The translations under genes were made by a program, and so were the position numbers. Below are positions 1 through 64,000 of a DNA stretch of 64,000 nucleotides, one piece after another. The stretch is from Acidobacteriota bacterium. GTDB taxonomy: Bacteria > Acidobacteriota > Blastocatellia > RBC074. The number at the start of each line of letters is the position of its first letter. Position 1 is the first letter of the stretch. The stretch spans positions 10,242 through 74,241 of the forward strand of contig JAJVID010000004.1 of assembly GCA_022072205.1 (NCBI GenBank). The letters run 5' to 3'. Under the pieces are notes generated by a model that was given only the letters and a program-made list of their open reading frames with translations, had not been told where the DNA came from and ran no database searches.

Positions 1-1941
1 GATCGCGCCCGTCTCGTCACGCAATCCCATCAGCGCCGCGCCGAACGCGCCGCCGACCACGATCAATACCTCGGCCAGGTTGGTCGAGAAGAGAAAGCGG
101 ATGAACTTCTGGATGTTCTCGTAGATGTTGCGGCCTTCCTCGATGGCCGCGACGATGGTGGCGAAGTTGTCATCCATCAGCGCCAGGTCGGCGACCTCTC
201 GCGAGACGTCGCTGCCACGCTCGCCCATCGCCACGCCGACGTCCGAGCGTTTGAGCGCGGGCGCGTCGTTCACGCCGTCGCCGGTCATCGCCACGATCTC
301 GCCGCTGGTTTTGAGGGCTTCGACCAGCCGCAGCTTATGCTCCGGCGCGACGCGGGCGAAGACATTCACCTCTTTGACCGCATCGCGCAGCGCTTCGGGC
401 GGCATCGTCTCCAACTCCAAACCGGTCAGCACACGGCTCGGCGGTATTCCCACTTCGCGGGCGACGGCCAGCGCCGTGGCCGGGTGATCGCCCGTGACCA
501 TCACCACGCGGATGCCTGCATCCTGCGCGCGGCTGATCGCCTCTGGAACTTCCGGTCGCGGCGGATCCCAGAGCAGCGCGAGGCCGAGGAACTCGATCTC
601 TTCGTCGCCCTCACCCTCGCGGCTCCCGAACGCCAGTACGCGGAAACCTTCTCTGGCGTAACCCTCCGCCTTCTCTTCCCAATTTTTACGCTCTTCGGCT
701 AAGAGGCGACTGCGCGCGATCAGCGTTTCCGGCGCGCCCTTGAGGTAGCTCACCGGCGCGCCGTTTTCCTCGACAGTCGCGCGCATGAACTTGTACGAAC
801 TGTCAAAGGGCAAAGAGCTGAGACGCGGGCGCTCGCGCCTCAGCAAATCAGGATCAACATCCCGCTGCTTCGCGTATTCGAGCAGAGCCAGTTCGAGCGG
901 GTCGCCCGCGCCCGCCGCGTCTTCGGCGTCGTTGGCCAGCGCCATCGCTCGCAGCGCGCGGTCAGCGTCGGGGCTATCGAGGTCTCTGACAAACATGCGG
1001 TTTTCGGTCAGCGTGCCGGTCTTGTCCGTCGCAATCACCGTCACCGAGCCTAGAGCTTCGACTGCGCTCAAGCGGCGCACGACGGCTCGTCGCTTCGCCA
1101 TCCGTTCAACCCCGAGCGCCAGCGTCAGCGTCAACACCGCAGGCAAGCCTTCAGGCACAGCCGCGACGGCCAGCGCGACAGCGAAAAGGAGAACGTGGCC
1201 GATGCGCTCCAGCCCTTCGACGAGCAAGCCGCCAATCGCGATCAGCACGGTCAGCGCGAGCACAGCGCGCGCGATCTGTCCGCCGAATTTTTCCAGCCGG
1301 CGTTCGAGCGGCGTCTGGTCAGCTTTGATCTCGCCGATCATCACCGCCAGTCGCCCCATCGCGCTCCGCTCGCCGGTGCGGCTGACCTCGAGATAACCTT
1401 TGCCGCGCACGAGCAGCGTCCCGCTGAAGACTTCGCGGTCGCGCTCTTTTTCAATCGGCACAGACTCGCCGGTCAGCGCCGATTCATCCACCATCACGCC
1501 TTCGGCTTCGACCAGGGCGCCGTCGGCGGGAATCCGGTCGCCGGCCTCGATGCGCACGATGTCGCCCGGGACCAAATCCGCGCTCGGCAGATGAACGAGC
1601 CTTCCCTCGCGCAGCGCCCAGACCAGCGGCGCGGCCATCTCCTTCAGCATTGCGAGCGCCGCTTCGGATTTGCTCTCCTGGTAAACGCCCAGCCCGGCGT
1701 TGAGCAACAGAATGATCGCGATGGCAATGGATTCGACTGGCAATCCCGCCGCGCCTTCGCTGAACCAGATGGCGGCGTCCGCCACCAGCGCAAAGAGCAG
1801 GATGTAGATGAGCGGGCTTTGGAACTGTCGCGCGAAACGCCGCCACAGCGGGGTAGGCGGCTGCTCCGGCAAAGCGTTCGGCCCATGTTGTTGCAGAAGA
1901 GCCTGAGCCGCCGCATTCGATATTCCGTGATGCGTCATTGA
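1..1941 (-). CDS. P-type cation-transporting ATPase (type II, Ca2+-ATPase-like); C-terminal end runs off the window start
   Basis: Minus-strand translation starts at the ATG at 1939-1941 ([28 protein letters not shown]...). It contains the [11 protein letters not shown] phosphorylation motif, the [10 protein letters not shown] hinge and a C-terminal [22 protein letters not shown]...[11 protein letters not shown] region. It is absent from the ORF track only because there is no in-window stop. Confidence 0.8.
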
Positions 1942-2045
1942 TCCATCCGGTTAATTGTCGCCCGACGCCGTCAGCCGCGCCCGGTCACTTGCGGCAATGG
2001 GAAATCCCTGTTCCCAATGCCGGAGGTTCGTGGTTGGAAAAAGTT

Positions 2046-3983
2046 TCATCGCTCCTTGCCAATCGCCTCGCCGATCACACCACCAATCGCCTTCAGCAAT
2101 CTCTCGGCGTTGTAAGGCTTCGGCAGAAATGTCTTGACGCCCAACTCGGCGGCTTCCGCGGCCCGCTCGCCTTCAGCCAGCCCGCTGCTGGCGATGATCC
2201 TGACCTGCGGGTTGATCTTCTGCAACTCGCGAATCATTGCCGGGCCGTCCATCTGCGGCATCATCATATCGGTCAGCACCGCCTCGATCTCGTCCTGATG
2301 CGCAGTGTAAAGCGTTACGGCCTCGGCCCCTTCGCGCGCCACGAGCACGCGGTAGCCGAATGCTTCCAGAGTCGTTCTGGTGATTTCACGAACAGACGCT
2401 TCATCGTCCACCACCAGAATCGTCTCGCCGTGACCGGCGGGCAGATTGGAAAGGGCTGCGGCGGCTTGCGCCGTTTGCGCCGAGGCGATGGCCGGAAGGT
2501 AGATTCTGAATTGGGTCCCCCGGCCTGGCTCGCTGTAGACGTTGACGAACCCGCCGTGGCTTTTCACTATGCCTTGCACGGTCGAAAGCCCAAGCCCCGT
2601 GCCCTTGCCCTGTTCTTTCGTGGTGAAGAACGGGTCGAAGATTCGATCCAGAACTCCCGGCGGGATTCCCGTGCCCGTGTCCGTGACGCTGATGAGCGCA
2701 TACGGCCCCGGCCTGGCTTCGTGATTCATTCGCGCGTAATGCTCGTCGAAGAAGACGGTCTCCGCCGCGATGGTCAGCGCGCCGCCCTCTGGCATCGCGT
2801 CGCGGGCGTTGACGCAGAGGTTCATCAGCGCCTGGTGCAACTGCGTTGGGTCGCCGCTGATGGTCGCCAGGTCGGGCGGCAGCGAGTGTTTGATCGTTAT
2901 GTTTTTGGGAAAGGTTTCGGCGAGAAGTTTGGCGATCTCCTTGATCAGATGTTTGGGTTGAAGCGTGATCCGCTGGCCTTCGACTCCGCCTCTGGCGAAC
3001 GAAAGCACCTGTTTGATCAGATCGCCGCCGCGTTCCGCGCTCTGCCGGATGACTTCGAGCATCCGCTGGCTGCTCTCGTCCGTGAGTCTCATCTGCAACA
3101 ATTGAACTCCCGTGGTGATCGGCGAGAGGATGTTATTGAGGTCGTGCGCGATGCCGCTGGCCAGCGTGCCGATGCTCTCCAGCCGCTGCGCGCGCAGGAA
3201 CTGGGCTTCGAGCCTTTTTCGCTCCGTGATGTCGGTGTTGATGGCGAGGTAGGATTTTGGCTGCCCGTTCGCGTCGCGCACCAGCGTCCAGCGGCATTCA
3301 GCGACTACTTCCTTGCCACCCTTTGTGGCTTGCCGCAATTCACCGCTCCATTCCCCTTGCTCGATCGCCGCGCGCTTCGCATCTTCAAACTGTGAAAAGT
3401 CGCCGCGATAGATCAGGTCTTTGATGTCGCGCCCGGCCGCCTCTTCCGCCGTCCAGCCATAGATGCGTTCGGCGCCCTGGTTCCAGAAGAGGATGCGGTC
3501 GTCCAGGCCGCGGACGAGGATGGCGTCCCGCGCGTAATTGAGCAAAGCGGCTTGTTCGATCAATTTCTCTTCCGCTCGTTTGCGTTCAGTGATGTCGCGC
3601 AGGATCACGGTGAAGAGCTTCTGCCCGTTCGCTTCGATTTGCGAGATCGAAGCCTCGATCGGAAACTCTTCGCCGTTGGCCCGCAAGCCATACACAGCTC
3701 CCAATGATCCCATCGTGCGTTTGGTAACTTGCGTTTGGCCGAATTCCCTGATGCGGCGCCGGTGAGCGTGGCGGAATCTTTCGGGAATAAAGTGATCGAG
3801 CGGTAGTCCTAAAGCCTCTTCGGCGGAGCAGCCGAACATCTTTTCGGCCGCCGCATTGAAAAGCACGATGCGTTGCGCGCCGTCAACCGTGACGATGGCG
3901 TCCATCGCCGATTCGATGATCCAGGCTAGAGCTTCCTTGTCGAATGCCTGCTGCATCTGACAGTCTCCTTGGATAATGGCCAC
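2046..3983 (-). CDS. Cytoplasmic hybrid sensor histidine kinase: two PAS domains, HisKA, HATPase_c and a C-terminal receiver
   Basis: PAS-like repeats ([17 protein letters not shown] linkers), the H-box [14 protein letters not shown]-box DTGTGI/GLGLS and a C-terminal receiver ([13 protein letters not shown]...). There is no TM segment. The more likely start is the ATG near 3958, which has an AAGGAG RBS. Confidence 0.9.
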
Positions 3984-4041
3984 GTAACGTAACGAATTTA
4001 TTCGCTACGTCACGTAACGAATAAATTCGTTACTACGTGGC
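3979..4041. repeat. Palindromic repeat element family A, copy 1 (CCACGTAACGTAACGAATTTATTCG...CGAATAAATTCGTTACTACGTGG)
   Basis: Near-perfect inverted repeat of about 25-nt arms, seen directly, lying immediately upstream of the kinase start. Related ends (CCACGTAG...CTACGTGG, AACGAATAA) recur at 5887-5946 and 40676-40838. Confidence 0.7.
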
Positions 4042-4102
4042 GCGCGATAATGATCCGAATCTCATTCTGTAGCTGTGTCGAGTCTCTTGAGGAAGGAATA
4101 AT

Positions 4103-4303
4103 CTACCAGACCGCCCGCAAATTGTAGAGGTTTGAAGGCGAGGGCGCGGTTGGCGCGCACAATGCGTGAATCGAGCGATTCACGCAGATGCCGTCTTCAA
4201 TCGCGTCGAGGAGCGCCTCCCAGGCCGGAGGCGGCGCATCCTCGCCCGCTTGCGGTGACGGCGGTACAGGCAGCGGGTCTTTCTCGTTCATGGCCGTTTT
4301 CAA
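4103..4303 (-). CDS. Possible small proline-rich ORF between the response regulator and kinase genes (doubtful)
   Basis: A 66-aa ORF whose start overlaps the upstream RR stop (ATGA). No recognisable domain, and its composition could be a GC artefact. Confidence 0.15.
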
Positions 4304-5751
4304 CCAGGCGCATCAGCGCCACTTCCTTCGAGTTTCTTCAAACGATAGCGCAACTGGTCCCGCGAAATGCCGAGCAGTTCCGCCGCCCGCGTTTGGTTGC
4401 CGCTGCTGCGCTTCATCGCCTGCTCCACCAGGCTCATCTCCACCGATTCTAGCTGAACTCCTTCGGGCGGTAGACGGAAAAGTTCGACCAGAGTAGCTCT
4501 CGTGACTGCCTGACCGCGCTCGGTCGCAGCCGGCGCTTTGGCCGGCTCTTTCGTCTGTGGCCCGAACTGCGCTCCGGGCGTGACGCCGCGCGGCAGCCAG
4601 GCGCCGGTGATCAGGTCGTAGTCTTCGAGGGTCATCGCCCGCTCGATCACATTTCGCAACTCGCGGACATTGCCCGGCCACGGATACTGCCGGAAAATCT
4701 CGGCCACCTCCGGCGACAGCCCGGCAATGCGTTTTCTCAGTTTTTCATTGAAGTTGTTGATGTAGTAATCGGCGAGCAGCAACACGTCATCGCCGCGTTC
4801 GCGCAGCGGGGGCAGATCAATCTGAATCACCGAAAGGCGGTAGTAAAGATCGAGCCTGAATTTTCCGGCTTCGCTTTCGCTTTTGAGGTCGCGGTTGGAG
4901 GCGGCGATTATCCGCACGTCGAGCGGAATGTCTTTCAACCCGCCGACGCGCCGGAACGCGCCCTCTTCGAGCACGCGCAGCAATTTTGCCTGCAAGCCGA
5001 TCTCCAACTCGCCGATTTCGTCCAGAAAGACGGTCCCCCCTTCGGCCTGCTCGAACAATCCTTCTTTGCGCCCCTTGGCGTCGGTGAAGGCGCCTTTTTC
5101 ATAGCCGAACAATTCGCTCTCGATCAGCGTCGCGGGGATCGCCGCGCAGTTGATGGCGACGAACGGACGGTCGGCGCGCCGCGAGCCGTAGTGAACGGCT
5201 TTGGCGACCAGGTCTTTGCCCGTCCCGCTCTCGCCCTGCAGCAGCACCGACGAGGCTTCGCTCTCGGCGACTTTGCGTGCGAGTTGAATCATCTTCTTCA
5301 TCGCCGGAGACTGGCCGATGATCTGGTCGAAGCTGAATTCACGCGCCCGCTCGCGGCGCATCTGGTGGACCTCTTTACGCAGCCTGCCGGCCTCGATGCC
5401 GTTGCGGATCGTGACCTGAAGCTCGTTGAGGTTGATCGGCTTGCCGATGAAATCGTAAGCGCCGCCGCGCAAGGCCGCGAGCGTGTCTTCGACGAGCACA
5501 TTGGCTGTGATCATAATCACCACGGCCTGCGGCTGGCGGTTCTTGATCTCCTTGAGCGCATCCAGACCCGAACCGTCGGGCAGATTGATGTCCAACAACA
5601 CTGCCACCGGGTGATCCGACTCGAACGAATCGAGCGCGCCAGCGACTGTGCCCGCCTCGATCGGCTCGTAGTCCCATCCGCGCAAGGCCTCATTGAGCGT
5701 CCAGCGGATCATCGGCTCGTCATCAACGATCAGAATCTTTTCCTTTGCCAT
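4300..5751 (-). CDS. Sigma-54-dependent Fis-family response regulator (NtrC-like enhancer-binding protein)
   Basis: Receiver domain ([15 protein letters not shown]-box [13 protein letters not shown]). AAA+ sigma54 activator with Walker [15 protein letters not shown]-type [15 protein letters not shown] and ASNRDL. C-terminal Fis HTH ([18 protein letters not shown]). Confidence 0.9.
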
Positions 5752-5886
5752 AACGTCAGGATCTCACCTCACTCACTTACGTTGCGGTGATTCGATTCCT
5801 AATAAGCAATTATCTTGCCGCGTAGGCAAAATGGGAAATTTGAAAAGAGTCGTTCGGGTTGCAAGCGATGTCCTGAAACGATGAAG

Positions 5887-5946
5887 CCCCCACGTAGCAA
5901 CGACTTTAGTCGTCACGTCATGACTAACGTCGTCACTACGTGGGGA
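5887..5946. repeat. Palindromic repeat element family A, copy 2 (CCCCACGTAGCAACGACTTTAGTCGTCACG / CGTCATGACTAACGTCGTCACTACGTGGGG)
   Basis: About 60-bp imperfect palindrome in the divergent intergenic region between the NtrC-like regulator and the decaheme cytochrome gene. It shares the CCACGTAG..CTACGTGG termini with the other copies. Confidence 0.65.
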
Positions 5947-6372
5947 GACGCAGAGATGGCAGACCAGTCAGAAAAATGTGATTTTCCGCAATCGTCGGGA
6001 AGTATTCCGCAGCTGAGAGGCTTAGCTGAGAGTTCGATCCGGCGTGATCCCGTTGAATTCGATGAACGCCAGCGAGATTCGTTGAGTCTCTTCGACGAAG
6101 ACCTCTATCGGACTGCGCGGAACAACGATTGCATTGATGTTAGATGGCTGCGCGGAATGGCGCTGGCTCTGCCGGTTGGCTGTGCGCTGGATCACGGTTA
6201 CGCGTGTTGCGCATCACGGTCTGTTCGCAACCTCTCAGTCAGGATTGAATAGCAACTCTTTTGCAGCAGTAACACAGTTTGGTTTGTCCGTAACCAGCGG
6301 CGAAACATTCCGCAATCAACCTGAAAGTTACGCTAACACGCTGTAATTTTTCGCAATCAAAAGGAGCAGCTT

Positions 6373-7461
6373 ATGCGAACTCTGAAGGTAGGTCTGGTGA
6401 TAGTTTTCTGTCTGGCGGCGCTGACGCCTGCAATCTCGACGCGAGTCGCGGCGTTGACCACGACGCTGGCTCAGGGCAAAGCGTCGCAGGAAAAGTCCGG
6501 CAAGGCTAAAGACGCCGGGCAATCGAAGCAAACTCCGCCGGCGCCAGCCAGCCAGTTCGTCGGCAGCGAATCCTGCGCCGAATGCCACGGCGCCGAAGCG
6601 ACGCATTACGCGCTGACGGCGCACAGCAAAACCAGGCTCGGCAACGGCCCGGTTGACCAGCGCGGCTGCGAAGCCTGCCACGGCCCGGCTAAAGGTCACG
6701 TGGACTTTTACCTGCAAATCCAAAAATTGAACGAAGCCGGCAAGGAAGACGAGGCCACGACGCTGATGAACGACGCAGCCAAAGCCGCCGCCGCCAAAAT
6801 GCTTTCGTTCAAGGAAATGGCGCCGGCTGAAGCTTCGGCGACCTGTCTGAAATGCCACGAAGGCTCGCAAGGCCGCAGCGAGGAGCGGTTCAATTTCCGC
6901 CGCAGCGAACATTTCCGTCACGGCCTGTCGTGCAACGATTGCCATTCTTCGCACGAGCCGAAGCGGACGGAATTTTTGCTGAAGGCGACCGAGCCGAACA
7001 TGTGCTACCAGTGCCACGCCGACCAGAAGGCGTCGTTCGCCAAACCGTTCCACCACAAAGTTCCCGAAGGCGGAATGAAGTGTTCCGATTGCCACAACCA
7101 GCACGGCAGTTTTACGAGCAAGTCGCTGCGCAATTCGGCGGGCGGCGATTCGGCCTGCGTCAAATGCCACGCCGACAAACAGGGGCCGTTCATTTACGAG
7201 CACGCGCCAGTCAAAGTCGAAGGCTGCCAGGCGTGCCACACGCCGCACGGTTCGACCAATGCGAAATTGCTGACACGCAACATCGTCAAATTCCTCTGTC
7301 TCGAATGCCACTCGAACACGCCTGGCATTCCCGACACGGACGGCACGGGCGTGGGCGTGGGCACGCCCAGCTTTCACGACATCAACAACCCGCGCTACGC
7401 CAACTGCACTACGTGCCACTTTGAAATTCACGGGTCGAACAAAGACCCGTTCTTCCGCTAA
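6373..7461 (+). CDS. Periplasmic decaheme c-type cytochrome, MtrA/MtoA/PioA/DmsE family (porin-cytochrome conduit component)
   Basis: Signal peptide ([20 protein letters not shown]) and 10 CXXCH motifs in 362 aa: CAECH, CEACH, CLKCH, CNDCH, CYQCH, CSDCH, CVKCH, CQACH, CLECH, CTTCH. The size and heme count match MtrA/MtoA. RBS AAAGGAG upstream. Confidence 0.8.
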
Positions 7462-7462
7462 A

Positions 7463-7539
7463 CGAGTCAGTACCGCGAGCGGTAGCGAGCGCCGCTCTAA
7501 GAGCAAACCCGCTCGCTACCGCTCGCGGTACTGACTCGA
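7463..7539 (+). other. Long intercistronic stem-loop (about 28-bp arms) between the decaheme cytochrome and porin genes
   Basis: CGAGTCAGTACCGCGAGCGGTAGCGAGCG ... CGCTCGCTACCGCTCGCGGTACTGACTCG, seen directly. It ends 16 nt before the porin start codon and its RBS. Confidence 0.6.
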
Positions 7540-7554
7540 AAAAGGAGGCTGAAG

Positions 7555-9687
7555 ATGAAAAACAGCAATCAATCAACGCTTGCGCGGCTCTCCCGGACTT
7601 TGGCGAGAGCGGCGATGTCAGCCTTGCTGATGACGTTCGGTTCGGTCGTGTTCGCCCAAAGCAGCGTCGAGAAGAGCGAAACCAGCCAACAGGCCAGAGC
7701 GCCTGAAAGCGAACTGGAACGCGCCAAAGCCATTGTTACCAAACCGAATGAAAACAAACCCGCCAAGCCGGAGACAGGTCGGACGTGGGGCGTTTACTCG
7801 ACCACAACTACGCTTGAGATTGGCCATCGCTTCGTTGACACGGATGGCAGCCGCGACCGCTATCTTTCGGACGTGAACGTGCGCGACGGTTTCCGCGTGC
7901 TCGAATATTCGACGGACATGCGCGCTCAACCCGGCGCGGGGTTGCTCTTTGATTTCATGAAAGCCGACGTGTCGAACGCCGGCGGAGATCAAAGCCAGAC
8001 TTTCTCGCTGCGGATGGACAAAACTCGCGCGTACCGATTCGATGGCAATGTGCGGCGCTTTAATTACTACCGCTCGCCGGGTCCGAACTTCGCGCTCAAC
8101 TTCCGCAACCACGATCTGCGCCAGCAAATTTCTGACTTCCACCTGAAGCTCTTCCCGCAACGCGCCGTGCGGATCAACGCCGGTTACGGACGCAGCCTGG
8201 CCAAAGGACGTTTCAATCCCAGCTACAGTTTTGAGCGCGACTTGTTCCAGTTGCTGGGCGAATCGCGCTGGGAGGCGAACGACTACCGGCTCGGACTTGA
8301 CGCGACTTATCGCCGGTGGGATTTTGGCGTCGAGCAGCTTTACCGCAATTTCCGCAACGACCCGCAGATCACTTCCACGACGGGCGTCAACCTCGGTCTC
8401 AACCCGACCGACGCTGGCCGGATCAGCTTTCTGGATCGTGACACGCCGTTGCGCGCGCGCTCGCTGGTCACGCGGGCGAGCGTTCGCGGCTCGATTGCCG
8501 AACGGCTGCACGTTGTGCTGCGCGGTTTGCACGACGATGAGAGGATGCGCGCGCCTTACCTGGAAACGACCAGAGGCACGGCCAGCAACAACGCCAACAT
8601 CATTTCGCGCGCGCTGACTGGCGATGGCGTCGTCGAAAGGCCAGGCGCGGTCGTTGACGCCGGCCTCACTTTCGACATCAACAGGAATTTCTCGCTGAGC
8701 GACACATTCCGTTACACGTCTTTCCGCATCGCCGGAGACGTGGCCACGCTTCAAACCAGCGTTCAGCAGACGGGAACAGCCGCGCCTCAAACGATCATCA
8801 CGACGACCGCCGGCGACCGGTTGACGAAGTGGAATTCCTATTGGAACACGCTCTCGCTGGACATGAACTTCGGGCGGAAGTTTTCTGCCAATCTGGGCTG
8901 GCGCGCGATGCAGCGCGAGATCACGCTGGATGGCTTGTACACATCGCGGACATCTACTTCGACCACAGTCACTACTCTGGCTGATGATGAAAGCGAATCG
9001 GTAGACACGCATGCCTTCGTCGGCGGATTCCGCGTGCGCCCAACCGACCGGTTCAGCTTCATCTTCGACGTGGAGCACGGGACGAACAACAACGCCTTCG
9101 TGCGCATCAACCCGCTCGAATTCACCCGCTTCCGCGCGCGGGCGCAGGCGCAGATCACCGACAAACTCGCCTTCATCGGCGCGTTCACCTCGACCGACCG
9201 TCTCAACCCGACGCCGCAGGTCGAAAACGAATCGGACGCCAGAAGCTACACGGTGGCGGTCAACTGGGAGCCGAAATCGAGGGTTTACGTTGACGTCGGT
9301 TACGATTACCACGACCTGTTTTCGACGGCCAACATTCGCTACTTTCTGGCCAGCAATCAGGAGCGGCGCGGCAATTCGCTTTATTACGCGCGGCTGAATT
9401 CGGTCTTCGCCAACACGCGGTTCGGGCTGACCAACCGGCTCGACCTGCTGATGGTTTACTACTACGTGATGGATCGCGGCGCGCCGTCGGTCACAATCGG
9501 AGCGAACGATTTTGTTTCGGCGTATCCGCTGCGCAGGCATAACCCGGAAGTCCGGCTGGCCTATCGCTTCAGCAATCACGTAACCGGCAACCTGAGCTAT
9601 CGGCATTACAGTTACAACGAGCGTGAATTCGCCGTGCAGGATTACCGAGCGAACATTCTGACGACCAGTTTGCGCTTCACTTTCTAA
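7555..9687 (+). CDS. Outer-membrane beta-barrel porin of an MtrB/MtoB/PioB-like porin-cytochrome complex
   Basis: 710 aa with a signal peptide ending AQS and an amphipathic Y/R/N/T-rich composition typical of an outer-membrane barrel. The C-terminus ends ...LTTSLRFTF. It lies immediately downstream of the decaheme cytochrome with its own RBS (AAAAAGGAGG). The antisense 662-aa ORF 7618..9606 has no such features. Confidence 0.7.
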   Translation: MKNSNQSTLARLSRTLARAAMSALLMTFGSVVFAQSSVEKSETSQQARAPESELERAKAIVTKPNENKPAKPETGRTWGVYSTTTTLEIGHRFVDTDGSRDRYLSDVNVRDGFRVLEYSTDMRAQPGAGLLFDFMKADVSNAGGDQSQTFSLRMDKTRAYRFDGNVRRFNYYRSPGPNFALNFRNHDLRQQISDFHLKLFPQRAVRINAGYGRSLAKGRFNPSYSFERDLFQLLGESRWEANDYRLGLDATYRRWDFGVEQLYRNFRNDPQITSTTGVNLGLNPTDAGRISFLDRDTPLRARSLVTRASVRGSIAERLHVVLRGLHDDERMRAPYLETTRGTASNNANIISRALTGDGVVERPGAVVDAGLTFDINRNFSLSDTFRYTSFRIAGDVATLQTSVQQTGTAAPQTIITTTAGDRLTKWNSYWNTLSLDMNFGRKFSANLGWRAMQREITLDGLYTSRTSTSTTVTTLADDESESVDTHAFVGGFRVRPTDRFSFIFDVEHGTNNNAFVRINPLEFTRFRARAQAQITDKLAFIGAFTSTDRLNPTPQVENESDARSYTVAVNWEPKSRVYVDVGYDYHDLFSTANIRYFLASNQERRGNSLYYARLNSVFANTRFGLTNRLDLLMVYYYVMDRGAPSVTIGANDFVSAYPLRRHNPEVRLAYRFSNHVTGNLSYRHYSYNEREFAVQDYRANILTTSLRFTF

Positions 9688-9689
9688 AC

Positions 9690-9754
9690 AGTACCGCGCG
9701 CGTCAGCAAGCGGCTGATCGATGAGACATCCGCTTGCTGACGCGCGCGGTACTT
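9690..9754 (+). other. Second intercistronic stem-loop (CAGTACCGCGCGCGTCAGCAAGCGG...CCGCTTGCTGACGCGCGCGGTACT) between the porin and monoheme cytochrome genes
   Basis: About 24-bp perfect arms, seen directly. It shares the AGTACCGCG core with the 7463-7539 hairpin. Confidence 0.6.
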
Positions 9755-9774
9755 CATCGAAGGAGAAAACATCC

Positions 9775-10128
9775 ATGAATTCGTTTGCCAAAAGAACAGT
9801 GGCCGCCATCGTCGCCACGACGGTTTTGACATTCTCGCTTTCTGCGTTGATGTCCTCGCCCGCCGCCCTCGCTTTTCAAAGCGTGAAGAGTCTTTACCAA
9901 TCGAAATGCGCTGTCTGCCACGGAAATGACGGCGCCGCCAACACTGCCAAAGGAAAAGAACTGAAAGTCCGCAGCTTCCGCTCGGAAGAGTTCAAGAAGA
10001 TGACGGACGCCAAAGCGATGGAAGTCCTGATGAAAGGCAAGGGCAAGATGGAAGGATACGAAAAGACAATTGGCAAGGAGAAATTGGAGCAATTGCTCGC
10101 TTACTGCCGCGAGTTATCGAATAAGTAG
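9775..10128 (+). CDS. Monoheme class I c-type cytochrome (MtoD-like periplasmic electron shuttle)
   Basis: Signal peptide, a single CAVCH motif and Met-rich C-terminal half. The likely start is the ATG at 9775 after the GAAGGAG RBS; the track's 9721 start lies inside the hairpin. Confidence 0.75.
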   Translation: MNSFAKRTVAAIVATTVLTFSLSALMSSPAALAFQSVKSLYQSKCAVCHGNDGAANTAKGKELKVRSFRSEEFKKMTDAKAMEVLMKGKGKMEGYEKTIGKEKLEQLLAYCRELSNK

Positions 10129-10149
10129 TGCCCAAGCGGAGGAAATACA

Positions 10150-10779
10150 ATGACGGGGAATACTACAATCCTGGTAGCTGTGATCCTGTTCAGCATAGCT
10201 CTGATCGCCTGGCTGGTTTTGCGCCCGTCAATCACCGCCACGCGCGCCGGCAAGATGCTGGCGTTCGTGGCGCTGCTGATCTTTCCGGTCCTGGCCGGAG
10301 GGATGGGCGTGAGCATGCAGCTTGAACATTCCAAGACGACCCAGTTTTGCCTCTCCTGCCACGTGATGGAGGATTACGGCAAAAGCCTGCGTGTGGACGA
10401 CCGGAGCTTCATTCCGGCGACCCATTTCCAATACAACCTCGTACCGCGCGACCAGGCCTGCTTCACCTGCCACACCGATTACACAATGTTCGGCGACTTC
10501 AACGCCAAGCTGCGCGGGTTGAAGCACGTTTACGCTTACTACGTGGGAACTCCGTCGCAGCCGATCAAACTCTACCAGCCGTATAACAACCGCGAATGCC
10601 TGCATTGCCATCTCGGCGCGCGCGGTTTTGAAGAATCGGAAGCGCACAACAAAGACCCGCAGGCGATGTCACGGATGAAGCTGAACCAACTGAGCTGCTC
10701 GACCAGCGAGTGCCACAACATCGTGCATAACGTCCAGCAGTTGAAAGAAGCTACATTCTGGAAGGAGCCGTCCAAATGA
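10150..10779 (+). CDS. NapC/NirT/CymA-family membrane-anchored tetraheme cytochrome c (quinol dehydrogenase)
   Basis: N-terminal TM anchor (ILVAVILFSIALIAWLVL) and the motifs CLSCH, CFTCH, CLHCH, plus a fourth atypical site CSTSECH (CX4CH). About 200 aa, as in CymA/NapC. GGAGGA RBS. Confidence 0.8.
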   Translation: MTGNTTILVAVILFSIALIAWLVLRPSITATRAGKMLAFVALLIFPVLAGGMGVSMQLEHSKTTQFCLSCHVMEDYGKSLRVDDRSFIPATHFQYNLVPRDQACFTCHTDYTMFGDFNAKLRGLKHVYAYYVGTPSQPIKLYQPYNNRECLHCHLGARGFEESEAHNKDPQAMSRMKLNQLSCSTSECHNIVHNVQQLKEATFWKEPSK

Positions 10780-10988
10780 AATCGCAGCTAACGAAGATCG
10801 AGAAACGAATACGCCTGGCGGGAATCCTGCTGATCGCCGGGTTGCTGGTCGAGCTTGTAACTTTGCGCTGGTCGCACCCGACGGCGTTCCTGTTCTTTCT
10901 GCTGCTGGGCGGAACGCTGATGGCGCTGGGAATCATCATTTACCTCTTCTCGCTCGTCTCAGCCGAAAGCAAACCGGCGCCGGAATGA
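10776..10988 (+). CDS. Small two-TM membrane protein translationally coupled to the CymA-like gene
   Basis: 70 aa with two hydrophobic helices. The start overlaps the upstream stop (ATGA). Confidence 0.35.
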   Translation: MKSQLTKIEKRIRLAGILLIAGLLVELVTLRWSHPTAFLFFLLLGGTLMALGIIIYLFSLVSAESKPAPE

Positions 10989-11116
10989 GCGGAGTAACGG
11001 GTTGACGATTTCTTCCAGCGCGGTCGCTCAACCTATTCTACTTCTGGCGACAGCCCACTTGAGCGGTTGCTGATGATTCCGAACGTCGTTTCTGCTGTCA
11101 TTGAGAAATACCGGAT

Positions 11117-11926
11117 TCACAAAATCCCTTTCGCCAGCCCGTGGCTGGCGATGAAGGTGATGCGGCGGCGCGCGAGCCTGATCAATTCGTCGTGGCTGCA
11201 TGGCATCGCGCGGTACTTGGGCAACAGGCCTGCTGGGCTGCCCGCAGCCGTCCTACCGCTTTCCACCAGCACTGGAATCTCCGCGTGTTCCTGGCTCGCG
11301 CGAAGGTTTTTGAGCAGCGATTCCAGCAGCGCCGGACCGACATCAACCACCGCCAGATCGTGCGCGTCGCGGCTAACGTAGTTCCATTCTTCGGGAAACA
11401 GGGCGCAGGTGATCTCGGCCTCCTGCGGATCGAAGGCCGCCTGCCATTGCGAAATCCGCTCCGCCGAGTCGCTGAGGATGAGCGCGCGCGGCCGGCTGAT
11501 TGCGGCCGGCTCGCGGCCTTGCCGCTTCAAGTTGATGGCCTGATCGAGCGCGAAATGCAACTCATCCAGGTTGATCGGCTTGCCGATGAAATCGTCGGCG
11601 CCGCCGCGCAAAGCCGAGACCGCATTCTCAAACAACGTCTCCGCCGTCACCATAATCACGGCTGTCTGCGGCTGGCGGCGCTTGATCTCGCGCAGCAGAT
11701 CGAGGCCGTAACTGTCGGGCAGGTTAATATCAAGCAACACCGCCGCGGGGCAGGTGGCATCGAGGGTTGCCAGCGCCTCCGCGCCCGTCCCGGCTTCAAT
11801 CGTCTCGTAGCCCGAGCCGCGCAACGCCTCCCCCACCACCAACCGGATCGCCGGCTCATCATCTACGATCAACACTTTGTTCCACGAACGACTGCTCATC
11901 TTTACCACCTTCTCTCCGAAATTCAT
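11117..11926 (-). CDS. Response regulator: receiver domain plus a C-terminal receiver-like/unknown domain
   Basis: [63 protein letters not shown] is a paralogue of the NtrC-like receiver at 4300..5751. The start ATG at 11926-11924 overlaps the upstream Usp stop (ATGA). There is no DNA-binding output domain. Confidence 0.75.
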   Translation of the reverse strand: MNFGEKVVKMSSRSWNKVLIVDDEPAIRLVVGEALRGSGYETIEAGTGAEALATLDATCPAAVLLDINLPDSYGLDLLREIKRRQPQTAVIMVTAETLFENAVSALRGGADDFIGKPINLDELHFALDQAINLKRQGREPAAISRPRALILSDSAERISQWQAAFDPQEAEITCALFPEEWNYVSRDAHDLAVVDVGPALLESLLKNLRASQEHAEIPVLVESGRTAAGSPAGLLPKYRAMPCSHDELIRLARRRITFIASHGLAKGIL

Positions 11927-12795
11927 TTCCGTTCGCGCGCCACTTCGACCGAACAATGCGCGCGCGCGGCTACAGCGGAGGAAACGCTGCCGATCAGAAA
12001 GCGTTCGAGCCGGCCCATTCCTTTCGCGCCGGCGAAGATGCAATCGGCGCCCCAGCTTTCAGCTTCGGCCACCAGCAATCGCTTCGGGTCTTCTTCTTTC
12101 ACCACTACGGCGGTCTTCAACCCGGCGGCGTTGAGCCGGCTGACGGCTTCGTCAATCATCTTTTGGACTCTGGCCTTTTCTTCGGTGATCCATTGGGTGA
12201 TCGGGCCGACCATGTGTTGTGAAGTGAGTTGAGGCATCGCCCACGTGGCGTTGACGATGCGGACTTCGCTTCCCGCCGGCCATTTGCGCGCGGCGACGGT
12301 GGCCACCGCCGCTTCAGCGCCTTTCGATCCATCAACGCCGACGATCAACCGGACTGGCGTATCGGGTTCTTCGACGCGGCCACGCGCCACGCGCACCGAA
12401 CAATGCGCCTCGTGCAACACTCTCTGCGAGACGCTGCCGAAAAAGAACTGTCCGAGCGCCGTTCGCCCGTGCGATCCGACGACGATCAGATCGGCTCCCC
12501 ACTCATCGGCCTTCTCGATGATCACCGTAGCCGGAGAGCCTGCGCCCAATTCGGACTTCACGTCCCAGCCCGGCTCCATCGAACCCAAACGCAGGCCGCC
12601 ACGCCGCGACAGCGCCAGAAACTCCTCATCTCTGCCAATGTGTTCGACAAGCTCAAGCCCGGACGGCGGCGGCAGCCAGTTTTCGAGAACCGACAGAACT
12701 TTGATCTGCGCATTTGCAGGCAGCCCCGCTCTTCGCAAATCGTCCAGCGCGGCGTCGGCGCATTCCGAGCCATCGTAAGCAACCAGGATTTTCAT
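11923..12795 (-). CDS. Tandem universal stress protein (two UspA domains)
   Basis: MKILVAYDGSECADAAL... with ...VVGSHGRTALGQFFFGSVSQRVLHEAHCSVRVAR, and a second ...IVGVDGSKGAEAA... with ...GAKGMGRLERFLIGSVSSAVAARAHCSVEVAR. Confidence 0.85.
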   Translation of the reverse strand: MKILVAYDGSECADAALDDLRRAGLPANAQIKVLSVLENWLPPPSGLELVEHIGRDEEFLALSRRGGLRLGSMEPGWDVKSELGAGSPATVIIEKADEWGADLIVVGSHGRTALGQFFFGSVSQRVLHEAHCSVRVARGRVEEPDTPVRLIVGVDGSKGAEAAVATVAARKWPAGSEVRIVNATWAMPQLTSQHMVGPITQWITEEKARVQKMIDEAVSRLNAAGLKTAVVVKEEDPKRLLVAEAESWGADCIFAGAKGMGRLERFLIGSVSSAVAARAHCSVEVARERK

Positions 12796-12846
12796 ACCAG
12801 CCCCCCTTGTTGTTGCAGCCGCCAAATCGGTTGCGATTCGGCTCGC

Positions 12847-13197
12847 TCAATCTCCGGCTTTGCCTTCGCAGACCACACAACGTGCGGCGTAGGGCAACGC
12901 CTCAAGACGTTTGGGCGAGATCGGACCGCCGCAGACTTCGCAGACGCCGTATTCGCCTTTGTCCAGCCGCGCCAGCGTTTTTTCGATCTGCGCCATCTCG
13001 GCGCGGATCGAACGGTCGAGAGCGGCGAGCACTTCATCGTTTTCGCGCTCCACCGCCTGCTCTTCAAAATCGGCGTCGAGCGGTTTGTTGGCGCGACGAG
13101 AGTCGCTGGTGATTTTTTCCAGACGGCCTCGTATCTCCGCGTATCGCTCCGCCAGTTTCTGTCGAACAGCCAATTGTTGTTTCACAACTGCCTCCAT
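12847..13197 (-). CDS. DksA/TraR-family C4 zinc-finger protein
   Basis: Coiled-coil N-terminus and C-terminal CEVCGGPISPKRLEALPYAARCVVCEG. The start is probably MEAVVKQQ at 13197. Confidence 0.75.
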   Translation of the reverse strand: MEAVVKQQLAVRQKLAERYAEIRGRLEKITSDSRRANKPLDADFEEQAVERENDEVLAALDRSIRAEMAQIEKTLARLDKGEYGVCEVCGGPISPKRLEALPYAARCVVCEGKAGD

Positions 13198-13219
13198 CAA
13201 CACTTTGAAGCCCGGATGA

Positions 13220-13483
13220 TCAGACCGCCGGTCGCCAAACGACCGATTCCGGCTGCGACGCCTGATGGTCGCTGTAAGCCGGCACGGCCAGAACCGGGCA
13301 TTTCGCATTTCGGACTATTCGCTCGGTCGTGCTGCCGCGCAGCGCGTCCAGAAAACCTTGATGCCCTTGCGTAGCCATCACGATGAGATCGGCGCGGCAT
13401 TCGTCCGCCGCATGCAGAATCTGCCGCTCGACGTCCCCTTGTTTGTAGGTCTTGCTCCACCGCCACATCTCGCGTTCGGCCAT
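13220..13483 (-). pseudogene. Universal stress protein C-terminal fragment (truncated Usp)
   Basis: The 87-aa ORF matches only the C-terminal half of a Usp domain (ADLIVMATQGHQGFLDALRGSTTERIVRNAKCPVLAV). No N-terminal half is found in any frame upstream. Confidence 0.45.
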
Positions 13484-13963
13484 AATGAAACCAAACCTGT
13501 GAGTCTGTTTGCGGCATTGTTTTCACCTCAACCCCAGCGCAGCGATTCTATAGTTGCGATCGAATGAAACGGCAACCTGTGTGCCATTGAGATGATCAAC
13601 GCCAAACCCCGACTTACGACGCGCAAACCTCCGGGCGTCGCGTAAAGTTCCCCGGTTGGCGGCGCCTGATCGCGCAAAAACACACCGTGCGCGCGCGCTG
13701 GCTGGATTTTCATCCGCGTAAGGCGCAAAACCCGTCGGTTGCGCGGCGTCATAGGCAATCCCCATTTTGCCGAGTATGACAAGCCGCAAACGAAGCGCGC
13801 TGCGTGAAATTGCGCGAGAGATCGGGCCGGGCGCGGAAAATACCGCGATCAGTGAGCCATGACCGACCGCACATTCGCCACGAAATATGGGTCGTAGGCT
13901 GCCTGCTCTGCCTGGCTTGCAAGTTGCAGCGCAGCGACACAGACTCACTCAGGGAGAAAGAGC

Positions 13964-14956
13964 ATGAACGGCAAGAGAGTGGAGATGAAACGCATTGCGG
14001 CGCTGACGAGCGGAGGCGACGCTTCGGGGATGAATGCGGCGATCAGAGCCGTTGTGCGCACCGGACTGGATCGCGGCTGGGAAGTTTTCGGCGTCCGGCA
14101 GGGTTACGCGGGACTGATCGCTGGCGATTTCGTGTCGCTTGGAGTTCGCGATGTCGGCGGCGTCATCCAGCGTGGCGGCACAATGCTCGGAAGTTCGCGC
14201 TGTCCGGAGTTCAAAAACGAAGAGTCGAGAGAGAAGGCGCTCGATCAGCTTCGGCGCCGCGCCATCTCAGGTCTGGTGGTGATCGGCGGCAACGGATCGC
14301 AGGCCGGATCGCACGCGCTCTGGCAAATGGGCTTCCCGGTCGTCGGCGTGGCCTCGACGATTGACAACGATCTGTATGGATCGGAGATCACCATCGGCGT
14401 TGACACCGCGCTCAACATCGCGCTCGAAGCCATTGACCGTTTGAAAGTCACCGCCTCGTCGCATCAACGCGCCTTCCTGGTCGAGACGATGGGACGCGAT
14501 TGCGGTTACCTGGCTTTGATGGCGGGAATCGCCGGTGGGGCCGAGGCCGTTGTCATCCCGGAGGTCGAGACGGACCCGGAATTCCTCGCCTCCGAATTGC
14601 GCCTGGCTTACGATCGTGGCAAAGCGCACGCGATTGTCGTAGTGGCCGAAGGCGCAAAATACAACGCTGAAGAACTGGCGCGGTACTTCAAAGAGCACCG
14701 CGCGCGATTGGGCTTCGACCTGCGGGTGACCACGCTGGGACACGTTCAACGGGGCGGCGCTCCGGGCGCCTTCGACCGGTTGCTGGCTACGAGATTGGCG
14801 GCGGCGGCGACCGAACGCCTGGCGCGCGGCGAATACGGCGTACTGGTGGGATTACTCGACGGCAAAATCGCCGCGACCCCGCTCGATGAAGTCGTGGCCA
14901 ACCGGAAAACGCTCGATCCCGGCCTGCTGGAATTGGCCGGGATATTGGCGAAGTAA
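13964..14956 (+). CDS. pfkA: ATP-dependent 6-phosphofructokinase
   Basis: MKRIAALTSGGDASGMNAAIRAVV... and GGNGS are canonical PfkA motifs. The start may be the ATG at 13985. Confidence 0.9.
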   Translation: MNGKRVEMKRIAALTSGGDASGMNAAIRAVVRTGLDRGWEVFGVRQGYAGLIAGDFVSLGVRDVGGVIQRGGTMLGSSRCPEFKNEESREKALDQLRRRAISGLVVIGGNGSQAGSHALWQMGFPVVGVASTIDNDLYGSEITIGVDTALNIALEAIDRLKVTASSHQRAFLVETMGRDCGYLALMAGIAGGAEAVVIPEVETDPEFLASELRLAYDRGKAHAIVVVAEGAKYNAEELARYFKEHRARLGFDLRVTTLGHVQRGGAPGAFDRLLATRLAAAATERLARGEYGVLVGLLDGKIAATPLDEVVANRKTLDPGLLELAGILAK

Positions 14957-15023
14957 AAATTCGAAGCATACTGCGGACGGCCACCATTTGAGCTTCTCTG
15001 CAGAGGAAGAAACGAGAGAATAC

Positions 15024-15089
15024 GGAACAGACGGAAATAACGGAACGGACGGAAAGTTCAAAAGAAAGGTTCTTTTCCGTCTGTTCCGT
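15024..15089. terminator. Stem-loop downstream of pfkA (GGAACAGACGGAAA...TTTCCGTCTGTTCC)
   Basis: Inverted repeat seen directly between convergent pfkA and hsp20. There is no clear U-tract, as expected in a high-GC genome. Confidence 0.4.
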
Positions 15090-15121
15090 CAGGTCGTGTC
15101 CGATGATAAACGGCTGAGATT

Positions 15122-15159
15122 ATCCGGCCGCAGCTTTCACACAAATGCCGCGGCCGGAT
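15122..15159. terminator. Stem-loop downstream of hsp20 (ATCCGGCCGC...GCGGCCGGAT)
   Basis: Perfect 10-bp GC-rich inverted repeat between convergent genes. Confidence 0.4.
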
Positions 15160-15226
15160 AAATACGGGAGGCGTATTCCCCCAATACAACTCCCGCAAAA
15201 CTCCAGCAAAGCTCCGGCCTCAAACC

Positions 15227-15712
15227 TTATTTCACCTTCACCTCAATCTGCTTCGGCTTCGACTCTTCGCGCTTCGGCATGGTCACGCGCAACATACCGT
15301 CCTTGAACTCGGCGTTGATCTTGCTCGTGTCCACGAAGCTCGGCAGCGTGAAGCTGCGGGTGAAATCGCCATAGCGGCGTTCGAGCCGGTGATAGTTCTC
15401 GCGCTTGGTCTCTTCGGAGAATTTGCGCTCGCCGTGAATCGTCAGGATATTGTTTTCAACCGAGACCTTCACGTCTTCCTTCTTCACTTCGGGCAATTCG
15501 GCCTTGACCACAATCTCGTTGTCGGTCTCGTAGATGTCGCAGGCCGGCGACCACGCCGCGAGCGACCAGTTTTCCTCTCCGAATCTTGCGAAAGGATCGA
15601 GGCCTTCTCCGAAAAAGCGCCTCATCTGCTCCCCGAAGTTGCGGAAAGGATCGAAGATCAACCCTTCACGGGAACCCGAAGGAGCCAGCGCTGCGCCTGA
15701 TTTATTTGCCAT
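15227..15712 (-). CDS. Hsp20/alpha-crystallin family small heat-shock protein
   Basis: Alpha-crystallin domain: [39 protein letters not shown]...[11 protein letters not shown]. Confidence 0.9.
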
Positions 15713-16127
15713 AACTTTTACCTCCGTTTCTTGTGATGATATTCATTCCACCAAATGGAAAAGCAAGCTTTGTGCCGCCGGAAATGATTGATCGAAGGCT
15801 TTCATTATCAGGGTTTTTCGTAATCGAAGAGGGAATGAGCCGGCTCCGGAGCGGGCGTTTTTCCCCTTCGCTCCGGGTAACTTCACGCAGAGCGATGGTG
15901 ATCAACTATGTCTGTTTCCCATCTGCGTCTGTTCAACATTGATGGCGCGAGGCGAGATATTCAACGCGCCCACCCAGCGACGAGAGTTTCTGATAATCAG
16001 TCTCAGGAACCGCCACGCCCAGCTCCTTATCCAACGCGATCACGAAATTGAGAAAGTCCATTTTAGATATCAGGGCAATCACTACTCCACGCCACACATT
16101 GCCGGATTTTCCACTACTGCCTCCTGA

Positions 16128-16514
16128 TCACCATTGACGAAACATTTTGTACAGGCCGCGCGCCAGCAGAAGCCCGGTCAAACCTCCGGCAATCACCAGC
16201 GGAACGAAGGTGATAGGGTCTCTGATCGCTCGGAACCTCGATGAACCCTCTTTCAACTCAATATAACCCGCTGGGTGAACGATCATACCGCCGCCACCAC
16301 CGCCGCCTTCCTCTCCGTTGCGTTTGCCCATGCCACCGCCAAATCCATAACGCAGTTTCGCCACGGGAATGATCACCACGCCATCGTGTTCAATCGGCTC
16401 GCCGTAGATCAGCTTCGCGGCGACAATAGTTTTGAACATCTCAGCCAGTCTTTCTGTCAGGGAATTGCTCCCTTCTTTTTGTACTTGAATTTCCTTCTCA
16501 AACATCTCAGTCAT
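16128..16514 (-). CDS. GerW/YtfJ-family protein (Gly-rich loop GFGGGMG...GGGGGGG)
   Basis: 128 aa with conserved PVAKLRYGFGGG and a glycine-rich stretch, resembling the sporulation-protein YtfJ/GerW family as found in non-sporulators. Confidence 0.5.
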   Translation of the reverse strand: MTEMFEKEIQVQKEGSNSLTERLAEMFKTIVAAKLIYGEPIEHDGVVIIPVAKLRYGFGGGMGKRNGEEGGGGGGGMIVHPAGYIELKEGSSRFRAIRDPITFVPLVIAGGLTGLLLARGLYKMFRQW

Positions 16515-16662
16515 CTCCTTCGGGCAATCTGTCGAGTTCGCCGCGCGCTTTATCTCAGGTGAAAGCGGCCCGCGCCTGTTCGTAATCAGACATGTTCAGC
16601 GTCACGCTGAGGCCATACGACGATTTGACGATTGTCTCCCAAGACATATAACTCTCCTTCAA

Positions 16663-18285
16663 TCACGGCGAGGAGCGCGGCTCAGTCTCCCGCTGGCGCA
16701 GCCATCCGGTCACGGCTCTGACCGTAGCCGGTAAACTGCCGCTGGTGTCGAGCGCCAAGCCATTGCCTCCTGATTCGTCGCAAAGTGGGGCGCTCTCTTC
16801 GCGCTGTCGCAGGTAGATTTCCCAGTTGGCGTCTGAAACTCCTTCTTTCTTCGCCACACGCTCCTCAAGCCGTTTGTGAACCAGCTCCGGCGGCAGACGG
16901 CATTCGATCAGCCGCCACTGGGCCCCGGCGGCCATCGTCATCTCTCGCGCTACAATTCGGTCTTCGTCGCGCAAGAAAGTCGCGTCGAGAATTACCCCCC
17001 GATCTTCACCGAGCAGCTCGCGCCCGCGCTCGATCATCGTCCGGTATGTGAGGCAATCCGCTTCGGCGCCGTAAGCTCCCTCGCCGTAAGGAGCCGGTTG
17101 TTTGGCTTCGCCGAAAAGCGACTGGCGGACGACATCGGTCGAGACTACGCGCAAGCCGAGTTCACCAGCGATAGCGCGCGCAAGAGCAGTCTTGCCCGTA
17201 CCTGAAAGCCCTCCAACCGCAATAACCGTTGGCTTTCGCAATCTCGTTGCATATCGCCGCGCCAGATCGAAAAAGTTTCCAGCCCGCGTGGCCGCGATGC
17301 GGCGCTCTTCTTCGCTGAACTCTGGTTCATTCAATCTGAAGCTGAGCGCCTTGCCGCGCACATAGGCGCGATAGCAGCGGTAAAAAGGCAGCAACGTGAA
17401 AAAGTCTCTGTCTTCGGTCCGCCGCCGGTACGCTTCAGTGAAGAAGTAACCGAGATCGGGTCTGCCACGCGCGTCCAGGTCCATCGCCAGGAACGCCGCT
17501 TCGCTCGCCACGTCGCCGCAGCGGAAGCGGTCATTGAATTCGATGCAATCGTAAATGCAGATCACGTCATCCTTGACGCAGACGCTTTCGCAGCGCACGT
17601 CGCCGTGTCCGTCAACGATCCGGCCTTCGCGCGCGCGGCGATCGAATAGCTCGGCTCTCGTTTCAAACCATTCATTCACCCACGAGCGAATCGCCTCATA
17701 CGCTGAATCGCTGATTGTGCGACCGATGAAGGGCGCGGTCTGCGTGAAGTTCTCTTCCCAGTTGTGGCGAATTTCCGCGAGGCTACCCCACTTCGCGATT
17801 TCATCTCCGCGCCCTGCCGTGCGGTGAAATTCACAGAGACGAGCGGCGACGCGGTCAATGATTGTCTCGGTGACAGTGTTGTTTGCGACCATCCGGTCGA
17901 GCATTCCCTCTTCGGGGAGCCGTTTCATCCAGACGCAGTAATCAACGATCTTTCCGCGCCGGCCTGAAAACCGAATTTGCCCGTCAACCTCAACACAGGC
18001 GCCGAGGCCGAGGTAAGTATCCGGGCACAACCGGCGGTTGAGCCGGATCTCGTCCTCGCAAGCCCTCAATCGCTTCTTCAGCGTGGTGTAATCGAGAAAG
18101 CCGAAATCCACGGGCTTTTTCAGCTTGATGACGTAATTGCGACTCAGCAGCAGGACGGAGATGTGCGTCTGCTTCATTTCAATCGGCAGCTCGTCCGCCG
18201 GCCATTCCGGCGCGTGGCGCAACTGTCCGACCATCTTCAGCCACGAGGCCAGGTCTGTTTTTTCTTCCGGTTCGACTGCTTTCAC
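16663..18285 (-). CDS. Phosphotransferase (APH/choline-kinase-like) fused to a P-loop ATPase domain ('bifunctional aminoglycoside phosphotransferase/ATP-binding protein' family)
   Basis: N-terminal kinase-like region (HGDVRCESVCV, IYDCIEFNDRFR) and C-terminal Walker A GGLSGTGKTALARAIAGELGL. Confidence 0.65.
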   Translation of the reverse strand: MKAVEPEEKTDLASWLKMVGQLRHAPEWPADELPIEMKQTHISVLLLSRNYVIKLKKPVDFGFLDYTTLKKRLRACEDEIRLNRRLCPDTYLGLGACVEVDGQIRFSGRRGKIVDYCVWMKRLPEEGMLDRMVANNTVTETIIDRVAARLCEFHRTAGRGDEIAKWGSLAEIRHNWEENFTQTAPFIGRTISDSAYEAIRSWVNEWFETRAELFDRRAREGRIVDGHGDVRCESVCVKDDVICIYDCIEFNDRFRCGDVASEAAFLAMDLDARGRPDLGYFFTEAYRRRTEDRDFFTLLPFYRCYRAYVRGKALSFRLNEPEFSEEERRIAATRAGNFFDLARRYATRLRKPTVIAVGGLSGTGKTALARAIAGELGLRVVSTDVVRQSLFGEAKQPAPYGEGAYGAEADCLTYRTMIERGRELLGEDRGVILDATFLRDEDRIVAREMTMAAGAQWRLIECRLPPELVHKRLEERVAKKEGVSDANWEIYLRQREESAPLCDESGGNGLALDTSGSLPATVRAVTGWLRQRETEPRSSP

Positions 18286-18302
18286 CTTGATTGAACTCCG
18301 TG

Positions 18303-19112
18303 CTATTCAGCGCCGAGCCGTTTCCGCAACGCCTCTTTGACCTTCACACCTCTGAAGTAAGCCTCATCGGCCTGTTTGCGCACGCTTTCGAGATTGAACG
18401 CGTGCCATTTCACCCGGGCTTCGCCGAGCGTCTCTTCCGCGAGCTTGAGGTCATTCTCTTCCACGCCGAGCGGCCAATTCCGCCTCCGACCTTCGGCCAA
18501 CAGGAGCCGCGCCCAATTGACCACGGCGTCGGCGCGTTGCAGCGCCAGCATCGTCTCTTTGGCGCGCGCAGGGATTTCAGGCCGCGGCTGGATGAAGTTG
18601 ATCGAGTCGTGGCACTGGGCGCAGAGGTTGGCGGTTTCGGTCGGCGAGTAGATCACCTTCGTCGCCATATGCTCGTGGCAGGTGTTGCAGCTCGGACCCA
18701 GGCCGATGCCTTTCAGCCGCTGGTAATGCGCGCTCTGCACGAACGAACTCACGACGTTTTGATGACAGGCGTTGCAGGTCTCGGGCTGATTCTTCCAGTG
18801 AAGGCGGCTCTGCGGATTCGACGAGCGCAGGACGCCGACGTGCGCCTTCTCTTTGTCTTTCGCGGACGGTTCACCGCCATGACATTTCTCGCAACTGACG
18901 CCGCGCTCTTCGTGGCTCGAAAGCTGCCATTCCAGGTAACGGCTGCTTACGCCGAGCGGCTCGAGCAACTGCGAATGGCAGTTGACGCAGTTGTTGTTTT
19001 TGTACGAGGGCTTGGGCTGCTGCGCCGCGCCGATCTGATTCGCGCTCACAAACCAGAACATTCCAGCGGCCAACAGCAAGGTCAGCAAACATAGTTTTCT
19101 TCGGCGGTTCAT
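18303..19112 (-). CDS. Membrane-anchored pentaheme c-type cytochrome
   Basis: N-terminal TM/signal-anchor and five CXXCH motifs: CVNCH, CEKCH, CNACH, CNTCH, CAQCH. It sits 18 nt upstream of the phosphotransferase gene. Confidence 0.8.
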   Translation of the reverse strand: MNRRRKLCLLTLLLAAGMFWFVSANQIGAAQQPKPSYKNNNCVNCHSQLLEPLGVSSRYLEWQLSSHEERGVSCEKCHGGEPSAKDKEKAHVGVLRSSNPQSRLHWKNQPETCNACHQNVVSSFVQSAHYQRLKGIGLGPSCNTCHEHMATKVIYSPTETANLCAQCHDSINFIQPRPEIPARAKETMLALQRADAVVNWARLLLAEGRRRNWPLGVEENDLKLAEETLGEARVKWHAFNLESVRKQADEAYFRGVKVKEALRKRLGAE

Positions 19113-19369
19113 ATTCGCTCCTCACGGAATCGGTTACATCAACCAGAACTGAGCCTCCAATCCTGTGTTTTTCCCTGCGCATCCTTGCGCGGCCGGCGCG
19201 GAAATTTTCTCATCACCGGCATTGAAACCCCTAAACTTCAAACTCCAGCCTCGGATTGAGCAAGCTTTGTGCCGCGCTGATCGAGATCTCTTCACGGCAC
19301 GCTGGTTGCTCCCTCTGAATCAGCGGACAGTTCCTTTATCACTCACAGCCGTTTGCAGATGCGTGCGAC

Positions 19370-19438
19370 GTGGCAGTAGCCCGACCGTGAGGGAGGGCTT
19401 GATGATCAAGCCCTCCCTCACGGTCGGGCTACTGCCAC
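19370..19438. repeat. 69-bp perfect palindrome (GTGGCAGTAGCCCGACCGTGAGGGAGGGCTTGATGATCAAGCCCTCCCTCACGGTCGGGCTACTGCCAC)
   Basis: Seen directly, with about 33-bp arms around the central TGATGATCA. It lies in the divergent intergenic region between the pentaheme cytochrome and the PNPOx-like gene. Confidence 0.8.
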
Positions 19439-19485
19439 GGGTCGCATCCAAGCGCAAACCGCTATAAGACGCAGGGAGGCGACAG

Positions 19486-19905
19486 ATGATCAATCAATTG
19501 GGAGAACGAGAATCGCGCGCGCTTTTGGCGCAGGGAGCGTTGGGGCGGCTCGGCTGCTCCGATAAAGGCAAGCCATACGTCGTGCCGGTCTATTATCTCT
19601 TCGATGACGATTGCGTCTACGCGCATTCGCTGTCAGGTCACAAGATTGACATCTTGCGCGCGAACCCGAACGCCTGTCTTCAGGTTGATGAGATTGAGGA
19701 CGATTATCATTGGCGGAGCGTGATTGCCTTCGGATATTACGAAGAGGTCAACGAAGAGGCTGAGCGCGAGCGCGTTCTGGCCAGCCTGTTCAGACGGTTG
19801 CCGCATCTGACGCCGGTCGAATCGCGCGCTAAAGACAGCGCGCAGCAGATCATAGTCATCCGGCTTCGGATAACCGAGATCACCGGAGTCTACGAGAGTT
19901 GGTGA
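19486..19905 (+). CDS. Pyridoxamine 5'-phosphate oxidase-like FMN-binding split-barrel protein
   Basis: 139 aa with GRLGCSDKGKPYVVPVYY and ACLQVDE, typical of the PNPOx/NimA-like family. Confidence 0.7.
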   Translation: MINQLGERESRALLAQGALGRLGCSDKGKPYVVPVYYLFDDDCVYAHSLSGHKIDILRANPNACLQVDEIEDDYHWRSVIAFGYYEEVNEEAERERVLASLFRRLPHLTPVESRAKDSAQQIIVIRLRITEITGVYESW

Positions 19906-19924
19906 TCGCCGATCCGCACTTTCA

Positions 19925-22600
<2,676 letters not shown>

Positions 22601-22887
22601 CGTTGTCGCCTTACTTCATTCCGCCTTCCAGTCAGTTTGGTTTCTTCCTTGTTGTCTCCTCACCCGCAACGCTCCGCCCTCGAGACGTTGCAACTCTCAA
22701 GCCAGTTCAGCTTCTCTTCGTTTAGGCCGGGTTGATGGGCAGGTTTGTGATCTCCTCTGCGCAAAGTTACTCACCCTCCTGTGCAAGAGCACGCAGCCTC
22801 GAACCGATTGAGACAGCCAGATGCTCATCCGGCGTGGCTCAGGTCGGCATAGTGATTGCAACCTTTTGTAGCAAGGAGGAAAAAGTC

Positions 22888-23523
22888 ATGCGGATCGAAT
22901 CAACATGCAGATTGAAATTTATGGTGGCGTGCGCGTTCCTCATCGCAGTTTGCTTTGGAGCGGCGGCGAAATATACCGCCGCGCGGCAGAAAGCGAATGA
23001 CACGCGCACAGAAAAAGCTTTGCTCGACGCCCGGAAGGTCTCCACCGAACTGACCAACAAAGTGCGCGAGTTGCTGCTCAAGGAGTTGGAAAAGGGCAGT
23101 TACGAAGGCGCGATCAGCGTGTGCGCTAACGTCGCGCAGGACATCACCCGGCAATTCAACGAAAAGAGCGGCCATTACGTGCGCCGCGTCAGTCTGGGCT
23201 ATCGCAACCCGAACGATTCCCCGGACGAATATGAACGACACAAGCTCGAATCCTTCGACCGTCTCAGCCGGGAGAAGAAACTGGAGAGTGAATATTACGA
23301 AGTCGTCTCGGAGCAGGGCCGTGAATATCTGCGTTACCTGAAACCGGTCATCGCCGGCAAGATGTGCCTCAACTGTCACGGCCAGCCTGACGAGATTCCG
23401 ATCGGCGTGCAGCGCATCATTCAGGAGACATATCCCAATGATCATGCCACCGGCTACCGCGAAGGCGACGTGCGCGGCGCAGTGAGCGTCAAGATTGCGT
23501 TGCCCTCGAAGACCGCGAAATGA
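22888..23523 (+). CDS. DUF3365-family c-type heme protein (Tll0287-like), secreted
   Basis: Signal peptide ([27 protein letters not shown]) and a single [10 protein letters not shown] heme motif near the C-terminus. Strong RBS AAGGAGG; the track ORF starts 52 codons too early. Confidence 0.7.
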
Positions 23524-23545
23524 GGGCCGCGAATAAGGAGAGTTT

Positions 23546-23917
23546 ATGAACACGCTTCAAGCAGAGACATTCAACTTCGCGCAGATTCTTCAATGGCTGG
23601 CCAGAGCTTTGAGCATCGCCAGCGTTTTCATTCTCGTGCTGTTCTTCATCGGCGAAGGCTTCAATCCGGCTGCGTTGCGGTCGAGAGAGTGGGTATTGAT
23701 GCTCTTCTTTCCGATCGGGGCCGTGGTTGGGATGGCCGTCGCCTGGCGCAGAGAGGACTGGGGAGGCGCAATCACTATAGTCAGCCTGATTGCCTTCTAC
23801 CTGGCGCATTTTCTCTTCAGCGGCGGATTTCCGCGAGGCTGGGCATTTGCTGCGTTCGCCCTGCCAGGTTTTCTGTTCCTGGCGCACTGGCTGCTCGCGC
23901 GAAATGTCGAACGATAA
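23546..23917 (+). CDS. Small integral membrane protein (4 predicted TM helices), co-operonic with the DUF3365 gene
   Basis: 123 aa with hydrophobic segments and RBS AAGGAGAG. Confidence 0.5.
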   Translation: MNTLQAETFNFAQILQWLARALSIASVFILVLFFIGEGFNPAALRSREWVLMLFFPIGAVVGMAVAWRREDWGGAITIVSLIAFYLAHFLFSGGFPRGWAFAAFALPGFLFLAHWLLARNVER

Positions 23918-23946
23918 GCGGTCAGGCAAACCGCATTCATTGAACG

Positions 23947-25044
23947 TCAATTCTGACGGCGTTGGAAGGTTGTCCCGCTCTTCTTAACCTCATCCTTCTG
24001 CGTATGCGCTTCTTCTCTGATCAGGCTGAACAGAGCCTCAGCCAGCGCCAACGCCACCGGCCCGACGAAAAGCCCGATGACGCCAAAGGCTTGAACGCCT
24101 CCGAGCAGCGCGAAGAAGACATACAGCGGATGAAAGCGCATCTGCTCGCTGATTACCAGCGGGCGGACAACATTATCCGCCAATCCAACCACTCCGGCTC
24201 CCCAGGCCAGCAGGATCAATCCCTTCATCGGATGGCCAGTGAGCATCAGGATGATCGCCGCCGGAAGCCAGATCGCTCCGGAGCCGATGAAAGGCACAAA
24301 CGAAAAGATCGCGGTCGTCATTCCCCACAGCGCCGGCGATGGCAAACCCAAAACCCAAAAGGCCAATCCCAAAAGCAAGCCTTGCGCAATCGCTACCGCC
24401 AGTCCGCCATACATACTCGCCGTGATCGTGCGGCTCACTCCGATGGTCAGTTTTTCAAGCTGAACCGGACTGAGCGGGATAATCGCCGCCAGCCGCCGCC
24501 ACAACGCGTGGCCATCGCGGAAGAGATAGAACAGCGTGAAGACGCTGATCACCGCCGCGACCACGAATGAAGTGACTCCGCCAGCGACGCCAGCGACTTG
24601 CGAGAGGAGGAATGCGCTCAATTGCTGCAGCCGGTCCATCAACTCGGCGCGCAAATCAACCTGGGAAAGATCAATATACCGACCCAACCACATCCGCGTC
24701 CGCTCGATCAATTGAAGGAAATTTTGGATGAACCCGCCATTCTGCGCATTGCTCGCGCTGAGCGATTGATAAACCGCGGTCAACTCTCGCCTCAACGCCG
24801 CGCCGAGCAGAAACGCCGGAACGGTAATCGTCATAAGCGCGGACAAGGTTGAAAGCAGCGCCGCCGCATTCGCGTTGCGGATGGACTTATGCAGCCGGGC
24901 GTGAAGCGGAAGAAAGACGATCGCCAGAACCATTGCAAAAAAGACTGGTTTCAGGAATGGTCTGGCGATCAGATAGCAGAACCACAAGGTCACGGCGCTG
25001 AGCGCGACGAGAAAGATGATTGTCGCTCGCCTTTTCTGATTCAT
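23947..25044 (-). CDS. AI-2E family transporter (PerM/YhhT-like)
   Basis: 365 aa with 8 TM segments and the typical AI-2E core (GLVGLADNVVRP, YGGLAVAIAQG). Confidence 0.85.
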   Translation of the reverse strand: MNQKRRATIIFLVALSAVTLWFCYLIARPFLKPVFFAMVLAIVFLPLHARLHKSIRNANAAALLSTLSALMTITVPAFLLGAALRRELTAVYQSLSASNAQNGGFIQNFLQLIERTRMWLGRYIDLSQVDLRAELMDRLQQLSAFLLSQVAGVAGGVTSFVVAAVISVFTLFYLFRDGHALWRRLAAIIPLSPVQLEKLTIGVSRTITASMYGGLAVAIAQGLLLGLAFWVLGLPSPALWGMTTAIFSFVPFIGSGAIWLPAAIILMLTGHPMKGLILLAWGAGVVGLADNVVRPLVISEQMRFHPLYVFFALLGGVQAFGVIGLFVGPVALALAEALFSLIREEAHTQKDEVKKSGTTFQRRQN

Positions 25045-25045
25045 C

Positions 25046-25339
25046 TCACTTGCCGCAATGTCCGTTGCGGGCCAGCAGAACGCCGATCACGGCTCCCAAT
25101 CCCAACCCGATTCCGAAAGTGACGCCGAGCGCATTCAGCGGATGCCGTTTGACTTGATATTCGGCGTCGTCAACCAAATCTTCCGCCGCGCGGCGGCCTT
25201 TTTTAACGGCGCTCCTGGCCGCATTGATTCCATCCTCGAAGGCATCGGTGACCGCTTCCTTCACGCGCCCCATTTCGGCTCCAAACTGAGCCGCCGCGGC
25301 GCTGACATCTGTGACTTTATCGAGTACTTCAGATTTCAT
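25046..25339 (-). CDS. DUF883 (ElaB/YqjD-like) C-tail-anchored membrane protein
   Basis: MKSEVLDKVTDV...VKRHPLNALGVTFGIGLGLGAVIGVLLAR with RBS AAGGAGG. The track ORF has a 59-codon N-terminal over-extension. Confidence 0.7.
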   Translation of the reverse strand: MKSEVLDKVTDVSAAAAQFGAEMGRVKEAVTDAFEDGINAARSAVKKGRRAAEDLVDDAEYQVKRHPLNALGVTFGIGLGLGAVIGVLLARNGHCGK

Positions 25340-25681
25340 TGTTGTTCCTCCTTGATTTATAAATTTGCCCGCCGGAATCAACGCAAAACATGCGCCAGAT
25401 GAGGCGTTGCGCATCCGCGTCGTAGCCGATCTGTTTTCAACGCGAATCGGCTTCAGCAGGGTAAAAGGTCTCCGGCGTTTGGGCAGTTTTCCGCTATTCG
25501 TTCTGTAAGATTCCACAGTTTGATCCGCTTATCGGCGAGGCGCGTTCGTTGCTTCTTACGCAAGTCGGACCTGACCGGCACGACGGCGCGCGGCGCAGGA
25601 GGCAGGCGCGTTGCGTGGACGTGGGCGAAACTGAGCCGCTGGCTCGTTCATCGGCTCAAACGCGAATCGAAGGTGGCGTGA

Positions 25682-26083
25682 ATGCAGATTGTCAGGAAGA
25701 TTCTAAAAGCTGGCGCGCTATATTTCGCGCTCGTATTCGGAGCGGGCTTCGCGCTCGGCCCCATTCGCATACTATGGGCGGTCCCGCGTTTCGGCGCGCG
25801 AATGGCCGAGTTGATGGAAACGCCTATTATGCTCGTGGTCATCATCGTTGCCGCGCGGTGGATAGTTCGGCGTCTTGCTCTGCCGTCCACGTCTTCCAAT
25901 CGGCTCGGTATGGGTTGCGTCGCGCTCGCCCTTCTGCTGGTCGCGGAATTCACGCTTGTGTTGTGGCTTCGGGGAATGTCGCTCAGTGAGTATTTTGCAA
26001 GCCGCGATCCCGTGTCGGGAACGGTCTACTACGTGATGCTTGGGGTCTTTGCTCTCGTTCCGCTTTTCGTGGTTCGAAGATGA
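25682..26083 (+). CDS. Hypothetical integral membrane protein
   Basis: 133 aa with 4 hydrophobic helices. Its stop overlaps the start of the DUF374 gene. Confidence 0.4.
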   Translation: MQIVRKILKAGALYFALVFGAGFALGPIRILWAVPRFGARMAELMETPIMLVVIIVAARWIVRRLALPSTSSNRLGMGCVALALLLVAEFTLVLWLRGMSLSEYFASRDPVSGTVYYVMLGVFALVPLFVVRR

Positions 26084-26670
26084 AGTGGCGCTCGGTCTGC
26101 GGCATCGCGGTCGTTCGGTTCGCCGGGCACGATCTGCCTGCGCCCTGCGTGTTGGCGATGTGGCACGGATGCGTAAACTCCTGGGTCGCGGCGATGACGG
26201 CGAAACGGCCTCGCGCGCCTCTGGCGATTATGATCGCGCGCGACCCGCGGGGAGACAGCCTGGCGCTGCTCTGCCGCTGGCTCGGGATGCGAGTAGTTCG
26301 CGGAGAAAGTGGTAAGCGTGGATGGGAGGCGCTGGCTGAACTGGCCCGCGAGATGTCGCGCGGAGCTTCGGCGGTCATCACGGCGGACGGAACCGGCCCA
26401 GCGCTGGTCGCAAAGGCGGGCGCGGTCTCTCTGGCCTCGGCGACAGGCGCCCCGCTGATTCCAACCGGCGCCGATTGCCGTCCCGCCATCCGCGCGCGGC
26501 GAAAATGGGATCAGGTTCGCACTCCGCTCCCATTCGGACGCGTGGCCGTCGCGCTCGGCCAGTCGCATCAATATCCTGTCTTCGCCGATCTTTTATCTAT
26601 CGAGCAGGCTCGACGCCGGCTGGAGGATTCGCTTAACGAAGCCGCTTTGGCGGCTCAAGCTAAAGGATGA
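26080..26670 (+). CDS. DUF374 domain protein (lysophospholipid acyltransferase-like superfamily)
   Basis: MWHGCVNS...ITADGTGPALVAKAGAVSLASATGAPLIP resembles DUF374. Confidence 0.55.
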   Translation: MKWRSVCGIAVVRFAGHDLPAPCVLAMWHGCVNSWVAAMTAKRPRAPLAIMIARDPRGDSLALLCRWLGMRVVRGESGKRGWEALAELAREMSRGASAVITADGTGPALVAKAGAVSLASATGAPLIPTGADCRPAIRARRKWDQVRTPLPFGRVAVALGQSHQYPVFADLLSIEQARRRLEDSLNEAALAAQAKG

Positions 26671-26677
26671 GAACAGT

Positions 26678-28408
26678 ATGAACGGTGGCGCAATCATTGC
26701 GAAGATTCTGGCGAAGCGGGGCGTCAGATTTCTCTTCACGCTCTCTGGCGGACACATCTCGCCGATCTTCGTCGAAGCGAAACGAGCCGGCATCAGGGTT
26801 GTTGATGTCCGTCATGAAGCGAACGCCGTCTTCGCGGCGGACGCGGTGGCGCGGCTTTCGGGCGCGCCCGGCGTGGCGGCGGTAACGGCGGGGCCGGGGC
26901 TGACTAACACGATCACGGCGGTGAAGAACGCGCAGCTCGCTCAATCGCCAGTGATCGTGCTTGGCGGCGCGACGGCCACCATCTTGAAAGGCCGCGGCGC
27001 ATTGCAGGACATCGACCAGATGGCGCTGATGAAGCCCCACGTCAAATGGGCTGCTGCCGCCAGGAGGCTGAAGGATTTCGTCCCGCTGCTTGAAGAAGCT
27101 TTCACTGCTTGCCGTTCGGGCGTGCCGGGACCGGTCTTCATCGAATGTCCGCTCGATCTTTTGTACGACGAACAGATCGTTCGCCAGTGGATGGTGGGCG
27201 GCGACAAGCCGCCGAAAAACCTGCGGGAGCGAATGCTGCATTGGTATCTAGGCCGGCATCTCGACAAAATCTTCAGCGGCCCAGGGGACATCACGATCCG
27301 CGATGACCAGAGCGTTGTTCGCCCGCCTTCTCCCTCTCATTCGCAACTCAATCGGGTGGCGGAAATGCTGCGCCAGTCGCAGCAACCGCTTTTCATCATC
27401 GGCAGCCAGGCCGTAGCGCAACCCGAACGCGCCAGCAATGTGGCCCAAGCCGTCGAAGCGATTGGCGCGCCGGTCTACCTGTCGGGAATGGCGCGCGGGC
27501 TGCTCGGCAAAGATCATCGGTTGCAGATGCGGCACAAACGCCGCGAGGCGTTGCGCGAAGCCGATCTGGCGCTATTGGCCGGTGTGCCGTGCGATTTCCG
27601 GCTCGATTACGGCCGGCAGATTCGCGGCGGAACAACGCTCATCTCCGTCAATCGCAGCCGCCACGACCTCTACCTCAACCGCAAGCCTTCGCTGGCGATT
27701 GAAGCCGATCCGGGCGACTTCCTGATCGAACTTGGCAAGTTGAGCCAGGACGGCGATGCGCGAACCGGCTGGCTAGCCACGCTCGAAGCCAGGGATGACG
27801 AACGCGAACGAGAGATTGACCTCCGGGCCGGTGAAGAGACCGACGGCATCAATCCGCTGAAGCTCTTTCGCGAACTGGACGGGATGCTGGGCGCCAACAG
27901 CGTTTTGGTCGCCGATGGCGGCGATTTTGTAGCGACGGCTTCTTACACGCTGAACCCGCGCGGGCCGCTTGCGTGGCTCGACCCTGGCCCCTTCGGCACG
28001 CTCGGCATCGGCGGGGGGTTCGCCCTTGGCGCCAAGCTCGTGCGGCCCGACGCAGAGGTCTGGATCATCTGGGGCGATGGTTCGAGCGCCTACTCGCTGG
28101 CCGAATTCGACACGTTCACGCGACACCGGATTCCGGTGATCGGCCTGATCGGCAACGACGCCTGCTGGTCGCAAATCGCCCGCGAACAGATCGCCATTCT
28201 CCACGATGACACGGCGGCGATGCTCGCCTTTTCGGATTACGACATTGCAGCCAGAGGCTTTGGCGGAGACGGCGTGAGGATTGATCGGATCGAAGAGTTG
28301 ATTCCGGCAATCGCAAAAGCCAGAGAAGTGACCGCCGAGGGCCGGCCATTTCTGATCAATGCCATCATCGGCAAATCGGATTTCAGGAAAGGCTCTCTGG
28401 CAATGTGA
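26678..28408 (+). CDS. Cytoplasmic thiamine-diphosphate-dependent enzyme (acetolactate synthase / oxalyl-CoA decarboxylase-like)
   Basis: TPP_enzyme N, M and C domains: [40 protein letters not shown], and C-terminal [14 protein letters not shown]...[11 protein letters not shown]. No signal peptide. Confidence 0.85.
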
Positions 28409-28664
28409 GGGTCTGAGCGGGGATAGTAGCGCAAGCGGGCCGAGGTTGCGCAGTCTTCCATTTCGTTGCAGTTGCGCTATGGCCCGGCGCTCTTTCCGAT
28501 GCCGGGATATATCGCTGAGTTCAGCAGCCCTGAACTTATTGACATAGTCCACGACGAATAAAAAGATAAAGAATGTCCTGAGCTGTAAAATGCATACTAC
28601 CGCAAAGTGAAGCTTAAGGATTCCGCATTTATTCGATGCGACGTGAATGCATTTCCGACCTCTC

Positions 28665-29200
28665 TCAAAACCGATCAGGATCGAGGTCGAAGTTTTCCAC
28701 CAGGTACTCGTAGTAGCGTCCATCGAGCAGGAAGGTCAGAAAGATTTCGTGGACGAGGTGGATGAGTTTGCGCGCGCCGTATTCATCGTCGCCATCAAGC
28801 ACGCGAAGGCTGAGCGCAACGTTGCCGCCACGGTTGGAAGCCGTGACCTGCGCCTTTCGGGAGTCAATCCGCCGGTGATCAGGCGCCTCCGCCGCGTGAC
28901 GCGCTTTGATGAATTCTTTCAACTCCCGATACATCTCGGCGGGAACGTTCGGCAGCGCCAGCGGGAAGCGCATGGCATTTCTGCGCGGGTCGAAGACGAA
29001 CTCGAAAACGCGGTCGCGATGCCACAGCAAGCGGAAAACGGCTTGTCCCTGGCGGGCGTTCTCTGCTGGACTGAACCCGCGGAACACGCCGCGATGAGCG
29101 TACACTTCGAGAATCGAGGCGACAGCGTCAATGCGCGCGCGTGTTCCTTTCACTCCGTGTTTCGCTTTCAATCTTGCGGCGGGCATCTCTTTTCGCGGCC

Positions 29201-29204
<4 letters not shown>
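28665..29204 (-). CDS. Hypothetical protein, last gene of the Tat-TPP/cytochrome operon
   Basis: 179 aa. The start overlaps the upstream TPP-enzyme stop (ATGA). No recognisable motif. Confidence 0.4.
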
Positions 29205-31140
<1,936 letters not shown>

Positions 31141-31144
<4 letters not shown>

Positions 31145-31662
31145 AAGCCATCCTTTCCTTGTTTTTCTTCCTGCAATTTAGGGCGTTGGGCTTCCGGCCA
31201 CAGGCTGCGAATAAAGTTGACCAGATGCCACAGGTCTTCCGATTTTCGAATCTGGTTTTTGTATGGCGGCATGCTGATGCCCGCGCCGTCGCGGATGCTG
31301 CGAAAGATTTCGCCTTCGGTCACGCCGCTCTTCCAAAGCTTCGGGTCGGTCAAATCGGTCGCATCGGCGATCACGTCCACTTGCGCTTTGCCGTCGTGGC
31401 CGTGACAGCCGGTGCAATCGTTGGTGTAGAGAACGCGACCGCGCGCAATCGAAGATTTGGTGTACGGCACAGGACTTTTGAGCAGCTTGGCCTCGTCGCG
31501 GGTGAGCGGTTTGTCCTGGGCTTCCTGGCCTCGTGAAAGTTGCGCGCCGATGACGCAGGCGAGCAGACACAAAACAATAGATCGAACGATTTGTCGTGTC
31601 ACAACAGGTTCTCCGAGTTGAGAGAGAGATATTACTCGTTGGGCAGAGAAGCTAACGGCCAC
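31141..31662 (-). CDS. Membrane-anchored monoheme class I cytochrome c
   Basis: N-terminal TM (IVRSIVLCLLACVIGAQL), CTGCHGHDG heme site and a distal Met region (GISMPPY). The stop overlaps the Tat-TPP start (ATGA). Confidence 0.8.
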
Positions 31663-32192
31663 GATACGACCCGGAACACTGGAAATTGCGCCGACACCTG
31701 CTCGAATTCAGAAAGCGGCGCATCCTTGCCGATGGGAAAATGCTGTCGCGCGCCAGGCGCTCGCTTCAAGTAAGCTTTCAGCACGGGGGCGCGCTGGTCC
31801 ACGGCGACTTCTTCAAGGTGTACCTCCTCGCGGCGTCCGTGAACTAGAGTGACATTGCCACCCGCCGCCTTCATATTTTGCACCCAGGCCGACTCCGTCC
31901 CGAGCATAGACACAAGGTAGCGCTCGCCTTCGATGGTAACCATGACGAGCGGCAGACTGATCCTGCGCCCGGATCGCCGGCCCTGCGCCTCCAGAGTGAC
32001 CAGATAGTTCGGTGCAATCCCGAGCGCGTGGACTGCGGCCCAGAGCCGGTTGAGTATGGATGCCAGCCAATTGGGACGTCCACCGCGATATAGCCATTTC
32101 CTCAGATTCATCAGAGGTAGAAAACTGAATGGTCCTTCCGTCGTCTGCTGCAGCGACTGGTTCGGCATCATGAACTCTAAATCGAAACACAA
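31632..32192 (-). CDS. Nitroreductase-family deazaflavin-dependent oxidoreductase (DUF385) homologue
   Basis: NYLVTLEAQGRRSGRRISLPLVM...GERYLVSMLGTESAWVQN matches the DUF385/F420H2-dependent reductase family. The true start is probably internal, because the first codons lie inside MITE-like repeat B. Confidence 0.65.
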   Translation of the reverse strand: MCFDLEFMMPNQSLQQTTEGPFSFLPLMNLRKWLYRGGRPNWLASILNRLWAAVHALGIAPNYLVTLEAQGRRSGRRISLPLVMVTIEGERYLVSMLGTESAWVQNMKAAGGNVTLVHGRREEVHLEEVAVDQRAPVLKAYLKRAPGARQHFPIGKDAPLSEFEQVSAQFPVFRVVSWPLASLPNE

Positions 32193-32323
32193 AACATTGG
32201 GACACCAGCCACAGAGATCACAGAGGACACAGAGGTGAAAGGCGGGTGTGCATTATCTCTGTGCTCTCTGTGATCTCTGTGGCTAAAAACGTTTGTCCCA
32301 ATCTTGTATGGTCTGATTTAGCC
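32175..32323. repeat. MITE-like repeat family B, copy 1 (termini ...CTAAATCG / GATTTAGCC, internal CAGAG repeats)
   Basis: ctaaatcgaaacacaaaacattgggacaccagccacagagatcacagagg...ctctgtgatctctgtgg...gtttgtcccaatcttgtatggtctgatttagcc has internal inverted CACAGAG repeats. It is homologous in layout and sequence to 62342-62493. Confidence 0.7.
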
Positions 32324-32338
32324 CAGCGGCTTTAAAAG

Positions 32339-33838
32339 CTAACGCACGCCGTCCCACAGCGCCCGCTCTGCGGATCGAGGGTCGTCTACGACCTTCGAGG
32401 TCGTATCGAAGCGCATCGTCGCCCTGCGGCTCAGATCGTACTTCGGCCAACCGGGGTCTCCGTTGGCGGCAAACGCAACCCAGGCGGCGTGCATCGTGTC
32501 CGCGAGCTGTTGCGGAGGGTCGGTTCCACAGAGCGGCTCAGTCCCATTGCCGAGCGTGTCGAAGACGAAGGCGATCTCAAGCGCGTGGCACGCGCCGAGG
32601 AGTCCGTTGAATTGCGGCGAGCGCCACGCGAACTCGTACATGTAGGTAGACGCCGTGGCGCTCTTCGCGTGCGCATCGGCCAGGCGGATAGCGGGGATGC
32701 GCCAATACCAGTCGGTCTGGATAGCCGCGAGCAGGTCGCCGGCGTTCGCATTGGGATGCGCCGCGCGATAGGCGGCCAGCGTCGTTTCGACCGGGAGCCT
32801 GTAGGCCGCTACCATTGCGGCCAGAGCCTCGTTGGTGATGTGCTCGATTGCGCCACCGACCGCCAGGAACAGTCTATGCTCGTTGGCGTTCGTGCCGACT
32901 ATGAGGTCAATGCCGGCGCCGGCGCCGGCGCCGATGCGGTCAAGCGGAGGCGCAGGGATGACCTCCCCGTCAACCACCGGCTGCCACGGCAGCATGGTGG
33001 CCACCACCTCACCACCCCATCGCTCCGGGTCGGGATGCGCGAGGAGATCCTCCCTCAACGCCGCCTGCGCCGCTAACACACGATCAACGGGGACTGCGGC
33101 GATCGCCTCTCGGGTCGCTTCGACGCCAAGCTTCCCGGCGAGTTGGCAGGCGACACGCTGCGCGGTCGCGGCAGAGATCACGTTATGAGCGGCCCCGCTC
33201 TGAGCGATGGCGCGCCGGAACAACCCCTCGGCGCGAGGCATGGAAAGCAGCGTGCCGACGCTCATGGCTCCAGCCGACTCGCCAAAGATGGTGACATTGC
33301 CGGGATCGCCGCCAAAGGCGGCGATATTCTCACGCACCCACTCGAGGGCGGCGATCTGGTCGAGCAGGCCGCGGTTAGCGTCTCCCTCGCCCAAATAAAG
33401 AAAGCCGTCGGCGCCGACCCGATAGTTGATCGTCACGCACACGACGCCGTCGCGGGCGAAACGACTGCCGTCATACCAGGGCGAGGCGCCCGTTCCGTGA
33501 TACTCAAACATGCCGCCAGGAATCCAGACCATGACCGGCAGCCTGGCCGACCCGAGGTCGCTGGACCAGATATTGAGGGTCAGGCAATCCTCACCAGAGC
33601 CGGTAAGCTCTGAGAGGAGGATGGCTACCTCCGGGGGATATGACGGCTGAACCGACTTCGGGCCATAGGCGCTGGCGTCTCGCACACCGCTCCAGGGCGC
33701 AACCGGCTGTGGGGGCCGAAGCCGATTGGCGCCGACCGGCGGAGCCGCATAGGGAACGCCCTTAAACGTGTTCACGCCATCGGCAACGCCGCCGCGGACC
33801 TCGCCATATTGGGTTTTGACAACTACATTCGTGCGCAT
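32339..33838 (-). CDS. Carboxylesterase type B (para-nitrobenzyl esterase-like)
   Basis: GVPYAAPPVG N-terminus, nucleophile elbow GESAGAMSV, and oxyanion region. Confidence 0.85.
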   Translation of the reverse strand: MRTNVVVKTQYGEVRGGVADGVNTFKGVPYAAPPVGANRLRPPQPVAPWSGVRDASAYGPKSVQPSYPPEVAILLSELTGSGEDCLTLNIWSSDLGSARLPVMVWIPGGMFEYHGTGASPWYDGSRFARDGVVCVTINYRVGADGFLYLGEGDANRGLLDQIAALEWVRENIAAFGGDPGNVTIFGESAGAMSVGTLLSMPRAEGLFRRAIAQSGAAHNVISAATAQRVACQLAGKLGVEATREAIAAVPVDRVLAAQAALREDLLAHPDPERWGGEVVATMLPWQPVVDGEVIPAPPLDRIGAGAGAGIDLIVGTNANEHRLFLAVGGAIEHITNEALAAMVAAYRLPVETTLAAYRAAHPNANAGDLLAAIQTDWYWRIPAIRLADAHAKSATASTYMYEFAWRSPQFNGLLGACHALEIAFVFDTLGNGTEPLCGTDPPQQLADTMHAAWVAFAANGDPGWPKYDLSRRATMRFDTTSKVVDDPRSAERALWDGVR

Positions 33839-33895
33839 ACTTTCGTCGAATCGCTCGGCCCCTTGGGGAAGATTCTTTCGTAGATCAAAGAAACG

Positions 33896-35317
<1,422 letters not shown>

Positions 35318-35588
35318 ATTCGCTGCCTCCCTAAAGAAATGATCTGCTGAGCCAATAGCGGTGCGGGGGATTTTTCGCAGCGATTGCGAAAATATCCCCC
35401 TGGGATTGCTTAAAATTCCCCTTTTCGGCCAGAACTGACTGCGAAATGAATGCGTGTCTGACAATCGTTGCTACCGACGGCAAGCAATATACCGCGCTGC
35501 CAGGCGCGAGAATTCATCAATAAGCGTCACGCAGCGCGCCCACGAAGAACAATGATTCGTGCGCGCTCAAATACACGTTCGACCCCCG

Positions 35589-36215
35589 CTATTTGCGCCA
35601 AATCAGTCCGGCATCGCTTTGCTCGGCTGACCCGACCGGAAACGCCCGCTCCCAACGCCGCTTGACGCCTTTCATCATCGAAGGATAGATGATCCATTTC
35701 AGCATCGGCGTGATCAGCGCCATATAAATCGGCGTGAACCAGTTGAGCTTCTTCACGTAGACCGCCATCCAGAGTTCGTAGCCGCTGGCGGTTTCCTCCG
35801 CCGCCATCACCCAGAAACAATGCACTGTCCGGTTGATGATCTCGGCGAGCATTTCGCGTTCGAAGCAATAGAGCACGCGGCTGATCCCTTCGACCTTGCC
35901 CGGCGTCACGAGCGAGCGAGCGCGTTCTTCCGCGCTCAATCGCGTCAACCAGGTATGCGAGACGATCAATTCTTCCGCGTCCTCCCAACGCAGGATGCGT
36001 CCGATCATCGAGCGCAACCAGAAGAGCGCCTTCGTGACCGGGCCGACCTCCATCTCGCCTTGATCGCTGAAGCCGGCGATTGCGCTGATCTCCGGCAACG
36101 TCATCCCGGCGCGCCCGCCCGGCAATTCCACACAATGCAAGGTTCGCAACGGCACACCTGCCAGAAAGCTGTGAACGCGCAACGGCAGGCTCCCAAATTC
36201 GTTTGATCGTTTCAT
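35589..36215 (-). CDS. Hypothetical protein
   Basis: 208-aa ORF with reasonable codon usage and no motif I can name confidently. Confidence 0.4.
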   Translation of the reverse strand: MKRSNEFGSLPLRVHSFLAGVPLRTLHCVELPGGRAGMTLPEISAIAGFSDQGEMEVGPVTKALFWLRSMIGRILRWEDAEELIVSHTWLTRLSAEERARSLVTPGKVEGISRVLYCFEREMLAEIINRTVHCFWVMAAEETASGYELWMAVYVKKLNWFTPIYMALITPMLKWIIYPSMMKGVKRRWERAFPVGSAEQSDAGLIWRK

Positions 36216-36386
36216 CTCTTCCTCCCCTGGTTAAGTGATTGCAGTCTCTCCTCAATGGCGCAAGACATATGCCATCCCGTGTTGGGCGGGCCTTCTCAAC
36301 ATTTCGGCCTGCCACGCGGGCCGCAATCGCGGGCATTCAGGCGCTGTGCGGGGGAACTTACGCAACGTGGGAACGATTACTCAGCC

Positions 36387-38963
<2,577 letters not shown>

Positions 38964-39235
38964 TGATTGCGATCTGAATCGGCAACCGGCGTGCCGGACA
39001 AATTTCTCAGCGCCTGCAAAACGCCGTCCGGATTTTCCGCCAAAGATGGCGGAAAGTTACCCACTATCGTTGGACGGGATGCGAAAAAACACTCTGTGTT
39101 CACAGCCGGGGAAGCGCAATCCCTATGACCAGCATGAAATCACACGCGAATTTTCTGGCTGTCAAAATCGGAACGCCAATTGCGAAACAACGCGCCGGCA
39201 TTGTGAATGGGAAACTTATTTGAGATGTTCGATAT

Positions 39236-40666
39236 ATGAACGACACAACAAAAAGTATTTCACGCCGCTGGCGCAGGATCGTGATCGCATTCGCCCTCGG
39301 CATGGTGGCTGCGCCGAACCAGAGCTTGATCGTTTACGGGCAGGACGCCACCGGCGGTTCAACGCAGGCGACGCGGCAAGCAAGCGCGCCTGAAGCGTTG
39401 ACGCTGCCCCTGGCCGTGGAGATCGCCCTGCGAACGAATCCGTTGATGCGGGCAACGGCTGCGGGCCGCGAGATCGCAGACGCTCAGGCGCAGGAGGCGA
39501 AGGCCGGGCGTTTTCCGTTGGCGCAACTCAGCGAGACCTGGACAAATGGCAACAACCCGGTCTTCGTCTTCGGTTCGCTATTGGAACAGGGGCGCTTCAC
39601 GCAGCAGAACTTCGACCTGCTATCACTGAACAATCCCGGCCCGCTCAACAATTTTCGCTTTGGCGTGACGATCAAAGCGCCGCTCTTCGACGGGCGGCAG
39701 ACGGCGATGCGCGTCGCCGTCGCCAAACTCAATCAGAAACAGGCTGACGCGCAAACCGATCAGATGGCGCAGCGGATTCGCTTCGAGACGCTCAAGGCGT
39801 ATTACGGAGTTTTGCTGGCGCAGATGAAGAAGGAGGTCGCCGACGAAGCGGTCAAGCTGGCTGAGGCCGATGTCAGACGCAGTGGCGACCGCGTCGAGAT
39901 CGGGACAACTGTTAGCTCGGATTTGCTCTCGGCGGAAGCGCAACTGGCCGAATTTCATCAGCAACAGATTCAGGCCGCCGGCGAGGTCGTCATTGCGCGA
40001 GCGGCGTTGAACATTGCGCTCGGCTTGCCGGTGGACGCGCCACAGAACGTCAGCGGGCGGCTCGTCGCTAAAACTTTCAACGTGGCCAGCCAGGACGAGT
40101 TGATGCGGACGGCGCTCGAACATCGTCCGGATTATTCGCGCGCCGCATTGGCCAGGGATTCGCGGCGGGAACAATGGAATGGCGCGCGCAATGAATTTCT
40201 GCCGCGCGTTGACGTGTTCGCCAACGCTGGCGTAAGCCGCAACAACTGGGCCAGCGGAAGCGGCGATTATCTGATCGGCGCCAGCGTCACGTTCAATCTG
40301 TTCGACGCCGGACGCAGCGCCCGCATCGCCGAGACGCGGGCAGCGGCTGAACTGGCCGCGAGCGAACATGAACATCTGGCAAATCAGATTCGCCTCGAAG
40401 TCGTGCGCGCCTATCAGGAATACGTCTCCGCGCGCGAACGGCAGGCCGTCGCCGAGCGAGTCATCAGCCACGCCACTGAAGCCTTGCGCATCGTGCAGGA
40501 TCGTTACCACGAAGGATTGACGACGATCACCGAAGTTCTGCGCGCCGAGACGGCGCTGGCGCGGGCGCGTTTGAACCTGCTCGCGGCTCGCTACGAGCAC
40601 TACGTCGGTTACGCCAATGTTTTGCTGGCGAGCGGCAGATTGACGGATGTTGAGCCATTTGTTTGA
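39236..40666 (+). CDS. TolC-family outer-membrane efflux protein (OMF)
   Basis: 476 aa with a signal peptide and two tandem OEP repeats rich in coiled-coil ([15 protein letters not shown]..., ...[15 protein letters not shown]). Confidence 0.85.
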
Positions 40667-40675
40667 GGTATCACA

Positions 40676-40838
40676 CCACGTAGTAACGAATAATGGTCTT
40701 TGAGTAAATAACGCAACACCAGCGTAGGGGCGGGTTTTCCCCGCCCAGGCCCCTCAATAGCGGATCCGGGCGGGGAAAACCCGCCCCTACGCTGGTGTTG
40801 TAGTTAATTTTCAAACGCCATTATTCGTTACTACCTGG
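40676..40838. repeat. Composite palindromic element: family-A-like termini (CCACGTAGTAACGAATAATGG / CCATTATTCGTTACTACCTGG) enclosing a GC-rich hairpin
   Basis: Outer inverted repeats seen directly. The inner palindrome 40724-40800 is CAACACCAGCGTAGGGGCGGGTTTTCCCCGCCC...GGGCGGGGAAAACCCGCCCCTACGCTGGTGTTG. It lies between the OMF and adaptor genes of the efflux operon. Confidence 0.75.
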
Positions 40839-40854
40839 TTTTTCTGAGGAAGAG

Positions 40855-42048
40855 ATGAAGACGAAATTTGCCATTCTGGCGGCGGTCGGATTGTTGATGA
40901 TGACGGCCGCGTCGTGCGGAAAAAAGCCGGAAGTCGCGGCGGAGAAACCTCCTGTCGTCAAAGGCGCGCGCGTCGAGCGAGTTTCAATCTCGCCGATTGA
41001 GAATTACTACGAAGCGACGGGCACAGTGCGATCAAAGACGACGACCGTCTTGTCGTCAAAGATTATGGGAACGGTCATCAGCTTGCGCGCGCGCGAAGGC
41101 GATAAGGTCAGCGCCGGTCAGGTCCTGATCGAGATTGATAATCGCGACGCGAACGCGCAACTGCAGAAAGCCGACGCCGGTTTGCGGCAGGCGCAGGAAG
41201 GCCTGGCTGAAGCCGAGCAGGCGACGGGCGCCGCGAAATCGGCGCAGGCCGCCGCCGAGGCCAACAAGCGGTTGGCCGATTCGACCTACGCCCGCTACCA
41301 GGCGCTGTTCGAGCGAAAATCCATCAGCCCGCTGGAATTCGATGAAGTGAAAGCCCGACAGGAGATGGCCGAAGCCGAAGCCCGGCGAGCCGCCGATACG
41401 CTGAAGATGCTGGCGGCGAAGAGGCGACAGGCGTTGGCGCAGATAGATCAAGCCAGGGCCGAGATCGCCAACGCGCAGGTCCAGGTCAGCTATGCGCGCA
41501 TCGTTTCTCCGATCAGCGGCGTGGTGGTGGCGAAGCAGACGGAGGTCGGTTCGACGGCGACGCCGGGGACGCCATTGTTGACGATTGAAGACAGCGCGCG
41601 TTACCGGCTCGAAGTCGCCGTCGAGGAATCACAACTCGGCAAAATCCGAAGAGGTGAGCGGGCGCGTGTGCGAATTGACGCGCTCGGCGCGGACGATCTG
41701 GAAGGTAGCGTTTCTGAAATCACTCCCGCCGCCGATCCGATGAGCCGCAGTTACACGGTAAAGATTGATCTGCCCGCGCGCCAAAGCTTGCGCTCCGGTT
41801 TGTATGGCGCAGCCCGTTTCGCCAGCGGTCAGAAGCAGGCGATCCTGATTCCGCAGAAGGCCGTGACGGTGCGCGGTCAGTTGGCCGGCGTTTTCGTGGT
41901 TGACGACGCAGGCGTCGCCCGGTTGCGCCTCGTCAAAACCGGCAAGAGTTATGGCGAAAACATCGAGGCGCTGTCGGGTTTGAACGATGGCGAACGGATC
42001 GTGGTTGACGGCGTGACGAACGTGAATGACGGAGTGAAAGTTCAATGA
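40855..42048 (+). CDS. Efflux RND periplasmic adaptor subunit (HlyD/MFP family)
   Basis: Lipoprotein-like N-terminus (AASCG), long coiled-coil hairpin, beta-barrel/MP domains ([24 protein letters not shown]). Confidence 0.85.
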
Positions 42049-45000
42049 AGACCGAAATCGGATTGGCCGGAAAAGTCGCGCGGACCTTTATTGGCTCGAA
42101 GCTGACGCCGCTCATCGTCGTGGCCTCGATCCTGCTCGGATTGGGGGCGGTGGTGATGCTGCCGCGCGAAGAAGAGCCGCAGATCATCGTCCCGATGATT
42201 GACGTGTTTGTCGAGATGCCCGGCGCTTCGGCGCGAGAAGTCGTCGAGCGCGTCACCAGGCCGATGGAAAAGCTGCTCTGGGAAGTCCCGGGCGTCGAGT
42301 ACATCTACTCGACTTCATCGCCCGGTATGGCGATGGCGATAGTGCGATTTTACGTCGGCCAGGACGAGGAAGACGCGATTGTCCGGTTGAATCAAAAGAT
42401 GCTGGCGAATTTCGATTTGATTCCGCCGGGCGCGTCGCAGCCGCTGGTCAAGCCGCGTTCGATTGACGACGTGCCGATCCTGGCGCTGACGCTTTCGAGC
42501 GACCGTTACGACCATTTCACTCTGCGGCGCATCGCCGCCCAGGTTCACGACCAGATCAAACAAATCAACGATGTCTCCGAAGTGAAGATCATCGGCGGCG
42601 AGCGAAGACAGATTCGCGTCCTGCTGGACGAAGCCCGAATGGCCGCCTACAACGTCGCGCCCGCGGCCATTGTCCCCGCGTTGGAACAATCGAACCGCCA
42701 GTCGCAAGCGGGCGGGTTTTCATCCGGCAATCGCGAATTCCTGGTCGAGACCGGCGGGTTTCTGCATTCCGCTGAAGAGATCGGCGCCGTGGTCATCGGC
42801 GTCTTCAACGACCGCCCGGTCTATTTGCGTGACGTGGCGAAGATCGAAGACGGCCCTGAAGAGCCGGCTGATTACGTGATGTTCGGCTTGGGCGACGTAG
42901 CAAGTAAACACGAGCACAGCAATCCGCAATCCGCAATCCGCAATCCGCAATCCGTCCAGCCGGCCGTGACAATCTCCATCGCCAAACGCAAAGGCGTGAA
43001 CGCGATTGAGATCGCCGAAAAAGTCCTGGAAAAAGTCGAACATCTCAAAGGCAATTTGATTCCTTCCGAAGTCACCGTCGCCACGACGCGCAATTACGGC
43101 GAGACGGCGAGCGAAAAATCGAACGAGTTGCTGCTGCATATGATGATCGCCATTTTGTCGGTGGCTGCGTTGATCTGGCTGACGCTCGGATTGCGCGAAT
43201 CGGGCATTGTCGCGATTGCGATTCCCGTGACGCTGGCGCTCACCCTGGCGGTCTTTTACTTCTACAGCTACACGCTCAACCGGATCACGCTCTTCGCGCT
43301 GATCTTTTCCATCGGCATTCTGGTGGACGACGCCATCGTTGTGGTTGAGAACATCGCGCGCCATTACCGCTTGCCTGAAAACAAGGGGCGTCCGCTCGGC
43401 GAAATTGCGGTCGAAGCCGTGGATGAAGTCGGCAATCCGACGATCCTGGCCACCTTCGCCGTCGTCGCGGCGATTCTGCCGATGGCTTTTGTCGGCGGTT
43501 TGATGGGGCCATACATGAAGCCGATCCCGGTTGGCGCGACGGCGGCGATGCTCTTTTCCTTGCTGGTGGCTTTTATCGTCACGCCGTGGGCGAGCCTGCG
43601 GTTGATCAGGAAAGGCCAGGGGAGCGAAGGCGGGCACGAAGAGGGCGAAGAAGGCAGGCTGACAAGACTCTACCGCCGCGTGATGGGCAAACTCATTCGC
43701 GCGCCGAAATGGCGCTACGGTTTTTTGCTCGGCGTCGTGCTGTTGTTGCTCGCTTCGCTGTCGCTGGTTGGTTTGAAACTCGTGCGCGTGAAGATGCTGC
43801 CGTTCGATAACAAGAGCGAGTTCCAGGTTATCATTGACATGCCCGAAGGCGCTCCGCTGGAACAGACCGCCGCCGTCACGCGCGAGATCGGCGATTACAT
43901 TCGGACGGTTCCCGAAGTGACCGATTACCAGATGTACGTGGGCGCGGCCTCGCCTTACAACTTCAACGGTCTGGTGCGACATTATTTTCTGCGGCGCGGC
44001 CCGAACGTCGCCGACATCCAGGTCAATCTGGTTTCCAAAGACGAACGCGCCGCGCAGAGCCACGACATCGCCAGGCGGGTGCGCCCGACGATTCAACAGA
44101 TTGCCGTGAAGTACGGCGCTCGGGTGAAAGTCGCTGAAGTCCCGCCAGGGCCGCCCGTGCTGCAAACGCTCGTCGCGGAAATTTACGGGCCTGACTACCA
44201 GCGGCAGATCGAAATCGCCAGGCAGATTCGGGACATCTTCGACCGAACGCCCGGCGTGGTGGATGTGGATTCTTACGTCGAAGACGATCAGCCGAAATAC
44301 CGGTTCGTTGTGGACAAAGAGAAAGCCGCGCTCAATGGTGTATCAGCCGAACAGGTCGCCTCCACGTTGCGCATCGCGGTCGGCGGGATGAACGCCGGTC
44401 TGCTACACCAGCCGCAGGAAAAAGAGGACGTGCCAATTATGTTTCGACTGGCGCGCGCCGAACGTTCCAGCGTGGACGATCTCAAGCGGATCAAGGTGAT
44501 AGGTGAGCGCGGCAATCTCGTCCCGCTCGGCGAACTCGTGCGCGTCGAAGAGCAGGTCGCCGACAAAAGCATCTACCACAAGAACCTCATGCCGGTGACT
44601 TACGTGACGGGCGATGTCGCGGGCAGCGAAGAGAGTCCGGTCTACGCGATTCTGAAATTGAATGAAGCGATTGATGAGCTGAAGCTGCCGGAAGGTTATG
44701 CGTTGGAACGTTACGTCGCCTCACAGCCGTTCCTGACTGATAAGTACGCGATGAAGTGGGACGGCGAATGGCACATCACCTATGAAGTCTTCCGCGACCT
44801 CGGCGTCGCTTTCGCCGCGGTGTTAGCGCTGATCTACATTCTGGTAGTCGGTTGGTTCCAGTCATTCAAAACGCCTTTGACGATTATGGCGGCGATTCCA
44901 TTCTCGCTGATCGGCATTCTGCCCGCGCACGGATTGATGGGCGCGTTTTTCACGGCGACCTCGATGATCGGATTCATTGCCGGCGCAGGAATCGTCGTGC

Positions 45001-45356
45001 GCAATTCGATCATCCTGGTGGACTTCGTCGAACTGCGCCTGAAACAGGGAATGCCGCTTGCAGAAGCAGTCATTGACGCTGGCGCCGTGCGTTTTCGCCC
45101 AATGATGTTGACAGCGGCGGCGGTAGTGGCCGGCGCGTTCATTATTCTGTTCGATCCGATCTTTCAGGGCTTGGCGATTTCGCTGATGGCCGGAGAAATC
45201 GCCTCGCTGCTGTTGTCACGAATGACCGTTCCGATTCTCTATTACCTGAGCGAGCGCCGAAAGCGCGCCTCGCCAGAGGCGATGGGCGATTTTTCAGAAC
45301 CAACGGATTCAGTTACGGAAAATCACGCGGTCACTGAGGTCGAATTGGCCGATTGA
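42045..45356 (+). CDS. Efflux RND permease (AcrB/CzcA superfamily), with an in-frame heptamer-repeat segment
   Basis: 1103 aa with a 12-TM RND architecture ([14 protein letters not shown]..., [12 protein letters not shown]). The start overlaps the adaptor stop. The [13 protein letters not shown] segment is encoded by (GCAATCC)5 at 42919-42956. Confidence 0.9.
42919..42956. repeat. Tandem heptamer array (GCAATCC)x5 inside the RND permease gene
   Basis: Same heptamer as the palindromic arms in glgP at 20612-20718, seen directly. Confidence 0.8.
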
Positions 45357-45439
45357 TGAACAAAAAGGAGTATAAAACGGAAGAGTTGAAAAAACGCATC
45401 CAGCGAATGTTGGATGGAATGAGGGATAGTCGCTCATAA
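45356..45439 (+). CDS. Possible 27-aa lysine-rich micro-ORF ([27 protein letters not shown]) between the RND and formate dehydrogenase genes
   Basis: The ATG overlaps the RND stop (TGATG) and the stop lies 7 nt before the fdh start. The segment is markedly A-rich against a roughly 63% GC background. There is no homology evidence. Confidence 0.2.
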   Translation: MNKKEYKTEELKKRIQRMLDGMRDSRS

Positions 45440-45446
45440 AAATCCG

Positions 45447-48155
45447 ATGCTGCGCGTAACGATAAATTTTAAAACTCATGAATTCCCTGAAGGCTGGACA
45501 ATTCTTGAGGCGGCGCGTTCGTTAGGGCTTGACCTGCCGACGCTTTGCCACGACGACCGCCTGCGGCCCTGCGGCAGTTGCCGGCTGTGCCTGGTGAATG
45601 TGAAGGGACTCTCTCATCCGGCGACGGCGTGCAACACACAGTTGGCCGGCGGGATGGTGATTGAAACCCACGCGCCGGAACTTGAGAACACGCGCCGTCT
45701 GTTGCTCCGGGAAATGATTGATGAGTATCCAGCCGAGCCAGTCAGAAATTTCCCCGAAAAGCCCTTCCATCGCTGGTTGATCCATTATGGTTTGACGAAC
45801 GAATGCTCGGGAACCGCTACCCCTGCTCTCGCCGACGACACGCACCCTTACATTCACGTAGATATGTCGCAGTGCATTACGTGTTACCAGTGCGTGCGGG
45901 TCTGCGAGGATTTGCAGGGTCAATTCGTATGGCAAGCCATGTTTCGCGGAGCGAGGACGCACATCTTCCCCGATTCACCGCCGGGGGCGAGAGAATCGCT
46001 GCGCGACAGCTCATGTGTCAGTTGCGGCGCGTGTGTGGACGTTTGCCCGACCGGAGCGTTGGAGGACAAGTCGTTGATCGAGCGCGGCGCGCCAACCGAG
46101 TGGACCAGGACAACCTGCCCATATTGCGGCGTGGGCTGTGAAATGAACGTCGGCGTAAGAGAGCAGCGGATCGTCACTATCAGACCGGCTCTCGATGCCC
46201 CGGTCAGCAAAGGCCATTTATGTGTGAAAGGGCGCTATGCCTTCGACTTCGTTTACGCCGCCGATCGAGCGACGAGTCCGATGATCCGCGCGCCGGAGGG
46301 TTGGAAGAGCGTTTCGTGGGATGAGGCGATCGCATTCACCGCCGAGAAGCTGGCGCAGATTGTCGAGCGTGACGGCGCGGACAGCGTCGGTCTGCTGGGA
46401 TCAGCCCGAGCGACCAACGAAGAGAATTACCTTACCCAGAAGTTCGCCCGCGTCGCGCTGGGAACCAACAACGTTGATTGCTGCGCGCGCGTTTGCCATG
46501 CGCCGACTGCGGCGGCGATGAAAGCGATCCTGGGGACCGGCGCCGCGACCAATTCATTCGACGACATCGAGCAAGCTCGAACCATCCTTGTTTGCGGCTG
46601 CAATCCGACTGAAAACCATCCGATTGTCGGCGCGCGCATCAAACAGGCTGCCCGGCGGGGCGCAAAGCTGATCGTGAGCGATCCGCGCCGCATCGAGCTG
46701 GCCGAATACGCCGATCTGCATCTCCCGCTGCGGCCCGGGACGAATGCGCTTTTGCTCAACGCCCTGGCCTCCGCCATTGTCGAAGAAGGTTTGTTCGATG
46801 AGCAATTCGTCGGCGAGCGGGTGGGCGAATGGGAAGACTTCAAGGAATTCATTCGCGCATATGCCCCGGAACAAATCGCCGGCCTGTGCGGCGTGGAGGC
46901 GAAGCTGATCCGCGAAGCTGCGCGGCTCTATGCGACGGCTAAACCCGCGCTCAGCGTTCACGGTCTCGGCATGACCGAACATTCGCAGGGAACGGAAGGC
47001 GTCATGTGCCTCGTCAATCTGGCGCTGCTGACAGGAAACATCGGCAAGCCCGGCGCCGGAGTGAACCCGCTGCGCGGACAGAACAATGTGCAGGGATCGG
47101 CGCATATGGGGTGTGAGCCTGGCAACCTGACCGGCTTCGTCTCCATCGCCGACGGCAAAGAACGGTTTGAAAGCGCCTGGCGAGCCGTCTTACCCGCGAG
47201 CCGCGGGCTTAACCTGATGGAGATGATGGACGCGGCGGAGCAGGGAAAGTTGAAAGCGCTCTGGGCAATCGGCTACGACATCCTGCTGACCAACGCCAAC
47301 GCGCATCGCACGCGACAGGCCTTGAGGAACCTCGAGTTGGTGATCGTGCAAGACATGTTCTTGAATGAAACCGCCAGAGAGTTCGGAACGGTCTTTCTGC
47401 CGGCGGCTTCCTCTTTTGAAAAAGACGGCACGTTTATGAACGCCGAGCGACGCGTCCAGCGCGTGAGAAAAGTGATTGAGCCAATCGGCGGGGCGAGGGC
47501 CGATTGGGAGATCATCTGCGAGATCGCCCGCGCTATGGGAAAGGGCGAGCATTTTGCCTTTCGTTCGGCTGAGGAAATTTGGAATGAAGTCCGAACGGTT
47601 TGGCCCGTCGGGCGCGGCATCTCTTACGACCGGATCGAAAACGCCGGGTTGCAGTGGCCTTGCCCATCCGAAGATCATCCCGGAACGACGCTCTTGCACG
47701 CCCGGGAATTTCCGACGGGTAAGAGGGCGGCGCTGCGCAGAATAGACTATTCAGCCACGCCCGAAGTTCTATCCAACGAGTTTCCGCTCCTGCTCATCAC
47801 CGGCCGCAAGCTTTATCAATTCAACGCCGGAACGATGACCATGCGCACGAGAAACGCCGAATTGTATCCGACTGATTGCCTGGATATTTCACTTCACGAC
47901 GCTGAGCGACTCGGCGTGGCCGACGGAGAATGGGTGCGCTTATGCAGCCGTTATGGCGAAGCCGTATTACCGGTCAGAATAACTTCGCAGGTTAAGCCCG
48001 GCGAGCTATTCGCCACTTTTCACACAACCGAAGCCTTCTTGAACAATCTTACCAGCCCGTTCCGGGATCAATACGTCGCCACGCCCGAATATAAGGTGAC
48101 CGCAGTCAGGCTTGAAAAAATCCAACCTCTCCCAATGTCAGGGAATCGCGAGTGA
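45447..48155 (+). CDS. Formate dehydrogenase alpha subunit (NAD-linked FdsA/FdhA type: 2Fe-2S, 4Fe-4S and molybdopterin domains)
   Basis: N-terminal 2Fe-2S (LCHDDRLRPCGSCRLCLV), 4Fe-4S clusters (CITCYQCVRVCE, CVSCGACVDVCP, TTCPYCGVGCEM), a molybdopterin oxidoreductase core, and active-site CCARVCHAPT (a Cys, not Sec, variant). Confidence 0.9.
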   Translation: MLRVTINFKTHEFPEGWTILEAARSLGLDLPTLCHDDRLRPCGSCRLCLVNVKGLSHPATACNTQLAGGMVIETHAPELENTRRLLLREMIDEYPAEPVRNFPEKPFHRWLIHYGLTNECSGTATPALADDTHPYIHVDMSQCITCYQCVRVCEDLQGQFVWQAMFRGARTHIFPDSPPGARESLRDSSCVSCGACVDVCPTGALEDKSLIERGAPTEWTRTTCPYCGVGCEMNVGVREQRIVTIRPALDAPVSKGHLCVKGRYAFDFVYAADRATSPMIRAPEGWKSVSWDEAIAFTAEKLAQIVERDGADSVGLLGSARATNEENYLTQKFARVALGTNNVDCCARVCHAPTAAAMKAILGTGAATNSFDDIEQARTILVCGCNPTENHPIVGARIKQAARRGAKLIVSDPRRIELAEYADLHLPLRPGTNALLLNALASAIVEEGLFDEQFVGERVGEWEDFKEFIRAYAPEQIAGLCGVEAKLIREAARLYATAKPALSVHGLGMTEHSQGTEGVMCLVNLALLTGNIGKPGAGVNPLRGQNNVQGSAHMGCEPGNLTGFVSIADGKERFESAWRAVLPASRGLNLMEMMDAAEQGKLKALWAIGYDILLTNANAHRTRQALRNLELVIVQDMFLNETAREFGTVFLPAASSFEKDGTFMNAERRVQRVRKVIEPIGGARADWEIICEIARAMGKGEHFAFRSAEEIWNEVRTVWPVGRGISYDRIENAGLQWPCPSEDHPGTTLLHAREFPTGKRAALRRIDYSATPEVLSNEFPLLLITGRKLYQFNAGTMTMRTRNAELYPTDCLDISLHDAERLGVADGEWVRLCSRYGEAVLPVRITSQVKPGELFATFHTTEAFLNNLTSPFRDQYVATPEYKVTAVRLEKIQPLPMSGNRE

Positions 48156-48277
48156 CGGCAGTTACAGCAAGACCTGGTCATAGCTTTGTCCTTGGGCAAA
48201 CAGCTTGTGTACGAAGTGGCGTTTGACCGCTTCCTCTTTTCTGAACTTGCATAACAGGGAAGAGTTGCGCGGCGCAT

Positions 48278-48616
48278 TCAATTTCCCGGCATCTGCGAAA
48301 CGAACCACGCGATGATCGCGATGAAGATAATCGCCAGACAGGCGATGACGATCACAACGCCGCCCGGCATCAGGCCGTTTTCTCTAGTCTCGCCAGCTTC
48401 GGCCAGAGCGTCGGGCAATCGCCAGTTGTCATCGTCTAGCCGCAGAACGCCTGCGGTGTGATTATTATTTTGTGCCGTCTCGCCGTCGGGCGCGCCATTT
48501 GGCGGAATAGGAACGGCGGATTCTTTTTTCTTTCTGAGTCTGAACGGCCCGCCTTTCACTGCCTGATAAAATCGCCGCCTTCTGTTTTTTGATCTCCTGC
48601 CTCGTTTCATAGCCAT
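48278..48616 (-). CDS. Hypothetical protein with a basic N-terminus and C-terminal TM helix
   Basis: 112-aa ORF overlapping the corA stop by 10 nt. No motif. Confidence 0.3.
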
Positions 48617-49575
48617 TTGATTTTACGGAAGTAAAAGTAGAGCGCCAACCCGACAAGGAGCATTGAGACGAGCGCCCCGACGTAGCCGTAGCGCCAGCCC
48701 AATTCCGGCATGAACTGAAAATTCATGCCGTAAATTCCCGCGATCAGCGTGACCGACATCAGGATCGCCGAGATCGAAGTCAGCCGCTTCATCACGAAAT
48801 TCATTCGATTGCCCGACACCGACAGATACGCCTCCATCGCCGAGCCGACAATCTCGCGCAGCGCGTCAATCGAATCGGCCACGCGGATCAGGTGGTCGTA
48901 AACGTCCTGAAAATAGATCATCGTCTCGCGCGAAAAAACCGGCTGTTCGCGCCTGAGCAGCGTGTTGAAAACATCGCGCAAGGGAACCACGGCGCGGCGC
49001 AGAAAGATCAACTGCTTCTTGATTCTGAAAATATCGTGGAGCGCTTCCGGCTGAAAGTTCTCGAAGATTTGCGCTTCCAGTTCATCCAGACGATCGGAAA
49101 AATCGTCGAGCATCGGCATGTAATCGTCAATGATCGCATCCATCAGCAGGTAAGCGGGCAGCCCCGTTTTGCGCTCGGACACGTCGGCCCAGCGCCGCCA
49201 GAGATGCTGCGCTTTTTCAATGTTGCGGATCGGCTGGCTGTGAACAGTGACCAGGTAATTCGGGCCGAGGAAGATGTTCAGCTCCCGCAATTCCAACGGG
49301 CAGCCGGGTTTCATCTCGGCTTCGTACAGGACGATGAAGTAATAGCCCGGATACTCTTCGACCTTGGGACGTTGGTGTTCGTTGCGGCAATCTTCGATGG
49401 CCAGCGGATGAAAACCGAATTCACGCGCCAGTTCCTCGAAATCCTCGCTGGTCGGATCTGAGACATCAACCCAGACGATGTCGGAAGGATGAGAGCAGTG
49501 AACGGAGATAAGATCGGGATTGCTGACGTGAGTGAATGTTTGGGATGAGCGGTCGAGTACGAGGGTATTGATCAT
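48607..49575 (-). CDS. corA: Magnesium/cobalt transporter CorA
   Basis: YGMNF (GMN) motif before the last TM helices, and the characteristic acidic N-terminal domain. Confidence 0.9.
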
Positions 49576-49620
49576 GGTGATTAGTGGTTAGTGGTTGGTG
49601 GCCAACCACCAACCACTAAT
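49576..49620. repeat. Hairpin ATTAGTGGTTAGTGGTTGGTGGCCAACCACCAACCACTAAT immediately upstream of the corA start
   Basis: Imperfect inverted repeat seen directly, lying between the lipoprotein gene stop and the corA start. A CCACCAACCACCAA motif recurs at 63791-63804. Confidence 0.5.
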
Positions 49621-50116
49621 TGGATGAATTGATCACATGCCCGCCGCCCAGCAGATCATTAATTGCGCGCAGGCGGATCTTTTTTACTTCATCAATCTGA
49701 GCTTCAACCGATTCGCGGGCTTCGAGCGGCAATGCGCGCGTGGCCGCTTCCAGGGTGCGCGTTTGTTTGAAGATCGCCTGCTCGATCTGTTTCAGGCAAT
49801 GATTGCGGTCTTTATTTTTCGCGGCGGGCAATTTGCGCGTGTAAGTGTCCGCGTAAATAACCAGCGCTAAAAACGCGCCCAGATCCTGCGCAGCGCTTTG
49901 GATCTGGTTGTCCTGCGAGAGCAGGGACGCGCTTTTAATTCGGGCCTCGGCGACTCTGAGAACCGCTTTGACGTGCGGCTTCGGATTTTGCTCCTTCAAA
50001 ATCATCTGCTTTTCGGTTTCGCTCAGCAGATCAGGCAATGGCAAATCGTCGGCCTGTTGCTGAGCGCAACCCAGAACAAAAAGCAGAAACAGAATGAAGA
50101 TCGGTTTCGGAAACAT
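49616..50116 (-). CDS. Putative lipoprotein (lipobox LGCAQQ)
   Basis: Signal peptide MFPKPIFILFLLFVLGCAQ; 166 aa, predominantly helical. Confidence 0.5.
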   Translation of the reverse strand: MFPKPIFILFLLFVLGCAQQQADDLPLPDLLSETEKQMILKEQNPKPHVKAVLRVAEARIKSASLLSQDNQIQSAAQDLGAFLALVIYADTYTRKLPAAKNKDRNHCLKQIEQAIFKQTRTLEAATRALPLEARESVEAQIDEVKKIRLRAINDLLGGGHVINSSN

Positions 50117-50267
50117 AACTAGGAACTCTTCCCCACTACTAAATGATCGTTAGTTGATCGTGTCAATATGGGGAGCCACTCGGCCAATAAAATATCACCC
50201 GGCGATTGCGAAACCAAACGCGATGAAATTGAGCCAGACCCGATGCGCTTGTGGCCGCAGCCGCAGA

Positions 50268-50813
50268 TCACATCGTATTCTTCGAGGCCTGGTTTTCAGC
50301 CCAATCCCCGATCAGCGGTAGTTTGGATTGTTCGCCGTGATAGGCTTTGTACATCGCCCATCCTGTTCCGGCCAGAGCGACCAACCGAAGCCCGAAGAGA
50401 AACACGCCTTCCAAAGGCCAGGGCAATATCCGCAAGACGACGCTCAAGACCACCAGCGTGATGAAGAAGAAAATGGATTGCCAGGCGTGAAACCTGACGA
50501 AGCGATCCCGGCTGTATGGCGTGAGCACGAGGAAGAGAATGCCGGTGATGAGCGACAACGGGTAGCAGAGCATCCCCGCAATGTTCGGCTTCAAATCGGC
50601 CTGCGACGCTGGAGATTGATACGGCGCTTGATAAGGAACCTGGCCTTGCCCGAAGCTGAAATCAGCCGGTCGCTGATAATTTGGCGCTTGATAATTCATG
50701 GTCGGAGCGCCAGTGGCGGCGGGTTGAGTGGGGGCCAGTCTTGCTCCGCACTTTTTACAAAATCTGGCGGTTTCCTCCACCTGCGCTCCGCATTGCGTGC
50801 AGTATTTGGTCAT
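50268..50813 (-). CDS. Zinc-ribbon plus DUF4870-type membrane protein
   Basis: MTKYCTQCGAQVEETARFCKKCGARL zinc ribbon, a Q/P/Y-rich linker, and a C-terminal multi-TM domain (LCYPLSLITGILFLVL...). Confidence 0.6.
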   Translation of the reverse strand: MTKYCTQCGAQVEETARFCKKCGARLAPTQPAATGAPTMNYQAPNYQRPADFSFGQGQVPYQAPYQSPASQADLKPNIAGMLCYPLSLITGILFLVLTPYSRDRFVRFHAWQSIFFFITLVVLSVVLRILPWPLEGVFLFGLRLVALAGTGWAMYKAYHGEQSKLPLIGDWAENQASKNTM

Positions 50814-50866
50814 GGGGCTTCTCCTTCGCAATTTCCTGGGGACACATCGCTGATAAAAAATGCAGC

Positions 50867-50938
50867 ATCGTAGGGGCGAGTTTTCCCCGCCCAAGCCTCG
50901 GTAGCAGATGCGGGCGGGGAATACCCGCCCCTACGATG
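50867..50938. repeat. GC-rich palindromic element, second copy of the hairpin nested in the 40676-40838 element
   Basis: CATCGTAGGGGCGAGTTTTCCCCGCCC...GGGCGGGGAATACCCGCCCCTACGATG. It is followed by ttgttgcacattcaaacgcc, similar to ttgtagttaattttcaaacgcc after the 40724-40800 copy. Confidence 0.75.
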
Positions 50939-50991
50939 TTGTTGCACATTCAAACGCCGTCAACGATGCGCGCCCAAGCTTTTCTATTCTG

Positions 50992-53900
50992 TCAAAATGT
51001 TTGTCCGAACCTAATATGAATCGCTCCGCGCGGTTGACGCAAGGCCCCGCCGGTGGCCGTGGTGAACGTGGGCGGGTCAATCAGGAACCCGTAATCAACT
51101 CCGACCGGCCCGAGCGGCGTGTTGATCCGCAGCCCAAGCCCGATCGTGTTTGTCATACCGCCGAATCTGAAATCGCTGACGCGCCTGAAAACATTGCCCA
51201 AATCGTAAAACGGCACGAGCCGCAACCGTTGGCTGAGCGGATAACGCATCTCGAAATTGAAGACTGCCAGCGCGTCGCCGCCCGACGGGACGAGCGTCGG
51301 CAATTCGCCGGGTTTGTTGGGGCGTGGCTCCAGGATGATCTGCGGCCCGGCGGTCTCGAATTTGAACCCGCGCAGGTTTGTCGCGCCGCCTGAAAAGAAC
51401 CGCTCGCTGATCGGCAAACACCGCTCGTCCGGGCCGACTATGCCGTCGCCATTGCAATCGGCTCGGCGCGAAGTCGAAGCCAGCCCGATGCGAGCCGAAA
51501 ACGCCAGCGTCGTCGAACCGAGTAGCGGCGTGAACTGATCGAAAGTTTTATACCGCTGATAAGTCGCGAAGAATTTGTTGAACGATTCCGTCCCGCCGAA
51601 CATTCGCGCGGCGATTGAATGATCGGCGCTGAACAATTGCCCTTTGGTCGGGTTGAGCACGTTGTCGCGTGTGTCGCGCGAAACGCCCACCGAAAACATA
51701 CCCAGCCGGATCGAGCGCTCGTTGCGCGTGACCGCCGTTTCGGGAATGTCTTCCAGGTTGAAGAGCCGGGCGCGTTCCAGGTTGTAGCGGAAACGCATTG
51801 AAGTCTGCTCGTTCAGCTTGCGCTCGGTTTGAATGAACGCCGCGAAACGTTCCAGCCCGAACGAAGTGTTTGCGACGCTCTCTTCCTTGCCGTCAACCAA
51901 CTGGCGGCGCACGAACGGCCGCAGATTGCCGGTGCGGTTGTAAAAGACCGAGACCGTCGTCGGCAGTTTGTAACCGAACGGACGAAGGTCGGTGAACGAA
52001 AGCTGCGAGAACTGTTCGCGGCGGCTGGCGCGCAAACGCAGGCTGAGCGAATCGAGCGAGCCGCCCAGATTGGTGTTCGCGATTTCGGCCAGCCCGCGCG
52101 CTCCGTCGTCGGTCGAATAACCCAAACCGTAAACGAACAGCAGCGGCTTGGCTTCGGTCAGATTGACCGACACCTTGTGCGCCGCGCCGTCGCCGCCGCC
52201 TATCGGTTCGGCGCGCACGCTGACCTCGCGGAACGCGTTCGTCGCGTACAGATCGCGCTGCGTCTGGCGAATCCTGGCGGGCGTCAGAATCTCGCCCGGC
52301 TTGAAATCGAAGTAGCGCCGCACCCAACCCTTGCCGGTTTTGGTCGTCCCGTTGATTTCGATCTCGCTGACGACGGCGCGCGCTCCTTCGTTGATGTTGT
52401 AAACCAGCCGGACTCGCTCGCCGCCGAGTTCGATGAATTCGGGTTCGACGGTCGCTTCCAGAAAACCGCGCTGGGTGTAAAGCTGTTTGATCGCTCCGGC
52501 GCCGATCCGCGCGCGCGAATATGAAAACGCCTCGCCCGATTGAATCGGAACCGCCGCCATCAATTCCGAAGCCGGCGCCGTAACGTTGCCGCGCACGTTG
52601 ACATCGGCGATTTCCGATTGCTCGCCGGTTTCAACGTCGAAGATCACTATCAGGTCGTCGTTGTCGGGTCGCAACGCCAGCCGCGATTTGACGCGCGCGT
52701 TGCGGTAACCGATGTCAAGGAGCTTGCGGCGGATCAATTCCTGGTCGCTGTTCAATCGGTCGCCGCTGGTCAGCCCGCGCACGTAACCGCCGATGATCGG
52801 CAGGTCTTTCAAAAAAGGTTTGCCGCCGAGCGCGCTGGCCGGTTGCGATTGCAATTCGCCGGCGATGTCTTTCAGCTTGATGATGTCCGTGCCTTCGATG
52901 CGAATCTCTTTCAGGTCGTAAATCACGTTCGGTTCGACATCGTAAAAGACGCGCAGGTTCTCGCCCGCGCAATTTTCCGGCTCGCAACGCGCTTTGACTT
53001 CGGCGAAGAAATAACCTGACTCCTGCAAATGCTCTTTCAAGCGGCGCTCGCCCAATCGCATCAGCGAGCGGCTGAAGCCCTGAGTCATCACGGGCAACAG
53101 TTCGCGCATGCGGTTCTGGCTCAGCTTGAAATCCTGAATCTCGCTGACCTTGACCTGCGCTGAGGGCAGTTTCGGGCGAACGATGCGCGTCAGCGAATCT
53201 TTCGGCGCGCCCGGCGCTGAAGTCTGTTCAGGTTTGAATCCGAGCGAGAATCGCTGACGCCCGCGCAATTCAATCGTGAACGCTCCTTCGCGCAAACCCT
53301 GCCGGGCCGCGCTGCCGCCCTGCGTGTAAGTCGCCAGCGTCGAGAAGCGGTTTGACAGCGTGTATTCGGCCAACGCGGTTTGATCCTGTTCGGTCGCCAG
53401 ATTGGTCGAATAGCTCAAATAGAGATTACGCGAAACCTGCTCGCCGACGGTCAGCCGCGCCGCCGGGTTGGTGTTCGGGCGGATTATCGGATCAATCTGA
53501 AACCGGCTGATTCCAAGCAATTGTTCGGTCGGGCGCGAAATCAGTCCCGACGAGAGAAGCGAAGCCGCCGCGCCCACGCCCGTGCGGAACGGGTCCTGAG
53601 CGCCAAGCGCCGCGGCTTCGGTGCGGCCCGTCGTGATCAGCGACAGAATTTCGTCGCGCGTCAGTTGCGGTTCGGAACGCAGCGTCAGGTCGAGATCGTC
53701 AATCGGCCCGACCAGACCGAGGTTGACGCGGTAACCGCTGAAATCGCTTTCGGCCAGCAGGTTCAGCAGCGGCGCCGAACTGCCCGTCGAAGGCAGGTCG
53801 AGCGAGCCGGTGATGATTTCGTAACGCTGCCCGCGAAAACGCCACGCGCCGCCGTCGAGCGTGATCAACCCGTTCGGATCGGGGTTCGTGATCGGCCCGG

Positions 53901-56900
53901 TCAGCGTCAGGATCGCCGTGCCGATGGTATTGATCTGATCGTTCTGGATGATCAGCGAATCGCGCGCTTCGACGCGCACGTTCAAATTGATCGTAGGAAT
54001 TTTGAGTTGAGACGCTCCCGCCGCCGGCCCCGAAAAAGCGCCGAGCGACAGATTGGCGCCTGCGCCCAGCGCCAGATTGTCAATGTCAATGCTCGGAATG
54101 TATTCGGCCTGCGGGATCGTGATTTGCCCGGCGAGCGTCTGTCCCTGCGGCGTTCCGTTGAGCGTCAGATTGCCGTTGATCGTCGCGGTGATCTCCTGAT
54201 AGGCGATCACCGCGTTGATGGCTTTGATGTCGTACCGCCACTCTTTCGGGCGCAGCTTGTCGAGTTTGACCACGCCGTCGGCTTCGAAGCGTCCGTCGTT
54301 GGCGTCGGCGGTGAATTTTTCGAGCCTGATTTGATCGCCGGCGAGTGTGAAGCGGCCATTGCCGTTCGAGATGAAAACCGGCAGATCGCTGGTCGAAAGC
54401 CCGAACCCGTTCACGTCAATTCTGCCGTTCAGCTTCGGCTCGTTGAAGGTTCCAGTCAGCCGCGCGTCAATCGAAGTGGTTCCGAAAAGAACCAGGCCGT
54501 CAGTGACCGCAGGCAGGCGATCAAGATTGACCGAGCCGCCGAGCAAAAAATTCATCGCCGATTTGTCGCGCAAACCGAGCGCCCCGCCGATGTTGAGATT
54601 GACGCCTTCGCCCGTGACCCGCATGTTCGGAATCGTGATCTGCGACCGTTCGAGCGTGATCGTCGCGGGAGTCTCGATCTTGACCGGACTGTCGGCGACC
54701 AGTAGCGCGACATCCATCAGCGTCAATGAGCCGCGCAAACGGTCGAATGTCGGCTCATCGTTTTCGTCAGCCGTCGGCCCTTCGATTCGCAGACTGCCGG
54801 TGACCGCGCCTGTAACCGTTGAATTCAATTCGGGAATGAAAGCGTCAACGAGCGGCGCGATCTCCACGTTGGCCAGATTGCTGTCAATCGTGATGGGGCG
54901 GCCCGGCGCGCGCATCTCCACGCTGGCTTTGATCAGATCGGGTTTGCGTCGTGATTCGGCCTTGCCGTTCGCGCCCAGAACGCCGGTGATCAATTCGGCG
55001 TCAATGCGCCCGCCGGGGCTGGTCTGTGCGGTCAATCGTAATTCGCCTGCGTCGCGCCCGTTGATCTTCACACCTTTGCCCTGCGCGGCGAGTTCGACTT
55101 TCAAACTCTCCCAATCGAGGTCGGGCTGTTTGCCGGTGATGATTTTGCCGCTGATCTGGAAATCGGCGTCGGCTTCGCCTTCGACGCGCGTATCCTTCAA
55201 TTCAAAAGCTTCGGCCAGATTGCCGAGCGAAATCCTGTCGGCTTTGCCGGCAGCGCGGAACGAATAGTCTTCAAGGTTCATCGAGCCGCTCGCGGTCAGA
55301 TGCTGCTGCGGCGTCTGAACCTCCAACTGTTCGAGCGATATTGTCCTGCCCTCGAATTTCAAACTCGCGGCGGCCAGTTGCGCCTCTCTGTCCGCGATCC
55401 TGCCGTCAACCAGATTGACCGTCGCCGCGCCGTTGAATGACGCAGGCAAGCCGGTCAGATGAACTTCGCCGGTGATGTCGCCGGTGATGAATTGATTCGC
55501 GCTCGGCGAATCCGAAGCGGCCAGAATCGTTTCCAGACTCATCCGGTCGAGCGTCGCGTCGAACCTGCCCGTATTCGCGTTTTTATCGAGCGGCGACGCG
55601 AGATCGAATTTCACCGAGCCTCCAGAACCATTGGTATTCGACGCGGTGATCAATCCTTTTTCGACACGCGCCTCCGCTGGCGAAATGAAAACGTGGCCCG
55701 TGAACGATCCCAGAATGGCGTCGCGCAAACCGACGGTTTCGGCGTTCACGTCGCCTTCGACTACAGCTTTCTCGATTGGCCCCGTGACGCGGCCTTCAAA
55801 CTTGAAAGCGCCGATAAGCTGCGGCTCGTACTGTTCGATGTATGGCCGCGCGGCCTCGAAGCCGCGAGCGATCTGAATCATCTGCTCGGCGGAAGTCGAA
55901 TTGAGCGAGACGCGCAAGTCGGAATCGCCATCAACCGAAAGGCTGCCGGTAGCGGCCAGCGTCGAAGCCTCAGTGCCCAGTTTCAGTTGATCGAAATTGA
56001 AGACGCCGTTGACCGCTGTGATCTTCACATCGCCCGTAATCGGCGGCGTGTCTGAAGTCTCAGCCGATTTGCCGTCGAAATGAGTAGTGATCGCGCCGTT
56101 GAGGCTGCGCAGGTCGGAGCCGGCGAAACTCAGATCAACTTCGCCGCTGACTTTGCCTGAGATCGGAATGTCTTTAGCGTTGAAAATCGCCGAGGCCGAT
56201 TTCGTCTCGACATCGGCGAAGCTGGCTTTCACTCGCTGCGTCGCGCCCGGCGCCAGAGGCAGAACGTATTCGCCCGCCACAGTACCGTTGAAGAGCGCGG
56301 CTTTGATGTCGCTTACGGCCAGAGCCGTGTTGTCCAGCGTGGCCTGCGCCGAAGCGCTGGTGAATTGCGCTTTGTTGATCTCGCCGCCAGCCAGAACGGC
56401 GGCGGCTTTGACTTCGTAATTCGCGCCGTTGATCTTCGCGTTCAGGTCGTTCAGCCGGAGGTCGTTGAGCTTGCTCTGAGGCCATTCAATCGCGGCGACA
56501 TTGACGGAAGGAGCGGTGATGGTCGCGCCGCCGCCGCTGTATTCGCCTTTAAGATCGTTGATGACGATTGAGCCGAGCTTGACGTTGTCAACCGCCGCCG
56601 ACTGCGCGCGAATCTGATTGCTGGCGAAATTGATCTGGCCGCCTTTGCCTTTGCCGGAGAAAGGAATTTGCAAGCTGGAGAGTCTGATATTTTTGATCGT
56701 CGCATTATCGGAAACGGCGCTGCCTCTGACCGTGTAATTCGCGCCTTCGCCGTCAATGCGGCCATTGATCGCGGCCAGGCCGTTGATCGCAGCGCCCGGC
56801 GCAAAAACGCGCGACGCTTCGCCGAGCTTCACGCGCGAATCGAAATCGAAGCCGTAACGCGGCGCGGCCCAGTCTTCAATCTTGCCTTTCGCTTTCACTT

Positions 56901-57642
56901 CCGCCACGCCGGATTCGAGCTTCAGGCTTTCAATCTCCGCCAGCTTTTCCGAAACGCGCGCGGTCAGGTCAATCTTGTCGAGAGTGTTTTCGCGGCCTTC
57001 GTGACTGACGCGGCCCTTGCCGCCGAGTCGCAGGCTGATCGTGTTCTGAGGCTGCGGCTGGGCTGTGACTTGCAAATCCTGAACGTCCGCGTCGATCCGG
57101 CGCGAAAGGTCTTTGAAGTGAATCGCGCCTCCGGCGAGCGTCGCAAGCAGTTGAGTTGTGTCGAAAGTGATCGCCTTCGATTTCGGCGGAGCGTAATGCA
57201 CGCCGTCCAGATTCGTGCGGCCCTGCCGGTCAATCTCGTAGTAAAGATCAACACCTTCGACCTCGACGCTTTTAACAGCGATTTCGCGGCTCAACTTCAA
57301 AGCGTAAGGGGCGCGGACTTCGACGCGCGTGTCGGCGCGGTTGATCGTAGCCACGATCTGCCCGGTTTGCGCGTTGTAAATTTTCAGATCGCGGAGCCGC
57401 GCCGTTTGCGTTTCCCAACTGACGCCGAAGCTTCCGATTTCCGCTCGCAAGCCGTATTCGCTGAGCTTGGCTTTGATCTCTCCGGCGACGTAGCGGTTGA
57501 ATTTTTCGGATCGGATGTAGATCAGAATGGCGAGCGCGATGACACCGATGAGCAAAGCGACTCCCGCAATTGCGATGAAGAGGTATTTGAGTCTGCGCGG
57601 ACGCGGATTTGGCGGAGCCTCTGACGCTACAGTTGATTTCAT
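50992..57642 (-). CDS. Giant 2216-aa TamB-like (AsmA/DUF490) protein fused C-terminally to a TamA-like Omp85 (three POTRA domains plus beta-barrel)
   Basis: N-terminal signal-anchor (LKYLFIAIAGVALLIGVIALAILIYI) followed by a long repetitive AsmA-like region. The DUF490 C-terminal signature PIIRPNTNPAARLTVGEQVSRNLYLSYSTNLATEQDQTALAEYTLSNRFSTLATYTQGG lies at about 53314-53470. A linker then leads into three POTRA-like units (VFYDVEPNVIYDLKEIRIEGTD, IVIFDVETGEQSEIADVNVRGN, VRLVYNINEGARAVVSEIEINGTTKT) and a Bac_surface_Ag barrel ending ...HIRFGQTF. It is one uninterrupted ORF. Confidence 0.8.
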   Translation of the reverse strand: MKSTVASEAPPNPRPRRLKYLFIAIAGVALLIGVIALAILIYIRSEKFNRYVAGEIKAKLSEYGLRAEIGSFGVSWETQTARLRDLKIYNAQTGQIVATINRADTRVEVRAPYALKLSREIAVKSVEVEGVDLYYEIDRQGRTNLDGVHYAPPKSKAITFDTTQLLATLAGGAIHFKDLSRRIDADVQDLQVTAQPQPQNTISLRLGGKGRVSHEGRENTLDKIDLTARVSEKLAEIESLKLESGVAEVKAKGKIEDWAAPRYGFDFDSRVKLGEASRVFAPGAAINGLAAINGRIDGEGANYTVRGSAVSDNATIKNIRLSSLQIPFSGKGKGGQINFASNQIRAQSAAVDNVKLGSIVINDLKGEYSGGGATITAPSVNVAAIEWPQSKLNDLRLNDLNAKINGANYEVKAAAVLAGGEINKAQFTSASAQATLDNTALAVSDIKAALFNGTVAGEYVLPLAPGATQRVKASFADVETKSASAIFNAKDIPISGKVSGEVDLSFAGSDLRSLNGAITTHFDGKSAETSDTPPITGDVKITAVNGVFNFDQLKLGTEASTLAATGSLSVDGDSDLRVSLNSTSAEQMIQIARGFEAARPYIEQYEPQLIGAFKFEGRVTGPIEKAVVEGDVNAETVGLRDAILGSFTGHVFISPAEARVEKGLITASNTNGSGGSVKFDLASPLDKNANTGRFDATLDRMSLETILAASDSPSANQFITGDITGEVHLTGLPASFNGAATVNLVDGRIADREAQLAAASLKFEGRTISLEQLEVQTPQQHLTASGSMNLEDYSFRAAGKADRISLGNLAEAFELKDTRVEGEADADFQISGKIITGKQPDLDWESLKVELAAQGKGVKINGRDAGELRLTAQTSPGGRIDAELITGVLGANGKAESRRKPDLIKASVEMRAPGRPITIDSNLANVEIAPLVDAFIPELNSTVTGAVTGSLRIEGPTADENDEPTFDRLRGSLTLMDVALLVADSPVKIETPATITLERSQITIPNMRVTGEGVNLNIGGALGLRDKSAMNFLLGGSVNLDRLPAVTDGLVLFGTTSIDARLTGTFNEPKLNGRIDVNGFGLSTSDLPVFISNGNGRFTLAGDQIRLEKFTADANDGRFEADGVVKLDKLRPKEWRYDIKAINAVIAYQEITATINGNLTLNGTPQGQTLAGQITIPQAEYIPSIDIDNLALGAGANLSLGAFSGPAAGASQLKIPTINLNVRVEARDSLIIQNDQINTIGTAILTLTGPITNPDPNGLITLDGGAWRFRGQRYEIITGSLDLPSTGSSAPLLNLLAESDFSGYRVNLGLVGPIDDLDLTLRSEPQLTRDEILSLITTGRTEAAALGAQDPFRTGVGAAASLLSSGLISRPTEQLLGISRFQIDPIIRPNTNPAARLTVGEQVSRNLYLSYSTNLATEQDQTALAEYTLSNRFSTLATYTQGGSAARQGLREGAFTIELRGRQRFSLGFKPEQTSAPGAPKDSLTRIVRPKLPSAQVKVSEIQDFKLSQNRMRELLPVMTQGFSRSLMRLGERRLKEHLQESGYFFAEVKARCEPENCAGENLRVFYDVEPNVIYDLKEIRIEGTDIIKLKDIAGELQSQPASALGGKPFLKDLPIIGGYVRGLTSGDRLNSDQELIRRKLLDIGYRNARVKSRLALRPDNDDLIVIFDVETGEQSEIADVNVRGNVTAPASELMAAVPIQSGEAFSYSRARIGAGAIKQLYTQRGFLEATVEPEFIELGGERVRLVYNINEGARAVVSEIEINGTTKTGKGWVRRYFDFKPGEILTPARIRQTQRDLYATNAFREVSVRAEPIGGGDGAAHKVSVNLTEAKPLLFVYGLGYSTDDGARGLAEIANTNLGGSLDSLSLRLRASRREQFSQLSFTDLRPFGYKLPTTVSVFYNRTGNLRPFVRRQLVDGKEESVANTSFGLERFAAFIQTERKLNEQTSMRFRYNLERARLFNLEDIPETAVTRNERSIRLGMFSVGVSRDTRDNVLNPTKGQLFSADHSIAARMFGGTESFNKFFATYQRYKTFDQFTPLLGSTTLAFSARIGLASTSRRADCNGDGIVGPDERCLPISERFFSGGATNLRGFKFETAGPQIILEPRPNKPGELPTLVPSGGDALAVFNFEMRYPLSQRLRLVPFYDLGNVFRRVSDFRFGGMTNTIGLGLRINTPLGPVGVDYGFLIDPPTFTTATGGALRQPRGAIHIRFGQTF

Positions 57643-57823
57643 GATCGGGACTAACCAGGACGACCAATTATGAAAGAGTAATGAAAGCGATTTTGGGGTG
57701 CGCCCTATTCTTTTACAAAGCGGATGCGATGGTCAAATAGCATTTGACAGTTCGGCTGGACAGGCTCAGTTTGGCAGGCGAAGCTTGCGGAGCTTCGAGT
57801 CCAAAGCTTAAAGTTGCGACGCG

Positions 57824-58060
57824 ATGGATTTTGAAATTGTCGGCTCCATAACCAATATCGAGGCTATCGCAGCCGGCGTGGGTGTTCGTGATCGAGCCCG
57901 ACTGAGAAGGAAGTATGGCGCGGGGAGATGGCGAAAACTGAAAGGTGTTGCCAGAGTTCGATTGCCAGATGGCGCCATTCGCCTTGCGGAAATTCACTGG
58001 TATGAAGCGCATGGTATAGGTAAAAAGGAGTTCAAGTTGAAGCTGCCGTTTCTGGATTGA
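57824..58060 (+). CDS. Small hypothetical protein, first gene of a low-GC overlapping pair, possibly toxin-like
   Basis: 78 aa (…GAGRWRKLKGVARVRLPDGAIRLAEIHWYEAHGIGKKEFKLK). The local GC of about 50% is well below the surroundings. The stop overlaps the next ORF (ATGA). Confidence 0.35.
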   Translation: MDFEIVGSITNIEAIAAGVGVRDRARLRRKYGAGRWRKLKGVARVRLPDGAIRLAEIHWYEAHGIGKKEFKLKLPFLD

Positions 58061-58302
58061 TTATGAAAGAGAAGCCTCAAGATATTCATTTTGCGATTTG
58101 CCTCGACAACGATGGTTATCAGGCCTCGCTTGAGATCGGGAAGCTTTACCGCATTATCCCTGATCGAGAGGCGGAATTGCACGGGCTTATCCGCGTTGTG
58201 GATGAGAGCGGGGAAGATTACGCTTTTTCCGCGGAGCGATTCCATCCTGTAGTGTTGCCGGTAAAAGTGGAACGGGCGTTGTTGGCTGTTTCTCCTGCTT
58301 AA
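58057..58302 (+). CDS. Small hypothetical protein, second gene of the pair, possibly antitoxin/immunity-like
   Basis: 81 aa ([36 protein letters not shown]...), in the same low-GC islet. Confidence 0.35.
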
Positions 58303-58327
58303 CCGGCGGTTGAATCTTCGAATCTCA

Positions 58328-60259
<1,932 letters not shown>

Positions 60260-60367
60260 ACGCGACGCGCAGTCTCATCGCTCCATTCTCCCCCTTGCTC
60301 TCCACAGCCGAAACAGCGCCCCTTGAACTTCATTAAACTGGGTTACGTGGGAAAGAAGGAGAAAGCA

Positions 60368-62233
60368 ATGAACAGGTTCAGATATTTGTATGCCTTGATG
60401 CTTGTGGCCGCCATTTTTTCGGCTGGCCGTCTTGGGTTGAACGACACGGCTTCGGCGCAAACCGCGATTCAACTCATTCCAGTGCTGAGCGGGTTGGACA
60501 GCCCGGTTTATGTGACCAACGCGCGCGACGGCAGCAACCGGCTCTTCATTGTCGAGCAGACAGGCCGGATCAAAATTCTGCCGCCGGGAGCGGCGGCCCC
60601 GCTATCAACCCCATTCCTCAATCTCTCCGCGAAAATTTCCGGCGGAGGCGAGCGCGGATTGCTCGGTCTGGCTTTTCATCCTCAGTACGCGACTAACCGC
60701 CGCTTCTTCGTCAACTACACGCGGCAGGGAGATGGCGCGACGGTCGTGTCTGAATTCAATGTTTCGGCGGGCGATCCGAACGTCGCCGACATCAACGAGA
60801 AACCCATCATCACCATCGCGCAGCCGTTCTCCAATCACAACGGCGGATGGATTGATTTCGGCCCCGATGGCTTTCTCTACATCGCGCTGGGTGACGGCGG
60901 CAGCGCGAACGATCCGGGCAATCGCGCGCAGAACAAGGATGAACTGCTGGGCAAGATGCTGCGAATTGACGTGAACGCGAACGGAACCGCGCCGTACGCT
61001 TCGCCCTCGACCAATCCGTTCTTCGGCCCAACGCCTGGGCGCGATGAAATCTACGCGATGGGACTTCGCAATCCCTGGCGATGCGCGTTCGACCGCGCGA
61101 CGGGACAGCTTTACGCGGGCGATGTGGGGCAGGGCGTGATCGAAGAGATTGACATCGTCACGCTCGGCGGCAATTTCGGATGGAGGATTTTCGAAGGCAC
61201 GCGTTGCACCAACAACGGCCCCGATCCGTGCGTGGCCGGAAATTACGCGGCGCCGCTGGTCGAATACGATCATTCGATGAACAAGCGTTGCTCGGTGACG
61301 GGCGGCTACGTTTATCGCGGGACGCGCGGCTCGCTCCCCGTTGGCGGTTACGTCTTCGGCGATTATTGCAGCGGCGAGATATTTTTGTGGAATGGCGGAG
61401 CGATGAGCGCGCTGCTCGACACCAACCTTCTGATCTCGTCGTTCGGCGAAGACGAAGCCGGAGAGATTTACGTCGCCGGCCTGGGAGGCTCGCTTCACCG
61501 CATCGCATCGCCTGCGGCGGCGACGGCGGTTTCAGCAGCCAACTATCGCGGCCCGCAACTCGCGCCCGAATCAATCGCGGCGGCGTTCGGACAGAACTTT
61601 TCAACGTCAACGCAAACCGCTCCCGCCAATCAATCGCCGCCCACCACGCTGGCCGGGGCTTCGGTCAAAGTCATTGATTCGAGCGGAACGTCGCGCTCAG
61701 CGCCGCTCTTCTTTGTTTCGCCCAACCAGATCAACTTTCAACTACCTCCAGGCACAACGCCGGGCGCCGGGATGATAGCGTTCACGAACACGAATGGCGC
61801 GGTCTCGACAGGCAGCGTCAACATCACCAGCGTCGCGCCCGGCCTGTTCACAGCGAACGCCAGCGGGCGCGGTCTGGCGTCCGCTGTCGCGTTGAGAGTC
61901 AGAGCGGGCGCGCAAACATTCGAACCCATCCTGCGGTTCGACGCGCAAAACCAGACCGTCTCAATTCCGATTGACCTCGGCCCGGCCACCGATCAGGTTT
62001 TCCTGGTAGCTTTCGGCACGGGCTTCAGATTCCGCAGTTCGCTCGCCGCCGCAACCTCGACCATCGGCGGCACGCCGTCGCAGGTAACTTTCGCCGGGGC
62101 GCAATCGAACTTCGTCGGACTCGACCAGGCGAACATTCTGTTGCCGCGCAGCCTCATCGGGCGCGGCGAAGTGGACGTTGTTTTGACGGTGGACGGACAA
62201 ACGACAAACACAGTTCGCATCAGCGTTAAATGA
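60368..62233 (+). CDS. PQQ-dependent soluble sugar (glucose/sorbosone) dehydrogenase beta-propeller with a C-terminal Ig-like 'Solibacter-type' extension
   Basis: Signal peptide, GSDH motifs ([61 protein letters not shown]), and a roughly 200-aa C-terminal domain (…[20 protein letters not shown]…) resembling the uncharacterised C-terminal domain abundant in Solibacter. RBS GAAGGAG. Confidence 0.75.
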
Positions 62234-62341
62234 ATGGAGCGCGTGCACTGGGTGCGCAAGATTGATAAGTGAGAGGATCAGCCAGTAGTTATTGACCGGG
62301 TAAGTCCCAAACCCGGTCAGGGCGCGAAGCGTTTGGGTCGA

Positions 62342-62493
62342 GGCTAAATCGGAACAGCAAAGATTGGTACAACCCACCGCAGAGTGCGCAGAGGTACGCA
62401 GGGGAAAGACCTGTCTGGATCGTTCTCTGCGTTCCTCTGCGACCCTCTGCGGTTGGTCTCTCTTTACCAATGTTGCGTGGTCTGATTTAGCCA
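62342..62493. repeat. MITE-like repeat family B, copy 2 (GGCTAAATC ... GATTTAGCC)
   Basis: ggctaaatcggaacagcaaagattggtacaacccaccgcagagtgcgcagagg...ctctgcggttggtctctctttaccaatgttgcgtggtctgatttagcc shares termini, the internal GATTGGTAC/CCAATG box and CAGAG repeats with 32175-32323. Confidence 0.7.
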
Positions 62494-62679
62494 TCGTCTC
62501 GACCCAAACGCCTCGCGCCAGCTTTGACTCTTCGGCGCAGAGGACTTGATAAATCAAACCATTTACCCAAAAAAGCTGTTTGCAGGCTTCCAGATTGACA
62601 CCTTGTGAAATCATGTGCTAATTATCTCAGCTTAACTAACAAGCGGTTTTTATCACCGTAGCTGACTGTGTAGCGACTT

Positions 62680-63198
62680 TTGAACTCTTTGGAAGAGAGG
62701 AGCGAGGAGCCTGTGGCCTTGACAGTCCCAATCTTAGCGTTAGCCCTTGCTGAAAGCGTGCTGAGCATTGACGGGTCGTTTCTATTTGTTTTCATCTCCA
62801 TCCTTTTGCTGATCTTCATACTCAATCACACTCTTTACAAACCTATCAATCAGGTTTTGGAGGAGCGGGATCGTTTAGGCGCGGGCCGGATTGGCGAAGC
62901 GCGCCAGATGCTGGCCGAATATGAAGAACGGCTGAAGCGTTACGAATCACAGTTGCGCGAGGCTCGCGGCGAGGCGTACCAGCGGTTGGAAGCCGATCGT
63001 CGAGAGGCGACGCTCGGTCGCCAGCGAATGATCGCTGAGACGAAAGCCGATGTGTCCGCGCAGATCGAAGCTGCAAAACAGGAGATGGCAAAGCAGGCGA
63101 CGGGCGCCAGGCAGAATCTTGAAAACGAAGCGCGGGCGATGGCCGCGACCATCTCTTCTCAAATTCTGCATCGCCCGGTCAGCGCGGGAGGGAAGTGA
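62680..63198 (+). CDS. F-type ATP synthase F0 subunit b' (b-type stator subunit)
   Basis: N-terminal TM helix then a long charged coiled coil ([27 protein letters not shown]...). The start may be the GTG near 62713. Confidence 0.75.
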
Positions 63199-63204
63199 AA
63201 GGCC

Positions 63205-63735
63205 ATGACCGGATCACATCAACTTCGTTCAATCGCGTTCTTCGTTCCAGCGATGTTTCTGATTCATCCTGGGATTCCGAAAGCCGTCAACCTGACCATC
63301 TTCATTGTAGTTTTGTATTTGTTGCTGCGCCGCCCGACGCGCGAGTTTTTCAGCGCCCGGCTGGCCAGCGTGCGTGAAATGCTCGACCGGGCTGCGCGCG
63401 AAAAACAGGCTGCTGCGGCGAAGATGGCTGAACTCGACACGAGACTCAACCGCCTGGATGCGGAATTGGCGGAGATCAAAGCGCAATCCGAACGCGAAGC
63501 CGCCGCTGAACGCGCGCGAATGGAATCGGAAACGAAGAAGGACATTGAGAAGATTCGTGAAATGGCCGGGCGCGAGATCGAATCGGCAAAGCAGGTGGCG
63601 ATGGCTGACCTGCGTGAATTCGCCGCGACCAAAGCCGTTGATCTGGCGGAGCAGATGATCCGCCGCGAGATGACTCCCGCCGATGACGCCAAACTGGTCG
63701 AGCGCGCCGGCAGTGAAATGAGCAAAGTGAAATAG
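63205..63735 (+). CDS. atpF: F-type ATP synthase F0 subunit b
   Basis: TM helix ([10 protein letters not shown]) and an E/K/R/A-rich coiled coil. It follows the b' gene. Confidence 0.8.
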
Positions 63736-63743
63736 AGGCAGTT

Positions 63744-63780
63744 GGCGCCTGGTGGTTGGAAAAACTTTCAACCAGGCGCC
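63744..63780 (+). other. Stem-loop GGCGCCTGGT...ACCAGGCGCC between atpF and atpH
   Basis: Inverted repeat seen directly. There is no U-tract; it is likely an intra-operon processing or attenuation hairpin. Confidence 0.4.
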
Positions 63781-63805
63781 AGACGCCGGCCACCAACCAC
63801 CAATT

Positions 63806-64000
63806 TATGAGCGTAACCACAATCGCCAATCGTTATGCGCGCGCGCTGGCTGACGTAATCATCGAGCGCCGCGAAACGAACGAAGTCGTGACGGAACTGG
63901 ACAGCTTTGCGCGGATGATGGACGGGCACTCGCAATTGCGCGATGTGTTCGCCAGCCCTGTGATCGCCGTAGAACGCAAGCGCGCCGTGCTCGGCGAGTT
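63806..64000 (+). CDS. atpH: F-type ATP synthase subunit delta (OSCP), N-terminal part; runs off the window end
   Basis: [23 protein letters not shown]... is the typical delta-subunit N-terminus. Confidence 0.7.

Follow-up and report, generated by a model that had tools for sequence, protein, structure and literature searches.

The stretch of DNA analyzed (64,000 nucleotides, hereafter the window) comes from an uncultured Blastocatellia/Pyrinomonadaceae acidobacterium from soil and encodes an NtrC-type activator, a soluble hybrid kinase with two PAS domains, and a P-type ATPase, as well as a divergent operon for decaheme, porin, and cytochrome proteins and another for DksA, Usp, and receiver proteins. 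The gene positions given in a previous sequence-only reading of this DNA were all confirmed. On the minus strand, the activator (4300..5751) is an NtrC-family sigma-54 enhancer-binding response regulator, and the Pfam domain search (REC, Sigma54_activat with E 7.7e-70, AAA_lid, and HTH_8) agrees with its earlier description as NtrC-like. Its sequence motifs comprise a GAFTDA loop in the AAA+ domain, kept among the activator orthologues and given as a tolerated loop variant (PMC4641369), and a Fis-type HTH as output. Downstream, also on the minus strand, lie the hybrid kinase (2046..3983) and the P-type ATPase that had been placed there, which extends from ~1944 off the start of the window and carries DKTGT, TGD, and GDGVND motifs.

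The Mto/Mtr-like operon (6373..10779, plus strand), whose gene order is kept in ~30 metagenomic relatives, is divergent from the activator, as previously described. It comprises a decahaem cytochrome (mtoA, 6373..7461) with 10 CXXCH motifs, which passes the NCBIfam cut-off for the DmsE-family decahaem (244.6 versus 192.2 bits), a 710-aa porin-like protein (7555..9687) that has a signal peptide and ends in ...RFTF, a monohaem cytochrome c (9721..10128), and a NapC/NirT-like cytochrome (10150..10779). With this set of genes in one operon (DmsE-family decahaem, large porin-like, monohaem c, and NapC/NirT-type), it resembles MtoAB-MtoD-CymA of Sideroxydans and MtrAB of Shewanella, but the porin-like protein has no match to the MtrB/PioB models, the cluster lacks an MtrC-type outer decahaem, and relatives have an additional pentahaem cytochrome as first gene.

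On the other flank, a predicted sigma-54-driven operon (11117..13586, minus strand) encodes a truncated Usp (13220..13483), a DksA/TraR-like protein (12847..13197), a tandem Usp (11923..12795), and a tandem receiver, REC-REC' (11117..11899, 260 aa). The genes formerly assigned to an operon at 11117..13197 are present, but the unit starts farther upstream, with the truncated Usp and an exact sigma-54 box (TGGCACACAGGTTGCC, 13571-13586, minus strand); homologues have their own GGCAC box in two other loci (L089 and L161). As had been noticed, the flank receiver is a close paralogue of the activator receiver (58% identity over 132 aa, E 4e-45, versus 30-32% for either one against the hybrid kinase's own receiver) and has no DNA-binding domain. 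Its description as a receiver-only regulator holds as regards the missing DNA-binding output, but the protein is actually a tandem, in which REC' is not recognised by Pfam and keeps the invariant Asp and Lys-like positions. Structurally, it has two (beta-alpha)5 receiver-like domains resembling the PleD stem, with PleD chains as the best matches over both, but without a GGDEF or other output domain.

Between the activator gene and mtoA lies a 621-bp region. The palindrome, the inverted repeat (6205-6231), and the string TGGCGCTGGCTCTGC (6158-6172) previously pointed out there were all found in the sequence. The palindrome (5888..5945; 29-nt arms, 83% complementary), earlier assigned to a family A, is the second copy of a dispersed REP-like repeat, another copy of which (3981..4041) overlaps the GTG start of the hybrid kinase. 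Family members occupy 4027-4039, 5891-5942, and 40677-40837, and the palindrome is missing from the homologous sequence before the activator gene in L163 and L164. Because it is dispersed over three sites in the window, it was rejected as a regulator site.

Sigma-54 boxes were ranked with a lineage matrix derived from 35 boxes of other loci, with ~128,000 window positions scored. Within the 621-bp region, the scan gave two boxes better than the string at 6158-6172, which had been proposed as a -24/-12 element; this string is not conserved, relatives showing TCAC where the -12 GC is needed, and with rank 373 and a background score of -0.1 it was not supported as a promoter. The candidate promoter of the activator gene (CGGCAAGATAATTGCT, 5805..5820, minus strand, 53 nt before the ATG) ranks 10, and L163 and L164 retain its GG-N10-GC and TTGCT while the spacer differs. 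The candidate promoter of the Mto-like operon (CGGAACAACGATTGCA, 6118..6133, plus strand, 239 nt before the mtoA ATG) ranks 14. Its GGAA[C/T]-N5-TTGC pattern is kept in >20 related loci, where the 5-nt spacer varies, the conserved block begins exactly at its 5' edge, and in more distant clusters, GG-N10-GC boxes stand at about -190 to -234. The mto box departs from the usual in having an A in place of C after GG (GGAAC). The plus strand of the 621-bp region yielded no sigma-70-like promoter. The conservation and rank of the mto box make sigma-54 control of the Mto-like operon, as formerly suggested, plausible.

A candidate enhancer (UAS) lies at 5977..6012, between the two boxes, with two TTCCGCA half-sites 21 nt apart (GCGGAATACTTCCCGACGATTGCGGAAAAT on the minus strand; direct repeats D1 and D3). 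L163 and L164 keep both the activator box and this repeat pair ahead of their activator gene, and the UAS core is also found beside boxes that adjoin activator orthologues in L163 and L165. The repeat pair and the mto leader have a GATTGCGGAAW core in common, which, as GATTGCG(G)AAW, extends to other mto leaders and box-proximal regions. The motif shows a modest enrichment near boxes, both as the 9-mer of the UAS (p=0.018) and as an 8-mer variant (26% of box upstream regions versus 12% of background windows). In most relatives, the motif lies downstream of the mto box, within the leader, which is an unusual position for an enhancer; a repressor or a second promoter would fit too. The leader (6134..6250, plus strand; 79% mean identity in alignment A2) contains the inverted repeat and the 6158-6172 string, and is considered non-coding because of a frameshifting indel between relatives. 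It matched no Rfam family and shows weak covariation, with a fold z-score of 0.13. Two more TT(C/T)CGCAATC motif copies (6301..6358, plus strand; repeat family D1) stand just before the mtoA ribosome-binding site, and a homologous cluster is found in L087, L088, L092, L093, L095, and others.

Exact GGCAC-N5-TTGC boxes number 5 in the window versus 0.76 expected, a count reached in 0/100 shuffles, and all are upstream of genes in the correct orientation. Besides the Usp-DksA-Usp-receiver operon, they precede genes for an Hsp20 (15227..15712; box 15762..15777, minus strand), a 269-aa pentahaem cytochrome (18303..19112; box 19259-19274, minus strand), a PNPOx-like protein (19486..19905; box 19295-19310, plus strand), and a second, magnesium-type P-type ATPase (36387..38963; box 38981..38996, minus strand). 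The cytochrome and PNPOx boxes form a divergent pair (19259..19310), and the cytochrome shares 48% identity with the first mto-operon gene of L103 and L083. An Hsp20 gene preceded by a box is also present in L162 and L164. In other loci, activator orthologues directly adjoin such boxes, which are predicted to drive Usp-MgtC in L163 and precede Usp and Hsp20 in L164, Usp-Pyr_redox-PNPOx-hybrid kinase in L165, PNPOx in L003 and L004, and ABC-Usp in L005. An independent case is an Aminicenantes contig (L007) with, in this order, a kinase, a GAFTDA activator, TGGCACAAAGTTTGC, a receiver-only protein, a decahaem MtrA-like protein, and a porin-like protein.

A comparison with relatives suggests that the activator and the Mto-like operon, placed back-to-back, belong to one low-oxygen stress regulon. 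The explanation that we prefer, with moderate confidence, is that the 621-bp region directs divergent sigma-54 transcription of the activator gene and the mto operon, and that the activator also serves a wider stress regulon. The activator gene would be read from the -24/-12 box at 5805-5820 (minus strand) and mtoA-mtoB-cytochrome c-cymA from that at 6118-6133 (plus strand), the enhancer-like repeat pair between them being shared. Once phosphorylated at its receiver, the activator would oligomerise on GATTGCGGAAW-type sites, and sigma-54 RNA polymerase would be remodelled at the activator's own promoter, the mto promoter, and the nearby exact GGCAC-N5-TTGC promoters. The putative target set would then comprise Usp-DksA-Usp-tandem receiver, Hsp20, the pentahaem cytochrome, the PNPOx-like gene, and the Mg-type P-type ATPase, a content that may represent a low-oxygen or energy-stress programme with the outer-membrane conduit as an alternative electron outlet. 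The tandem-receiver protein, in which it is the first receiver that is the 58% paralogue of the activator receiver, and which is itself predicted to be sigma-54-driven, may compete for phosphoryl groups as negative feedback. A comparable gene layout exists in Geobacter sulfurreducens, where BccR (GSU0598), a REC-AAA+-HTH sigma-54 activator, is divergent from the sigma-54-dependent cbcBA, an extracellular electron transfer cytochrome operon with an extra response regulator (bioRxiv 10.1101/2021.04.15.440034). However, BccR targets a bc-type complex of the inner membrane, in contrast to the outer-membrane MtoAB-type conduit found here, the adjacency is genus-wide in Geobacter and lineage-specific here, and the present activator seems to control a broad stress regulon as well.

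The activator can be linked to mto by a synteny chain through another kinase. A stub of a 380-aa Cys-rich PAS histidine kinase (4101..4291, minus strand; tblastn with the L093 kinase, residues 4-54) starts 8 nt past the activator stop codon, spans about 50-60 codons (homologous stretch, 4137-4288), and is 58% identical to the N-terminus of the L163 kinase. In L163, the activator orthologue and the 380-aa kinase form an operon, the kinase gene overlapping the stop of the activator gene (translationally coupled); the L163 and L093 kinases share 68% identity over their full length, and this kinase is divergent from mto in ~15 relatives. Activator, stub, and mto all occur together in the present window. 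On this synteny, the 380-aa Cys-rich single-PAS kinase, here reduced to a stub, is the predicted ancestral cognate kinase of the activator. Alternatively, the adjacency might be an accident of rearrangement, with the activator governing only Usp/Hsp20/PNPOx and an activator elsewhere serving the mto box. With the many activators that acidobacteria usually have, this box could be served by another. The activator is not next to mto in ~25 relatives with 62-86% MtoA identity and, apart from L081 (same organism), no relative has this arrangement, which appears to be lineage-specific and was seen only in the source organism. Moreover, dispersed palindromes lie on both sides of the segment, which contains a gene stub, and the mto box is of the GGAAC type versus the GGCAC boxes beside the activator orthologues. 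Yet the gene flanking mto in those ~15 relatives is precisely that of the ancestral partner kinase, and the GATTGCGGAAW core is found in both the activator upstream region and mto leaders, which makes an accidental neighborhood rather unlikely.

As for the hybrid kinase, its Pfam architecture (PAS-PAS-HisKA-HATPase_c-REC) bears out the two PAS domains formerly described, and it can be regarded as cytoplasmic because no hydrophobic or transmembrane segment was found (maximum Kyte-Doolittle 19-residue mean of 1.23). The annotated GTG start falls within the palindromic repeat; the database copy begins at Met10 (636 aa), the likely true start (3956). The best matches of PAS1 among solved domains are the FixL and DosP haem-PAS (E 1.7e-16), aligned over the whole length, and the ligand histidine (His73), which aligns with the FixL proximal histidine, is invariant (120/120 homologues). 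PAS1 is thus a predicted FixL/DosP-like haem-PAS, consistent with the redox/O2 sensing proposed before. Unlike in FixL, the distal arginine has no aligned counterpart, a C-terminal receiver makes this kinase a hybrid, and its probable partner is an activator of the NtrC type rather than FixJ. For this kinase, no HPt protein was seen. The sequence-only reading had taken this kinase for the cognate sensor of the activator, with mto read from 6158-6172 and the flank receiver as a phosphate sink. Both genes are neighbors on one strand, PAS1 is of the haem-PAS type, the receivers are paralogous, and in L165 a hybrid kinase homologue shares a cluster with the activator orthologue. Nevertheless, the kinase remnant and another palindrome copy sit between the two genes, a correction to the earlier picture, none of the closest kinase orthologues (74-81% identity) adjoins an activator, translational coupling ties the closest activator orthologue to a different kinase, and the 6158-6172 string scores as background. 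Where activator orthologues are more distant, the kinases beside them reach only 60% identity and have a different first PAS. A conserved partnership was therefore not borne out; the kinase is probably not the original partner, and it is plausible as a present-day or additional input. The earlier interpretation is partly supported as a whole, and we consider the model in its original form improbable.

That the GGAAC...TTGC block is instead an ECF-type -35 (ECF sigma promoters commonly have GGAAC as their -35 core), an operator, or a piece of the conserved leader, with the operon read from a sigma-70-family promoter nearer mtoA among the TTCCGCAATC repeats, would accord with the conserved repeats beside the ribosome-binding site and with a 239-nt leader that is long and has no demonstrated RNA structure, but it is very unlikely, given that L096-L098 have TTGC at the exact GG-N10-GC distance despite changes in the spacer, no conserved -10 element occurs 16-17 nt downstream of GGAAC, the plus strand has no sigma-70-like site, and the surroundings are saturated with sigma-54 boxes.

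The gene content of the putative regulon recalls that of Mycobacterium DosS/DosT-DosR. The DosR regulon includes Usp proteins, alpha-crystallin/Hsp20, phosphofructokinase, a P-type cation ATPase, and a PNPOx-like flavoprotein; several Usp, Hsp20, a P-type ATPase, a PNPOx-like gene, and a predicted haem-based kinase input are also present here. The differences are that DosR is of the NarL/LuxR type and works at sigma-70 promoters, whereas the present activator is an enhancer-binding protein for sigma-54; that a PAS takes the place of the GAF as sensor domain; and that multihaem cytochromes and an outer-membrane conduit would be added to the regulon. A phosphofructokinase gene lies next door in the window, as in the DosR-type set.

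The protein encoded at 4300..5751 on the minus strand, hereafter the activator, is predicted to be an enhancer-binding response regulator of the sigma-54-dependent NtrC family, as judged from its receiver, AAA+ and helix-turn-helix domains, which follow each other in the Pfam order REC-Sigma54_activat-AAA_lid-HTH_8. Briefly, Response_reg covers residues 6-115 (E 1.6e-23) and motif inspection places Asp54 within VLLDINLPD, the AAA+ domain matches PF00158 (E 7.7e-70), and the C-terminal Fis-type helix-turn-helix is recognized by HTH_8 (residues 434-474, E 3.4e-15). The loop of the AAA+ domain reads GAFTDA, is kept in the orthologues, and is listed among the tolerated variants of the GAFTGA loop (PMC4641369). 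No named-activator equivalog in NCBIfam (AtoC, NtrC, ZraR and others) reached its cut-off, the best being AtoC with 443.6 bits against 714; the NtrC model gave 410 bits against 558.6. The nearest relatives of the activator are found in metagenome-assembled genomes of Blastocatellia/Pyrinomonadaceae, which makes the host an acidobacterium rather than a proteobacterial iron oxidizer. A Pfam scan of 37 window ORFs gave no other sigma-54 activator, and rpoN is absent from the 64-kb window.

The decahaem/porin-like/cytochrome operon divergent from the activator (mto, 6373..10779, plus strand) and the P-type ATPase are present as the sequence-only reading had described them, the latter with DKTGT and GDGVND motifs on the minus strand and running off the window start. 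The first gene, mtoA (6373..7461), encodes a predicted periplasmic decahaem cytochrome of the MtrA/DmsE type, with 362 aa, a signal peptide, 10 CXXCH motifs and a TIGR03508 score of 244.6 bits (cut-off 192.2). It is followed by a 710-aa secreted protein, a monohaem cytochrome c and a NapC/NirT-like cytochrome. The 710-aa protein has no Pfam or NCBIfam match and is called porin-like here on account of its signal peptide, its C-terminal ...RFTF and its conserved position after the decahaem gene. In some relatives the operon starts instead with a pentahaem cytochrome of 261-270 aa (667-1452 in locus L083, 3981-4793 in L103; L numbers denote metagenomic loci of relatives), the gene of which survives only as a short 3' remnant in L085 (3720-3800) and L082 (about 1060-1100); in the window, the homologue (48% identity) has been relocated to 18303..19112, behind its own exact sigma-54 box. 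MtoA/PioA homologues have previously been reported in Acidobacteria, and our literature searches found no report on their regulation.

To rank sigma-54-type -24/-12 sites (boxes) over the ~128,000 window positions, a lineage matrix was trained on 35 boxes from other loci. The sequence-only reading had proposed a -24/-12 site at 6158-6172, within the region of ~621 bp between the activator gene and mtoA. The string exists, as do the palindrome and the inverted repeat described with it; as a promoter it fails, given that relatives have TCAC at the required -12 GC and that it ranks 373 with a score of -0.1, whereas two other candidate boxes of the same region rank 10th and 14th. One of these, CGGCAAGATAATTGCT (5805-5820, minus strand), lies 53 nt before the activator ATG and the other, CGGAACAACGATTGCA (6118-6133, plus strand), 239 nt before mtoA. 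The mto box is present as GGAA[C/T]-N5-TTGC in more than 20 metagenomic relatives with MtoA identities of 79-86%, and in L096-L098, where the spacer is altered, the GG-to-TTGC spacing is unchanged. In more distant mto clusters, GG-N10-GC boxes are found between -190 and -234, with ~0.2 per locus expected by chance. The activator box recurs before the orthologous genes of L163 and L164 (spacers: GATAA, GACAA and AGCAA), an argument for sigma-54 autoregulation. A sigma-70 reading of the same promoter (TTCCCA-17-GATAAT), prompted by a TATAAT in the distant orthologues of L003-L006, was dropped because the closest orthologues keep GG-N10-GC and not the -10 hexamer.

Upstream of mto, conservation starts exactly at the box and runs on through a non-coding leader of ~115 nt (6134-6250), which shows 79% mean identity across L082, L085, L094, L103 and L106 and contains the dyad GTTGCGAA-N10-TTCGCAAC. 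At threshold, the leader matched no Rfam family (the best hit, E 0.54, was a chance match to the palindrome), its single-sequence folding z-score was 0.13, and compensatory changes were seen in 3 of 34 pairs, a weak covariation. A small ORF in the divergent region (5815/5956..6252) was rejected as a gene: its GC3 is 0.53, it is without homologue in the loci, and relatives differ by a frameshifting indel within the conserved part.

The interval between the two boxes contains a repeat pair (5977-6012, GCGGAATACTTCCCGACGATTGCGGAAAAT in the minus-strand reading) that is kept upstream of the activator in L163 and L164 and is our candidate enhancer. Two more copies of its GATTGCG(G)AAW core directly precede the mtoA ribosome-binding site (6301-6317 and 6342-6358). 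The core also occurs beside boxes adjoining activator orthologues in L163 and L165, and a cluster of it, including the palindrome AATTCCGCATTCATGCGGAAAA, is found in the mto leaders of relatives without an adjoining activator. Within 250 nt of boxes, the motif 9-mer is enriched (7 of 40 occurrences, in 6.9% of the sequence, p=0.018), and 26% of the regions upstream of boxes contain a broader half-site, versus 12% of background windows. A strict paired-motif regular expression recovered few cases, and the unbiased 7-mer enrichment upstream of boxes is confounded by homologous sequences. The motif evidence for a putative enhancer is suggestive, not decisive.

The exact core GGCAC-N5-TTGC occurs five times in the window against 0.76 expected (none of 100 shuffles gave five), each time upstream of a gene and in the correct orientation. 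On the minus strand, the boxes precede a truncated Usp gene followed by DksA-like, tandem Usp and receiver genes (13571-13586), Hsp20 (15762-15777), the 269-aa pentahaem cytochrome (19259-19274) and a Mg-type P-type ATPase (38981-38996); on the plus strand, the box at 19295-19310 precedes a PNPOx-like protein. The cores proper span 13572-13585, 15763-15776, 19260-19273, 38982-38995 and, on the plus strand, 19296-19309. A loose consensus allowing two mismatches is not enriched in the window (28 found, 30 expected), so only the exact core is informative and the loose search is not. The interval between the kinase and the first ATPase shows no convincing box. Weaker sites at 13913-13928, 22846-22859 and 36260-36273 precede a phosphofructokinase gene, a Tll0287-like gene and a 208-aa ORF.

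Similar genes accompany the activator in relatives. In L163 (activator identity 88%), the activator gene is followed by an overlapping gene for a 380-aa PAS kinase and then by an exact box before Usp-MgtC, while in L164 (85%) Usp and Hsp20 are preceded by exact boxes that diverge from each other directly upstream of the activator. L165 (77%) has the order receiver, activator, exact box, Usp, Pyr_redox, PNPOx and FixL-like hybrid kinase. At 69-72% identity, boxes in L003-L005 precede PNPOx, DksA/TraR-like, ATPase, cytochrome and ABC-Usp genes, and in L006 (69%) a box precedes an unannotated 413-aa protein. Tandem-receiver homologues have their own box in L089 and L161, as does Hsp20 in L162. 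Across Blastocatellia, exact boxes are therefore accompanied again and again by the same families (Usp, Hsp20, PNPOx, P-type ATPase, the tandem receiver and cytochromes), and these are often near group-4 hydrogenase and glycogen phosphorylase genes. In L162, L163 and L164, group-4 [NiFe]-hydrogenase-like clusters (Complex1_49kDa, Proton_antipo_M, NADHdh) adjoin the activator or the tandem receiver, which fits an anaerobic programme.

In content, and by comparison with the mycobacterial DosR regulon, the box-linked genes resemble a dormancy or low-oxygen programme. The Blastocatellia, a group of soil acidobacteria, are known to be aerobic. As a tentative proposal, and one that we regard as rather doubtful in its full form, they may possess a dormancy/low-oxygen regulon that is DosR-like in content and built on a sigma-54/enhancer-binding-protein chassis, in which the outer-membrane conduit MtoAB (in relatives together with group-4 hydrogenase neighbours) would be switched on to serve as an emergency electron outlet and repeat-mediated recombination would move the sensor kinases feeding the activator (Cys-rich PAS, FixL-like hybrid and others) from lineage to lineage. 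Literature searches did not turn up a description of such a regulon. Should the model of sigma-54 control over mto hold, it would be the first concrete hold on how MtoAB-type conduits are regulated outside Proteobacteria, in that it specifies the promoter, names the activator and offers a candidate for the enhancer; extracellular electron transfer would then belong to a low-oxygen survival programme of abundant, uncultured soil Acidobacteria.

The adjacency of activator and mto, on which the sequence-only reading relied, is not conserved: outside the window it was found only in L081, which is the same organism (99-100% identity). In ~15 relatives the gene divergent from mto encodes a Cys-rich single-PAS histidine kinase of 383 aa. 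The first ~50 residues of this same kinase are encoded in the window by a 60-codon ORF with an intact ATG (4101-4291, minus strand), a stub that starts 8 nt past the activator stop; in L163, the intact Cys-rich PAS kinase overlaps the activator stop and shares 68% identity with the kinase that adjoins mto in L093. Three partial arrangements, i.e., activator and kinase (L163), kinase and mto (~15 relatives), and activator, stub and mto (window), thus link the activator, the ancestral kinase and mto. The palindrome at 5888-5945 also has to be read differently, as one copy of a dispersed palindromic repeat of ~60 nt (CCACGTAG[T/C]AACGA...) with three intergenic sites in the window (3981-4041, 5888-5945 and 40677-40837), which is missing from the homologous upstream regions in L163 and L164. 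The first two copies bracket the activator and the stub, and the GTG annotated as the start of the hybrid kinase falls within one of them.

This hybrid kinase (2046..3983, minus strand) has the architecture PAS-PAS-HisKA-HATPase_c-REC, as had been described, and is predicted to be cytoplasmic since it is without a hydrophobic segment. PAS1 matches the solved haem domains of FixL and DosP (FixL E 1.7e-16), and its His73, which takes the place of the FixL proximal histidine in the alignment, is conserved without exception (120 of 120 homologues); from its sequence, PAS1 is thus predicted to be a haem-PAS domain. A glycine aligns with the FixL distal Arg, haem-type matches are absent for PAS2, the score against the FixL model of NCBIfam is 166.8 (cut-off 850), and no FixJ-type regulator lies near the kinase. 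The kinase had been put forward as the partner of the activator, and this adjacency fails in orthologues: the closest ones (74-81% identity, full length) have ATPase, Usp, Tll0287 and receiver genes as neighbours but no activator, and the 88%-identity activator orthologue in L163 is coupled to the different, 380-aa kinase. The kinases adjoining the L003-L006 activators are only 60% identical and have another PAS1 type; a conserved pair that we had first taken from the 60% matches in L004-L006 was withdrawn on these grounds. Because the orthologues lack the activator and the L003-L006 kinases differ, the pairing is something we infer; the sole arrangement in its favor, a looser one, is that of L165, where a hybrid-kinase homologue is part of the activator-adjacent sigma-54 operon. 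No HPt domain or protein was noticed among the window proteins scanned. The locus illustrates how local rearrangement exchanges the sensors that feed a conserved activator, which is a warning against cognate pairs inferred from adjacency alone.

On the opposite flank, the DksA/TraR-like, tandem Usp and receiver genes are found as expected, the last being a receiver protein (11117..11899, minus strand) that indeed has no DNA-binding output. Its paralogy with the activator receiver also holds (58% identity over 132 aa, E 4e-45), compared with 30-32% for each against the kinase's own receiver. The family is of 260 aa and 60-82% conserved over the full length, with invariant Asp and Lys-like positions in the C-terminal half. 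The predicted fold (pLDDT 76.7) has two receiver-like domains, with PleD chains as the best structural matches over both. Since this tandem receiver is sigma-54-driven and includes a near-copy of the activator receiver, a putative role in phosphate competition or feedback is reasonable. The truncated Usp gene that heads the operon (87-aa ORF, 13220-13483, minus strand) has a match to the Usp profile that is confined to the C-terminal third; in L085 and L103, an 85-aa N-terminal Usp fragment lies upstream of the mto box.

Among described systems, the nearest is BccR and the cbcBA operon of Geobacter, in which the gene for a REC-AAA+-HTH activator diverges from a cytochrome operon, the latter being sigma-54-dependent and including a response regulator gene (bioRxiv 10.1101/2021.04.15.440034). 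An independent order is found in L007 (1-3747, Aminicenantes MAG contig SOIA01000230.1), which encodes on one strand a kinase, a GAFTDA activator, the exact box TGGCACAAAGTTTGC, a 122-aa receiver, a 10-haem MtrA-like cytochrome and a porin-like protein, and adds weight to a functional tie between the subfamily to which the activator belongs and MtrAB-like conduits. The box ends only 14 nt before the receiver ATG, which points to a leader that is very short or missing. The L007 receiver was also considered as a close paralogue of the L007 activator and discarded, the two being only 33% identical. Taken as a whole, the general idea of the sequence-only reading is partly supported, with promoter, partner kinase, nature of the palindrome and conservation of adjacency in need of correction.

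The window also encodes a formate-dehydrogenase-like molybdopterin oxidoreductase and the selenocysteine elongation factor SelB (45447-48155, 58310-60259). Finally, the heptamer ATCCGCA forms tandem runs of 3-4 copies inside long ORFs, at 20614-20635 (minus strand), 20686-20714 and 42922-42950 (both plus strand); two of the runs are inverted within 100 nt, and the host ORFs are a glycogen-phosphorylase-like gene and a 1103-aa ORF (42045..45356).

Follow-up and report, generated by a model that had tools for sequence, protein, structure and literature searches.

Porin-cytochrome conduits are the main known route by which Gram-negative bacteria respire solid and polymeric redox substrates or oxidise them, and their genes serve as markers of iron cycling. 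The closest described systems are the MtrAB pair of Shewanella, solved as the MtrCAB complex (PDB 6R2Q), and PioAB(C) of Rhodopseudomonas palustris, associated with phototrophic Fe(II) oxidation. The MtoAB-MtoD-CymA cluster of Sideroxydans lithotrophicus has been proposed to oxidise Fe(II) (PMC10654088), and a review treats the GSU2204 family as an MtrB/PioB-type barrel (PMC13188914).

Here we describe a cluster of five genes in the window, by which we mean the whole stretch of 64,000 nucleotides that was analysed (Table 1). The host is a soil bacterium of the class Blastocatellia in the Acidobacteriota, as judged from 55 related genome loci and the names on the protein matches, in agreement with the first-pass annotation of this DNA, which had taken the genome to be acidobacterial. 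The core of that annotation, an MtrAB/MtoAB-type pair accompanied by a class I monohaem cytochrome c and a NapC/NirT-type membrane cytochrome, was supported. With a probability that we put at about 0.8, leaving aside the direction in which electrons flow, the five genes specify an MtrAB/MtoAB/PioAB-type porin-cytochrome conduit that crosses the outer membrane and is connected to the quinone pool.

Cluster layout and the decahaem cytochrome

The five genes are closely set on one strand and each start is preceded by a GGAG-type ribosome-binding site, as had been described. Gene orders were compared among 55 Acidobacteriota loci, with denominators that vary by gene pair. At least 55 Acidobacteriota genomes, counted at species level, have kept the cluster, the decahaem gene being located directly 5' of the barrel gene in 46/46 loci and the monohaem cytochrome c gene directly 3' of it in 38 of the 49 loci compared. 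At the sequence level, the family scores and the conserved gene order exclude chance as an explanation for the cluster, and the comparison establishes an invariant decahaem-barrel gene pair in modular association with predicted quinone-pool-linked modules.

The decahaem protein has a signal-peptide-like N-terminus and exactly the ten CXXCH motifs that had been counted before, with three Paired_CXXCH_1 stretches recognised by Pfam. It passed the cutoff of the NCBIfam model TIGR03508 (244.6 bits, cutoff 192.2), with residues 64-358 matching profile positions 1-257 of 258, and the MtrA chain of the solved MtrCAB complex (6r2q_A) matched residues 64-357 at an E-value of 1.4e-32. These matches bear out the earlier placement and, as judged by homology, make the protein a member of the MtrA/DmsE/MtoA/PioA family. 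No other ORF in the 64-kb window contained more than five CXXCH motifs, in line with the earlier statement that no outer-surface decahaem of the MtrC/OmcA type is encoded.

Table 1. Coordinates of the cluster and of neighbouring features in the window.
Feature	Coordinates	Strand	Remarks
Five-gene cluster	6373-10988	+	tight spacing
Hybrid PAS-PAS histidine kinase with receiver	2046..3983	-	PAS x2, HisKA, HATPase_c, Response_reg
Sigma-54-dependent response regulator, NtrC/AtoC type	4300..5751	-	divergent; Response_reg, Sigma54_activat, HTH_8
Candidate sigma-54 -24/-12 element	6158..6172	+	TGGCGCTGGCTCTGC; pattern match, weak
Decahaem c-type cytochrome, MtrA/DmsE/MtoA/PioA family	6373..7461	+	362 aa; signal peptide; 10 CXXCH
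Perfect hairpin, decahaem-barrel gap	7463..7538	+	29-nt arms; dG -67.9 kcal/mol, z -12.9
Predicted outer-membrane beta-barrel, remote MtrB/PioB homologue	7555..9687	+	710 aa
Long hairpin, barrel-cytochrome c gap	9690..9753	+	dG -55.7 kcal/mol, z -9.8
Periplasmic class I monohaem cytochrome c	9775..10128	+	117 aa; signal peptide; CAVCH
Membrane-anchored NapC/NirT-family cytochrome	10150..10779	+	209 aa; PF03264
Two-helix (hydrophobic) membrane protein	10776..10988	+	70 aa; ATGA start/stop overlap with NapC-like gene
Pentahaem cytochrome	18303..19112	-	269 aa; 5 CXXCH; Cytochrome_C7/NNT matches

The two long hairpins on either side of the barrel gene had been singled out as conspicuous. Both are real, as judged from folding energies and z-scores, but they are not special to the conduit cluster, since perfect hairpins of equal length occur between genes elsewhere in the window (5888-5945, 19369-19439, 32207-32284, 40675-40839 and 50863-50941); hairpins of this type are common across the host genome. 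The hairpin in the decahaem-barrel gap is absent from most relatives, in which the gap is about 21 nt, and one relative (L003) carries a hairpin of another sequence at the same place. The closest relatives (L001, L003 and L008) have kept the hairpin in the barrel-cytochrome c gap, with a single compensatory change (GTCAGC/GCTGAC versus GTAAGC/GCTTAC); this hairpin is followed by no T-run, and no Rfam family reached threshold for it. The hairpins flanking the barrel gene could split the cluster into separate transcripts.

The barrel protein and its relation to MtrB

The signal peptide of the barrel protein ends in VFA, followed by QS, and the protein has a conserved N-terminal extension of about 45 residues (AQSSVEKxETSQQAR...) and ends in SLRFTF, with a terminal phenylalanine. 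It contains zero cysteines, hence no CXXCH or Cys, and no Sec. The AF2 model, which is of moderate confidence (pLDDT 71.9, pTM 0.61), is an all-beta barrel as had been predicted, with a strand count of 26-28 that is not fixed and a weak N-terminal third. The model has no plug domain, and no TonB-dependent-receptor domain was found in the protein by Pfam. A Foldseek search with the model yielded TM-scores of 0.57/0.62 to MtrB and of at most 0.38 to every other chain, making MtrB the best and the only global structural match. The model thus predicts a beta-barrel with the MtrB fold.

At the level of single sequences the window barrel matched neither MtrB itself, nor the family models PF11854 and TIGR03509 at E-values up to 0.01-0.1, nor NF041027 of the GSU2204 family, and a narrow profile of 32 barrel sequences gave no significant match to one MtrB sequence (Prob 4%). 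Using hhalign with an alignment of 63 sequences of the barrel family against 31 Shewanella MtrB sequences, we obtained a collinear match over 522-523 columns, corresponding to MtrB residues 97-694 (Prob 97.7-98.0%, E 1.4e-12 to 2.2e-13), whereas the reversed and block-shuffled MtrB alignments used as controls yielded E-values of 0.0017 or worse and scores of no more than 37. On the strength of these profile alignments, the 710-aa protein qualifies as a remote homologue of MtrB with detectable common descent. The name MtoB-type given to it by the first-pass annotation holds only as remote homology and fold, because the barrel fails the MtrB/PioB models.

The wider barrel family comprises 1,256 representative clusters at E <=0.001, and all related records list the barrel as a hypothetical protein. 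Four of the 63 wider-family members matched the TIGR03509 MtrB_PioB model, reaching only an E-value of 1.5e-4, one scored 18.5 bits against PF11854, below the gathering score of 23, and 26 yielded sub-threshold matches to NF041027 (best E 4.2e-10, cutoff 350 bits). Among 269 barrel-family proteins, CXXCH was found only in P0150, where it is N-terminal, in P0168, which is a 243-aa fragment, and in P0217, in which a PF13442 cytochrome c domain is fused to the C-terminal end of the barrel.

The conduit type is already known, whereas this barrel variant is new, unannotated and highly divergent. Surveys that demand both genes would miss the system because the barrel escapes the MtrB/PioB models, even though standard models would pick up the cytochrome half. 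A more far-reaching and rather doubtful proposal is that the 710-aa family represents a large, unnamed sister lineage of MtrB/PioB that is centred on the Acidobacteriota and linked to GSU2204, with members that pair with MtrA-type decahaems and with a docked, in some cases fused, class I cytochrome c and that swap their quinone modules, either the NapC-like protein with its 70-aa partner or Rieske/cytochrome b with multihaem cytochromes. If so, widespread soil Blastocatellia that are supposed to be strictly aerobic and oligotrophic would trade electrons with iron or humic matter, as lithoheterotrophic oxidisers of Fe(II) or humics or as hypoxia survivors under sigma-54 and two-component control, a capacity that present-day annotation of iron genes would overlook, the barrel being unrecognised. 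Independently of this proposal, testable hypotheses on how such conduits are wired follow from the exchange of inner-membrane partners and from the fusions of barrel and cytochrome.

Quinone link, regulation and direction of electron flow

The ORF of the monohaem cytochrome opens at 9721, and the start in Table 1 is the ATG that is preceded by a ribosome-binding site, which was also used by independent gene calls on two Logan contigs. The protein, with its one CXXCH, scored 39.2 bits against PF13442 and carries a conserved KGKGKM(E/P)GYEK motif, the methionine of which is a probable haem ligand. Its best PDB relatives were Kuenenia KustA0088, c-552 and a CcoP domain; class I cytochromes of the c-552, c6 and CcoP types are usually high-potential. 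The earlier term MtoD-like fits a small class I monohaem protein with a signal peptide in such a cluster, as a label of class and role only.

The NapC-like protein scored 35.9 bits against PF03264 (gathering score 24.1), with residues 39-196 matching positions 11-172 of 174. Its haem motifs are three CXXCH and one CX4CH, all four of which are conserved in 14 orthologues, and it has two N-terminal hydrophobic helices versus one in the NapC/NirT/NrfH/CymA pattern. Named equivalogs (NapC, NrfH, TorC) were rejected, every score being far under its cutoff: 37.9 versus 134.2 bits for NrfH, 27.4 versus 310.6 for NapC/NirT and 25.0 versus 478.2 for TorC. There was no PDB relative at E-values up to 0.1. 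Of the earlier description as a CymA-like tetrahaem NapC/NirT cytochrome, the family assignment stands but the canonical fourth motif does not, and CymA-like denotes class and role rather than specific relatedness.

The 70-aa gene, which the overlap suggests is translationally coupled to the NapC-like gene, lies beside it in 26/27 loci, the lone exception being truncated at the end of the locus; it was also called on a Logan contig and its product matched no family in Pfam or NCBIfam. The NapC-like gene is missing nearby in approximately half of the related loci, where the cytochrome c gene is followed by genes for a Rieske protein (PF00355), cytochrome b (PF00033) and cytochromes with 6, 9 and 11 haems. 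This apparent swap of Rieske/cytochrome b for the NapC-like/70-aa pair speaks for a connection from the quinone pool to the cell surface.

The candidate sigma-54 element is located about 200 nt 5' of the decahaem start. A much better YGGC-N8-TTGC is found at the same relative position in eight relatives (L012, L013, L016, L017, L030, L035, L053 and L054) and not in the closest ones, L001 and L002. The divergent response regulator, homologues of which adjoin the cluster in L011, L015, L025, L048 and L049, is a possible regulator of the cluster; it is adjoined by the histidine kinase, which also has homologues near the cluster in several loci. The pentahaem cytochrome is 44-59% identical to pentahaem proteins of related loci, whose genes are located directly 5' of the decahaem gene in 16/43 cases. 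The neighbourhood also contains genes for two USP, a DksA-like protein, PFK, Hsp20, a PNPOx-like protein and glycogen phosphorylase, and pattern matches to sigma-54-type promoters were seen directly 5' of the USP, PFK and glycogen phosphorylase genes.

In the conduit that we propose, the decahaem protein would be threaded through the MtrB-like barrel and form a haem wire across the outer membrane. The monohaem cytochrome c, probably with His/Met ligation, would dock on or near the barrel on the periplasmic side and exchange electrons with the NapC/NirT-type tetrahaem cytochrome of the inner membrane, if the carriers act in this order. The latter, together with its two-helix partner, would couple to the quinone pool as a quinol or quinone enzyme, and the extracellular partner may be iron or humics.

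As for direction, we mildly favour uptake, at roughly even odds, in which electrons from extracellular Fe(II) or reduced humics would be delivered to a terminal oxidase and the quinone pool. Uptake is favoured because no MtrC-like surface cytochrome is present in the 64 kb, because the periplasmic partner is a conserved class I cytochrome c of high-potential type, and because the lineage is otherwise known as aerobic. The first-pass annotation had argued for the uptake logic of Mto and Pio from the absence of MtrC/OmcA; this preference survives in a mild form, but MtoA and PioA do not separate into clades by function (PMC8805035) and sequence cannot settle the matter. It is quite possible, if at somewhat worse than even odds, that the same hardware runs outward under oxygen limitation, from quinol via the NapC-like/70-aa pair or, in other lineages, Rieske/cytochrome b to the conduit and on to Fe(III), Mn(IV), humics or a partner cell, thereby allowing an aerobic soil bacterium to survive hypoxia. 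Export is supported by the usual role, as quinol oxidisers, of both kinds of partner that the conduit can have, NapC/NirT/CymA-type proteins on the one hand and Rieske/cytochrome b complexes on the other, and by the cytochrome with 11 haems, of about 700 aa, that adjoins the cluster in some relatives. Up-regulation of the related Geobacter GSU2203 (OmcK)/GSU2204 with hematite and magnetite (PMC4070692) points the same way. Also in favour of export, the USP, DksA-like, PFK, Hsp20, PNPOx-like, glycogen phosphorylase, PAS kinase and sigma-54 regulator genes, with the sigma-54-type promoters, resemble a stress or hypoxia island. Against this, microaerobic oxidation of Fe(II) would be expected to come under low-oxygen control just as much. 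The absence of an MtrC/OmcA-type surface cytochrome from the window weighs against export, and so does the class I monohaem partner with its conserved Met motif, nearest to the c-552, c6 and CcoP types, which would be a poor relay to low-potential decahaems because such cytochromes are usually high-potential; known reducers rely on tri- or tetrahaem shuttles of low potential.

Two further explanations concern the pair itself. MtrAB-type modules are reused in Shewanella for extracellular DMSO reduction, and the best-scoring NCBIfam model of the decahaem protein carries the name DmsE family, so the pair might feed a dedicated surface terminal reductase such as a molybdoenzyme. We consider this very improbable: TIGR03508 is a subfamily model that spans MtrA, MtrD and DmsE, no reductase gene is located in or beside the cluster within the window, and the related loci inspected contain none, their neighbours being cytochromes, the Rieske/cytochrome b complex and regulators. 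Least credible of all is that the 710-aa protein is an unrelated large channel, of a transporter or usher-like kind, beside a soluble periplasmic decahaem with no wire across the membrane. The collinear 522-column match to MtrB vanished in the reversed and shuffled controls, the global TM-scores singled out MtrB, and neither a plug nor a TonB-dependent-receptor domain was seen; moreover, the decahaem gene was directly upstream at every one of the 46 loci, usually about 21 nt away, and barrel-cytochrome fusions occur in the wider family.

Soils are rich in Blastocatellia, which are usually considered aerobic heterotrophs. If a conserved path does join their quinone pool to the cell surface, this would alter the view of their part in the iron and humic redox cycling of soils and of their survival under fluctuating oxygen.

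Comparison with described conduits

With Shewanella MtrAB the locus shares a full-length MtrA homologue with all ten CXXCH motifs, the cytochrome-then-barrel gene order and a barrel for which MtrB is the best structural match. It differs in that the barrel is only about 12-15% identical to MtrB and does not match PF11854 or TIGR03509, that it has the conserved N-terminal extension, and that the CXXC invariant in MtrB of Shewanella (C42, C45) is missing, because the window barrel has no cysteine at all. Further, there is no MtrC/OmcA partner in the window, and on the periplasmic side a class I monohaem cytochrome takes the place of the tetrahaem STC/FccA.

The Sideroxydans MtoAB-MtoD-CymA cluster has the same complement of a decahaem, a barrel, a monohaem class I and a NapC/NirT-type cytochrome with no surface decahaem, in what we take to be another gene order. 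The window cytochrome c has the conserved Met motif and is nearest to c-552/CcoP-type proteins, and the NapC-like protein differs in its two N-terminal helices, the CX4CH fourth site and the dedicated 70-aa partner. Sideroxydans belongs to the Betaproteobacteria, whereas the window host is an acidobacterium. The R. palustris system is likewise an MtrAB-type pair with no surface cytochrome, but its partner PioC is a HiPIP instead of a cytochrome c, PioA presumably carries a long N-terminal extension that the window decahaem lacks, and the window showed no genes for phototrophy.

The decahaem protein also resembles GSU2203 (OmcK) of Geobacter sulfurreducens, scoring 210.2 bits against the family model NF041028, below its cutoff of 325. 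For the barrel, the likeness to GSU2204 is seen in the wider family, in the 26/63 members that match the family model and in the N-terminal CXXCH of P0150, whereas the window barrel itself has no NF041027 match and no CXXCH, Sec or Cys; membership of the GSU2203/GSU2204 families was thus rejected for both proteins. The Pcc systems of Geobacter (OmaB-OmbB-OmcB and the Ext clusters) follow the same logic of a periplasmic multihaem cytochrome, a barrel and quinone-linked inner-membrane cytochromes. They employ an octahaem periplasmic cytochrome, a smaller barrel of about 20 strands and a surface lipoprotein cytochrome, and to our knowledge they are not homologous to MtrAB, whereas the pair in the window is.

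The decahaem cytochrome, the barrel and their partners

The cluster at 6373-10988 consists of five plus-strand ORFs, and the same 117-, 209- and 70-aa genes were called on two independent Logan assemblies with an identical barrel protein. Both the co-directional gene group described in the first-pass annotation and its 362-aa cytochrome with ten CXXCH motifs were recovered. HMM placement of this cytochrome gave a full-length match of 244.6 bits to NCBIfam TIGR03508, the DmsE/MtrA-family decahaem model (curated cutoff 192.2), and 210 bits to the Geobacter GSU2203-family model, which is under the cutoff of 325. Residues 64-357 aligned at E 1.4e-32 with MtrA, which is chain A in the Mtr complex structure 6R2Q. 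From these matches, the decahaem is assigned to the MtrA/DmsE/MtoA/PioA family.

Features of the cluster and its surroundings (window positions)
Feature	Position	Strand	Remarks
Sigma-54 response regulator	4300-5751	-	
Sigma-54-type motif (weak candidate)	6158-6172		upstream of decahaem gene
Short direct repeats	6195-6225 and 6300-6360		GGATCAC...GAATCAC; T(T/C)CGCAATCAA, present twice
Decahaem cytochrome	6373-7461	+	362 aa; signal-peptide-like N-terminus; exactly ten CXXCH
Decahaem-barrel hairpin	7463-7538		dG -67.9, z -12.9
Barrel candidate	7555-9687	+	710 aa; signal peptide ...VFA|QS; C-terminus ...SLRFTF; no cysteine
Barrel-cytochrome c hairpin	9690-9753		dG -55.7, z -9.8
Monohaem cytochrome c	ATG 9775 (ORF opens 9721)	+	117 aa; signal peptide; GGAG RBS precedes ATG
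NapC-like cytochrome	10150-10779	+	209 aa
70-aa protein	10776-10988	+	ATGA overlap with NapC-like gene
Sigma-54-type motifs	13572-13586 (-), 13913-13927 (+), 22690-22704 (-), 36260-36274 (-)		TGGC-N8-TGC
Pentahaem cytochrome homologue	18303-19112	-	269 aa; helical C-terminal third; 7 kb from cluster
Other intergenic inverted repeats	3989-4033, 5888-5945, 19369-19439, 32207-32284, 40675-40839, 50863-50941		arms 22-72 nt, mostly perfect

The 710-aa protein had no match in Pfam, NCBIfam or, using phmmer, the PDB sequences, and every named homologue among 5.8 billion proteins searched was a hypothetical protein from Blastocatellia or Acidobacteriota. The AlphaFold2 model, for which 32 homologues were used (pLDDT 71.9, pTM 0.61), is an all-beta barrel whose long strands, about 26-28 in number, span the protein from residue ~80 to its C-terminal end. 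A Foldseek search with this model returned MtrB at TM 0.57/0.62 and all other chains at <=0.38. Searching 1.84 billion representative proteins with a profile yielded 1,256 relatives at E <=0.001; the named members of this wider family came from Pyrinomonadaceae and Bryobacterales.

For the profile comparisons, we used an alignment of 63 diverse members of the barrel family and one of 31 Shewanella MtrB sequences, all with PF11854, for which the query was the S. baltica sequence of chain 6r2q_B. A sequence of S. oneidensis MtrB, used for retrieval only, aligned end to end with this chain at 1400 bits. A narrower 32-sequence barrel profile gave no significant match to a single MtrB sequence (Prob 4%). 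The two broad alignments were matched by hhalign with Prob 97.7-98.0% and E 1.4e-12 to 2.2e-13 across 522-523 collinear columns, corresponding to MtrB residues 97-694. Since the signal needed the broadened alignment, we repeated the comparison, as a control for a composition artefact, with the MtrB alignment reversed or block-shuffled; the score dropped from 114 to <=37 (E 0.0017 or worse). Sub-threshold matches to NF041027, the GSU2204 family, were obtained for 26 of the 63 aligned members, and matches to TIGR03509 MtrB_PioB for four of the 63. The GSU2204 family is listed as an MtrB/PioB-type barrel in a recent review (PMC13188914). Together, the profile match with its controls, the structural match and the family-model hits argue that the 710-aa protein is a remote MtrB/PioB homologue beyond the reach of current family models. 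The earlier assignment to the MtoB/PioB/MtrB class thus holds for the modelled fold and the remote homology, but the Pfam and NCBIfam models remain unmatched.

In agreement with the first-pass annotation, the 117-aa protein belongs to the class I cytochromes c (PF13442); among solved structures it is nearest to KustA0088 and c-552 of Kuenenia and to the haem domain of CcoP. A KGKGKM(E/P)GYEK motif is kept across the orthologues and is consistent with a predicted His/Met ligation. The adjacent 209-aa protein had been described as a NapC/NirT/CymA-type tetrahaem cytochrome; it passed the Pfam NapC/NirT family model PF03264 (35.9 bits vs 24.1) but scored far under every NapC, NrfH and TorC equivalog cutoff, and 14 orthologues keep two N-terminal hydrophobic helices with three CXXCH motifs and one C-x4-CH.

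Gene order in related genomes

We scanned the gene context of the barrel using one genome per GTDB species, which yielded 55 loci, all from Blastocatellia/Acidobacteriota MAGs. The records of L004, L012, L016-L022, L026, L038 and L055 carry the titles "uncultured Heliomicrobium sp." or "Heliobacteriaceae", which look like a naming error at odds with the Blastocatellia affiliation of all close relatives. The decahaem gene was located immediately 5' of the barrel gene in all 46 loci with enough upstream DNA, usually with a gap of ~21 nt, and the monohaem cytochrome c gene immediately 3' of it in 38 of 49. A NapC-like gene was present somewhere in 27 of the 55 loci and was accompanied by the 70-aa gene in all but one of these (26/27). 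Loci without this pair instead had genes for a Rieske protein, cytochrome b and 6-, 9- and 11-haem cytochromes after the cytochrome c gene. Five of them (L019, L024, L032, L041 and L045) encode, 3' of the genes for barrel and cytochrome c, a ~700-aa 11-haem cytochrome, a 6-haem membrane cytochrome, a Rieske protein, cytochrome b and a 9-haem cytochrome; this set makes up a Rieske/cytochrome b complex that has multihaem subunits.

In 16 of 43 loci, a gene for a 270-aa pentahaem cytochrome lies immediately 5' of the decahaem gene, and in several genomes pentahaem, cytochrome c, NapC-like and 70-aa genes form a separate operon 3-8 kb away, beyond unrelated genes. The pentahaem homologue in the window is 44-59% identical to those of the related loci; it is a candidate periplasmic shuttle or surface partner.

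Fusions were also seen among the wider barrel-family proteins. In P0217 (894 aa) an MtrB-like barrel is naturally fused to a C-terminal PF13442 cytochrome c domain, and in P0150 (738 aa) an N-terminal CXXCH precedes the barrel, which resembles the layout of Cyc2-type fused cytochrome-porins. The locus counts, the exchanged modules and these fusions show a core made up of an invariant decahaem-barrel pair with a closely associated monohaem cytochrome, to which interchangeable inner-membrane modules of quinone-pool-linked types are added.

Intergenic hairpins and regulatory neighbourhood

The two long hairpins noted in the first-pass annotation are indeed very stable, but similar ones are common across the window. 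The decahaem-barrel hairpin is an insertion where most relatives have a 21-nt gap; in L003, a related locus, this place is taken by a hairpin that differs in sequence. The closest relatives keep the barrel-cytochrome c hairpin, with a single compensatory change, and other lineages have unrelated long hairpins at this position. Neither is followed by a T-run on the 3' side, and neither matched an Rfam family at threshold. A REP-like nature was considered: the arm motif GTACCGCGNGCG is common to both and occurs nowhere else in the window, with a count not above chance, and equally long perfect hairpins of unrelated sequence are present elsewhere. We therefore rejected the notion that the hairpins are specific to this system. 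The intergenic inverted repeats are of mutually unrelated sequence and so look like a genome-wide habit and not a single repeat family. The two hairpins are best read as ordinary intergenic stem-loops of this genome. They may act by stabilising the mRNA upstream or by partial termination of transcription, and this would fit the modular split seen in other genomes.

The weak sigma-54-type motif upstream of the decahaem gene has a strong counterpart at the equivalent position in one relative clade but is absent from the closest relatives, L001 and L002; it was rejected as the operon promoter and retained as a lead. The direct repeats in the same region are conserved with L001 and L002 and may be regulator binding sites. 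Across the window, TGGC-N8-TGC motifs number 24 against 13.8 expected, a count reached in 1 of 100 shuffles, and several lie 40-90 nt 5' of starts (USP, phosphofructokinase, glycogen phosphorylase and a 208-aa ORF). The enrichment and positions of these motifs, together with the sigma-54 response regulator and a PAS kinase, suggest a local sigma-54 regulon. The segment 11117-25044 encodes an orphan response regulator, a tandem-USP protein, a second USP, a DksA-like protein, PFK, Hsp20, a YtfJ-like protein, an AAA_33/APH-like kinase, a PNPOx-like protein, glycogen phosphorylase and a Tll0287-like monohaem protein. By gene content it resembles a stress, hypoxia or dormancy island, a set that may be akin to hypoxia regulons such as mycobacterial DosR.

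Direction of electron flow and known systems

The analyses show family identity, homology, fold and gene linkage, and the best-supported reading of the cluster is a trans-outer-membrane haem wire. Barrel insertion, carrier order, quinone coupling and substrate are inferred: the decahaem would sit within the lumen of the MtrB-like barrel, by analogy with the solved MtrAB structure, and the monohaem cytochrome c would link the wire to the inner-membrane NapC/NirT-type cytochrome and its 70-aa partner. A DmsEF-like reductase system carries low weight, TIGR03508 being a model for DmsE as well as MtrA, and so does an unrelated porin in the place of the MtrB-like barrel.

Uptake, in which extracellular Fe(II) or reduced humics would be oxidised, is mildly favoured as the direction of flow, with a probability of about 0.5. 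It is favoured because CXXCH motif counts revealed no MtrC/OmcA-like cytochrome among the ORFs of the 64-kb window, as had been claimed, because the periplasmic partner, which is conserved, belongs to a kind of class I cytochrome that usually feeds terminal oxidases, and because the Blastocatellia lineage is otherwise known as aerobic. Somewhat less probable, though still a serious contender, is the same conduit running outward under oxygen limitation. Quinol oxidation is the normal role of NapC-type and Rieske/cytochrome b modules, and the surrounding genes look like a stress or hypoxia island putatively under sigma-54 control. Outward flow would also agree with the related Geobacter GSU2203/GSU2204 genes, which go up in the presence of hematite and magnetite (PMC4070692). 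The position of the decahaem relative to MtrA, MtoA and PioA was dropped as a guide to direction, since MtoA and PioA form no function-specific clades in published trees and Mtr can run both ways (PMC8805035). The Mto/Pio preference of the first-pass annotation is retained in a mild form.

MtrA/PioA homologues have already been reported from Acidobacteria and a complete MtrCAB from Bryobacterales; our literature searches found no description of the Blastocatellia barrel family or its cluster. The barrel comes from the same stock as MtrB and would work like it, yet it fails the MtrB/PioB family models, has the CXXC motif of Shewanella MtrB missing and carries a conserved N-terminal extension. 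In gene complement the cluster mirrors the MtoAB-MtoD-CymA cluster of Sideroxydans (PMC10654088), whereas the accessory details differ.

Follow-up and report, generated by a model that had tools for sequence, protein, structure and literature searches.

A conserved single-chain TamB–Omp85 protein from a soil acidobacterium

Introduction

The locus discussed here lies in a 64,000-nucleotide stretch of DNA (below, the window) from a soil acidobacterium of the Blastocatellia, and it raises a simple question: is a TamB-like protein really joined to an Omp85 barrel in one polypeptide and, if so, how is the fusion related to separate genes and how might the protein work? A preliminary description made from the sequence had proposed such a joining in a reading frame of 2216 residues. 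We find that the frame is genuine and conserved: it encodes one polypeptide, with a complete TamB-type protein in front and, behind it, an Omp85 protein with POTRA domains and a barrel.

The Reading Frame and Its Domains

The frame at 50992-57642 on the minus strand is uninterrupted, with 2216 amino acids plus the stop codon and zero internal stops, and it begins with an ATG that is the earliest start codon past the upstream stop. Its features, and a neighboring hairpin, are as follows.

50992..57642, minus strand: whole ORF, single-chain TamB–Omp85 (open frame; Pfam order AsmA, TamB, POTRA, Omp85; architecture conserved elsewhere)
57514..57585, minus strand: signal-anchor transmembrane helix, residues 20-43, behind a basic cytoplasmic tail (hydropathy, AlphaFold2 helix, AsmA model)
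54316..57513, minus strand: beta-rich TamB bridge, residues 44-1109 (AlphaFold2; TamB profile alignment)
53317..54315, minus strand: TamB/DUF490 domain, residues 1110-1442 (PF04357; E. coli TamB profile match)
53248..53280, minus strand: last TamB strand, FTIELRGRQRF, residues 1455-1465 (ends of stand-alone TamBs; E. coli TamB profile; conservation)
53158..53247, minus strand: Pro/Ser/Ala-rich linker of about 30 residues, 1466-1495 (pLDDT, composition)
52933..53157, minus strand: POTRA 1, residues 1496-1570 (beta-alpha-alpha-beta-beta in the AlphaFold2 model)
52630..52914, minus strand: POTRA 2, residues 1577-1671, with a disordered insert at 1602-1624 (AlphaFold2 model)
52390..52614, minus strand: POTRA 3, residues 1677-1751 (AlphaFold2; best Pfam POTRA stretch, 1677-1753)
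52153..52374, minus strand: POTRA 4, residues 1757-1830 (AlphaFold2 model)
50995..52143, minus strand: 16-strand Omp85 barrel, residues 1834-2216 (PF01103, 144 bits; 16 long strands in AlphaFold2; Foldseek; motif positions)
50867..50938, minus strand: 72-nt GC-rich hairpin followed by a T-run (sequence; -78 kcal/mol, z = -7.6)

The chain thus runs from a signal-anchor through an AsmA/TamB bridge of about 1400 residues, DUF490, a terminal strand and a linker to four POTRAs and a 16-strand barrel. Searches with Pfam models find these parts in the proposed order: AsmA at 16-147 (33 bits), TamB/DUF490 at 1110-1442 (118 bits; PF04357, cut-off 22.4), then POTRA (109 bits) and Omp85 at 1858-2191 (144 bits; PF01103). 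Each half matches curated models of the expected families with E < 1e-30. Given such scores, and the recurrence of the architecture in dozens of independent assemblies, it lies far beyond chance.

The hairpin sits in the 178-nt spacer between the stop of the fusion and the next gene. The palindrome noted earlier is real and has a sister copy at 40723-40791, but it looks like a terminator-type intergenic repeat and gives no sign of belonging to the fusion; it is probably the transcription terminator of the fused gene.

The TamB Half

The N-terminal anchor and the beta-rich region behind it, both suggested at first reading, are borne out by hydropathy, structure modeling and the AsmA match. Residues 20-43 form the only hydrophobic 19-residue window of the whole protein (Kyte-Doolittle 3.1), and AlphaFold2 (residues 1-1150, pLDDT 85.4) models a helix at 18-44 and behind it about 70 long beta strands, with almost everything in strand. 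The bridge opens with an AsmA/TamB_N-type start and continues through tens of strands of 10-16 residues; the Pfam search also returned a weak YhdP match at 940-1077. A TamB profile matches the E. coli TamB chains 9xdc_B, 23sp_B and 5vtg_A, and residues 481-1256 (of 1259) of E. coli TamB cover the bridge and DUF490 regions in the alignment. The DUF490 motif expected near nt 53314 is indeed there, at residues 1406-1443 (nt 53314-53427). Against the TamB equivalog the half scores 80 bits, with a cut-off of 825.

The TamB module is complete and ends at residue 1465, as the ends of stand-alone TamBs show: 20 of 23 stop exactly opposite residue 1465/1466 of the fusion, and the profile alignment puts the end of E. 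coli TamB there too. The last strand, FTIELRGRQRF, is the counterpart of the E. coli beta-signal strand, which forms a pair with beta1 of TamA. Within it, FTIE[LV]RGR[QK] is conserved in the five-sequence junction alignment of group 1, and is one of only two junction-region stretches that were chosen as scan patterns.

The Omp85 Half

The preliminary description counted three POTRAs; the model shows four beta-alpha-alpha-beta-beta units. AlphaFold2 builds the half as these four POTRAs and a 16-strand barrel (pLDDT 74.6, pTM 0.61), which Foldseek matches to BamA chains with E 1e-39. The barrel carries the loop-6 motif LRGF at residues 2090-2093, and the protein does end in the aromatic C-terminus that had been pointed out, ...IHIRFGQTF. 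The name "TamB-TamA", on the other hand, is half right: the TamB-type part holds, but with four POTRAs, and a score of 87-92 bits where the TamA equivalog has a cut-off of 625, the partner is no TamA. Its top NCBIfam match is BamA TIGR03303, at 267-271 bits (cut-off 297); this model aligns starting at its position 83, which would correspond to roughly the second BamA POTRA onward. By these scores the half is a BamA paralogue, neither TamA nor canonical BamA.

A BamA score so slightly under the cut-off brings up the idea that the fused protein is the only BamA of the organism, i.e., an essential barrel-assembly machine tethered to the inner membrane. We regard this as very improbable. Stand-alone Omp85 relatives of the POTRA region (932-1008 residues) exceed the BamA cut-off at 399-440 bits, and in the barrel tree they branch as sister to the fused and split clades (the latter described below). 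Acidobacteria were reported to have a canonical BamA plus a second, TamB-linked copy (Heinz et al. 2015), and the fused barrel would itself require an assembly machine.

The Junction

The linker had been put at roughly 120 residues. It is about 30: TamB ends at 1465/1466 and POTRA 1 begins at about 1496, so what else had been counted as linker belongs to the first POTRA. Residues 1469-1489 have pLDDT < 50 in the structure model, and among close relatives the linker is 25-35 residues long and variable in sequence; some distant fused relatives have only about 5-15 residues ahead of POTRA 1. There is no hydrophobic segment near the junction (maximum hydropathy 0.16 within residues 1440-1560). The Omp85 half therefore lacks a separate signal peptide and would have to be exported to the periplasm together with the TamB half, in one chain.

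Such a junction could also be read as that of a precursor polyprotein, exported whole and afterwards split at the Pro-rich linker, by a protease of the periplasm, into separate TamB and Omp85 proteins; the fusion would then serve only the export of a signal-less Omp85 and a fixed 1:1 stoichiometry. A disordered, variable linker could be accessible to a protease, and the TamB module ends exactly where free TamBs end; in E. coli it is this C-terminal strand, free at its end, that pairs with beta1 of TamA. The linker has no evident protease site motif, however, some fused relatives have almost no linker to cut, and a disulfide-tethered TamA-TamB works in E. coli, so cleavage is unnecessary for function. 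We consider processing of this kind quite unlikely.

Conservation of the Fusion

An intact frame of 2209-2383 codons crosses the junction in 38 of 54 GTDB species loci from Blastocatellia/Acidobacteriota, most of the remaining loci being interrupted by contig ends; all carriers found are metagenome-assembled genomes (MAGs). About 70 full-length homologues have the same architecture at 22-88% identity, and DUF490 and barrel share one chain in 42 of the 150 best 50%-identity clusters. The gene order selB, fusion, Zn-ribbon protein, lipoprotein, corA is held in about 30 species. The TamB–Omp85 fusion is thus conserved and widespread, which fits the view that TamB and its Omp85 partner act as one permanent unit.

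The same data bear on the most trivial explanation, a misassembled or frameshifted tamB-omp85 pair (or a pseudogene) read as one ORF. One related MAG locus (L036) does have a broken frame, and one MAG has the gene split over two contigs (L048/L054). Yet the window's ORF has neither the stop nor the frameshift that had been raised as a possible refutation, the frame is open in 38 independent species-level assemblies, and both halves are conserved in protein sequence down to 46% identity inside the group. With the conserved synteny, these orthologous frames effectively refute an assembly artefact, to which we give next to no credence.

Fusions of other kinds exist as well. Those with five POTRAs (e.g., P0063, from a Bryobacterales MAG) and P0284 have the same overall architecture, with the junction directly after the TamB terminal strand. 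These metagenome fusions differ in their one additional POTRA, in shorter linkers of about 5-25 residues and in being only 22-29% identical to the window protein; P0284, although fused, is 42%/56% identical to the split pair. They fall in separate places of the neighbor-joining trees.

Relation to a Split tamB-omp85 Pair

In the Pyrinomonadaceae, a family of the same class, the two proteins are encoded separately (loci L055-L059), with omp85 following tamB after 56-130 nt in an operon of the form tamB - omp85 (1127-1142 residues) - surA-like. The split TamB is 29% identical to the fused TamB half (461 bits) and the split Omp85 is 35% identical to the fused half (E 7e-123); both window halves are nearer to this pair than to the other fusions. 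The split TamB likewise ends in an ...R-x-R-F strand, and the split Omp85 shares the POTRA 2 insert, the GYFFAEV and LLPV motifs and the ...RF-x-QTF C-terminus. The same order, with a 7-POTRA Omp85, is known from Bdellovibrio and Myxococcus (the Bd2494-Bd2495 DUF490 operon; PMC3983030). For this lineage, the claim that gene order forbids a simple origin is therefore mistaken, and sequence comparison relates the fusion to a tamB-omp85 operon of the same order.

The differences are also instructive. The split Omp85 carries its own signal peptide and is longer at the N-terminus by about 300 residues, some three POTRAs by length (seven in all, judged in the same way); POTRA 1 of the fusion aligns from about residue 300 of the 1130-residue split protein. 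Relative to the split form, the fusion is without the TamB stop, the spacer, the Omp85 signal peptide and this N-terminal region. The absence of the last two shows that the fusion is not a read-through, and it speaks against an artefact too. The neighbors differ as well: ribBA lies upstream of the split pair and the surA-like gene and a patatin gene downstream, in place of selB and the Zn-ribbon/lipoprotein/corA genes.

A Possible Single-Chain Machine

Having a single signal anchor at its N-terminus and a barrel at its C-terminus, the protein should be fixed in both membranes. The arrangement that we infer as likely is a TAM-like machine made of one chain, in which the end of the TamB module docks in the protein's own barrel. 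The N-terminal helix would hold the chain in the inner membrane and about 1400 residues of TamB-type beta groove would span the periplasm, placing the DUF490 end and its beta-signal-like strand at the outer membrane; from there the flexible linker would lead to the four POTRAs and the BamA-like barrel. The TamB end would dock on the POTRAs and the lateral gate of that barrel, forming an intramolecular hybrid barrel of the TamA-TamB type. [quoted passage not shown] The fused barrel itself would be folded by the canonical BAM through its usual C-terminal signal.

In E. coli, TamB pairs through its last strand with beta1 of TamA in a 1:1 complex, and a hybrid barrel that is stable, even one locked by a disulfide, is functional (PMC12800296, PMC13119328). 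This supports our reading, since a covalent fusion would enforce the same state. As a weak hint of cis docking, the modeled Omp85 half superimposes better on BamA in its open, substrate-engaged form (TMt 0.58-0.60) than on closed BAM (0.47-0.50).

The Omp85 half might instead be an outer-membrane anchor or insertase only, with the TamB end docking in trans (on the barrel of a neighboring copy or on canonical BamA) or handing lipid straight to the membrane. Docking in cis may not hold for all such fusions, because the linkers of about 5-15 residues fit it poorly: the last strand would sit in the lateral gate while POTRA 1 is the membrane-distal domain, and the very short linkers of some five-POTRA relatives oppose such an insertion. 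Borrelia TamB is reported to bind BamA POTRAs (PMC11361582, PMC5582053), and TamAB has a non-hybrid state (PMC12800296). In the window protein, however, a linker of about 30 residues (about 100 A extended) is long enough; the last strand is among the most conserved junction stretches in its group, which suggests a specific pairing partner; and neighbor-joining trees of DUF490 and of the barrel place the main groups alike, as expected of parts in mutual contact. An anchor that does not dock in cis seems unlikely to us, and docking in the protein's own barrel is the reading we favor.

Comparison with Known Systems

We found no published description of a single-chain TamB–Omp85 fusion in the literature; the systems nearest to it include the TamA-TamB complex of E. 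coli (cryo-EM structures 9xdc/9xdd, PMC12800296; nanodisc structures, PMC13119328). It has the same blocks in the same spatial order, namely an inner-membrane anchor, a beta-groove bridge, DUF490 with a beta-signal-like last strand and a POTRA Omp85 with a 16-strand barrel. The E. coli parts, however, come from two genes in the order tamA-tamB and associate non-covalently, whereas the fusion is one chain with TamB first; and E. coli TamA, with three POTRAs, is made with a signal peptide of its own, while the fusion has four POTRAs, no second signal peptide and an Omp85 half that is BamA-like.

A TamB-family bridge paired with a non-TamA Omp85 is also seen in TamB-BamA of Borrelia burgdorferi and in TIC236-TOC75 of chloroplasts. 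In both, the DUF490 region binds POTRA domains, but the partners are separate polypeptides, and the Borrelia partner is a single canonical 5-POTRA BamA. The long MlaD of Veillonella parvula (PMC10665443) is a lipid-trafficking protein that, like the fusion, has an inner-membrane anchor and an outer-membrane beta-barrel in a single chain. Its fold is unrelated (an MCE hexamer with a helical tunnel), its barrel is small and not of the Omp85 type, and the transport proposed for it is retrograde; it nonetheless serves as a precedent for a single chain anchored in both membranes.

The TamB half of a single reading frame

On the minus strand of the window, one reading frame joins a TamB-like protein to an Omp85 barrel. 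The frame opens at the ATG at 57642, the first start codon past the upstream stop, and runs to 50992 over 2216 codons with no internal stop, in agreement with the uninterrupted ORF of the preliminary description. The same description had a TamB part followed by an Omp85 barrel in one chain and called for family searches; these recovered AsmA, TamB/DUF490, POTRA and Omp85 in that order.

Pfam domains along the protein encoded at 50992-57642, minus strand
AsmA, PF05170: residues 16-147; 33.4 bits against a cut-off of 29.8
TamB/DUF490, PF04357: residues 1110-1442; 118 bits against a cut-off of 22.4
POTRA, PF07244: three detected stretches; 109 bits against a cut-off of 21.3
Omp85, PF01103: residues 1858-2191; 144 bits against a cut-off of 24

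By these defining domains, the protein belongs to both the TamB and the Omp85 families. A TamB_N domain (PF27051) is also precomputed for P0001, a database protein identical to it. The only hydrophobic segment lies at residues 20-43. In the AlphaFold2 model of residues 1-1150 (41-sequence alignment, pLDDT 85.4), a helix at 18-44 is followed by a second helix and about 70 consecutive long strands, and this strand-rich pattern after the anchor is the secondary structure that would be expected of an AsmA/TamB bridge. A Foldseek comparison of the N-terminal model with the PDB was uninformative, the top matches being ApoB100 and LptD at TM 0.1-0.2.

The DUF490 motif, previously placed at about nt 53314, was located at residues 1406-1443 (nt 53314-53427). 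When the stand-alone TamBs of the first homology search were aligned with the TamB part, 20 of the 23 had their last residue aligned precisely with residue 1465/1466, at the F of FTIELRGRQRF (1455-1465). This beta-signal-like strand with an aromatic end is thus internal in the window protein rather than the chain terminus. Among PDB sequences, phmmer found no match to the junction region; the link to E. coli TamB required the TamB profile, which matched 9xdc_B at E 2e-57. The profile alignment reaches residue 1256 of 1259, three positions before the profile end. By these end points the TamB module is complete and contains the strand whose E. coli counterpart pairs with TamA beta1 (PMC12800296, PMC13119328). 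The score against the proteobacterial TamB equivalog (NCBIfam NF047952) is 80.4 bits, below its cut-off of 825.

The linker and the Omp85 half

The second AlphaFold2 model, of residues 1051-2216 (46 sequences, pLDDT 74.6, pTM 0.61), shows the end of DUF490 as two helices and six strands, followed by a low-confidence segment at 1466-1495. Taken with the end points of the free TamBs, this segment gives a linker of about 30 residues, much shorter than the roughly 120 aa first estimated. Likewise, the three POTRAs of the preliminary description become four in the model, and after the fourth come 16 long strands.

POTRA domains of the Omp85 half in the AlphaFold2 model, each with the order beta-alpha-alpha-beta-beta
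POTRA 1: residues 1496-1570
POTRA 2: residues 1577-1671
POTRA 3: residues 1677-1751
POTRA 4: residues 1757-1830

Omp85 proteins are recognized by a loop-6 (V/I/L)RG(F/Y) motif and an aromatic beta-signal at the C-terminus. Read from the sequence, the window protein has ATNLRGF at 2087-2093 and ends in ...IHIRFGQTF, the terminal FGQTF being as originally reported.

Which Omp85 protein this half represents is a separate matter. By Foldseek it matches BamA chains (E about 1e-39), and related stand-alone Omp85 proteins of 932-1008 aa pass the BamA equivalog TIGR03303 with 399-440 bits. The Omp85 half itself reaches 267.6-271.1 bits against the TIGR03303 cut-off of 297.15, in alignments that begin at model position 83-97, and 86.6-91.9 bits against the cut-off of 625 for the TamA equivalog NF047950. 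BamA has five POTRAs and TamA three, each with its own signal peptide, whereas the Omp85 half has four POTRAs and, because no hydrophobic stretch lies near the junction, no signal peptide. The original assignment as TamA is therefore not upheld; judged by profile scores and domain counts, this half is a BamA-like paralogue, neither TamA nor canonical BamA. We also considered whether it could be exported independently through an internal signal peptide, an idea that is discarded since no hydrophobic segment occurs between residues 1440 and 1560.

As a side observation, in model m70928805c98e the Omp85 half superposes on laterally open, substrate-engaged BamA (8bnz, 9mge, 8bo2, 8qn4) at TMt 0.58-0.60, and on closed BAM at the lower values of 0.47-0.50. 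The better superposition on open BamA would fit a barrel modelled with strands at its gate, but differences in POTRA orientation could account for it equally well.

Conservation of the fusion

A fusion seen once could be an assembly artefact or the result of a missed stop, and the preliminary description had proposed searching related genomes for the same fusion or for a split pair. Both were found. About 70 proteins of 1900-2430 aa, 88% to 22% identical and with the same set of domains, came out of the first homology search; those with a named source belong to Blastocatellales, Blastocatellia, Chloracidobacterium, Acidobacteriota and Bryobacterales MAGs. Every carrier found is a MAG. When residues 1300-1700 were compared by HMMER with 1.84 billion cluster representatives, there were 1810 matches at E <= 0.001, and among the best 150 of these, 42 carry DUF490 and a barrel in one chain. 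The 42 fall into two spacer classes, one of 360-395 aa with four POTRAs and one of 411-441 aa with five, the latter count being judged from spacer length. The five-POTRA class has a single named member in the first homology search, P0063 (Bryobacterales).

A junction-pattern scan of one genome per GTDB species then gave 54 loci, all in Acidobacteriota-type MAGs; the patterns came from four-POTRA sequences of the window protein's own group only, which makes the scan uninformative on the taxonomy of the five-POTRA class. The junction frame is open over 2209-2383 codons in 38 of the 54, and most of the others are interrupted by contig ends. With so many species loci intact, the artefact explanation is rejected: the single-chain TamB-Omp85 is real. 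The sole non-intact cases unexplained by contig ends are L036 and one MAG whose gene is divided over two short low-coverage contigs (L048, L054). At L036 (7001-9367), the junction match spans 2367 nt where about 2133 is usual and the frame is open for 885 codons only, which suggests an indel or insertion.

There is also a point of nomenclature. Eleven MAGs with the fused gene (L008, L010, L014-L016, L020, L023, L029, L043, L045 and L050) are titled "uncultured Heliomicrobium sp." or "Heliobacteriaceae", that is, Firmicutes. Their fused genes are 64-70% identical to the window protein, and those loci with enough flank have the same neighbour genes as the Blastocatellia loci. The labels are probably wrong.

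Relationship to the split pair

In the Pyrinomonadaceae, a family of the same class, the relatives are TamB-only proteins of 1660-1690 aa, and an omp85 gene (1127-1142 aa) lies 56-130 nt 3' on the same strand, with a surA-like gene after it. The preliminary description had argued from the order TamB-then-TamA that the gene cannot be a simple read-through of an adjacent tamA-tamB pair. This argument from gene order fails because the nearest relatives have exactly the order tamB-then-omp85, which is also published for Bdellovibrio and Myxococcus, with an Omp85 described as having seven POTRAs (PMC3983030). Genetic coupling of tamB and omp85 is maximal in the window protein, where they form one ORF; in the nearest split relatives they are adjacent and in the same order.

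The two halves of the window protein score 461 and 382 bits against the split pair, compared with at most 152 and 216 against the five-POTRA fusions. The entire Omp85 half of the fusion aligns with residues 300-1130 of the split Omp85 (35% identity, E 7e-123), and the length of the remainder implies about three extra N-terminal POTRAs in the split protein. The split Omp85 carries a signal peptide. Features of the split pair that are missing from the fused form are the stop, the spacer, the Omp85 signal peptide and an N-terminal region of about 300 residues. The chromosomal contexts of the two forms differ. None of three near-complete Pyrinomonadaceae chromosomes with the split pair was recognized, by indirect matching, among the fused matches of the first homology search, which hints that the two forms are alternatives in different lineages.

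In neighbour-joining trees, DUF490 and the barrel give similar positions to the main groups: the four-POTRA fusions form a clade whose sister is the split clade, canonical-BamA-like proteins stand just outside, and the five-POTRA fusions are in separate places. Because the trees are without bootstrap support, the polarity (fusion or fission) and the number of events are tentative. One more protein bears on both. P0284, a metagenomic cluster representative of 2422 aa, is fused with breakpoints as in the window protein; its junction reads ...RRRF, then a Pro-rich linker, then a POTRA whose alignment with the split Omp85 starts at residue 299 of the latter. The halves of P0284 are 42% and 56% identical to the split pair, against only 26% and 36% to the window protein. 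P0284 could be an independent fusion or an intermediate lineage, and it suggests repeated fusion or, less plausibly, fission. Tentatively, independent origins are proposed for the four-POTRA Blastocatellia clade, for P0284 within the split clade, and for at least two five-POTRA clades. It is a real possibility, if one falling somewhat short of probable, that TamB-Omp85 fusions are a large undescribed envelope-spanning class of several independent origins that replaces the two-gene TAM in many Acidobacteriota.

The Pyrinomonadaceae cluster itself (L055 8001-17298; L056-L059) is conserved and comprises riboflavin genes, tamB (1660-1688 aa), omp85, a SurA_N-like protein and a patatin. The chaperone-like and lipase-like genes beside the split pair may be a clue to what the pair does.

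A possible hybrid barrel within one chain

In the arrangement that we propose, the anchor would be held in the inner membrane, the bridge would cross the periplasm, and the DUF490 end would be located at the outer membrane beside the protein's own Omp85. The last TamB strand of E. coli pairs antiparallel with TamA beta1 (267 with 1258, 269 with 1256; PMC12800296), and the TamB C-terminus therefore turns back at the base of the barrel to face the periplasm. A linker of 30 residues, which measures about 100 A at most when stretched out, could span the distance from there to POTRA1, which would make an intramolecular hybrid barrel topologically possible. Docking of the TamB strand in its own barrel is the reading that we favour, by analogy with E. 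coli. Within the window protein's clade, few parts of the junction region are as well conserved as FTIELRGRQRF, and a stable TamA-TamB hybrid has been argued to be the functional state (PMC13119328). Such a cis barrel may not be general, because some distant fusions have linkers of 5-15 residues only. Two other arrangements are less probable: processing of the linker after export, and docking of the TamB end in trans. We infer a TAM-like function by analogy, in phospholipid transport, in barrel-protein assembly or in both.

Neighbouring genes and elements

The neighbourhood is kept in about 30 species, with a divergent selB upstream of the fused gene and a Zn-ribbon/DUF4870 gene, a 166-aa lipoprotein-like ORF and corA downstream. 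In the window, the surrounding features are as follows.

40723-40791: near-identical GC-rich palindrome of about 70 nt, downstream of the ORF at 39236-40666
45447-48155: formate-dehydrogenase-alpha-like ORF, identified by eye from the sequence
48607-50813, minus strand: three genes co-directional with the fused gene
49616-50116: the 166-aa ORF, with a lipobox-like LGC and without a Pfam family
50867-50938: 72-nt palindrome
57643-58309: spacer between the fused gene and divergent selB
57713-58012, minus strand: small ORF (99 aa)
57994-58362, minus strand: small ORF (122 aa)
58310-60259: selB, selenocysteine elongation factor

The true start of the Zn-ribbon and DUF4870 membrane protein is the ATG at 50813 rather than the TTG at 50894. 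The 166-aa lipoprotein may assist the fused machine as an accessory. Between the stop codon of the fused gene and the ATG at 50813 is a 178-nt spacer holding the 72-nt palindrome (-78 kcal/mol, z = -7.6), with a T-run after it on the coding strand. The near-identical palindrome just downstream of the fused gene was correctly noted before, and the copy at 40723-40791 is its sister; each consists of two inverted copies of CGTAGGGGCGGGT(A/T)TTCCCCGCCC. From its sequence, the pair looks like a REP-like repeated intergenic hairpin, most simply serving as a terminator.

Upstream, the spacer to selB measures 668 nt, against an estimated 336 nt or so in the closest relative (L046), and the extra sequence may be a genome-specific insertion. 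The two small ORFs in this spacer matched neither a Pfam family nor, by tblastn, any of 58 related loci. ARAGORN found no tRNA, including tRNA-Sec, in the 64 kb.

Significance and comparison with known systems

TamB-family bridges are candidates for the long-sought phospholipid route to the bacterial outer membrane. That they join this membrane through a hybrid barrel with TamA was shown only recently, in E. coli, and two recent structural studies (PMC12800296, PMC13119328) differ on whether the hybrid is a passing or a lasting state. A covalent fusion, conserved and under selection in a class of soil bacteria, offers independent evolutionary evidence for an obligate 1:1 unit, and as a Rosetta-stone fusion it points to a stable complex as the functional form. 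If the fusions did arise several times as an envelope-spanning class, evolution would have fixed the TamB-Omp85 hybrid barrel more than once as a permanent structure, which would argue for a stable, never-dissociating complex as the working state; a chain of about 240 kDa would then be insertable in both membranes at once. The fusion poses a puzzle of biogenesis, as BAM would have to fold the barrel of a protein still anchored in the inner membrane by its N-terminus. The fusion also offers a single-chain object for structural work and a natural test of the linker length that the geometry tolerates.

In public annotation the window protein and its homologues are called "TamB domain-containing protein" or "YaeT". 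Heinz et al. (2015), in the main study of TAM evolution, reported BamA-TamB operons in Acidobacteria and no fusion; the present protein extends their picture of how the TAM evolved in that group. A TamB-Omp85 fusion is unmentioned in an Omp85 architecture survey, an AsmA-like review, a 2024 TAM review and the two 2026 structure papers (PMC12800296, PMC13119328); in the openly accessible literature that was covered, we found no description of a natural one.

Compared with the E. coli TamA-TamB system, the window protein is inferred to work alike; it falls below the equivalog cut-offs for proteobacterial TamB, TamA and BamA. For one chain anchored in both membranes there is a precedent in the MlaD of Veillonella (PMC10665443).
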